Position numbers and translations under genes: made by a program
Part shown: positions 1 through 54,116 of the stretch, piece by piece
Position numbering within the stretch: the first letter of the stretch is position 1
Layout of the letters: every line of letters starts with the position of its first letter
The notes under the pieces: generated by a model
The model's input: only the letters and a program-made list of their open reading frames with translations
Told to the model about the DNA's origin: nothing
The model's database searches: none
Source of the DNA: Macrostomum lignano
Taxonomy: Eukaryota
Length of the DNA: 54,116 bases
Direction of reading: 5' to 3'
Assembly (NCBI GenBank): GCA_002269645.1
Contig: NIVC01004225.1
Span: 1 to 54,116, forward strand

Positions 1-1745
1 CTGAGAGCCAGAGCCTAAACAGACAGAGAAATCTGTTCGAGTTGTGTCTGAAGGTTAGGTGGACCACCTTCTGAGAGCCAAAGCCTCAAACAGACTGAGA
101 GAGCTGCTTCAGTTGTGTCTGTAGGTTATGAGGACCACCTAAGAGCCAGAGCCTCAAACAGACAGAGAAATCTGTTCGAGTTGTGTCTGTAGGTTAGGTG
201 GACCAAGCTACCCACAGCACTTCTAGGCGATAATCTGAGCCAGGAGTCTCGAGAGACTTTCGTTACACATCCAGATGTTCTGCCTTGATGCTGGACTAGC
301 TCACTTTCTAAGGAATCTGTTCTGATTGCATTCTAACAAACTGAAGCATTCCTCGGCACTAAACTTTCTCGGCGGCTCTGAGAGCCAGAGCCTCAAACAG
401 ACAGAGAAATCTGTTCGAGTTGTGTCTGTAGGTTAGGTGGACCAGCTATTCTACAGCACTTCTAGGCGATAAATCTGAGCCAGGAGTCTCCGAGAGACTT
501 CGTTACACATCCAGATGTTCTGCCTTGATGCTGGACTAAGCTCACTTTCTAGGAATCTGTTCTGATTGCATTCTACAAAAACTGAAGCATTCTCGGCACT
601 AAAACTTTCTCGGCGGCTCTGAGAGCCAGAGCCTCAAACAGACAGAAGAAATCTGTTCGAGTTGTGTCTGTAGGTTAGGTGGACCAGCTACTGAGAGCCA
701 AAGCCTCAAACAGACTGAGAGAGCTGCTTCAGTTGTGTCTGTAGGTTTATGTGGACCACCTAAGAGCCAGAGCCTCAAACAGACAGAGAAATCTGTTCGA
801 GTTGTGTCTGTAGGTTAGGTGGACCAGCTATTCTACAGCACTTCTAGGCGATAATCTGAGCCAGGAGTCTCCGAGAGACTTTCGTTACACATCCAGATGT
901 TCTGCCTTGATGCTGGACTAGCTCACTTTCTAGGAATCTGTTCTGATTGCATTCTAACAAACTGAACATTCTCGGCACTAAACTTTCTCGGCGGCTCTGA
1001 GAGCAGAGCCTCAAACAGACAGAAATCTGTTCGAGTTGTGTCTGTAGGTTAGGTGACCAGCTATGCACAGCACTTCTAGGCGATAATCTGAGCCAGGAGT
1101 CTCCGAGAGACTTTCGTTACACATCCAGATGTTCTGCCTTGATGCTGGACTAGCTCACTTTCTAGGAATCTGTTCTGATTGCATTCTAACAAACTGAAGC
1201 ATTCTCGGCACTAAACTTTCTCGGGCTCTGAGAGCCAGAGCTTCAAACAGACAGAGAAATCTGTTCGAGTTGTGTCTGTAGGTTAGGTGGACCAGCTATT
1301 CTACAGCACTTCTAGGCGATAATCTGAGCCAGGAGTCTCGCGAGAGACTTTCGTTACACATCCAGATGTTCTGCCTTGATGCTGGACTAGCTCACTTTCT
1401 AGGAATCTGTTCTGATTGCATTCTAACAAACTGAAGCATTCTCGGCACTAAACTTTCTCGGCGGCTCTGAGAGCCAGAGCCTCAAACAGACAGAGAAATC
1501 TGTTCGAGATGTGTCTGTAGGTTAGGTGGACCAGCTACTGAGAGCCAAAGCCTCAAACAGACTGAGAGAGCTGCTTCAGTTGTGTCTGTAGGTTATGTGG
1601 ACCACCTAAGAGCCAGAGCCCTAAACAGACAGAGAAATCTGTTCGAGTTGTGTCTGTAGGTTAGGTGGACCACCTTCTGAGAGCCAAAGCCTCAAACAGA
1701 CTGAGAGAGCTGATTCAGTTGTGTCTGTAGGTTAGGTGGACCAGC
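1..1745. repeat. Composite (higher-order) tandem satellite, truncated at the window edge
   Basis: It is built from three modules: two ~70 bp variants (CTGAGAGCCAGAGCCTCAAACAGACAGAGAAATCTGTTCGAG...GGTGGACC and CTGAGAGCCAAAGCCTCAAACAGACTGAGAGAGCTGCTTCAG...) and a ~170 bp module (ATTCTACAGCACTTCTAGGCG...CTCGGCGGCT). The modules alternate irregularly and copies differ mostly by single-base indels. Confidence 0.95.
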
Positions 1746-3142
1746 TTCTCTACAGCAATTGAGTTGCAGGCCTTGCAGCTAGCTACTTTGAGATCATCAA
1801 ACGAAACTCACTTTTCTGGACTCGGTGTCGACGGATTTGCGAGCAGACTGATGATTTTCACCAGGCGATGCGGCTTCTTCGATTTCGCAGTGGCTTTTTG
1901 CGACGGTGTTTTTTAGTTTTTATTTTAGGCTTGGCGTCCTTTTTTTGGCGGTCATCATATCTTGGTTGTAGATTACAGTTTTTGGCACAATAAATTTATA
2001 TATGGATGAAACTTGGAGTAAGGATTAACATTAGACCTATTAAGTATAAAAAAACCGTTCTAATCTATACAATTGCAATCCTTTAGAGTTGTATAGTATG
2101 GATTATAAGTACTTTCTTTTAAACTGTCTGTGTCTGGTCTCACTACGCCATGGTTTACGTGGACCACCCGCTTAGACATTATATATCCCTCTCTCCACTG
2201 TCTTACCTTCAGAACGCTTGCGGGTTTCCTATTGGCTGCGGTCGGTCCCATTGTTGGGGTGGATCTATCCTCCTAAGTGTTAACCAGCCAATTATAGAAA
2301 GGGAGGTCTGTCTGTCTGTCTGTTCCAACCCTATACTCCTGCACATGTGTTTACGAGGACCAAACAGACAGTGAGTGTTAGGCTGACTGTTAATGCGTTC
2401 TTAGTTTTACTGGGACCGCAATCAAGTCGACCTTTTGCTAGAGAGTCAGAGACCCGATCGCTAGCTAAAAGGCCCTTCTTAATTGCGTCCTCTTGATCAA
2501 ATCTTTTGCATGTACATGTATGAATTGTCCTTTTCAATTAGGTAAATTGCATCTTCAACTTTGCACTTGAAAGGCTGCAGCTTAGGATCTTCTTCTTCCA
2601 ACATTGGAGGAGGATAGAACAGGATATCCCATAGTGTTTAGGATAGAATTGGCAAGCACTTAATTCATGAAGTTGCTATTTTCTTCTTGTGTAATGGTAG
2701 AGCCTCAGAAATTCGCATTTACACAGTGTGGCTATCAAGGACCACTGGGAGTTCTTGAGAAGTCATTGAAGAATACTATTTAAGCTTCACTTAAATATCT
2801 TTCTTGTCTCGGAGTCTTTATCGTTTGATCTGGTTAGCGAATTGGATTTCTTTACGTTGGTGTCTTACTCTGTGAGTCTGTGCTCAGAGTACGATACCGG
2901 AATTGCTGGAACTGAGCTAATTAAATGGAGTTTAAAGTTTACTGTATCAAATTCATTTCGCATACGAGGTTTCAGAATTTTTAATTAACCTGCGCACCTA
3001 CTTGAATGTCAAAGAACTGAACGCATATTGTTTTAAAGCCAGTAGCGGTCATAATATGATGCCAACATAGCCCTTTGTTCGTAAGGTAATGATCTGTAAA
3101 AAATTCAGTTTTGCATCGAATCTATGCTTAATAACTGCTATA

Positions 3143-3193
3143 CACAAACAGACACAAACAGACACAAACAGACACAAACAGACACAAACAGAC
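3143..3193. repeat. 10-bp tandem repeat (CACAAACAGA)n
   Basis: Five visible copies. Confidence 0.9.
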
Positions 3194-3502
3194 GATTTTC
3201 GAAAAATTTTCTAAAATTTTTCGGTTTACGTGGACCAGACTCGCTCGGTTTAGGTAGACCAGGCTGGAGGTCCAGCTAAACTGAAATGCAAATAACTTTG
3301 GAAAAATCCATGCTAGACATCCCAAAATTGCTTAAGCCTTTCTTGACCCGCCTGACATTAATGTGAGATCCTCATCAACGTCTTAACCCCACCAGAGACA
3401 AAATTATTTGGTGGTCCACCTAAGTGGTCTACCTACACCGGTTGGTCCAGCTAACGAGGCTACTGAACTTCCAAAAAGTCCACGTAAACACACAGACAGT
3501 AG

Positions 3503-4145
<643 letters not shown>

Positions 4146-4150
4146 CTCAC

Positions 4151-6595
4151 GCGACTTGTTAAAGTCCACGGCCTTGCCGAACGGGAAGACGGCATTGTGG
4201 CCGGCATTTTCCCGTACGGCGAGTTGGGCGAGTCGGCGAGGATGTCGCGCACCTGCGTGTCGATGTTGCCCCTCTTCCCCGCGGCCGCCATGTCCAGCAC
4301 CCGCTGGTAGTCACCGGTGCCGACCAGCAGCTGGCAGGCGCCCAGGAAACTTTTGCCGGCAAGCAGGTGGCGGTGCTTCACCTCGATTGAGCCATCCTCT
4401 CTGACCTGCATTGTTTGTTGCAGGGAAAACAATTGTTCTACTTGGATTGGGCGCCACTGTCATAAGATATTTGGCGCCATCATCAAAGAAATTTGGCGCC
4501 ATCATCAAAGAAAATTTGGCGCCATCATTATAGGAAATTTGGCGCCATTATTATAGAAAATATGGCGCCATCATTATAGGAAATTTGGCGCCATCAACAT
4601 AGGAAATTTGGCGCCATTATTATAGGAAATTTGGCGCCATCATCTTGGGAAATATGGCGCCATCATCTTGGGAAATTTGGCGCCATCATCTTAGGACGAT
4701 TGGCGCCATCATCTTGGAAAATTTGGCGCCATCATCTGAGACAGCCGGCACCAGTTAGTCGCAGTAAAAGCAGCAGAAAAGAGCCACAAACTTACCAGAA
4801 CAACCCCGGCAGAGGAGCCGAAGATGGCAAACAGGCAAGGGAATTTCTCCCCGGAGGCTTGCTCCTTTATCAGAGCCACCCGGGCGTCGCGCAGTCGCTG
4901 GAAAGTCTCCCCGCGCTGAATCTGGTCGAATATGGGGTCGCTGCACTGCGGCAGCGGGTGGCAGATGGTCTCCAGAGGCAGGTGACGCAGCAGAAAGTAA
5001 AGCCCCACAAACTGACTGGCGGCTTCGTCTATGAACACCGTGCTGTGTTGTGGGGGGGGGACACTCGACAAGACACATTTTTTAGAAATCTGACACAATC
5101 TCTAACAGTCCGACACAATCTCTAACAATCTGACACAATCTCTAACAGTCCGACACAATCTCTAACAATCTGACACAATCTCTAACAATCTGACACAATC
5201 TCTAACAGTCTGACACAATCTCTAACAGTCTGACACAATCCCAAACAATCTGACACAATCTACTCTACAGCAATCTGACAGAATCTCTAACAATCTGACA
5301 CAATCTCTAACAATCTGACACAATCTCTAACAATCTGACACAATTCTAACAATCTGACACAATCTCTAACAGTCTGACACAACCTCTAACAATCTGACAC
5401 AATCTCTAACAATCTGACACAATCTCTAACAGTCTGACACAATCTCTAACAATCTGACACAATCCCAAACAATCTGACACAATCCCAAACAATCTGACAC
5501 AATCTACTCTACAACAATCTGACAGAATCTCTAACAATCTGACACAATCTCTAACAGTCTGACACAACTTCTAACAATCTGACACAATCTCTAACAATCT
5601 GACACAATCTCTAACAGTCTGACACAACCTCTAACAATCTGACACAATCTCTAACAATCTGACACAATCTCTAACAGTCTGACACAATCTCTAACAATCT
5701 GACACAACCTCTAACAATCTGACACAATCTCTAACAATCTGACACAATCTCTAACAATCTGACACAATCTCTAACAATCTGACACAATCTCTAACAGTCT
5801 GACACAACCTCTAACAATCTGACACAATCTCTAACATTTTGACACAATCTACTCTACAGCAATCTGACACAATCTCTAACAGTCTGACACAATCCCAAAC
5901 AATCGTACACAATCTCTAACAGTCTGACACAATCCCAAACAATCTGACACAAACTCTAGAAACATGACACAAATTTAAAGAAGCAACAATTCCAGATACT
6001 CACTTGACACCCAAAGTCTCCTTGATCCTGTCACCGTACAGATTCGAACCCACGCCGGTCACATGCAGCCGTCTGTCGGCATTGAGTTGCAGCTTGGCCT
6101 TCAGATAGTTCAACGCCGACTCGAAGTGCTTGTTGCGGAATGTGGCAAAGTGCAAGTCGTAATTCCCGTCGCCAATATCCACAGTGTAGAGAATTTTTGT
6201 TAGGGTGCTGCCTGGGCGTTGCGATGCGATTAGGGTGAAAATGACAGGACAAATCTTTCAAAAAGGGATCAATTGTAGAATATTGCTTATTGTAATTTAC
6301 ATGAAGGAAAAATGTAATAAAAACGATTTCTTAGAAAGTTCAAATTATTTCTTAAAAACCTTAACTTCTTTTGTAATATTTAATCGATTTCTCAAATATG
6401 TGAAATAATAATTTATTTTAAGTCCTTCTTTATCTGCTTTAAATGATTTCCCAAGTGTCACTCCCAAATTGCATTAAAAAGTGTAAAATTCTGCGCACCT
6501 CTGTCGATGGCGGCAAACGAGGAGTCTCGCATTTTGGTCAGCAGCGCCGCGTCCACCCGGAGGCTGTCATCCTGCACCAGATGCTCTTCATCCAT
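4151..6595 (-). CDS. PANK: Type II (fumble) pantothenate kinase-like protein, divergent, 3'-partial
   Basis: Exons 6595-6499, 6211-6004, 5042-4796 and 4405-4151, with GT/AG sites and matching phases. The spliced product reads AIDRGSTLTKILY (cf. DIGGTLVKLVY), LHFATF...VTGVGSNLY (cf. LHFIRF...ATGGGAYKF), DEAASQFVGL (cf. DELDCLIKG), FPCLFAIFGSS (cf. YPLLLVNIGSG), LAGKSFLGACQLL...VLDMAAAGKRGNIDTQVRDI (cf. LGGGTFLGLCCLL...ALEMASRGD...VDKLVRDI), and FGK. There is an apparent 1-nt frameshift near 4200. The C-terminal exon(s) were not found in the window. Confidence 0.85.
4447..4737. repeat. ~21-bp minisatellite in PanK intron 3 (AAATTTGGCGCCATCAT... core)
   Basis: Repeated TTGGCGCCATCAT core at ~20-23 bp spacing. 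Confidence 0.9.
5087..5970. repeat. 20-bp minisatellite in PanK intron 2 (AATCTGACACAATCTCTAAC)
   Basis: About 40 tandem copies are directly visible. Confidence 0.97.
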
Positions 6596-6959
6596 GACTG
6601 ATCTCGAAATCTGTGTGATCAACAAAAGCTATAAAAAGCATGAAATTTTACAAACTGAGTTCAGAACCTCAGGTTAGCACAGGAATCGGTTTAAGAAGTC
6701 AACATTGAGCAGCAGATAGCTGTAAAATGTTTGAAAGAGACTCGCAGCATTGAAGCCACACAGATTAGATAACTTATTAGCGAGTGTCACAACACAATTC
6801 TTTTTCTTATCAGCAGCGAATGATGTACATGCAAAGTCTACAATATGTACATTCGCAGCACCCGCTTGTACGAGCGCGTAAGTCTTTCCGCAGAGGTGGT
6901 GTCACCAACTTTCTATGATCACAGTGAGACTGCGCTTCTGCTTACACAATCGCAAGCAT

Positions 6960-7915
6960 CTGCTGATACTTCAGGGGGTACTGTCACACATCTAAATGCT
7001 TCAGGGAATACCGTCATCTCCCAATGCTTCAGGGGATACCGTCACCTCCCGATGCTTCAGGGGTACCGTCACATCTCCCGATGCTTCAGGAGGTACTGTC
7101 ACACCTCCAGATGATGCTTCAGGGGTACTGTCACACCTCCAGATGATGCTTCAGGGGGTACTGTCACACCTCCAGATGATGCTTCAGGGGGTACTGTCAC
7201 ATCCCCAGATGATGCTTCAGGGGGTACTGTCACACCTCCAGATGATGCTTCAGGGGTACTGTCACACCTCCAGATGATGCTTCAGGGGTACTGTCACAAC
7301 CCTTAGATGATGCTTCAGGGGGTACTGTCACACCTCCAGATGATGCTTCAGGGGGTACTGTCACACCTCCAGATGATGCTTCAGGGGGTACTGTCACACC
7401 TCCAGATGATGCTTCAGGGGGTACTGTCACACCTCCAGATGATACTTCAGGGGGTAGTGTCGTCACACCTCCAGATGATGCTTCAGAGAGGTACTGTCAC
7501 ACCCCCAGATGATGCTTCAGGGGTACTGTCACACCTCCAGATGATGCTTCAGGGGGTACTGTCTCACCAGATGATGCTTCAGGGGTACTGTCACACCAGA
7601 TTATGCTTCAGGGGTACTGTCACACCTCCAGATGATGCTTCAGGGGGTACTGTCGTCACACCTCCAGGTGATGCTTCAGAGAGGTACTGTCACACCCCCA
7701 GATGATGCTTCAGGGGGTACTGTCACACCCCCAGATGATGCTTAAGAGAGGTACTGTCACACCCCCAGATGATGCTTCAGGGGGTACTGTCACACCCCCA
7801 GATGATAATTCAGGGGGTACTGTCACACCCCCAGATGATAATTCAGGGGGTACTGTCTCACCAGATGATGCTTCAGGGGGTACTGTCACACCTCCAGATG
7901 ATGCTTCAGAGGTAC
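6960..7915. repeat. ~33-bp minisatellite (TCAGGGGGTACTGTCACACCTCCAGATGATGCT), intergenic
   Basis: Tandem copies that become degenerate at the left end. Confidence 0.95.
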
Positions 7916-8843
7916 TAAAGGGGTCAAAGGGGTCGCTCAATCCACAATACCTGTACTTCAGAGGTAAGTTTTCTAAAGACTCAGACCTGAAATAATTCAG
8001 CACACAAATGGTCCAATGCCGCAGGCGATTTCTAAGAAAAAGTCTAACATAAAAACTCGTCAGTAAAATTTAAACATTTATTTTTCATATCAGCAAGTCG
8101 TGGAATTACGAATGTTTGTTGATTAAATTTAGTATCAAAATTAGTCAACGCTTGGTAGCGAAAGGCAAAGTGTGATATACTCGTAAAAAACAAAAACCTA
8201 ATATTGATTTTGTAGAACCAAATCGGAATTTTCTCTGATTTTGCGCTACTCATAGGGGTATTATTTGAATTTTATCGATTTTTTAATAAAGTAAATAAGA
8301 ATAATATACTTCAGAAATTCAAACTACAAAACACGACCTGACAGAGTCAGAGTTATACTATAATGCATTTATTATCATATTCAAAATCGTTCCAGCTGTG
8401 ATAGGACAAAACAGCTACGCCTATAAAGTAGTACCGTACGACATGGTGCTTCTAAAAGTAAAAAAAGTATTGTTTAAAAATGAAAAAAAAAATCTGTGCA
8501 ATAAAGAAATGAAAAATTTTTTTTGGTCTTAAAAACAGACAATAAAATTGAGATTACTAAACTCAAAATTAGAGGTGCGCGTAATAAAAAACGCAAATGT
8601 GAAAATTAAAGCACGTGGCATACATTAAAGGAAGCGAGAAAGGAAGCGATAAGCAGCAAACAGAAGCAAGGAAAACAAAGACTACAGCGAATCATATCAG
8701 CAATTTGCATCTCTTTTATATTAGCAGCTAATCAATAAAAGAAATCAGTAAAAAAGTCAAAATTTGCGACGCACGCAGTTGCCTTGTTGCCAGAATGTTG
8801 CTATAGAGAGAGATGGCTTTTGATTTTGCATTTAAAAAATCGC

Positions 8844-11800
8844 CTAATCTGTTTTCTTCCCGTTGCTATGGTGATGAGACGCAGCGAACCCGTTGCTAGC
8901 GCCATTGACGGCTGGCTTCTTCTTGTTGGCGTTGGTCCTGGATACGTATTCTTGGTAGTAGAAGTTGGCGAACAGGACAATCATGGACATGCCGTAGAAC
9001 ATGGCCCCGTACTCCATCCAGATGGGCACCGCGCCGCAGCCAGTCAGCAGCGAGTGGCTGCCCATCACCATGCCGATGAAGAACTGGATCTGTGGGGAGG
9101 GATGTTGGAGGGATGCGTTGCGACTGCTGCGGGCTGACTGGGGACTGGGAGGCTGGCCCAGCAACTGGGGGTTTGGGAGGCTGGCCTAGCAACTGGGGGT
9201 TTGGGAGGCTGGCCCAGCAACTGGGGGTTTGGGAGGCTGGCCTAGCAACTGGGGGTTTGGGAGGCTGGCCCAGCAACTGGGGGTTTGGGAGGCTGGCCTA
9301 GCAACTGGGGGTTTGGGAGGCTGGCCCAGCAACTGGGGTTTAGGAGGCTGGCCCAGCAACTGGGGGTTTGGGAGGCTGGCCTAGCAACTGGGGTTTGGGA
9401 GGCTGGCCCAGCAACTGGGGGTTTGGGAGGCTGGCCTAGCAACTGGGGGTTTGGGAGGCTGGCCTAGCAACTGGGGGTTTGGGAGGCTGGCCCAGCAACT
9501 GGGGGTTTGGGAGGCTGGCCCAGCAACTGGGGGTTTGGGAGGCTGGCCTAGCAACTGGGGGTTTGGGAGGCTGGCCCAGCAACTGAGGGTTTGGGAGGCT
9601 GGCCTAGCAACTGGGGGTCTGGGAGGCTGGCCCAGCAACTGGGGGTCTGGGAGGCTGGCCCAGCAACTGGATTTGGGAGGCTGGCCTAGCAACTGGGGGT
9701 TTGGGAGGCTGGCCTAGCAACTGGGGGTTTGGGAGGCTGGCCTAGCAACTGGGGGTTTGGGAGGCTGGCCTAGCAACTGGGGGTTTGGGAGGCTGGCCCA
9801 GCAACTGGGGGTTTGGGAGGCTGGCCTAGCAACTGGGGGTTTGGGAGGCTGGCCTAGCAACTGGGGGTTTGGGAGGCTGGCCTAGCAACTGGGGGTTTGG
9901 GAGGCTGGCCTAGCAACTGGGGGTTTGGGAGGCTGGCCCAGCAACTGGGGGTTTGGGAGGCTGGCCTAGCAACTGGGGGTTTGGGAGGCTGGCCTAGCAA
10001 CTGGGGGTTTGGGAGGCTGGCCCAGCAACTGGGGGTTTGGGAGGCTGGCCCAGCAACTGGGGGTTTGGGAGGCTGGCCTAGCAACTGGGGGTTTGGGAGG
10101 CTGGCCCAGCAACTGGGGGTTTGGGAGGCTGGCCTAGCAACTGGGGTTTGGGAGGCTGGCCCAGCAACTGAGGGTTTGGGAGGCTGGCCTAGCAACTGGG
10201 GGTCTGGGAGGCTGGCCCAGCAACTGGGGGTTTGGGAGGCTGGCCCAGCAACTGGGGGTCTGGGAGGCTGGCCCAGCAACTGGGGGTCTGGGAGGCTGGC
10301 CCAGCAACTGGGGGTCTGGGAGGCTGGCCCAGCAACTGAGGGTTTGGGAGGCTGGCCTAGCAACTGGGGGTTTGGGAGGCTGGCCTAGCAACTGGGGGTT
10401 TGGGAGGCTGGCCTAGCAACTGGGGGTTTGGGAGGCTGGCCCAGCAACTGGGGGTTTGGGAGGCTGGCCTAGCAACTGGGGGTTTGGGAGGCTGGCCTAG
10501 CAACTGGGGTTTGGGAGGCTGGCCCAGCAACTGGGGGTTTGGGAGGCTGGCCCAGCAACTGGGGGTTTGGGAGGCTGGCCTAGCAACTGGGGGTTTGGGA
10601 GGCTGGCCCAGCAACTGGGGGTTTGGGAGGCTGGCCTAGCAACTGGGGGTTTGGGAGGCTGGCCCAGCAACTGAGGGTTTGGGAGGCTGGCCTAGCAACT
10701 GGGGGTCTGGGAGGCTGGCCCAGCAACTGAGGGTTTGGGAGGCTGGCCTAGCAACTGGGGGTCTGGGAGGCTGGCCCAGCAACTGGGGGTCTGGGAGGCT
10801 GGCCCAGCAACTGGGGTCTGGGAGGCTGGCCCAGCAACTGAGGATCTGGGAGGCTGGCCCAGCAACTGACACTCTGGGAAGCTGGCCCAGCAACTGGGGA
10901 TCTGGGAGGCTGATAGCACACCACAGAGGCAAACGCACCAGCTGCATCCTAGTGAGGTACCGCTTCCACCACAGATACTTCTGCACGGACTCGCCGACAG
11001 CGCACAGACCGTAGTAGGTGTACATAACCACGTGCACAAAAGAGTTGATCATGGCGCCTACAAAGGACTGGCCGCCTGCCACCCACTTGACTCCGATCCA
11101 CCACAGCGGGAACATAGTGGCGTGATGGTACACGTGCAGGAAGCTGATTAAATGGTTCTTCTTGCGCAATACAAAGAAAATAGTGTCCATGAACTCGATA
11201 CACTTGGAGAAATAGTACCACCAAAGGGCCTTGGCGATGCGCATTTCGTAGGGATCCTCAGAGTAGTCCAGGTGCTGGCACAGGTAGCTGTAGCCGCGCT
11301 TATATGAGCAGTAGAACAGCTGGTGATGGCGGCAGGGTTGATGAGATTACAGCTCACCTGTGCCTGACAGTGAGCCGTGCTATCCTCACACTGGATACTT
11401 TATACTGCCCAAGTGCTTTATTACTTTGTAAATACTGATTTCTTACGATCTGTGTCTGTCTGTCTGTCTGTCTGTCTGTCTTAGTGTCTGTCTGTCTAAG
11501 TCTGTCTGTCTATCTGTCTGTCTATCTGTCTGTCTGTCCGTCTGTCTGTCCGTCTGTCTTAGTGTCTGTCTTTCTGTCTTAGTGTCTGTCTGTCTAAGTG
11601 TCTGTCTTAGTGTCTGTCTGTCTATCTGTCTTTCTGTCTGTCTCTCTGTCTGCCTGTCTGTCTGTCTGTCTGTCTTAGTGTCTGTCTGTCTGTCTGTCTG
11701 TCTTAGTGTCTTAGTGTCTTGTCCGTCCGACCGTTTGTATGTATGTCTGTCTGTCTGCATGTCTTAGTGTCTGTCTGCCTGTTTTAGTTTGTCTGTCTTA

Positions 11801-13117
11801 GTGCCTGCCCTTGTGGCAAACATGACATTGCACGGTTCCCCAGAGCCAGCAATGCGGCCCATCTGTCCAGAACAGCAGTCAGCAAAAACGCCAGCCCGAG
11901 CAAGAGTCTCACCTCCCAGAAGATGTGAAAGTTGAGCAACACTAAGGCGGCATTGTAAATGATGAGCGGCCACCGCAGCGAGAACGGCTCCCTGTTGGCC
12001 ATGAACTTCTTGCCGAAGTGCACGGCAAACAGGTACAGAAACATGAGTGCCCAGGTGGGCCAGTAGTCCTGCATCAGAAACCATCGCTCCACGCGCTTGT
12101 CTGCCGGTGTGTGATTTTAGTTAGAACAAAAATACTGGCTATGACTTTTAAGGTCCGCAGAGAGGTAGTGCGTACTTTCAGTACGAACAATATGCACCAC
12201 AGGGTCTAGCAGCCCACCAAAGGACCACAAGGTCTAGCAGCCCACCAAAGGACCACAAGGTCTAGCAGCCCACCAAAGGACCCCCAAGGTCTAGCAGCCC
12301 ACCAAAGGACCACAGGGTATAGCAGCACACCAAAGGACCCCCAAGGTCTAGCAGCCCACCAAAGGACCACAGGGTCTAGCAGCACAGCAAAGGACCCCCA
12401 AGGTCTAGCAGCCCACCAAAGGACCACAGGGTCTAGCAGCACACCAAAGGACTCCCAAGGTCTAGCAGCCCACCAAAGGACCACAGGGTCTAGCAGCACA
12501 CCAAAGGACTCCCAAGGTCTAGCAGCCCACCAAAGGACCACAGGGTCTAGCAGCACCAAAGGACCCCCAAGGTCTAGCAGCCCACCAAAGGACCCCCAAG
12601 GTCTAGCAGCCCTTGAGGTCCACCAAAGGACCACAGGGTCTAGCAGCACACCAAAGGACTCCCAAGGTCTAGCAGCTCACCAAAGGACCACAGGGTCTAG
12701 CAGCACACCAAAGGACTCCCAAGGTCTAGCAGCCCACCAAAGGACCACAGGGTCTAGCAGCACACCAAAGGACTCCCAAGGTCTAGCAGCCCACCAAAGG
12801 ACCACAGGGTCTAGCAGCACACCAAAGGACCCCCAAGGTCTAGCAGCCCACCAAAGGACTCCCTAAGGTCCAGCAGCACACCAAAGGACACAAGGTCTAG
12901 CAGCACACCAAAGGACACAAGGTCCAGCAGCACACCAAAGGACACAAGGTCCAGCAGCACACCAAAGGACACAAGGTCCAGCAGCACACCAAAGGACACA
13001 AGGTCCAGCAGCACACCAAAGGACACAAGGTCTAGCAGTCTTACCAGCTCTAGTCAGAGTCCACAAGTAGAAATCGTAGGCGTGACTGACCCGATCAACA
13101 ATCCAAGCGGCATCCAT
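8844..13117 (-). CDS. ELOVL: Very-long-chain fatty acid elongase (ELOVL4/7-like), ~295 aa
   Basis: Exons 13117-13045, 12100-11913, 11319-10939 and 9089-8844, all GT-AG and in phase (888 nt). Motifs: [23 protein letters not shown] histidine box, [17 protein letters not shown], and a C-terminal KKTD dilysine ER-retrieval signal. Confidence 0.95.
9135..10910. repeat. 28-bp minisatellite filling ELOVL intron 3 (GGGAGGCTGGCC(C/T)AGCAACTGGGGGTTT)
   Basis: About 60 tandem copies occupying nearly the whole intron. Confidence 0.98.
11448..11800. repeat. Degenerate (TCTG)n microsatellite in ELOVL intron 2
   Basis: TCTG run interrupted by CTTAGTGT variants. Confidence 0.93.
12185..13038. repeat. 28/29-bp minisatellite filling ELOVL intron 1 (CACCAAAGGACCACAAGGTCTAGCAGCC)
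   Basis: Tandem copies with alternating variants. The array starts within ~10 bp of the donor. Confidence 0.96.
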
Positions 13118-13954
13118 CTTATATATTGATGATTATAATTTGATAATTTTAATTTTTAATTTAATAATTTGATAACTATTTAAAAACCGCGGCCTCTTTC
13201 CAACGGTCGACAAGAAAAAGATGCAAGAAAAATGTCAAAGAATGTGATATATATTCATACAATTTTCACACTGGGTAGTCAAGGTAACGCTCTCTACCTT
13301 TACAGGGCAATCTGTGCATTCAGTCAGCCTTAAATTATTTCTCACCCCCTTTTAACAGACAGATAGAATATGCACGCTACAATACTAATTGCATTCATAG
13401 AAATTCTATTTTACCTAGAAGCCCCCCCCACCCACACCACTTCACTCAGCCCTAGGCTTGGAGCACAATGAATGCATCTACAGAAGGGTCACACAGAGTG
13501 GCGTGATATTTTTATGCAACCTAATAATAATAAAATATACACATAACATGATAAAATAAATTAAGACAAAACGAAGTTTTTCATCGAAACTAGAAATGAA
13601 ACTAATTTTTAAATAAATCTGTTTTAATTGTATACTTGCGCTTACTTTGTTATATAGACGGTGACACAGGTCCAGCCCAAGGCCCGGAAATGAGTTCAGG
13701 CCATAGACTATGAAAAGCCCACTAAATCAAGGGTTTCAATTGTCTTGCAAATTCTTAGTGATTATTATATTTCTAATCATATTATATCATTAGTTTGAAA
13801 AAGAAAAGCCAACACACTCTAACTACCCTACTAATAGTAGACATATAAAGAAAAAATTACTAATTTTATTAACCCTTTATTTTCTAGAAGTGCTAAATTA
13901 TAAATAATGAATAAGTTGATCGTGCGGTTATTTTCACACCGGCCTCCAACACTC

Positions 13955-14404
<450 letters not shown>

Positions 14405-14439
14405 CTACTACCTTATAAGAACAAAGTTGAATAAATGGC

Positions 14440-15116
14440 AGAGGGAAGCAGAGTGTACATTGGGGTAGAGGGAAGCCTCTGTACATTGGGGGTAGAGGGA
14501 AGCCTCTGTACGTTGGGGGGTAGAGGGAAGCCTCTGTACATTGGGGGTAGAATGAAGCCTCTGTACATTGGGGGTAGAGGGAAGACACTGTACATTGGGG
14601 GTAGAGGGAAGACACTGTACATTGGGGGTAGTGGGAAGCCTCTGTACATTGGGGGTAGAGGGAAGACACTGTACATTGGGGTAGAGGGAAGCCTCTGTAC
14701 GTTGGGGGTAGAGGGAATACACTGTACATTGGGGGTAGTGGGAAGCCTCTGTACGTTGGGGGTAGAGGGAAGCCTCTTGTAAATTGGGGGTAGAGGGAAG
14801 CCTCTGTACATTGGGGGTAGAGGGAAGCCTCTGTACATTGGGGGTAGAGGGAAGACACTGTACATTGGGGTAGAGGGAAGCCTCTGTACGTTGGGGGTAG
14901 AGGGAATACACTGTACATTGGGGGTAGTGGGAAGCCTCTGTACGTTGGGGGTAGAGGGAAGCCGCTGTACATTGGGGTAGAGGGAAGACACTGTACATTG
15001 GGGATAGAGGGAAGCCTCTGTACGTTGGGGATAGAGGGAAGCCTCTGTACGTTGGAGGTAGTGGGAAGCCTATGTACATTGGGGGGTAGAGGGAAGCCTC
15101 TGTACATTGGGGTAGG
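14440..15116. repeat. ~27-bp minisatellite (TGTACATTGGGGGTAGAGGGAAGCCTC)
   Basis: Tandem copies between ATP5MC and NMT. Confidence 0.96.
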
Positions 15117-15785
15117 AAAGACACAATGTATATTAGTAGTACGGAGTTATAAAAATGTCTCTAAATCAGACGATCAAGACGTCAAAGTCTAAGACATCTT
15201 CATGATTTGCGGATCAGATGTCCCTATCAGTGTCATCATATTGTTTCTGTATTGCAAATACCAACTAAACTAAGTGAAGAAAAACAAAATAACTTAAAAA
15301 AGCAGAAAAACAAAGTGTTTTTGAATTCACCAGGCTGCAATATCCAGAGCTGTTTTAATTATTTCAAATACGAGCTATTTCCAATCGCGTATCAGTCAAT
15401 AATCCAGTAGCAATATAAAACTATATTGTTATATTATAACATTACTATATAATTAGCGGCTATTTCGGATGAGCAGAAATATGTTAATAATAAAGCTGCT
15501 GCATGTAACAAACAATTGATATATAACCTATGCAACTTATGATTAGAATTGATTAACCACAAACATAACCAGATATTCTCAAAATTTATTAATAATACAA
15601 TCGTAATAATAAATTTACTAATTTCCTAACGAGATAGCAGGACACAGGCAAATATTAAGCATAGTGGCATGTGTAGTAGAAAAAGAATTGAGAACACTTA
15701 GTAGAAATCAGAGCTTGCTTCTGCAGTTAAGTTAAAGTCGGGTTTCACAAAGCAGCGGGCGATGGTAACTGTAATGGATTGCGGA

Positions 15786-18700
15786 TCACTGCAGTACAAG
15801 GCCGACCTGTCAATTAAAATGGAAAATTGACTGGTTATTAGCGAAATTATCCTTCAGAGCAGATATTGAAACATCAGTGGATGAGGAGATCGGTGAGTGA
15901 GAGGCAGACAGGTCAGGTCAATCACGGTTCAGACAAGACTTGAAGTCTGTGACATCTTCAGAGTTTTTGTATCAGATGTCCCTATCAGTGTCATCATTGT
16001 GTCACGAATTTTAACAGGTGGGATGGGAAGACAGGTGGGATGGGGAGACAGGTGGGATGGGGAGACAGGTGAAGATGGGGAGACAGGTGGTATGGGGAGA
16101 CAGGTGGAGATGGGGAGACAGGTGGGATGGGGAGACAGGTGGTATGGGGAGACAGGTGGAGATGGGGAGACAGGTGGGATGGGGAGACAGGTGGGATGGG
16201 GAGACAGGTGGGATGGGGAGACAGGTGGGATGGGGAGACAGGTGGTATGGGGAGACAGGTGGGATGGGGAGACAGGTGGAGATGGGGAGACAGGTGGGAT
16301 GGGGAGACAGGTGGGATGGGGAGACAGGTGGGGATGGGGAGACAGGTGGTATGGGGAGACAGGTGGAGATGGGGAGACAGGTGGGATGGGGAGACAGGTG
16401 GAGATGGGGAGACGGTTCAGACAATTAGACTTGAAGTCTGTGACATCTTCAGAGTTTTTGTATTAGATGTCCCTATCAGTGTCATCATTGTGTCGGGAAT
16501 TTTAACAGGTTGGATGGGGAGACAGGTGGGATGGGGAGACAGGTGGGATGAGAGACAGGTGGGATGGGGAGACAGGTGGGATGGGGAGAGACAGGTGGAG
16601 ATGGAGAGGCAGGGAGGATGGGGAGGCAGGTGGGGATGGGGAGACAGGTGGGGATAAAGAGACAGGTGGGGATGAGGAGACAGGTGGGGATGGGGAGACA
16701 GGTGGGGATGGGGAGACAGGTGGGGATGAGGAGACAGGTGGGGATGGGGAGACGGTTCAGACAATTAGACTTGAAGTCTGTGACATCTTCAGAGTTTTTG
16801 TATCAGATGTCCCTATCAGTGTCATCATTGTGTCGGGAATTTTAACAGGTGGGGATGGGGAGACAGGTGGGGATGGAGAGACAGGTGGAGATGAAGAGAC
16901 AGGTGGAGATGGAGAGGCAGGTGGGATGGGGAGGCAGGTGGGGATGGGGAGACAGGTGGGGATGGGGAGACAGGTGGGATGGGGAGACAGGTGGGGATGG
17001 GGAGACAGGTGGGGATGAGGAGACAGGTGGGGATAAGGAGACAGGTGGGGATGGGGAGACAGGTGGGGATGGGGAGACAGGTGGGGATGGGGAGACAGGT
17101 GGGATGGGGAGACAGGTGGGATGGGGAGACAGGTGGGGATGGGGAGACAGGTGGGGATGAGGAGACAGGTGGGGATGGGGAGACAGGTGGGGATGGGGAG
17201 ACAGGTGGGATGGGGAGACAGGTGGGGATGGGGAGACAGGTGGGATGGGGGGACAGGTGGGGATGGGAAGACAGGTGGGGATGGGGAGACAGGTGGGATG
17301 GGGAGACAGGTGGGATGGGGAGACAGGAGGGGATGGGGAGACAGGTGGGATGGGGAGACGGTTCAGACAATTAGACTTGAAGTCTGTGACATCTTCAGAG
17401 TTTTTGTATCAGATGTCCCTATCAGTGTCATCATTGTGTCGGGAATTTTAACAGGTGGGATGGGGAGACAGGTAGGGATGGGGAGACAGGTGGGATGGGG
17501 AGACAGGTGGGATGGGGAGACAGGTGGGATGGGGAGACAGGTGGGGATTGGGAGACAGGTGGAGATGGGGAGACAGGAGGGGATGGGGAGACAGGTGGGA
17601 TGGGGAGACAGGAGATGATGGGGAGACAGGTGGGATGGGGAGACAGGTGGAGATGGGGAGACGGTTCAGACAATTAGACTTGAAGTCTGTGACATCTCCA
17701 GAGTTTTTGTATCAGATGTCCCTATCAGTGTCATCATTGTGTCGGGATTTTAAATGTAGGGTTAGGGAGCGACATTGTGGGGATGGGGAGACAGGTGAGG
17801 GTGGGGAAACAGTTGAGGAGATAAACGAGACAAAACTACAAACCTCCTCGGCCTTCATATCTGAGCATCTCCAGTTGTACAGGTAATAGTGCAGATAGCC
17901 GTCTCCGGCGCCGAATTTGAGTTCGCTAAGAAACTGTTTATTCTCCATCAGGTCAAGACAGTTGACAACATCAAATCCGGTACGTTTGGCTTGAATTAGC
18001 AGGTCGCGCATCAAGTCAATCCAGGTCATTGAGCCGGCCACATTGTAGAAACAGTAGGCGGCGAACAGTGTCTTGTGATTCGGATTGTTGATCACAGACG
18101 AGGGCAGACAGTAGAATGAGGCGAAGTCCGACACCCGGTTGCTGTCGGCCGGGTCTAGGCAGACAAAGGACTGCACAATGCCCTCGCGTGGAGTGAACCA
18201 GTGGGCAAACTCCTTCTCTGGAGGGTAGTTGGGTTCGCAGTGAGATGATAGCGAGTGCAGCGATCTGACATCTTTACTGACACTAACTTTGGCTGTCCTG
18301 ACACTAACTTTGGCTGTCCTGACACTAACTTTGGCTGGCCTGACATTAACTTTAACTGTTCTGACACTAACTAAGACAGTATAAAAACTATAAAAGCAGA
18401 AAAAACAAATATCAGAAAAATTCACACCGTCAAAAACAGGCGCCAACTGAAAGCTTTCCAAATACTTGCTGAGCAGTTGAAATGCCTGTTTTGTGTGCTT
18501 CGGCTGCATCAACTGGAAGCTGGAATTCTTGGGCTGGTCTGGCAGCTTGTAAAGCTTGATGGCTCGGGCCATAGTCATGTTGCGCTGCAGAGAGCTGAAC
18601 TGGCACTCCACCAGCTTGCGCGGGTTCAGAGACCTGCGGATGGGAGAGTGGGGCATTGCGGGTCACACTGGGGATCATAGAGGGTCGATTGTCTGGTCTA

Positions 18701-20338
18701 GCAACTGAGGATCTGGGAAGCTGGACCAGCAACTGAGGATCTGGGAGGCTGGCGCAGCAACTGAGAATCTGGGAGGCTGGCGCAGCAACTGAGGATCCGG
18801 TCACATACCTGTGATAGTAGCGGCACGTGGCCACAGGCTTGGGCAGCACCACGCCGCCGGTGTAAACGGCCTGAAACCTGCCGGTGAGGTTCACCCTCCT
18901 GGTGATCTCTTTGATCAGCACGGGCGCCACCCGTTTGCCTCGCAGCCGCTTGTGGACGCACAGGAAATTAATTTCGACCATTTCTACCCGACGGTCGCGA
19001 ACTCGAATCCCAGCCGGTATGGCGCTGATGAAGCCGACCAGCTTCCTGTTGCTGCGCACCCGAACTCCGACGTGCCAGTCAGAGCGCCACCCAGGCGGCT
19101 GCAGAGCCCAGCGGAGGAACGCGGGCGAATAGTCGAATCTGATTGGTTCGATAAAACAAATTTTGCGAGCACTTTTACTTCAACAGATTAAGCTGAACGG
19201 CTGACACAACAATATGATTTAACAATCATTCAAGTAAAAATTAAAATTCATCATTTTGAAATCTACCAGGGTTGTCAGGACTTGGATGCTTTAATGTAAC
19301 AATCCTAAGGATAGAAATTTAGTAAATTAGAAGAAGATAAATGAGGTAATTTATTACGCTCATAGGAAGAGATTCTTATCCAAAGTATCCATCATGATGG
19401 GATTCTAATACCCATAAATCTTTATGATAGGATTCTAATTCCTACAGATAATTAGGATGGGAATCTATCCCCACAATTCTTCATGATGGGATTCTAATCC
19501 CCACAGATCTTCATGATGGGATTTTAATCCCTACAGATCTTCATGATGGGATCTTAATCCCCACGGATCTTCATGGTGGGATTTTAATCCCCACAGATCT
19601 TCATGATAGGATTCGAATCCCCACAGATCATCACGATGGGATTCTAATCCCCACAGATCTTCACGATGGGATTCTAATCCCCACAGATCTTCATGATGGG
19701 ATTCTAATCCCCACAGATCTTCATGATGGGATTCTAATCCCCACAACTCTTTATGAAGGGTTTCTAATCCCCAAAGATTCTTATGGTGGGATTCTAAACC
19801 CGAAGAATGTTTTAACTGACTCTAATCCTTACAGATCATTAGGATGAAATTAAATTTTTTCTAAGAGTATAGCTCACCTAAACAGCTCGTCCTCATCCTC
19901 CACATAGTTCTCATTAAGCAAAGTGTACAGCTCTTGCAATTGAGCATCGTTTTGCAGGTCAACTTCGCTCCAATCAAACATATTGGGTATATCGTAGGGC
20001 GTCTGTCTGATCTGGTCTCTAGGCTTGTCCTCTTCAATTGGCTCGCTAATTGGTTTGGATTCAGTGGTGAATCCCTGTGGCACAGGCTGGGTGGCCCAGA
20101 ATTTGTAGTCTCTCTGTTTGGCTTCATCTAAACGTCGTGGTGCGCTGGTGGAAGCTGAACCCGAAGCCGCTGCAGCAGCCGCAGCAGCAGCAGCAGAAGA
20201 GGGAGCCACTCGAAGTGCATTCATACTCTCAGCTAGACTGCCACCCTTAGCACCAGATGATTGCTGCTGCTGAGGAGACTTGCTTTGTGAACCTGATGCT
20301 CCATCTTTGTTGTCAGAGTTGCCTTGGTCTCCAGACAT
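15786..20338 (-). CDS. NMT: Glycylpeptide N-tetradecanoyltransferase (N-myristoyltransferase), ~463 aa
   Basis: Exons 20338-19878, 19138-18809, 18633-18428, 18217-17844 and 15806-15786, in phase (1392 nt). Motifs: [79 protein letters not shown], and terminal VGLVLQ*. Confidence 0.96.
15924..17800. repeat. Higher-order repeat in the last NMT intron: 18/19-bp GGGATGGGGAGACAGGTG tracts separated by a constant ~99-bp unit
   Basis: The constant unit ACGGTTCAGACAATTAGAC...TTTTAACAGGT starts at about 15924, 16412, 16752, 17358 and 17661. Confidence 0.95.
18268..18372. repeat. 21-bp minisatellite in NMT intron 3 (CTGACACTAACTTTGGCTGTC)
   Basis: About 4-5 copies. Confidence 0.85.
18697..18797. repeat. 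27-bp minisatellite in NMT intron 2 (CAGCAACTGAGGATCTGGGAGGCTGGC)
   Basis: About 4 copies of the same family as the ELOVL intron 3 array. Confidence 0.88.
19390..19850. repeat. 30-bp minisatellite in NMT intron 1 (CCCCACAGATCTTCATGATGGGATTCTAAT)
   Basis: About 15 copies with degenerate ends. Confidence 0.93.
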
Positions 20339-21143
20339 TATGTATATTTGTATTTGTGCTTATATTTGGTAGCTCTACTAACCTAATTCTATGATTTATA
20401 TCTGCTTTCTGTGACCAAAGTCATGCAATATGTTTAATAGATAAAGTAGATTATATATGACATACATTTTATGAACTTGGATTGAAAATTAAAATATAAA
20501 CTAGAGTTGATGCGTTACAAAGGCTTATAAGGGATAATTAGTCAGTTGCCAAGATTTAAATTGCATGATAATAATTTAAACTCTAATATACAGGGTTAGT
20601 TGTAATATACTTAAAACTAGATATATTTTATATTTTAATATCTAAATATGTACATTTGCACTAAACCAATCATTGTGCTTGCAGTCTCAGACAGACCCTC
20701 TTAGTGGCATAATACAGTATAACAAAAAAGAAAACAATAAATAATGCTGCTGTGCAACCAAACAAAAAGGAACAAACAAATAGTATAAAAATATAATGAG
20801 GCATATACAAGATCATAGCATATGATAAAAACAAAGATACAATAGGTCCTAGCATATTTAAGCACAAATATTTTCACTATCATATAAGCCAATACACACA
20901 ATATGTTAATTAGGATAGTAGATTTAAAGTTAAGATAAATAAAATAGAGTTCTAGATAGTCTTTTTAAAAACTAAATAAATAAAACAATATTAATTAACA
21001 ATAAGTTAATGATTGCTATCATTATTTACAAAGGAATTTAATGAAGTGTTTTATGACTTGTCTTATATAGAAATGGCAAATTTGAAGACAATAAGCCTAG
21101 CTTTATTTCAAATTAACTTTAAAATATAATTATGTAAAATAAA

Positions 21144-21870
21144 TCTCTACATATAAAAATCAAAACTCTGTGTGTGTGTCTGTGTGTGTGTGTGTCTGTG
21201 TGTGGACAATTTTGATCGCTATGGACTCCCAAACCGCTCAACCAAATTACACCAAACTTTACACCCACCCTAAACTTACTATGGAGAATGTCTTAGGCTA
21301 CCTTAAAATTTCCTAAATTTGAGTCTTCCTACCTAAAAGTGCAAAAAACTGCTCAAAATGCGCGATTTTTTCACTAAATCCTCCATAGCGCCGCTCCACT
21401 TCTACCGATTCTCTTCAAATTTGACACAGATAATCTTCAACTATTTTGGCACAATCGTGTAAAATTTCAAGTCTCAAAGTTAATCCTGAGCAGTGCTGTG
21501 CACTTTTAAAGTTAGGCTGTTTTTTTCAGCGTAGCAACCACCCCAACCTCCGCCCGCCTGCCTCTCTTTCCGATACCGATCTGGGCCCAGATGTGTAAAA
21601 GGGTTTCAAAATTGACTAACTTTCAGCTGCCATAAGTTTGCTCCACGTAAAGCGATTGACTTCAAACTTGACACAATTCTTTATTGACTCATTCTCTATC
21701 TAAATGTAAAGTTTCAACTCTGTAACTCAACCGAAAAAGAAACTATAAGCATGTGAAGTTTGTCTGCTTTTTCTGTTGTTTGTGCCACTCACTTACTCAT
21801 TCCCCCAGAGCCAGACGAAGGATCAGGCGATAGGACTGAATGTACATAGAAAATGTACAGTGTTTTGGAA
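21144..21870 (+). mobile_element. Possible non-autonomous Helitron-like element
   Basis: It begins A|TCTCTACATATAAAAATCAAAACTC followed by a (TG)n tract and repeated AAA(C/T)TTGACACA blocks. A TGTACAT-AGAAA-ATGTACA hairpin lies near 21841-21860. No terminal CTRR was identified. Confidence 0.35.
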
Positions 21871-22369
21871 TAGCTTTGTTTATGGCCTTCTCTGCACTCC
21901 CCGTTGAGAGGCTACGTTTAGCCATCCATAACATTTTAGTGAGAAATTCTAACCACTGTCCTCTGTATAGGCAAACTCTGCAGCAGTTTAACAGTGGATG
22001 GCAAATCAGGGTAATCCAGCATGGTTTGTAAAAGCGAAAGATTTATGAAAAGGTGATGCAATGCAAAACAACTCTACTAAATTAGTCACATCATGGAAAT
22101 TTAAGGTTTCTCTTAAAGGTACTTTAAAATTTAAATGGCCTCCTAAGAAATGCATATTTCCTTGGTTGTTAGATTGATGCAGACTGCAGTGGAGCTGAAG
22201 ATACACAAATTATTTTCAGGGCTTGCAAATTGGCAAGAAAAATGACATGATCAAAGCATGAGAACAGCCATGAGAATACTACGTCCCACAAACTGGCTTT
22301 CCAAGCAGGAATGGGTAGACTTTTACCTCAAAGGCCAGAAAAGAATCCTGCTTATGGCTGAGGGGCAGT

Positions 22370-23510
22370 TGAGAGTGGAGAGAAGAAGGAATAGACGATT
22401 CGAAAAGAGAGGAGAGGTGAGAGAGAGAATAAGAGAAAAAATAAAAGATAATAGGAGAGATGAGGGAGCGAGGACAATGAGAGGAGAGAATAGAGAGGAG
22501 CGAGTAGAGAGGAGAGAGTAGAGGAGCGAGTAGAGAGGAGAGAGCAGAGAGCTGCAGATGAGAGGAGAGCAGAGAGAAGAGCAGAGAGGAGTTAGTAAAG
22601 AGGAAAAAGGAGAGATGAGAAATGAGAGATGAGAGATAAAGGAGGAGAGTGCGAAGAGAGAAGAGACGAGACAAGAGAGGGAGAGAGTATATAGAAGAGG
22701 GAAGAGAAGAGAAGAAAGGAGAAAGGAAGGTGAGGAGACAAAAGAGGTGAAAGAAAAGAGTACAGAGAGGACAGAATGAGAGAACATATAAGACAGTAAA
22801 GATGACAGATGAAAGAGGGGGGATGAGCTGAGAGCAGAGACAAAAATGAACAGACGAGAGATGGGAGAGTAGAGATTACAGAGACAAGAGGAGAGACAAA
22901 GGGAGAGAGAAGTGAGTGAGGCGAGAGGAGAGAAAAGAGGAGAGTGGAGGGGAGAGAGTAGAGAGGAGAAGAAAGATGGGAGAGGAGAGATAAGATAGAG
23001 GGGGGAAGCAGAGAGAGGGGGAAGCAGAGAGAGAGGGGGAAGCAGAGAGAGAGGGGGGAAGCAGAGAGAGAGAGGGGGGAAGCAGAGAGAGGGGGAAGCA
23101 GAGAAAGAGGGGGAAGCAGAGAGAGAGGGGGGAAGCAGAGAGAGGGGGAAGCAGAGAGAGAGGGGGAAGCAGAGAGAGAGGGGGGAAGCAGAGAGAGGGG
23201 GAAGCAGAGAGAAATGAAAATAGATAAAAGAGAAGAGAGAGAAGAGAAAGGAGAGATCAGAGAGCAAATAAAGACAAGAGAAGAAAGGTGAAGGAAAATA
23301 TAAGAGAAGAGTGCAAGGAGAGGAAAGAGAAAAGAGATGAGATAAGAGAGATGAAAAAGAAGAGAAATGAGGGAAGAGACGAGAGAAGAGGGGAGAGAGG
23401 AGAGAGAAAAAAGAGAAGAGAGAAGAAAAGAGACAAGGGACGAGAGAGAAGAGAGGAAACAGAAGAGAAGATAGAAGTTTCAAAGGATCCAAGGGACGTA
23501 GGGAGAGTCA
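22370..23510. repeat. GA-rich low-complexity region including GGGGGAAGCAGAGAGAGA tandem copies (~22995-23215)
   Basis: Almost purine-only plus strand. Confidence 0.92.
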
Positions 23511-26500
23511 GAGGCAGAGGCCAGAGTTTGCCAATACATGTTTTAGAGTCAGACAGACATTAATTGCCTATTTAAAGTAAAAGCACCCCTAGCCAACAAT
23601 ATGTTTGCCTCACATCCTAATGGGATGTGAATGTACTCCATTTTTGTTTACCTTTATCCTACTAACTAACTATTAACAAGTTTTTGTTTCAGATGGGCTC
23701 AGATTTCAGAATACATGCAAAAATATTTCCGGGGATTGGAATTCCCTGGGTTCAAATTACGCGGGTTTCAACAGCTTGTAATAAATAAAAGTACAATAAA
23801 AAATATACCCTGGTTATAAAGTTTGAAGCTGAGCATAAAGTCATAAAATGCAAAGCTAGGCCTAATAGGGCTTTAGAGTTTCAGATACAATAAGGCAATC
23901 CTCTTATTTAGCACATTTAATTTTTTTAACAAAGTTTAAACAATTGAACAAATGAAAGTTTGTTAAACTAAAAAATATAGAGTTTCAGATATCATAGTAA
24001 TGTGCCACATAGAAAAGGATATTGCCAAAGGTGTTATGCAGCTGGCAACAGCACCAAAGAAACGTGTCCAAGTAGATATTAAACAGGGCCTTAGATTTGC
24101 TAGAGTTGCCAATGTTGCTAAGGTTTATTGCAGGTCATTTATATGCAATGGGAATTGTACTATTAGTGGGTAGTAAGTGCTACAAGGCATTTAGCCAACT
24201 ATAGTCTAGATCATACTAGGTGCATACCCAAACAAAAATTGAATAATTACAAATGCATGCCTATTTTCAAAACTACACTAGTGTTGAAATAATAAATGAG
24301 CTTTTATACATTGTGAAAATAAATGACTTATTTAAAATTGTTTAAAATAACCTTTTTAATAGATAATTTAATTGATTTTTATGCTTTTTAACAATAGGCC
24401 TATTATTTATAGCAAAAAATTGATACATGCAAAGATTTGTTCAAAAGCCTTATCAAGAGCTTTAAAAACCTAGAAAGCTTGAAATTGATACTAAAAATAA
24501 ACTTTTTTTCTATTTACCTGACACTAACTCTTCTATGTAATTTTTACAATGCATGCCAAGTATGCAAATACACTTTTTTCTTAGGAGCAATATATGTTAA
24601 TTATATAAGCCTACTTTTAAAATGTAAGGCCAATGCATACCTAATTTTTTAGGCATATATTACATGATCTAGAGTATGGCTAGCCAGCTGTGATTGCATA
24701 TGAATTGTTGCTTAAGATTGATAAGAAAGCAAGCAAGGCAAGAAATTTCTTATAATCTCTATCTTTCTTGCTCTAGTTATCTTTCAAAAAACAGTGAAAT
24801 GATTGCAGGTTTTGGCCATAGACATAGCCAATACAATAGCCATGCATTTCAAACTAATTGATATACTAATATATCTTTAATTTAAGTGAATCAAAAAATT
24901 AATGGCAAAAACTAAAGAAGTAATTATTTTTTGTAAAATAATTAAATGTGCAAAACTAGAGGATTGCTAATAAAAATTTTATAGCAGGTCTTAACTAGAT
25001 AGGCCTAATGCTAGGTTAAAGTTTAAATAAAATCTTCACTATTTTTACTTTTTAATAGTTAGCATTGTTGCCCTAGTCTAGAAACAACTTTTAGTATGCT
25101 AATTAATGTTCATACAAATGGAAAAATGAAATAAATGCACTAGGCTTAACTAGGCCTAAAATATAATAGTGAAAATGATAAAAATATCTTTGTTGCCATA
25201 TTACACGATAGGCCTACTACATCCAAATGAAAGAAGAATTACTAAAAATAACTTAAAAATCTCACTGGAGTCCCTACTTAAATCCCTACTATTTAAATAG
25301 AAATTAAGCACTGGGCCTATTGTGTGCATAGTGCATTGAATCAGTTTTTTTATTTACAGGAAATTTGACTGTCTAATGATTTTTACTATCTCTAAATTTA
25401 TTGTTGTATAGGCCTAATGTATAATAAGATATATTATTTAAATAGATATTATATTCCTAAAGTCGAATAAATAAACTAAGACTGGATATTCAGCTTCGAG
25501 TGCTAGAACCCAAAATAAATCATTATCATTATTATTATATAATCAATAAGGGTTCAGTCGATTGTTAAAACATGATATTATTTAATAGTTAGAGTGCAAA
25601 TGCGTGATTTAAAATATTAGCATATTTTTGCAGCGTAAAACAAATGAACACTGCTGTTTAAAACTCTATAGAATAAATACTTTTAAAAATGCAACCAAAA
25701 TTCTTCTAGTTTTGTAAAAAAATTTACGATTCCTCGTCATTTGCTTTGAAGTTTTAATAAATGTTCCGGACAAATCATCTTACATTAATCGCTGCACAAG
25801 ATTAAACTATTTTTTTCTCAACTGAATCGCTAGCGGTACAAGTCCTTAAACATTCAAAAACGAACCAATTGGCACTAGTAGTAAAAACAAAAAACGCAAG
25901 GACAAGCCGGACAAGAAATACTGAGTTAAAAACTGGCGATTAAAGAAAATGTTGGAGGCCGATTTTCATGTAACTCATCGTCATTTAATCTTGTAGACTT
26001 AATTTTTACTCAACCTGCACAAAATATTTCCTCTTGCAACTCATTGTGTCGATATTCATAAACTGCTTATAAACACCATGCAGAAACGTCATGAGATGAC
26101 GAGATGCGCGGGTTTTATAACATCTATACTCTGGAAATTTTGTAACTGATGGTACGTATTTCAGTAAACTATGTAAGGCAGTATATAAATGCATGGTGGT
26201 CAGTAAATGAAGCTCCTATTATCTATGCACAATGGCACACTATACATACTTCGCACCAATCCATTTTCGTCAACAATTAGCGCAAATGCCAAGAGTGCAA
26301 AAGCGCATGAAACTCTCAAAACTCAAAACTCTCGCAAACAGCTTAACACCAGCTGCCTGCTCCACCTCCGCCAATTGGTAATAATATACATGTAATGAAT
26401 TTTTTATAATGATACTGGCTTGGTTATTCAACAGGCATCCAAAATGATCACATATAGGGAAGAAAGGATCCAATTATGCATCAGCCTTGATATTAGCTCT

Positions 26501-27286
26501 GCATGAGCATATACATGCATATGAGGGCCGGACCTGAAGATCCACGTCTGTCGTCTTTGATGCAAAAATGCAACCAACCGAAATATTTAGGCGCTGAATG
26601 AGCAAAGTTGTGTAATCTTAATACTTTTACATTAATAGCGAACACCGTTCAGCCTATAGCTATTGATCACGTAAAAATCTGATCTTCGGCTTGAATACGA
26701 GCAGCGAGTGGTGACCTCCCATGCATCTTCCATTCCACAAAGTCCACATGAATCTTTCTCTCTAGGCTACGGGACGGTAAATGGCGGATACAGCTGTAAA
26801 TGAAACGACAGCCGCGACGAAACGAAACGAACGAAATCGTAGAAAGATGAAGAACGATGTTTAGAATAAGACTTGGCCATTTACGCTTGTAGTGTAAGGT
26901 GTGATAGAAAGCTTGCGATTTTTAAAGAGAGATTGAACTGCCGCAGAGGGAGGCTTTGCTGCTCGACCTTGCTCATTCAGTACCGCGGGGCCGGGGCAGG
27001 ACTGTACAGTGTACAGTGCTACATGAAGGTAGCTCTGCAGCATAGGGTAGGAAAGCAAATTCGTCCTTTTCTCTACAGGTAAGCTGTACAATTAGCAGAG
27101 AGTACACTCAGTACAGCTCACCCCCTGCGTTTGAACAGCCCGTGCTGCGGAGCAGAGCAGGAAGAGAATGTAGAGAGAACCGCACGGTCACTGCTTTAAG
27201 CTAGTCTTTTCCATTTATCTTGTATTAAAGCTGTAGTCACCACTAAGCTAAATAAAGCTAAGGAAAAGGTAAAAAATATCGAAAGC

Positions 27287-27346
27287 ATGACTGACTCATT
27301 GGCGACCGCTGGCAGCTATGCGGAAGACTTTCAGAGCTCCATCGCT

Positions 27347-27412
<66 letters not shown>

Positions 27413-28477
27413 TCCTCGAACTCAAAGCAGTCTGAAACTCAGTCTTCGTCGTTCGTAAAAGACGAGCTGAACAAGCAGCCTGCCGTATCATATCGCCATC
27501 ACGACAGGCAATCCAAGCGTTTGATCTGCATATATGCGCCGGAATTCGAAGAAGTCTCGGACGAGAGCAGCGATTTAGAAGTAGACAGTGTCGCTGATCG
27601 ACCTGGCCAACATCATCAGCAGCCCGCTGATCAGCTGACCGCGAGGTCCCGGCGTTCAACCATCAACGCGAGCTACTCGAGCAGCTTTGAGGCGACAACA
27701 ACAGGCACAGGCACAGGCACTGGCACTGGCACAGGTACTCGGCGCCGACCAACTGCAACCAGCAGCAGCAGCAGCAGCAGAAGTCGGAGCAACTCGTCCT
27801 CTTCAAGTAGCGACGCTTTAAACCGCACGATGAGTCGAATGCACATAATCTCTATCGAAGAGTTGACCGAGGCGCACGCCGAGGGCCAGGCGGAGCATCG
27901 CTTCTTGGACAACGCTCGCGAGCGTTTGACTCGACTGGCTGACAGCGACTCGTCGGAGTCAACAGTGTCGTCGCAGGCAACTCAGCCAGCAGCGACGCTG
28001 AAGCCCGGATACGTGTACGACGAGCGAACCACTGAGGCAGCTGCTGCGGCGCTGTTGAGGCGACTTCGACTGAGGCAGCCTTCGACTCCCGAATCAACCG
28101 CAATGGATCCTCCGCCATCGAGCTGCTACTACTTTCCGTTTTGTTCAACGCCCGTCAACTTCGAAGTACCTCGCCTAGCAATTGAACAGCTTCGAGTCGA
28201 CAGTCTCCGTCGCGGAGGTCGTCGGCTGCTTTCAGCCACGGGTCACGATCCCGCCAGGTGCGATGACTGTGGACAGGTTCGCGATCGTCTTGCCAACGCC
28301 GACTGGCTACTTGACCTGACCAGGCGAGTGCGCAGAGACACAACAGAGCAGCGGTTGCGTCAGAACGATTTGGCCAGCGTGATGTCGCGTCAGATGCTGA
28401 ATGTGGCGCAAAATGCTCGACTGGTGTCGGATTGGTTGCAGACTGGCAGGGCTCCGCCGTTCCACGGCCTATCCTGA
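27287..28477 (+). CDS. Intronless 396-aa Ser-rich protein; C-terminus possibly C8orf48/DUF4606-like
   Basis: Long GC-rich ORF in AT-rich flanks, with an ATG in AAGCATG context and a downstream AT-rich 3' region. It has (AGC)n poly-Ser tracts. The segment VPRLAIEQLRVDSLR...HDPARCDDCGQVRDRLANADWL resembles, from memory, the VPxxL...H...CxxC..KRAELA..AFL pattern of C8orf48. Confidence 0.65.
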
Positions 28478-28802
28478 CTCTGAATAGTTTTTTAATATAA
28501 ATGTTTAGATTTATATTACTTAATTGTCGTACTATAAGTTATTGAAGTAATCTTTACTGTTTTTATTAAAAAGCGATCTTTAATCAATCGACCAATTAAT
28601 TTGTTTAAACAGGGCATAGCTAGCCTTGCTAACACGAGTTTACTAAAATATTGTATCAAAAATTTTCTTGAAGAAATCAGGTGCGTCAACTGTTTATCGA
28701 CGTCGCTGAAAAATGAGCACTTTACATTGTACTGAAATTCAGCTGAAGTATTACGTTGTCAAAGGGGGAAGTATGAAGCTATAATATTGATCCCCTTAGC
28801 TA

Positions 28803-28945
28803 GACACATCAGAACACATCACAGACAACATCAGAACACATCACAGACACATCAGAACACATCACAGACACATCAGAACACATCACAGACACATCAGACT
28901 GCATCAAATACACATCAGACTGCATCATAGGTACATCAGATCACA
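28803..28945. repeat. Short degenerate repeat (ACACATCAGA/ACACATCACAG)
   Basis: Tandem 10-11 bp units. Confidence 0.8.
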
Positions 28946-29771
28946 TTAAACACGTCGGGACTTTAGCAGTCCACCATACAAGCACAGAAATTATACGTGA
29001 GTAGACATATCGCATATGCATATGTATTATAAGTTGCAGAGGAGAAACAGGCCGGAGGGCCGGCAGCACCAGCCTGAGGTGTCAGTCACATTGGGTAGAC
29101 ACCAAGCTATAAAAATGACTGTTGGACTACGGATGATTTTAAAACTTCACTGCTTTCAAGGATAAAAATTCCTACCACGAAGCTTGTAGACGCTTATCAT
29201 GCATTCCAGCTATTAAACTCTGCTATTTCATGCCTCCATAAAGATTGTAAAACTCTGGACAATGGCTTCTCGTTATAACTATCTATCTTCACTGATAGTA
29301 AGTCAAGCTAAATTGTGTATATTAATTATTAATGAGAGCCAGGTGGGCTTGCTATAGTCTCCACTGACAGGATATGCCCCAAGCCCCCTCCCAGTAAAGG
29401 CTATGGAGGACATGCCAATGCTTTGTCCCCCCAACCCCACCTTGTGAGCCGTTGTGGAAATCAATAATTTGCTTCAGGGTGCCAATATGAGCGCTAGCAA
29501 CACCGATTCTCAAAAAAATGTACATGTTGGAATTTAGTCATGTAGAATTCTTGACTTTGCTCTCCCCACACCATAAAATCCCCGGCGCGCCCCTGCTCTC
29601 ATTGGGGTAGCTAATTCGAGCTATTGAGAAGAAACCTGACTGAAGCACTGGGTGGTTGGTTGCTTTGATTTGAAAAGGGCAGGTTGGAAGCTACAAGGAA
29701 ATGAATGGTACTGTGCAAGATAACGACTACACTTTACCGCTGCTCCGAACTTCAAGCAATGGCCGATAAAG

Positions 29772-29900
29772 TCAGTGGACTGAGGAGGGCGACCGCTTCG
29801 ATGGGACATCGTCGTACGCGCGGCTCAAAGACAGTCGGTTCGTCTCGAGCGACCCGTCGGCCAGCTTCATGTGACTGATGAGGCTCAGAAGACAGCCGAG
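29772..29900 (+). pseudogene. Fragment of the lectin-like gene family (end of the constant tract only)
   Basis: CAGTGGACTGAGGAGGGCGACCGCTTCGATGGGACATCGTCGTACGCG...CAGCCGAG matches copies A/B/D. It contains an in-frame TGA (ATGTGA vs ACGTGG). Confidence 0.85.
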
Positions 29901-30982
29901 TTGCCAACTTTGCCTAATCGAGTCATGGCACCGCAGTTGCCGCAGCTCCCTGTCTGAACAGCTAGCAGAACTGGACAACGTCTCTTGACTGCAATAAGCA
30001 GTCGAAATCGAGCGAAATACCCTGAAACTTGGTTTCAAAGAAATTTTGAAATTAAAATCATTGAATGCAGTTGCCCCGTAAGTTTTTATTAAAGGATCAT
30101 TTGGAAGTCACATTGAGATTCCCACGAAAACGTTGGACAGCAGTGGAAGGCCCTGTTCTCAGAATTGACGTTCAACACGTTTCAGTTCAGAAAACCTTTT
30201 TATTTCTGATCGGATCTAGAGCATAATAATAGTGCTATAGGAAAAAAATAGAATTCTTCATATCAAGCAATGTGAAAACTTCTAAGATAGGACCAAGTGG
30301 TTCGAATTTCGCATTGAAGCCAGTTTTCACTGCCCATTGCTCATACGTTTAGTCAGATAGAAAGTTTTCAGTTTTTGAGCATGTGAGGTGTCTTGTGAGA
30401 TTTACTTGAGTTTGAAACCGGAAGTTTCGCTAGAAACAGAGGACTTCCCAATGCATTTACGAGTATATGTAGAAGCGAAAACAAGTTCCAGCGAAAGTGG
30501 AAGAGTGGGGTGTCCTTCTGATTTAGCTATCAGTGGCATGGCAACGCGGAAGTCCGGGCAGTTGAGGTTGCATCCTTAGGATTTCGCTGCTTCTGCCTCT
30601 AAAAAGCTCTGCTCTCAACAGTAAGCCACAAGTCAACTCATTTGAGAACTGAGCTTACCGATGTACACCGAATTAATCGATACTGGGCCACCTCTGATAC
30701 GCTTTACTGCTTGTTGCGGCAACATGCCAGGGCTGCCCCTCCCCACCTCTTGACAAATGCAGGACTCCCTGCCTCACTGGGAGTGGGAACTAGATAGAGT
30801 TAGCTGGATGCAGAGGCTCATGCAGATCAGGAGCCGCCACTGGATGTCGCTATGGCCACGCCACTCCCCTCCCCACTCCGCTGCGGAGAGCCAGAAAAGA
30901 CAAGCTGAAGCCATTTAATTGGAACGGAGCGGCGAAAACCCAAGCGCAACTTCTCGTGCTCAGCACCGCTAAGCCGCAAAAA

Positions 30983-32030
30983 ATGGAGTCACCGGGCAAA
31001 AATTACGGCTGCAAAATCATCATGACAGCCGCTCTTCTTCTGCTGCTGCCTCTTGCTGACTCGACGAGCTGCCGCAGGCGCTGGTGCCAGTACCGGATGC
31101 CGCACTGCCTCAACGAGACCTCGGCGCTGACTCGATGGAGCTCGCAAAGCCTGCAAGCCTGCGTGTTGAAAGCGAGCAGCGAGCCTGACGACCTGGTGCT
31201 TGAGTGGAACAAGCAGACAGGTGTGTGCTCGCTCTTCCACTACCAGCAGGTGTGTCGCACGATGCAGGCAAGCGGTGCCGTCGCGATCGGAGCTGGAGCT
31301 GCAGTGCAGCAGTCGCAGTGCTCGGTGTATCGCGCGTTGTCGTTGGCGAGCTGCGACGCCTCGCTCGACGCTCAGCTGGTGGGCGTGTGGCTGGCAGGTG
31401 GGAGCAGCCGGTTCAGCAACCTGGTGTGCCAGAGCGACAGCGGCAGCCACCGACTGGAGAGCGCGAACCTGCAGTGGACTGAGGAGGGCGCCCGCTTCGA
31501 CGGGACATCGTCGTACGCGCTGCTCAACGACAGTCGCTTCGTCTCGAGCAACCCGTCGGCCAGCTTCACGTGGCTGATGAGGCTCAGGAGGCAGCCGAGG
31601 ATCCAGCCCTTCATGGAGGCTGTGTCCTGCTCAAACTTGGTTATAGTGGGGTCCCACTTTTGGGAGTACGATTCGGTCAATAGGCTTTATATCAGCAAAA
31701 CGATATCAAATTCCGAAAGCAAACAGGTTCGTGCTGTACTCCGACAATGAGAATCTGCTGCCAGCGAGCGACGAATCGTGGATCAACATCGGGGTCACCG
31801 TCAAAGCCGGCAACTCAACTCTGTCGTCAATGTACTTTAGCGGCAGTTTTGTCTCTGCCAGCGGCGCCACTGAACAAGCCGATCATCAGCTGCCCTGCCA
31901 GTTCCTGTCGGTGGGTCGCAGGTTCGCCGGAGGAGGCACCAGTCTCAATGGAGTCGTTCGAGCCGTGGCTGTCGCCAACACCTCAATGACGCTGGCAGAA
32001 ATCAATGAGTTCTTCTCTGTGCTGCCTTGA
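30983..32030 (+). CDS. Secreted Cys-rich (PAN/apple-like) + ConA/LamG-like lectin protein, copy A (one frameshift ~31730)
   Basis: Signal peptide (IIMTAALLLLLPLADS), Cys-rich N-terminal domain, and LamG3-type motifs ARFDGTSSYA, SFTWLMRL, WINIGVT, LSVGRR, LNGVVRAVAVAN and EINEFF. The frame shifts between ORF 30956-31750 and ORF 31731-32030. This could be a pseudogene or a sequencing error. Confidence 0.8.
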
Positions 32031-32800
32031 AAACATCGGCCGCTTTAATTGCAGCTTGTAGTCAGACAAGAAGTTCAAACTATTAAACCCAAATATTAAA
32101 GCCGCTTACTTCATTCTTCGGTTTTTCAATGTCCCCACCCAAGCTAAATTCTGTACCTGATTGGCGTTGCACAAAAATTAATCTAATGAAACGATCATGA
32201 AAGTTGCCTTTTGACTTTCAGAGGAGTTCAATTCAATTTCTGTGAAGCCTTGGTTTACCTGTTCTGTGTCTAATGACTTTAGGTGAACCCTCCATTGCTG
32301 GCTGTTCATGGCAAATAAAAAAAAATTTAGGAGGGCTGCGGGCACCCTGCCGTAGCGCCTTCGGCGACATCGTCCCACAATATCCAGTGCTGACGGCAAT
32401 CCTGCCCAGGTGTGTAGATTCTCATTCTTGTTTTGCGAGAACTTGTTTTGAGGAGTTGTTGAGTACAAAAAAATAGCCATGTTGGCACAGGACTCAGACT
32501 CATGGCGATGGGGCTTATCAATGTCAGCTTAGTCCATCTTGTTTATTAGCCCCAGGCCCTTATTCACTTTTAATTTCTCGGAGAAACGCCCTACAAAACT
32601 CTCGATGCTGTCAATCTCATTCTCAAAGTCAATAGGAACATTGTATTGAAAATTTATGCCTGTTACTGGACAAGTTTATTTAATTTTTCCAAACAAAGGT
32701 ACTTAAGTTTAGATTTGAGATGCCCCAGTCTCATTGAATTGTAAAGCGTAAATCGGCGCGTAGTTTTCTTAAATTTCTGAGTTTTGAACTCAGTTCTGGT

Positions 32801-34713
<1,913 letters not shown>

Positions 34714-35239
34714 ACTCACTAGTCTGCCTTTCGGATGCTGTTTCACCCAACACTGTCCCGTCAGTATTTATATACTTGATGGTGTCCGTCAGTCCAGCCT
34801 CTTAATTCCCACATCGCGATATTGGCTGTTGAAGAAGACTTTTTCGCTTACTGAAGTGTCCTTATTGGGGTTGGCTCATCCAATTGACAGCTGAAACCGG
34901 AGTGTTTGCTGTTATTCAGGTGTTGCTTAATAAAGATGGTAGAATAGCAGACATTGGTCAAGTCGTTGGAAGGTCGCTGTTGGGAAGCTGTAAAACTGCG
35001 TAAAATACTGATTTACAGACTCACGAAAAATAGTAATCTCTACGCGTTATGAAATCGTCTGCTTCAAATCTGCTATCGCTACATAATTATTAAATATCAA
35101 TTCTTGACAAGCACCTCTGAGGTGACCAAAATTCCAACAATAAAGTATGTAATTTCCAAATACGATTATAAAAGCTCTGCGATAATTTTATGGGATGAAG
35201 TTTCTCAAGCATCGTTAAATGAAGCCAAACAGGTCTCAT

Positions 35240-35960
35240 TCACCGATAACATTCTCCAGAATTTGGTGTGCCTTGTGTTGTTGTGGCGGTGACACGCCTG
35301 TCACACGCTGGAGTCTATGTCGGCCTGGAGCTCCGAGTTCGTCAACTTTGTCGTGTACGCTCACTCGATTGCGTGTGTGCTGCGGGCGCCGTTTCTGACC
35401 GCGCACAGCTGGACAATGCTGTTCTGAGGTGCGCGGCGTCAAGATTCGCTGGCCTATCCGCGCCAACCTGTGGTTCTCCAGAAACCGGACAGCCGCCTGC
35501 TTGGCTTTCTTCATCTGGAGAGTGAGCTCGGCTACTTTGGTAATCCACTGTCCACGTGTTCCCAGTACAAAACCATGGAGAACTACGGGCTGCAGACGGT
35601 CACTCCGGTAGCCGTCGCCGTGCTGACCAACATATTTCTGCTGCGATCCCTGCGTCGCTAAAGACTTTGCCTGGACTGGACAGCCTACATGTAATCGAGA
35701 CTTTGGCGAGACTTACCACTCGAGAGATAGTGCTTCTTCTGCAGCTGTACCGGCTCTGCCAGATCCCCATGATCTTGTTCGGATTCAACGTCCTGCTGAA
35801 AATTCCGGCCCGTCTACATTGTCAATTGGCCTCGTCGGGAACCTCATTCCTCGATGCAAGAGACGTTAACCACTACCCCTTTGCAACTACATGTGCGATG
35901 CACTCGGAAGTATACAGTTACATATTCACCCGCAGAGAGCATACAGATAGTTCGCATATC
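35240..35960 (+). pseudogene. Decayed rhodopsin-type (peptide-receptor-like) GPCR remnant
   Basis: Fragments in different frames resemble TM1 (NILQNLVCLVLLWR), TM3/ICL2/TM4 (APFLTAHSWTMLF* ... IRWPIRANLWFSRNRTAACLAFFIW), TM5 (LQTVTPVAVAVLTNIFLLRSLRR) and TM6 (IVLLLQLYRLCQIPMILF). There are multiple stops and frameshifts. Confidence 0.5.
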
Positions 35961-36635
35961 ATTGCTCATTAAAAAATTTAATATTATTTTTTAAACTAAT
36001 GGTAATTACCTTTTAACATGCCCACCCCGACTTTAACATGGACATCCATGTAAGTAAGTAGAAGGGTTGAACCTTGGATGCCGTTATTGCCCCCTTACCC
36101 AGGCCACAATGCACATCTACATGCTGCCTCAACATCAACAACAACAACCTCAACAGCCTTTGCATCGTGGCAGCTAATGGCTATAAAACCAGCTATAGCA
36201 CGCAGCCTATATCGCACCCTTGCTGACTCATGAAAAATTCAGAGCTGCAACAACTGCCCACGGGATGGGAGGATGGAGATAGGGACTAATCAAGAGAGAC
36301 ATAAAGCAACTTCAATAGCGATGATGAAGAGAACCTGCTGCCCACGCAGGGAGCCTGCAGAGCTCTGGCCCCCGCATCAAATAAAATGCAGCTGATTAAT
36401 GGCAATGGCTGGAAACTGCTGGCCACCCCACTGACTACCCCAGCGCAGCCCATCAACGCTTTGCCCGCATCTCATAAGAAGCAAGCGAGCTCCCCTGTCG
36501 CTATGGCCAAGCCACTCCCCTCCCCACTCCGCTGCGGAGAGCCAGAGAAGACAAGCTGAAGCAATTTAGTCAGAACGGAGCGGCAAAACCCACGCGCAAC
36601 TTCTCGTGCTCAGCACCGCTAGGCCGCAAAGCAAA

Positions 36636-37688
36636 ATGGAGTCACCGGGCAAAACCCACAGCTGCAAAGTCGTCTTGACAGCCGCTCTTCTTCTGCTGCT
36701 GCCTCTTGCTGACTCGACGAGCTGCCGCAGGCGCTGGTGCCAGTACCGGATGCCGCACTGCCTCAACGAGACCTCGGCGCTGACTCGATGGAGCGCGCAA
36801 AGCCTGCAAGCCTGCGTGTTGAAAGCGAGCAGCGAGCCTGACGACCTGGTGCTTGAGTGGAACAAGCAGACAGGTGTGTGCTCGCTCTTCCACTACCAGC
36901 AGGTGTGTCGCACGATGCAGGCAAGCGGTGCCGTCGCGATCGGAGCTGGAGCTGCAGTGCAGCAGTCGCAGTGCTCGGTGTATCGCGCGTTGTCGTTGGC
37001 AAGCTGCGACGCCTCGCTCGACGCTCAGCTGGTGGGCGTGTGGCTGGCAGGTGGGAGCAGCCGGTTCAGCAACCTGGTGTGCCAGAGCGACAGCGGCGGC
37101 GGCGGCAGCCACCGACTGGAGAGCGCGAACCTGCAGTGGACTGAGGAGGGCGCCCGCTTCGACGGGACATCGTCGTACGCGCTGCTCAACGACAGTCGCT
37201 TCGTCTCGAGCGACCCGTCGGCCAGCTTCACGTGGCTGATGAGGCTCAGGAGGCAGCCGAAGGTCCAGCCGTTCTTAGAAGCCGTTTCCTGCTCAGACAA
37301 GAACACCTACGGACCTCATCTTTGGGAGTATAGCTCCTCAAATCAGTTCTACTTCACAAACTCTGGCACAAGTTCAGAGGCTGAAAATATTCGAGTAGAG
37401 TCACAATTAAATGTGCTCCCGGCGAGCAGCGAGTCTTGGATCGACATTGGGATTGTTTTCAAACCCAGCAGCTCAGCGCCGGCAATTCTGTACATCAGCG
37501 GCAGCTTCGTAGGAAGTACGCAACTCGACCCTGTCCCAAGTGTTCGGCATAGCTGCTTCTACTTGTCGGTGGGCCGGCGTTTTTACGGTAACAACTTATT
37601 TTTGAAGGGAGTGATCAGAGCTCTAGCGATCGCCAACGCTTCCATGGCAGAGGCTGAGATACGACACTTTTTCTCTTCGTTACCTTAG
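36636..37688 (+). CDS. Secreted Cys-rich + ConA/LamG-like lectin protein, copy B (intact, ~350 aa)
   Basis: Intact intronless ORF with the same architecture as copy A. It also shares ~140 bp of upstream sequence with copy A (36495-36640 vs 30845-30990). Confidence 0.88.
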   Translation: MESPGKTHSCKVVLTAALLLLLPLADSTSCRRRWCQYRMPHCLNETSALTRWSAQSLQACVLKASSEPDDLVLEWNKQTGVCSLFHYQQVCRTMQASGAVAIGAGAAVQQSQCSVYRALSLASCDASLDAQLVGVWLAGGSSRFSNLVCQSDSGGGGSHRLESANLQWTEEGARFDGTSSYALLNDSRFVSSDPSASFTWLMRLRRQPKVQPFLEAVSCSDKNTYGPHLWEYSSSNQFYFTNSGTSSEAENIRVESQLNVLPASSESWIDIGIVFKPSSSAPAILYISGSFVGSTQLDPVPSVRHSCFYLSVGRRFYGNNLFLKGVIRALAIANASMAEAEIRHFFSSLP

Positions 37689-37991
37689 TTGACCCGATTA
37701 GAAATTTTTCATAAGCTCTACGACATTTTGTAAAGCTTATTGGCCTCTCTGCATCTCCCTCTTGAGTTATATGCTTTATTTATATTTAGAAGTGCGAATT
37801 TTCAAATGTTTTGCTCACAGTGCCGAAGGTACCCTGATTTTATACTGCCATTGTTTCTGACTGAACTCGTTTTTAATATTCAATTTTAGTAGTTGCTAAG
37901 CTTTCTTATCTTCTGTGTCTGCGTCTGCGGATAAATAAAAAGGAAGAAAAATGTTTTGCATGAGAATATTAAATCAGAATATTGCCAGTTA

Positions 37992-39051
<1,060 letters not shown>

Positions 39052-40573
39052 TAGTAATGACGTGAGGCTACCCAGTGGAAAAAAAGGGCTCGGGCCACCG
39101 GAGGGGTGTCTGGCTCGGGCCGAGGGTGGCAATGCACAGCTAAATCTGGCTCGACCCAACGCTGGCCCGCCACCAGCGCGCCAGCGCTTTGCCTCCTATT
39201 TTTCGCGTCTTTTATTTTTGCCCCATTCTACTGGTAATTTTATTCTATTATAGTTCCACCTACCGTGCCTATAAATCATCAGAGACAGTGTGAGTTTGCA
39301 CTGTGCACACAGCATAGTGTGGTAGGTGGGCTACCACCGGTGTTTTTTTGCTTTGTCCCCGGGTTAGGCCCATTTTGTCCACCATGAGGTGCGAAATGAC
39401 GTGTCCCGCCATCTCTCGTTCCCGGGTTTGCCCCTTTGGTTGGTCCCGCGGTTGCGCCCTTGTGTGGTTTGTCCCTTTCCCGTCTGTGGTCCCTTCTGTT
39501 GCCCCACCCCCGTGCCAAATTTACTTTGCTTATTTTCGGTTCAATATTTTGTTTTTTCCAATCGATGCACCACCGCTGGATCCCGTAACTGATCTCAGTG
39601 TTGGCCTTGTTCACCCCAACTTGTGTCCTAACTTCTCCGTGTATTATTTAATCAATGCGAAATCGCAGCGTTTTACTAACTTTCCTACTTTTTTACTTTT
39701 TATTTTTTCTTCTTCCTCCTCCACCTTTTCCTCCTCTCATCCTCCTACCCCTCTGCCTCTTGTGTTTAGCTTTTAATTAGCTGTTTAGTCTATCAATAAA
39801 GCTTAAGAATCATAAGTTAGTTTAGCACCCCGGCACGCCGGATGCACTTCATCGATCGTATCTCGCTCTCTGTCGCATCAATACTTATTCACTATCGTTT
39901 GTCGACTTAATAAAACCGTAAACAGTCTGCTATTAATTTTCCTATCAATTAACTGAAGCCTCGTTAGTCTATATTAAGTTATTTGCCCGTGGGGCGTAAA
40001 ACAACAAGTTCTCAACTCAAAGAAAGTCTGAGACTTCAACGTTCCGTAATACGTAAATTACGGTGGTGGCAGCTCTACCCTACTGAAAGTAAGCAGATCA
40101 GCACATTCAACGCGCAAATTCTACGGTGTCAAAATCTACGGTGTCTACCATCTGAACGACCGTGCCGCTCTAACGACCGCTCTGTTACGATTACGACTAC
40201 CCTCCCCCCGGACCTGAGGAACCCGGCAGTCGGAGTAAAGCAGGAGAAATGCGTCCGAATTTTCTGCAAAATTTTTTTTCGGCTTTACAAGTGCCGAAGA
40301 TCACGAATGCGGCAGTTTAAAGTTTAAAGAAAACCGCTCCAAGCTCCCAAGTTCAAGATTTTTATTTTCTCCCCCCCCACCTCAATAGCACCAACAAAAG
40401 TACAGGAAACATGTACTTGGCTCGAACATTTACATTTCGCGCCAAAATTCAAAACGTAACTTTTGGCAATTTAAAGTTTGTCGGAGAACGAATTGTCAAG
40501 CGGACAATATATACGCATTGTATTTTTATTTTTACATTCTTCTTGCGGTATACATTTTTGGCTAAAAAGGTCA

Positions 40574-41208
40574 TTGGAAATACAAGACATTCAGTGGTAA
40601 ATAAGTCAGTGGAAATACAAGACATTCAGTGGTAAATAAGTCAGTGGAAATACAAGACATTCAGTGGTAAATAAGTCAGTGGAAATACAAGACATTCAGT
40701 GGTAAATAAGTCAGTGGAAATACAAGACATTCAGTGGTAAATAAGTCAGTGGAAATACAAGACATTCAGTGGTAAATAAGTCAGTGGAAATACAAGACAT
40801 TCAGTGGTAAATAAATCAGTGGAAATACAAGACATTCAGTGGTAAATAAGTCAGTGGAAATACAAGACATTCAGTGGTAAATAAATCAGTGGAAATACAA
40901 GACATTCAGTGGTAAATAAGTCAGTGGAAATACAAGACATTCAGTGGTAAATAAGTCAGTGGAAATACAAGACATTCAGTGGTAAATAAGTCAGTGGAAA
41001 TACAAGACATTCAGTGGTAAATAAGTCAGTGGAAATACAAGACATTCAGTGGTAAATAAGTCAGTGGAAATACAAGACATTCAGTGGTAAATAAGTCAGT
41101 GGAAATACAAGACATTCAGTGGTAAATAAGTCAGTGGAAATACAAGACATTCAGTGGTAAATAAGTCAGTGGAAATACAAGACATTCAGTGGTAAATAAG
41201 TCAGTGGA
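40574..41208. repeat. 35-bp near-perfect tandem repeat (GACATTCAGTGGTAAATAAGTCAGTGGAAATACAA) inside the transposon
   Basis: About 18 copies. The unit is itself a dimer of TCAGTGG(T)AAATA. Confidence 0.97.
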
Positions 41209-41243
41209 ACTCATGCAAGCAATTAAGGCTACAAAGGGCTGAA

Positions 41244-43882
41244 TCACTCAAATGTGAGTGAATCGTCCTCGGAACTGCTTTCCCGCGTTCGCTTCCGAGG
41301 ACGGTCCGCATCTGCAGTTCGTCTTCCTCCTTGCTGGTCGTTGTTTGCCTGCGCCACTACAGCCGCCGCCGCTGAGGAATCGCGACGCTTTTGACGGCCT
41401 CCCGCTCTGTCGTGCGCGTTTTTCAGGACGGAGATGACTGCTATCTCCACATCGCGCTCGGCAGGCCTCTGACCTCCGTGCATCTTCGAGATGGCAGCTG
41501 AAGCAAAATAAGTGTAGGAATATTGCATCACTTGTACAATGGGCTAGGCGTACGAAAAAGTAAAGATTCCATAATTATGTTGGAAAAATCCTTCCACAGT
41601 GCTTTTGGTCTACTAACAGTAGCTAAAAATTGAACATATAAGTCCTAAAAGAAATCCGAATTTTGTCCTTCCAATGCATGCCCAAAAACAATGGAGCGGA
41701 TTAAGCATAAGATAAAGAGATTACACTCTGCCGACAGCACTAAGCACTGCACTAAGATACGACTCCCCACTGAAGCATGAAAGTTTAATAAAGAGAGCGG
41801 CCGGTGATAATGAAAGCAAGGCGAAGACTTGTGCATAATTTGGTGTACCAACTGACTGATGGCTATGATCCAAAAGAAGAAACATGCTCACCTTGGAAAG
41901 CAGGCAGGGCATTCGGAATGCCAGAAGGGTGTCGGAGAGCTCCAACTGACTCCTCTTCTGGAGATCTCGGCCGCTGTAGTTCACCTGCTGCTGCATCTCG
42001 ACTGTGAGGCATTTGTCCACCATTCGACGGACGGTGTTATATGTGGTGGCCGATTTGCAGGCTAAGAGATATGGCACCTGCATGAAAAGGAGCGATATAG
42101 CAATTGTTTAGAAAAAGATATAAAAAAGTGCCTTCATGTACAGTCAGGTTGAATTAGCATGCTATGTTATTGTAATATTTTTATTTTCTCTATTTGCTTT
42201 GAGTAGAGCAGTCAAATCATACATAACAGCTATACCCACTAGGCTATTCCCACAAAAATACAAACTGATCGAATTGTCAAAAGTCAAGTTTGTCTCCTTA
42301 AACTTAGAAGGTTGAGGCTGACTTGTACAACGAGCTAGACGTGCGAAAAAGTAAAGATTTTATAATTATGTTTGAAAAATCCTTCCACAGTGCTTTTGAT
42401 TTACTAACAGTAGCAAACAGTTGCACATATAAGTCTAAAAGTAATCCGAATTTTGTCCTTCCAATGCATGCTCAGAAACAATGGAGCGGATGAAGCATAA
42501 AATAGAGATTACACTCTGCCGACTGCAGAGTGAGCACTGCACTAAGATACGACTCTGTCAAATCGGTAGCCTTGTCAAATTGTACACTGTTGAGTTGTGA
42601 ATAAGGAGAGGGAACTTCTGTGCTACAAAAATATTGTTCAATCCAGATTGTCCCTTACCCGCGCCATCATCGCCTCAGAAGATGTGACGAAGTTCGCGTA
42701 CTCCCTCCATGACCCTACTGGCACCGGCTCGGTCTCAGCTGCAACGGCTTGCCCACCATGCCCTCCAATCGCAGCCAGGAGATCGCGACGCAGGCGCTGC
42801 ATTTCTGCCCTCATCTGCTGCACTTGTTGCTCCATCTGAGACTTCAGCTCTACTCGGGTGATGTGCAGCTGCCGGAAGATGCTGTTGAGGGCAAAAGTTT
42901 GGCCTTCTAAGAGGGCAAAAGAAGGGCAGTCATGCGCTGTTCTCAATCCGGCCCTTGAGGTAAAAAGTTTGCTGACCCTTGCACTAAAAGCACTAGGCTT
43001 AGGCACATTAGATAAAAACTGAACTGAACTATTATATCAGCTGGTACCCTTCGCTTCCAAGACTCACTAAAGCCAAAGCCGAAAACTGGATGACAATTGC
43101 TTGAAATTCAAAAAGGGCATTTGGAGGATCATGCAAAAAAGTTGGTGGGGGGCTTCAGCACCCCTGTGCCCCCCCCCCCCCGGTTCCGACACCCCTGCGC
43201 AGATAGCAAGCATTTCCTGATAGCAAGCATCTTCTAATAGCAAGCATTTCCTTGTACGGCTCGTAGCAAGCATCTCCTGGTAGCAAGCATCCCCTGATAG
43301 CAAGCATCCCCTGATAGCAAGCATCCCCTGATAGCAAGCATCCCCTGATAGCAAGCATTCCCTGATAGCAAGCATCCCCTGATAGCAAGCATCCCCTGAT
43401 AGCAAGCATCCCCTGATAACAAGCATCCCCTGATAGCAAGCATCCCCTGATAACAAGCATCCCCTGATAGCAAGCATCCCCTGATAGCCAAGCATCCCCT
43501 GATAGCAAGCATTCCCTGATAGCAAGCATCCGCCCAGCCCAGATAGCAAGCATCCCCCCAGCCCCAGCATTACTCCCCCAGATTAACACCACCCACCCTC
43601 AGATTACCAGCACTCCGCCCAGATTAGCACTCTGCCCAGTTAGCACTCTGCCCAGATTAGTACTCCACCCAGTAGCACTCCACCCGGATGCTTGCCTCAG
43701 CTGCCACAATCTCGAATTGAGAAAATTAATATTTTCTCATTTCTCTAAAATAAATAAATTTTATACAAATATCTCCGCATACCTAGTTGTTTACTATGAG
43801 TAGTATGACTGGTTTGCAGATAGTTTGGCCACGGCATGACCAGCGCTTTGCCTTTTGTATGGCCAAGCCGAAGAAGTGCCAT
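41244..43882 (-). CDS. Spliced transposon accessory gene, DUF4806/BEN-like C-terminal domain
   Basis: Probable exons 43882-43783 (tentative), 42906-42659, 42077-~41892 and 41497-41244. It has a coiled-coil (ELKSQMEQQVQQMRAEMQRLRRDL) followed by TVRRMVDKCLTVEMQQQVNYSGR...AISK...DVEIAVISVLKNAHDRAGGRQKRR, matching the recalled DUF4806 pattern. The exon 3 donor phase is unresolved (phase 0 vs a required phase 1). Confidence 0.65.
43200..43560. repeat. 17-bp minisatellite (GATAGCAAGCATCCCCT) in the presumed first intron of the transposon gene
   Basis: About 18 copies, followed by degenerate CCCAGATTAGCACTC repeats to ~43690. Confidence 0.93.
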
Positions 43883-45617
43883 GCATTTGCCGAGGTTGAA
43901 TTATCTTGCATTTTTATGTTAAACGATGTGATTAATGACAAAGCAGATACCTATAATGGTGTTATAATGTCAAATAGGGGCATAGGTAAGTTTTTGTAAT
44001 GGCCACCATAAGGCCAACTGGCCACCATAAGGCCAACTGGCCACCAAGGCCAACTGGCCACCATAAGGCCAACTGGCCATCGAATGGCCACCGGTGGCCC
44101 AAGCCATTTTTTTCCACTGGGTAGTAGAATTTGCCGAATTAGAAGTTAGCCTCCACTGGGGCATTGATTGCGATTTAATATATTTGAGATCCAAGCGTTC
44201 GCTCAAAGAGCAACATGCACTTAAGTATTGTGGATGTACACTAGCTTGATGTAGCTACATTATAAATAGACAAGGGCGCAATGCGAAAGGTAGAGTGGAC
44301 TGCAACTAGTTAGATAGTTAATTAGTTATTTGTTAGTTATAACTACAGTATAAGAAGATAAGTCTGTAAATTATATTATTGAGAATTTATATCAGGATTC
44401 CGGAACCGGATAAAAATCGATCAGGTCAATCGAAGCAAAGAAAAGTTACAAGGCAGATAAACAAATATGAGTAGTTAAATAGGCATCGCAAAAGTATCAA
44501 AAAAGAGCAGCAGGAAAGTTAAATTAAAACTATAAGACATTTATATAGACTTTGGGGTCGGGAAACAACACAAAAAACTCAGGCGCTAGCGAAGGCATTG
44601 CTAGTTTAATCTAAAAAACACGTTAAAAACACGTCTATTTTAATGCAACGAATAGGTGCAATTTTGGGTGCTGGTTCGGTTCTCGAGCTCATCAAGGAAT
44701 ATTATTAAAATTACATTTAATTATAATTTTATAAATATAAAATAACATTTATTAACATTATTCATATATATGTAGATATACAGACATAGATCATATTTCT
44801 TTTGTATTCTAACAACTTATCAATATCGACAGAACTTTTTAGGAAGGAAGTTCCATTTCTGTCTCTCATACCTGATATAGTCTCATTTTAGCACCACAGC
44901 CAATATTTTTCCATAAAACTTGGCCTCCCATTGTCACTAGGGGGCCAGCTACCCTTCTTCCCTACCCCCAGTTGCACCTTGATTTTATATCCGGACTTGA
45001 GCAGAAGACTCATATAGTCTGTGCAGATAAAACATTGCACATTTAGTCGAAGTTTGCAGAAAATATAGACTACTCATTGTTGAGAAGATTGCTCAGGTGA
45101 CAACTATAAGTACTACTCAAGTAGAATGACGGTAAACAACATTTTGTTCAAAAAAGTTTTAGGAGACACCGAAAAAATTACATTACCGTTATTACCTTCT
45201 ATAGAGGCAGACCCAATGTTCATTTTTTGATATGTCTTCACGTCTCATAGCTCTATTGATGATCATTGAACAGAATTATTCTTAGTTAGTTAGTTAGTTA
45301 GTTCATTATTCTTAACTGACTGCGTTAAAAAATGTGAAACAGAATGACAAAATACATTCACATTCGAAAAGCCCTATGAATATCAATAGGGATCGGGAAG
45401 ACATATCGAAAGATAAACAATTGATCATATATCAAATGCAATAACAATATTCGGGGCTAAATACGCTCCTATACGAAAGTTTCCGGTTGCCGCCATAGAA
45501 TTTTGCCTCCCTAACTAAACCTGTCTCCTAAAATTTTCCAAGAAACCTAATAGTTCCCGTCTTTCTACTTGAGTATGTAAACCGGCCGTCATTGGGACAC
45601 TGTAAAGTACATGCAGC

Positions 45618-46649
45618 TCAAGGAAGCAGATTGAAAAAAGCGCGAATCTGCTGCTCGGTCAGTGAGCCGTTGGCGATGGCGATGGCGCTCACCGTGCCCT
45701 TCAGGGTGAAGTTTACCGATGGAGTCTGGTATCTGCCGATCAGAATCGCCGGGCAGAGGAGCTGCGAGTATGAAGCACCGACGTTTCGAGTCACGTTGTA
45801 GTCAAAGGACGAGCCACTGAACAGATTGCTGCTGATAGCGTCGGCGCCAATGCTGACTGCGATGTTCACCCATGAGCTGGAGCTGCTGGTAACAAATTCA
45901 CCAGAGGAGTGCAACAAGACTTTCTGAGCCAGCCTGTTGTTCGTGCCGAAATAAAGTTTGTTGGCAGAATTAAATTCAGCAAAAAATGGACCGATGATAG
46001 AGAAATCCGAACACGAAACCGCTGCTATGAAAGGCTGGACCCTCGGCTCCCTTTTGAGCCTCATCAGCCAAGTAAAGCCGGTAAAAGTATCGATAGAGAC
46101 GAAGCGACTGTCGTTGAGCAGCGCGTACGACGATGTCCCGTCGAAGCGGGCGCCCTCCTCAGTCCACTGCAGATTCGCGCTCTCCAGTCGGTGGCTGCCG
46201 CTGTCGCTCTGGCACACCAGGTTGCTGAACCGGCTGCTCCCACCTGCCAGCCACACGCCCACCAGCTGAGCGTCGAGCGAGGCGTCGCAGCTCGCCAACG
46301 ACAACGCGCGATACACCGAGCACTGCGACTGCTGCACTGCAGCTCCAGCTCCGATCGCGACGGCACCGCTTGCCTGCATCGTGCGACACACCTGCTGGTA
46401 GTGGAAGAGCGAGCACACACCTGTATGCTTGTTCCACTCAAGCACCAGGTCGTCAGGCTCGTTGCTCGCTTTCAACACGCAGGCTTGCAAGCTTTGCGAG
46501 CTCCATCGAGTCAGCGCCGAGGTCTCGTTGAGGCAGTGCGGCATCCGGTACTGGCACCAGCGCCTGCGGCAGCTTGTTGTCGAGTCAGTCCCGATGAAAA
46601 GGCAGAGGAGTAGCTGAATGACTGGAGCGACAATGTTGCTGTTGGCCAT
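45618..46649 (-). CDS. Secreted Cys-rich + ConA/LamG-like lectin protein, copy C (intact, 343 aa)
   Basis: Intact ORF with its own signal peptide (MANSNIVAPVIQLLLCLFIGTDS), the shared constant tract, and a divergent C-terminus ending LKGTVSAIAIANGSLTEQQIRAFFNLLP. Confidence 0.88.
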   Translation of the reverse strand: MANSNIVAPVIQLLLCLFIGTDSTTSCRRRWCQYRMPHCLNETSALTRWSSQSLQACVLKASNEPDDLVLEWNKHTGVCSLFHYQQVCRTMQASGAVAIGAGAAVQQSQCSVYRALSLASCDASLDAQLVGVWLAGGSSRFSNLVCQSDSGSHRLESANLQWTEEGARFDGTSSYALLNDSRFVSIDTFTGFTWLMRLKREPRVQPFIAAVSCSDFSIIGPFFAEFNSANKLYFGTNNRLAQKVLLHSSGEFVTSSSSSWVNIAVSIGADAISSNLFSGSSFDYNVTRNVGASYSQLLCPAILIGRYQTPSVNFTLKGTVSAIAIANGSLTEQQIRAFFNLLP

Positions 46650-47829
46650 CTCATTAACTGCAGCTGTTTCGGCAAATAGTTATTGTATTTTACTCTTCCT
46701 TGTATTCGTTCCGAACTTGGACCTCCAATTGAGTGTCCTTGTTACTCCGCTTGACAGAAATGAGCGGCTGGAGGTTTCGTGCTGGTCTGAAAAAGTTTTG
46801 AGCGCATTTTCGGCTGCTTTTTTCCACGGGTTTTATTTGCTCTGCCTCAGCGTCTGTGGGAAGCAGCTGAAGCAGCCATCCCCCCCCTGTGCCTCCAACA
46901 CCCCCAGAGCCCCTCCGCCAGCTGCCGGCATTCAATGGGGCCAGTTGGATTTTTTGTTTTATTTCTCTCCAACTGAATATCCACCGGCAGTTCTGCTACC
47001 ATCAATTCTGAAAAGCCCATTTGATTTTATTCTATAACGTTAATTATGGAGTAGCTTGTTGAGCTGCCACACGGCAAGAAACTATTTTTAGGCAAATCTT
47101 CATAAACAACTGCGCAGACTTTTACCGGTTAAGGGGTGGCTACTCTTTGGCACCTAATACAGAGCCAGACCATAAGAGAGTCAATGATCAACTCTACCTT
47201 AACCCCAAATGAATCTTTGCAATTAGGATTTTTTCCAAGCCTACTGGACTAACTAATTTCCCCTGCTCAAGGGCGCTGGGGGAGATGAACTTTTCCTTGA
47301 GTAAAAAAGGCTGAAATGAAAAACATCACGTGATTGCAACTAGTCGCTTCATTCTTCTTTGGCGAGGCTTCAAGACGGATGCCATAGTTACTAACAAGTG
47401 CAGGGCAACTGCTGCAACTACAGTAGCTCTTAAGAATCCATTATGTCAGCTGCTAGGAATTCACAGAACAATGGAAACTGGAAGACTTGCCAATTAATAT
47501 TAATTGGAATCTTGACAGGAAATTTTTGTGAAATTGGATTTTTTCGCTAATTACTTCCGCGGTATACTTGAATACCTTTAGTCCGGACAGTACTACTCTG
47601 AAATATATCTGCAGATTGTTTCAAACCTTTTACCAATTTGATTAATAAATATTTGGAGGCTTTTAATAGACTATAACTATTTGAAAGAAGCATTTATTAC
47701 TTGTTTTATGTACAATTCACCAATAAATACCGATAATTAAATGGTTCAATCCAAAGCCCGAAACTAATATCTGGCACAATTATTATGTAGAAGCCGTCCC
47801 AAAAATACATCTAGATAGGGGTGAATGCG

Positions 47830-48685
47830 TGCTAGATCGGGATGGGTGTGCTAGATTGGGATGGGTGTGCTAGACTGGGATGGGTGTGCTAGATTGGGAT
47901 GGGTGTGCTAGATTGGGATGGGTGTGCTAGATTGGGATGGGTGTGCTAGATTGGGATGGGTGTGCTAGATTGGGATGGGTATTCTAGATTGGGATGGGTG
48001 TGCTAGATTGGGATGGGTGTGCTAGATTGGGATGGGTATGCTAGATTGGGATGGGTATTCTAGATTGGGATGGGTATGCTAGATTGGGATGGGTATTCTA
48101 TATTGGAATGGGTGTGCTAGATTGGGATGGGTGTTCTAGATTGGGATGGGTGTGCTAGATTGGGATGGGTGTTCTAGATTGGGATGGGTGTGCTAGATTG
48201 GGATGGGTGTTCTAGATTGGGATGGGTGTGCTAGATTGGGATGGGTGTTCTATATTGGAATGGGTGTGCTAGATTGGGATGGGTGTTCTAGATTGGGATG
48301 GGTGTGCTAGATTGGGATGGGTGTGCTAGATTGGGATGGGTGTGCTAGATTGGGATGGGCGTGCTAGATTGGGATGGGTGTGCTAGATTGGGATGGGTGT
48401 TCTAGATTGGGATGGGTGTGCTAGATTGGGATGGGTGTGCTAGATTGGGATGGGTGTTCTAGATTGGGATGGGTGTGCTAGATTGGGATGGGTGTGCTAG
48501 ATTGGGACAGGTGTGATAGATCGGGACAGGTATGCTAGATCGGGAAAGGTGTGCTAGATTGGGATGGGTGTGCTAGATTGGGACAGGTGTGATAGATCGG
48601 GACAGGTATGCTAGATCGGGAAAGGTGTGCTAGATAGATCGGAATAGGGGTCTGCTAGATTGAGACAGGTGCTAGATCGGGACAT
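47830..48685. repeat. 19-bp minisatellite (GCTAGATTGGGATGGGTGT)
   Basis: About 45 copies. Confidence 0.97.
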
Positions 48686-49089
48686 TCATTTAATGCAAGA
48701 CTGCACTGGTTTTGCAGGCACTTCCCCAATTTTATTTGATAAAAATTCTGGCTGTAAATCTCTCTCAACTTTATTCTTTGCGGTCTCAGGCTTTCACAAT
48801 TTTCACAATATTCACAATTTACTAGTTTAGCGTCTTACCTTGGTTAGCAATGTATTTTGAAGGTGCCACATCTTAGGCATTTTACCTGCACCGGTCTTTG
48901 CGAAACCTGTAAAATGCATATGTTGCGATGGAACTTCAATATGACGCTTTCAGTTAAGTTTTGAAGGAAAACTGCTGCAACAGTCACTGGGTTAGGGCAC
49001 GGACATAAGCAGACAGAGAGCCGCCCGCGTCAGCCAGCACGAAAGGAAACACGAAAACGAAAGGCAGACTATACCCGGTGAAAACGGTA

Positions 49090-50436
49090 CCCAGGCAAGA
49101 AGCGTCCCTGAGTCACTTGCGTCGCCCCAGAGTCGTTGCAGACGCGTTGCAGATGACAGGTCAAATACGAGGTCAAACGTAGAAAACACAGCGTCGCTGT
49201 AGAGCTGGAGTCGATGAGCATGCATTTTCTATTCGAAATGGCGATCCAACAGTCTGTTTGAGGCCGGTAGTACCGACTCTGTAACGCGTCCAGAACGCCT
49301 CAGAAGTGACGCACTAACGATTCTACAGTGAAGCTAAAGCGCTTCTTCTGCGACTTTTATGCAACTGCAGAATGCCGCTGAAACGCCGGAAATGTGACTC
49401 TAATTCATCAAGCCACGCAAATACGCTTCAAACACAACTCAGTGACTCTGATGCGACTCTGGAACGCCTCACATACGACTCTACGGCTCCAGAATCGTTG
49501 TACCGTCGCCCCAGAGTCACTAGAGTCGCCCCAGAGTCACTAGAGTCGCCCTAGAGTCACTAGAGTCGCCCCAGAGTCACTAGAGTCGCCCCAGAGTCAC
49601 TAGAGTTGCCCTAGAATCACTAGAGTCGCCCTAGAATCACTAGAGTCGCCCCAGAATCACTAGAGTCGCCCCAGAATCACTAGAGTCGCCCCAGAGTCAC
49701 TAGAGTCGCCCCAGAGTCACTAGAGTCGCCCCAGAGTCACTAGAGTCGCCCAGAATCACTAGAGTCGCCCCAGAGTCACTAGAGTCGCCCCAGAGTCACT
49801 AGAGTCGCCCCAGAGTCACTAGAGTCGCCCCAGAATCACTAGAGTCGCCCCAGAGTCACTAGAGTCGCCCCAAAGTCACTAGAGTCGCCCCAGAGTCACT
49901 AGAGTCGCCCCAGAATCACTAGAGTCGCCCCAGAGTCACTAGAGTCGCCCCAGAGTCACTAGAGTCGCCCCAGAGTCACTAGAGTCGCCCCAGAATCACT
50001 AGAGTCGCCCCAGAGTCACTAGAGTCGCCCCAAAGTCACTAGAGTCGCCCCAGAGTCACTAGAGTCGCCCCAGAATCACTAGAGTCGCCCCAGAGTCACT
50101 AGAGTCGCCCCAGAGTCACTAGAGTCGCCCCAGAATCACTAGAGTCGCCCCAGAGTCACTAGAGTCGCCCCAAAGTCACTAGAGTCGCCCCAGAGTCACT
50201 AGAGTCGCCCCAGAGTCACTAGAGTCGCCCCAAAGTCACTAGAGTCGCCCCAGAGTCACTAGAGTCGCCCCAGAATCACTAGAGTCGCCCCAGAATTTTT
50301 GGCGACTTGTACCGGGAAATCTCGTCGTTTTAGAGTCGTTTAGAGTCACTTCTTTTCTATTTGACCTGTCATCTGCAACGCGTCTGCAACGACTCTGGGG
50401 CGACGCAAGTGACTCCGGGACGCTTCTTGGCCTGGG
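49090..50436. mobile_element. Foldback/MITE-like TIR element (~1.35 kb) with an internal minisatellite
   Basis: 49082-49167 is the inverted complement of 50358-50444 (~85 bp, few mismatches). The ends read TA|CCCAGG...CCTGGG|TA. No coding capacity was seen. Confidence 0.85.
49510..50293. repeat. 20-bp minisatellite (AGAGTCGCCCCAGAGTCACT)
   Basis: About 39 near-perfect copies. Confidence 0.98.
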
Positions 50437-51302
50437 TACCGTTTGTTGAATGCATGCATGTATTTTAGAAGAAAAGCTTGGAAACTTTGATTTTGACACA
50501 ACTCGTAATGGCAAATTAAAGGGCCTGTCAACTTGAGCTCATAAAGTGTACATAACAGTCCTTAAATTATTTACAGTTCCAAATTTGTCGCTTTTTTGCC
50601 AAACTTAGCTTTCTGGAGTCACGACTGTGAGCAGAATGACGTATCATTTGCATATATCGGTTACTCGATCGGGCTCCATTTTATCAGCTTAAGTCGACAG
50701 GCCCTATCCTCGTTACCGAACAGAGCCCACGAGCTACACAGCTTTCTGTTTAAAAACAGACTCTAAACATAGCGGCAACACTGAAAGACGAAAGACGAGT
50801 CTGATTGGGTGTGAGTGCGAGTGGCTGGATGGATCTTAAAGCCAGAATTTGAGAATGATGATGTCGAGTCTTCACGTCAGCTATTCTCTTTGGTAATAAG
50901 ACATGCCGGGATCCAAGAATGAATCAATTATTTGGTAAAAAGTAAGTATGGCTTTTGCAAACAATGCAAACGCCAAAAAACTGACACTCATCGACTATGT
51001 AAAAAGGGCTTATCGCTTGCAATGAGTGCCCAGCAGAATCCACAACCCAACAAGTCAAATAGCCAGTTTCCTTGTAATACATGTCTATTTGAAGTATTTG
51101 AGCTTGTTCAACGACAGCTGTGCAAAGCAGGCCTGCAAACACTCTTAGCTATATCAATCATTCGAGTGTCTTTCTTATTTAAGGAAACCCTCCAGCATTC
51201 TCAACGGCTCTTCTGCTATTCTGCAACTGCGGCCTTAGCTTCAGCTATCGGTTCTGTTGTCGAAAATTCTGACTGTCCATCAGTTTTAAAATTCGCACCT
51301 AA

Positions 51303-52344
51303 ATGAGAACAAAAGATATCTTTGCTTTCCTGATGGTGCTTTTATTGGCAGTGGGAAAGGGCACGTCTAAAAGCAGCTGCGGCAGGCGCTGGTGCCAGTA
51401 CCGGATGCCGCACTGCCTCAACGAGACCTCGGCGCTGACTCGATGGAGCTCGCAAAGCCTGCAAGCCTGCGTGTTGAAAGCGAGCAGCGAGCCTGACGAC
51501 CTGGTGCTTGAGTGGAACAAGCAGACAGGTGTGTGCTCGCTCTTCCACTACCAGCAGGTGTGTCGCACGATGCAGGCAAGCGGTGCCGTCGCGATCGGAG
51601 CTGGAGCTGCAGTGCAGCAGTCGCAGTGCTCGGTGTATCGTGCGTTGTCGTTGGCGAGCTGCGACGCCTCGCTCGACGCTCAGCTGGTGGGCGTGTGGCT
51701 GGCAGGATGGAGCAGCCGGTTCAGCAACCTGGTGTGCCAGAACGACAGCGGCGGCGGCGGCGGCCACCGACTAGAGAGCGCGAACCTGCAGTGGACTGAG
51801 GAGGCGCCAGCTTCGACGGGACATCGTCGTACGCGCTGCTCAACGACAGTCGCTTCGTCTCGAGCGACCCGTCGGCCAGCTTCACGTGGCTGATGAGGCT
51901 CAGGAGGGAGCCGAAGGTCCAGCCATTCTTAGAAGCCGTTTCCTGCTCAGACATGAGCTCCTTCGGACCTCATCTTTGGGAACATAATTCCGCAAATAGA
52001 CTGTACTTCAACAAAGCGGTCCCTCCTCAGACAGCAGAAACTTTTTATTCTACTCCCAAACTATAAATCTGCTGCCAGCGAGCAGTAAAGCGTGGATCAA
52101 CATTGGAGTCTCCGTGAAATTTGGCGAAGTATCTTCATCAGCACTTTTTTATGACGGCAGCTTTGTAGAGGCCGGTGGAATTCGCAGCGTTGCAAATACT
52201 TTTCATTCCTGCCTTGTCCTGTCGGTGGGCCGCCGGTTCTCCGGAAGCGGCTCGACTCTGCGAGGCACCGTGAGAGCTGTGGGGCTGGCCAACGCCTCAA
52301 TGACGGAAAAGCAGATTGTCGAGTTCTTTCGCCAGTTGCCATGA
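51303..52344 (+). CDS. Secreted Cys-rich + ConA/LamG-like lectin protein, copy D (two apparent frameshifts)
   Basis: It has its own signal peptide (MRTKDIFAFLMVLLLAVGKG) and the constant tract. There is a 1-nt loss near 51805 (GAGGCGCC vs GAGGGCGCC) and another near 52058. The C-terminus ends LSVGRRFSGSGSTLRGTVRAVGLANASMTEKQIVEFFRQLP*. It may be a pseudogene or a consensus error. Confidence 0.78.
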
Positions 52345-54116
52345 TACAATTGACCGCATAAAAATACTTCGATTATACTTCGAACTTGTAGCTACTTCGA
52401 TTACAGGAAATAGTAAATAAACAATATGATCGCCACTAAGGCTATTAAATTCTCGATAAAAAAGTGGCAGTTGTGCTTCAGCGATCACTCAGTTTTATTC
52501 ACTGAGGTTAAACTCAATTTTATACATGAAAATTTTCGTTAATTTAGTCTGAAGAGGCGCTTGTTGATTTTAGAAAATATTGAATATTTTATTTAGCTGT
52601 CCATCTTGAAGTCATTAGCAGATATAACTGTGGGACACTGGTATGTAACTGATTGACCATTGACCATGCAGGGACAGAGAGGACTTCATCTGGTACATGT
52701 ATTCTTACGCTCGTGAGTCTCTTATTAAAATAAAAAAATAAAAATAAAAAAGAAATATTTATTGATCTAACTAATGTCACACTTCCTCTCGAAAATTGAG
52801 TCAAAATTTTCGCTGTTTTAAATTGAATTTATTCGGCCTGGAGTTCAGCATAAAAACAAAAAGTAAATCGAAAGTGTTATTGCTCCACTGAAAAAGAGGG
52901 AATTAACAGAAGGGGCACTGCAGCCAACCAATCAAAATATCAAAAGTTGACGCGGATTAACATGGAATTCCAGTGACCGCGAGGCACTAGATGACGGAAC
53001 TACTTACTCGGCGCGGATGATGTGGCCTGCCAGGCTGTCGAGTCGCCTTCACGATGCAACATGTTTGGTTCGTGACGATACAGCGCGCAGTACTAACTCG
53101 CTCGTTGCCCTCACTATCTTTCAGACGCCAGCTCTCCAGCTGCAGAGGCAGGGCACATGCTAGCTAGTCTTGACCACTACCGAAACTTGTGTCAGTCCTG
53201 AACCTTCGACTTGCATACAGTATATGACGTCGATGCTCACAGAACAAAAGGACAAGACTCCCGTCAAGCCCGCATCGACAGCTCGTATAGCGATGTTAAG
53301 AGAACCAGAATGGAAGTTTCCTCGCCAGCATATATTGACACAATCAGCCTATAAATGTCATCCCCGCGGGACGCAGAGCACAACGGTTCTTTCTGCGTGT
53401 TGACCCACTATAGGCGACACTCGCCGCAACAACAGCTAGCAACAAATTGTCCAGCACCGGCCTTGACAGCTTGAGAACGCAGGCAGTGCGAGATCGTCGG
53501 CTCAGACATATATGGAAGCAGAGTTTATTAAGTCACTATAAATTAGTGCATAAAAGAAACTATAAGTACACACAATATACCGCGATATACAGATATAGTT
53601 GAAACGAAGAAAGATACTGCAGATTTTTCGTGAGTGTATCATAATTTAATGACTCGACTAATTAACTCTCAGTAATGCCAAAATGTCACGTCCAGTCAGC
53701 AGCGCAGATACTAGAATGACTAGATAGGCCACTCAGGCACATATACTTAGTCAAAATGCAGCTTTTATTTGTCTACTTTCAGTTCAGTAAGCAAAGAAGA
53801 ATACACGTAGGCTAGCTATTTATAAAAATAAATTAAGACAACTGAAATAACTTTGATAAGCTTAGAAGCCCAAAGCTAGCTTGCAGGCGTAAACAACTTG
53901 AGAATTGGTTCAGCAATAATATGTACGAATGTGCATTAGCGCAGTTTTACTGAAATGTACGTGGCAGCTTTAAGCTGGAATTCTGAGAAAGGCAATAAAA
54001 ATTGCGGTGCGGGGGTAGTGTGCGGAAAGGCGCGGGATAAGAGCCAAAATAAGCCTGATTGGCATTAAAATACATTAAAATACTTCAGTTTAACTTACTA
54101 CTGAACTGAAAATAGC

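Follow-up and report, generated by a model that had tools for sequence, protein, structure and literature searches.

Probable gene conversion of one internal segment among old lectin-like paralogues of the flatworm Macrostomum lignano

Results

Four paralogues and a relic

The window analysed here, a contig of 54,116 nucleotides from Macrostomum lignano (NIVC01004225.1, assembly GCA_002269645.1), carries four paralogues of one gene family, which we call A to D, packed into 21 kb (Table 1). A first-pass annotation had described them as four intronless genes and, to some extent, this description stands, as there are four copies and none needs an intron, but an intact open reading frame is found in B and C only, with one frameshift in A and two in D. 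Introns behind the frameshifts of A and D were ruled out, neither copy having extra length in comparison to B and C. The frameshifts of D consist of a GGG>GG change at ~51803, which falls inside the constant tract described below, and a 1-bp change near 52062, and D is likely to be a pseudogene; the frameshift of A marks either a pseudogene or an assembly indel. A fifth, decayed relic of the constant tract lies 1.1 kb upstream of A and matches A, B and D at 91-93% identity and C at 84%.

Table 1. Positions of the gene copies, the tract relic, the converted tracts and the A/B upstream similarity in the window.
Feature	Position	Strand	Description
Copy A	30983..32030	+	348 aa after deletion of an extra A in the AAA run near 31721
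Copy B	36636..37688	+	Intact 350-aa ORF: signal peptide, Cys-rich N-domain, ConA-like/LamG_3 domain
Copy C	45618..46649	-	Intact 343-aa ORF; most divergent 3' half, shortest converted tract
Copy D	51303..52344	+	Two 1-bp frameshifts, ~51803 and ~52062; most private substitutions in the tract
Decayed tract relic (fifth)	29773..29899	+	127 bp from the 3' end of the tract; in-frame TGA stop
Probable converted tract in A	31064..31612	+	Shared with all copies to 31551, with B/D to ~31610
Probable converted tract in B	36717..37308	+	Shared up to 37214 (C), 37274 (A) and 37308 (D)
Probable converted tract in C	46089..46579	-	Ends ~55 bp earlier at the 3' edge than in the other copies
Probable converted tract in D	51372..51962	+	Shared with B to the 3' limit at 51962
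A upstream, 5'UTR and signal-peptide region	30845..31063	+	86-93% identical to B 36496-36716 only

Protein architecture

A signal peptide is followed by a small Cys-rich domain and then by a ConA-like (Laminin_G_3) beta-sandwich, and the signal peptide predicts that the protein is secreted. The beta-sandwich, proposed in the first pass from sequence motifs, is upheld by two lines of evidence: copy B scores 29.9 bits against the Pfam profile PF13385 (Laminin_G_3; cut-off 27.6), and a Foldseek search with residues ~160-350, most of which have a pLDDT of 75-93 in the AF2 model, returns ConA-like lectin jelly rolls at E ~5e-8. P0029 scores 20.5 bits, below the PF13385 threshold, copy C gave no PF13385 match in the Pfam search, and in a sequence search of the PDB the family profile gave hits to carbohydrate-binding domains of sialidases alone, all below threshold (E 0.05). 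In its predicted fold, the stretch from residue ~160 to ~350 resembles the HCN subdomain of clostridial neurotoxins and the lectin-like domain found in (trans-)sialidases of trypanosomes; the LamG-like domain of the gp85/trans-sialidase proteins is treated in PMC4580646. Identity to ConA-like/Laminin_G_3 lectin domains is just 10-16% and their binding-site residues are not transferable to the present family. The C-terminal domain may bind a ligand.

The N-terminal domain may be PAN/apple-like. Its predicted order of strands and helices and its Cys-rich make-up are compatible with such a module, and its Foldseek list consists almost wholly of PAN/apple proteins, including Sarcocystis SML-2, Toxoplasma MIC4, the N-domain of HGF and the apple domains of factor XI, though the likeness is weak, with a best E of 0.01 and none at or below 0.001, and was obtained with a poor model (pLDDT 56). 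The Pfam PAN profile gave no match at E<=1 to either the whole proteins or the isolated N-domain, so that the PAN/apple assignment made in the first pass is weakly echoed by structure comparison but not by profile search, and remains tentative.

Extent of the constant tract

A tract of ~490 bp is common to all four copies (A 31064-31551, B 36717-37214, C 46579-46089, D 51372-51868), with pairwise identities of 94.6-98.0% when indels are counted, and these limits agree to within a few bases with those noted in the first pass. The tract is longer in A, B and D, at ~550 bp (reaching A ~31610, B 37274 and D 51924), and longest in B and D, at ~590 bp (reaching B 37308 and D 51962). It begins at the mature N-terminus, at a 5' end that is the same in all three lineages (A/B, C and D), and stops within the C-terminal domain, such that the junction between constant and variable parts lies inside the beta-sandwich and not between domains. 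Each copy of the tract has its own private SNPs and its own indel state of a GGC repeat. Upstream of the tract, A and B alone share a further similar region, suggestive of an A/B conversion tract that is either older or longer.

Divergence inside and outside the tract

Computed separately for the two parts of the gene (Nei-Gojobori), dS is far lower in the constant than in the variable part, running from 0.009 to 0.058 in the tract, whereas values for the 3' half start at 1.35 and rise to saturation. Between copies, nucleotides differ at 2-13 of ~474 sites in the tract but at 169-217 of ~385 in the 3' half (Fisher p 1e-58 to 1e-87). In the signal peptide, dS has reached saturation in all pairs except A/B, and the flanks of the copies are unalignable, similarity at the DNA level being confined to the genes themselves. 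A GENECONV-style run-length permutation test is weak for most pairs, there being few polymorphic sites in a tract that is homogenised in all four copies, and the dS and Fisher tests per segment were used in its place.

The base composition follows the same division. GC3 reaches 0.82-0.84 in the tract but only 0.52-0.66 in the 3' half, and across a 29-codon zone where C is unconverted it is 0.62 in C as compared with 0.83-0.93 in the other copies. Ten of the 14 private substitutions in the tract are GC>AT and two are AT>GC. The closest copy also changes by segment, A matching B upstream and B matching D at the 3' edge, and this switching, together with the earlier stop of the tract in C, points to several events with staggered ends. 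Dual coding, for which the long alternative-frame and antisense ORFs of the tract made a candidate, was set aside as the source of the silent-site identity: the 65% GC content of the tract alone removes stops, and conversion suffices.

Relatives and taxonomic range

A word-indexed protein search with copy B returned just one, chimeric, M. lignano model, and the family was recovered by an exhaustive HMMER search, in which its members were found only among M. lignano models and unidentified environmental contigs. A metagenome scan with a narrow alignment of the family found one locus, and exact-sequence look-ups in the contig collection gave no match to B, C or P0001. In the current M. lignano gene models these genes are fused or mis-framed. 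Our search of the literature on this family and on gene conversion in Macrostomum found nothing relevant.

The same mosaic is present in the relatives and stops at the same junction as in the four copies, at …W-L-x-R-x-[KR]-R. In a second M. lignano subfamily (P0002, P0004 and P0028), the proteins are identical through ...LLRMKRQPQVQ and divergent thereafter. The environmental loci L001-L007, which come from short-read metagenome assemblies and may be chimeric within the repeated part, have third-position-identical blocks, alternative mosaic blocks and a sharp break past W-L-L-R-L-K-R; their pS ranges from 0.08 to 0.55 in the constant part and from 0.58 to 0.86 in the variable part, with GC3 at 0.63-0.72 and 0.43-0.60, respectively. 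The 3' junction is common to subfamilies with only ~30-38% identity. At least one further copy elsewhere in the M. lignano genome has the tract, and a copy outside the cluster adjoins a GPCR paralogue.

Discussion

Probable gene conversion of one part of the gene

We consider it highly probable, from the sequences of the copies, that these genes are old tandem duplicates in which interlocus gene conversion, itself probably GC-biased, homogenises one internal segment. That conversion acts on one part of the gene had been suggested in the first pass, and the contrast in dS, the unalignable flanks, the staggered tract ends and the high GC3 all bear this out. The starting state would be a set of old tandem duplicates of a family confined to the Macrostomum lineage. 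Repeated interlocus (ectopic) conversion would then hold ~490-590 bp, from the mature N-terminus to the first strands of the beta-sandwich, near-identical among the copies, while the signal peptide, the last ~135 codons and all of the flanking DNA have diverged to saturation. Because conversion tracts end where homology collapses, the junction would be self-reinforcing and would be passed on to daughter subfamilies. It may also be held by selection, either for a common N-terminal module or against homogenisation of the C-terminal part. Under random conversion alone an identical 5' end and a 3' junction recurring in distant subfamilies are unexpected, and an extra constraint may therefore exist. 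Divergence in the variable half seems to be of an ordinary, old kind, and it is the constant tract that is anomalous.

Alternative explanations

A different reading, put forward in the first pass and regarded here as doubtful, is that the genes form a germline-encoded, diversified recognition repertoire, in which positive selection splits the C-terminal binding part and conversion together with selection keeps the N-terminal module. The signal peptides and lectin-type fold suit such a repertoire, as do the expansion and restricted taxonomic range of the family, and the recurrence of the junction across three subfamilies, which come from at least two organisms, suggests upkeep by selection. However, the description of the C-terminal half as hypervariable and diversifying, also from the first pass, is not supported by the substitution rates: dN/dS over the whole 3' half is 0.18-0.37, a test of low power with dS saturated, and pN is lower than pS in every 20-codon window save one, where the two are about equal. 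Nor is variation concentrated on putative binding loops, as the first pass had implied, since mean identity, mapped on the predicted structure, is 0.37 in coil and 0.43 in strands and helices (p=0.18). Frameshifts in two of the four copies also speak against a repertoire under selection. A role in immunity, allorecognition or mating is a guess. We give still less credence to a stronger form of the idea, namely a maintained, macrostomid-wide system with a fixed junction in the beta-sandwich, at which conversion is channelled or blocked, and in which a uniform module is joined to a diverse C-terminal part. If it were true, the uniform module could serve, for example, in assembly with a common partner, and the family would represent a new kind of germline-encoded lectin-like recognition repertoire in flatworms.

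It is very improbable that the identical tract is an artefact of assembly, whether a collapsed or consensus-polished repeat or a product of chimeric joins. The four tracts are set 5-10 kb apart in unique sequence and differ in their private substitutions, in the state of the GGC repeat and at their 3' ends, and a 500-bp repeat is readily spanned by long reads. The 1-bp indels of A and D are of a kind that long-read assemblies make, and the metagenome contigs of the relatives break within the repeated part; the pattern is nevertheless repeated in independent M. lignano protein models as well as in the environmental assemblies.

Equally improbable in our estimation is a mobile or programmed cassette, in which the tract would be moved by dedicated transfer or would act as target or donor in somatic rearrangement of the VSG or VLR type. 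Such a cassette would account for a 5' end identical in all lineages, for a 3' junction kept across distant subfamilies, for the stray 127-bp relic upstream of A and for the copy of the tract beside a GPCR paralogue. Against it, neither terminal repeats nor target-site duplications nor a transposase can be seen at the tract ends in dot-plots and alignment, the tract forms the homologous, in-frame portion of every copy, with a beta-sandwich that spans the junction, and the staggered 3' ends match ordinary conversion. Recent duplication with a very fast 3' half, or purifying selection alone on a 5' part that encodes a Cys-rich and likely constrained domain, is scarcely credible, since the synonymous sites are also near-identical (dS 0.01-0.06), which is beyond the reach of selection at the protein level, and the saturated signal-peptide dS and unalignable flanks are those of old duplicates.

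Comparison with known systems

The human gamma-globin genes HBG1 and HBG2 are the classic case of partial interlocus gene conversion in tandem duplicates. Further examples are the 'mosaic divergence' of the HMA4 tandem paralogues of Arabidopsis halleri (bioRxiv 10.1101/2025.10.29.685298) and the partial interlocus gene conversion of tandem arrays in Trypanosoma brucei (PMC1855330). Like these, the M. lignano genes have one segment that is near-identical, including its silent sites, in tracts of a few hundred base pairs with sharp ends, with divergence in the remainder of the gene and in the flanks. They differ from the known cases in that the same tract is shared by four copies and at least one elsewhere in the genome, and in that the junction falls within a protein domain and recurs in a second organism as well as in subfamilies that share only ~30-38% identity.

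Secreted paralogues of which one part is very similar and the other highly divergent are also familiar from the conotoxin superfamilies, in which a conserved leader precedes a divergent mature part. In the present family, by contrast, it is the signal peptide that diverges and a folded domain with part of the next that is conserved, and the silent-site identity points to conversion and not to differential selection.

Conclusions

The process that we propose here is a known one, gene conversion, in a previously undescribed family, and the M. lignano locus provides a clean flatworm case of interlocus gene conversion that is partial and probably GC-biased. The analysis further delimits a family of predicted-secreted proteins that is unannotated and taxonomically restricted, in which a putative PAN-like domain precedes a ConA-like one. 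Whether the boundary of conversion is fixed by selection or just by the loss of homology becomes testable through the presence of one junction in distant subfamilies. Furthermore, mosaics such as these lead astray the gene trees built for this lectin-like family, as well as its orthology calls and short-read assemblies.

The constant tract and its limits

The four intronless, lectin-like paralogues, A to D, form a cluster that spans 30.9-52.4 kb of the window, and an intron is unnecessary for the reading of any of them. In a four-way DNA alignment the sequence upstream of the constant tract is unalignable (~20-48% identity), identity of 96-100% begins abruptly at the codon for the mature N-terminus (…SCRRRWCQY), and the 3' half, of ~135 C-terminal codons, is back down to ~45-60%, with only noise past the stop codon. 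The limits of the tract were set by 30-nt windows with >=90% identity and are listed, with the other features, in the table; for ~220 bp further upstream A and B, and only these two, are 86-93% identical. Pairs of copies differ at 2-13 per ~474 sites of the tract versus 169-217 per ~385 of the 3' half (Fisher p 1e-58 to 1e-87). The first-pass annotation, whose coordinates for the copies and the tract proved accurate, had described a near-identical tract joined to a divergent 3' half in all four, and both the alignment and the difference counts confirm this. The junction, between …FTWLMRLRRQPKVQPF and LEAV…, sits in a hairpin within the beta-sandwich and not between two domains.

Positions of the paralogues, their shared tract and neighbouring features
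Feature	Position	Strand	Remarks
Copy A	30983-32030	+	reads through once one extra A near 31721 is removed
Copy B	36636-37688	+	uninterrupted ORF, 350 aa
Copy C	45618-46649	-	uninterrupted ORF, 343 aa
Copy D	51303-52344	+	two bases to add: GGG>GG ~51803 (inside constant tract) and one near 52062
Tract common to A, B, C, D	A 31064-31551; B 36717-37214; C 46579-46089; D 51372-51868
Extension common to A, B, D	to A ~31610; B 37274; D 51924
Extension common to B, D	to B 37308; D 51962
Tract relic (fifth piece)	29773-29899		127 bp; tract 3' end; 7-9% diverged from A, B, D; in-frame TGA
Stretches compared with P0001	31250-31608; 36903-37282
GPCR-like pseudogene	35293-35848	+	in-frame stops and frame changes; ~0.8 kb upstream of B
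Second-sense-frame and antisense ORFs	31200-31577; 30989-31450	+; -	equivalents in B, C, D; 125-156 aa
ORF with hydrophobic leader	34345-34746	-	133 aa; between A and B
ORF with thrombospondin-type-1-like motif	33561-34124	-	followed by long (CAGA/TCTG)n microsatellite
Housekeeping-type exons	10636-11244; 13955-14380; 17712-20338	-	upstream of cluster
Minisatellite/microsatellite arrays	3699-4432; 9854-10388; 14394-15124; 15897-17618; 40563-41209; 47810-48684; 49505-50296		periods ~70, ~57-114, ~20-60 bp; include (CAGA)n runs

Gene conversion

Purifying selection alone fails as the cause of the constant tract. Acting on the protein, it would leave silent differences in place, and the tract has a Nei-Gojobori dS of just 0.009-0.058 against 1.35 to saturated for the 3' half. 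Recent duplication followed by fast evolution of the 3' half fails as well: when 26-54 kb was compared with itself, the copies resembled each other only within the genes, so the duplications must be old. The interpretation proposed at first pass, that gene conversion homogenises part of the gene, is, as judged from the sequence, strongly supported by the dS contrast, the diverged flanks, the staggered ends of the tract and third-position GC (GC3).

Signal-peptide dS is saturated in all pairs but A/B, and the nearest relative shifts along the gene: A pairs with B upstream and B with D at the 3' edge, C dropping out ~55 bp earlier, a pattern apparently produced by several events with differing ends. 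GC3 is 0.82-0.84 in the tract versus 0.52-0.66 in the 3' half; in a 29-codon zone without conversion in C it is 0.62 in C versus 0.83-0.93 in the others. Among the tract's 14 private substitutions, GC>AT changes (10) far outnumber AT>GC changes (2), an excess that is expected if conversion bias keeps GC above the mutational equilibrium. Differences within the tract are singletons nearly throughout, the largest share falling in D, consistent with decay of that copy. The alternative-frame and antisense ORFs of the tract are probably a by-product of its 65% GC content.

Relatives of the family and the recurring junction

When 1.84 billion representative proteins were scanned exhaustively with HMMER, just 27 relatives (23-39% identity) came up besides P0001, a Macrostomum lignano protein model whose short match is 91% identical; 33 residues contained in P0001 show 97% identity to the constant tract. 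The relatives form two groups, M. lignano models and short environmental contigs (JGI and ENA samples); those with names all belong to the first group, in which most models are plainly chimeric (names include 'UBC core', 'Clathrin-link' and 'Reverse transcriptase'), and the family is effectively unannotated. P0001 itself is a wrong-frame translation of part of the constant tract spliced onto a GPCR, to which the GPCR-like pseudogene is homologous. Since P0001 fuses a GPCR to another copy of the tract and the pseudogene lies near B, it would seem that a GPCR and a lectin-like gene were duplicated together as a unit.

The pattern of the window returns when seven environmental paralogues are aligned by codon: in some blocks (for example VWVMSDDEDASKSNLVCNGQTQQWQA and DGTSSKMTLENVNF) no third position differs, others exist in alternative mosaic versions (SGVEWTK versus [IV]NVTFTS), and in two full-length genes 100%-identical and ~45%-identical blocks alternate. 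There is a sharp break after W-L-L-R-L-K-R, before which pS is 0.08-0.55 and GC3 0.63-0.72, versus 0.58-0.86 and 0.43-0.60 after it. Four of the contigs begin within the repeated part, as is expected where an assembler meets a repeat. In L001 and L002, full-length environmental relatives from different JGI samples, the signal-peptide block is 100% identical (87/87 nt) and directly followed by a ~45%-identical block, an arrangement opposite to that of the window, where the signal peptide is variable and the mature N-terminus constant.

The models P0002, P0004 and P0028, a second M. lignano subfamily, are likewise identical through …LLRMKRQPQVQ and divergent beyond; P0002 holds two tandem copies within one model. 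With these breaks, the junction recurs in three subfamilies and at least two organisms. A self-reinforcing boundary, inherited by the subfamilies because conversion would be unable to extend into heterology, can explain this recurrence; the alternative is that selection holds the junction in place.

Selection on the variable half

Tests of selection on the 3' half are weak, dS being saturated, and they do not bear out the proposal that this half is hypervariable and diversifying: dN/dS is 0.18-0.37 over the whole, pN is below pS in 20-codon windows save one in which the two are about equal, and the sole unsaturated window (B versus D, columns 221-240) gives a pN/pS of ~0.6. Nor is variation focused on loops, since predicted strands and helices have a four-copy identity of 0.43 and coil one of 0.37 (p=0.18, again a weak test). 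Diversifying selection is not called for by any data here; the divergence of the 3' half looks old and ordinary, and the cluster as a 'diversified recognition system' is unproven.

Protein fold

All four copies start with a typical hydrophobic leader, from which we infer secretion. The fold suggested at first pass holds for the C-terminal part: Laminin_G_3 (PF13385) matches residues 176-342 of B with 29.9 bits, above the cut-off of 27.6 (C gives no such Pfam match), and an AlphaFold2 model of B, built from an 18-sequence family alignment, has a mean pLDDT of 69, with mostly 75-93 in the beta-sandwich from ~160 to 350. Foldseek matches this model in the PDB to ConA-like lectin jelly rolls (E ~5e-8), including the HCN subdomain of tetanus/botulinum neurotoxins and the lectin-like domain of trypanosomal sialidases. 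For the N-terminal Cys-rich domain, which has no Pfam match and was modelled alone with low confidence (pLDDT 56), the structural matches are nearly all PAN/apple domains (SML-2, MIC4, AMA1, HGF N-domain, factor XI) with a best E of 0.01, so that a PAN-like domain is a reasonable lead and not a result.

Surroundings of the cluster

The window is metazoan nuclear DNA, most likely of the flatworm M. lignano or a very near relation, with ELOVL-, ATP-synthase-c- and N-myristoyltransferase-like ORFs and many micro- and minisatellites, arrays of which occupy much of the intergenic space. The housekeeping-type exons were recognised by eye from ORF translations only, and we take them to be ELOVL-like (HVYHH motif), ATP synthase subunit c-like and N-myristoyltransferase-like. 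The 133-aa ORF has a sub-threshold PAN_1/PAN_4 match (E 0.007 and 0.036); that with the thrombospondin-type-1-like motif has no significant Pfam match.

Comparison with known systems

Partial interlocus conversion in tandem duplicates is a well-known process, as in gamma-globin. It is also found in the mosaic HMA4 paralogues (bioRxiv 10.1101/2025.10.29.685298) and in T. brucei arrays (PMC1855330). Literature searches found nothing on this lectin-like family or on conversion in Macrostomum, so that we have here an undescribed family with a known process, and the conserved junction is what merits further attention.
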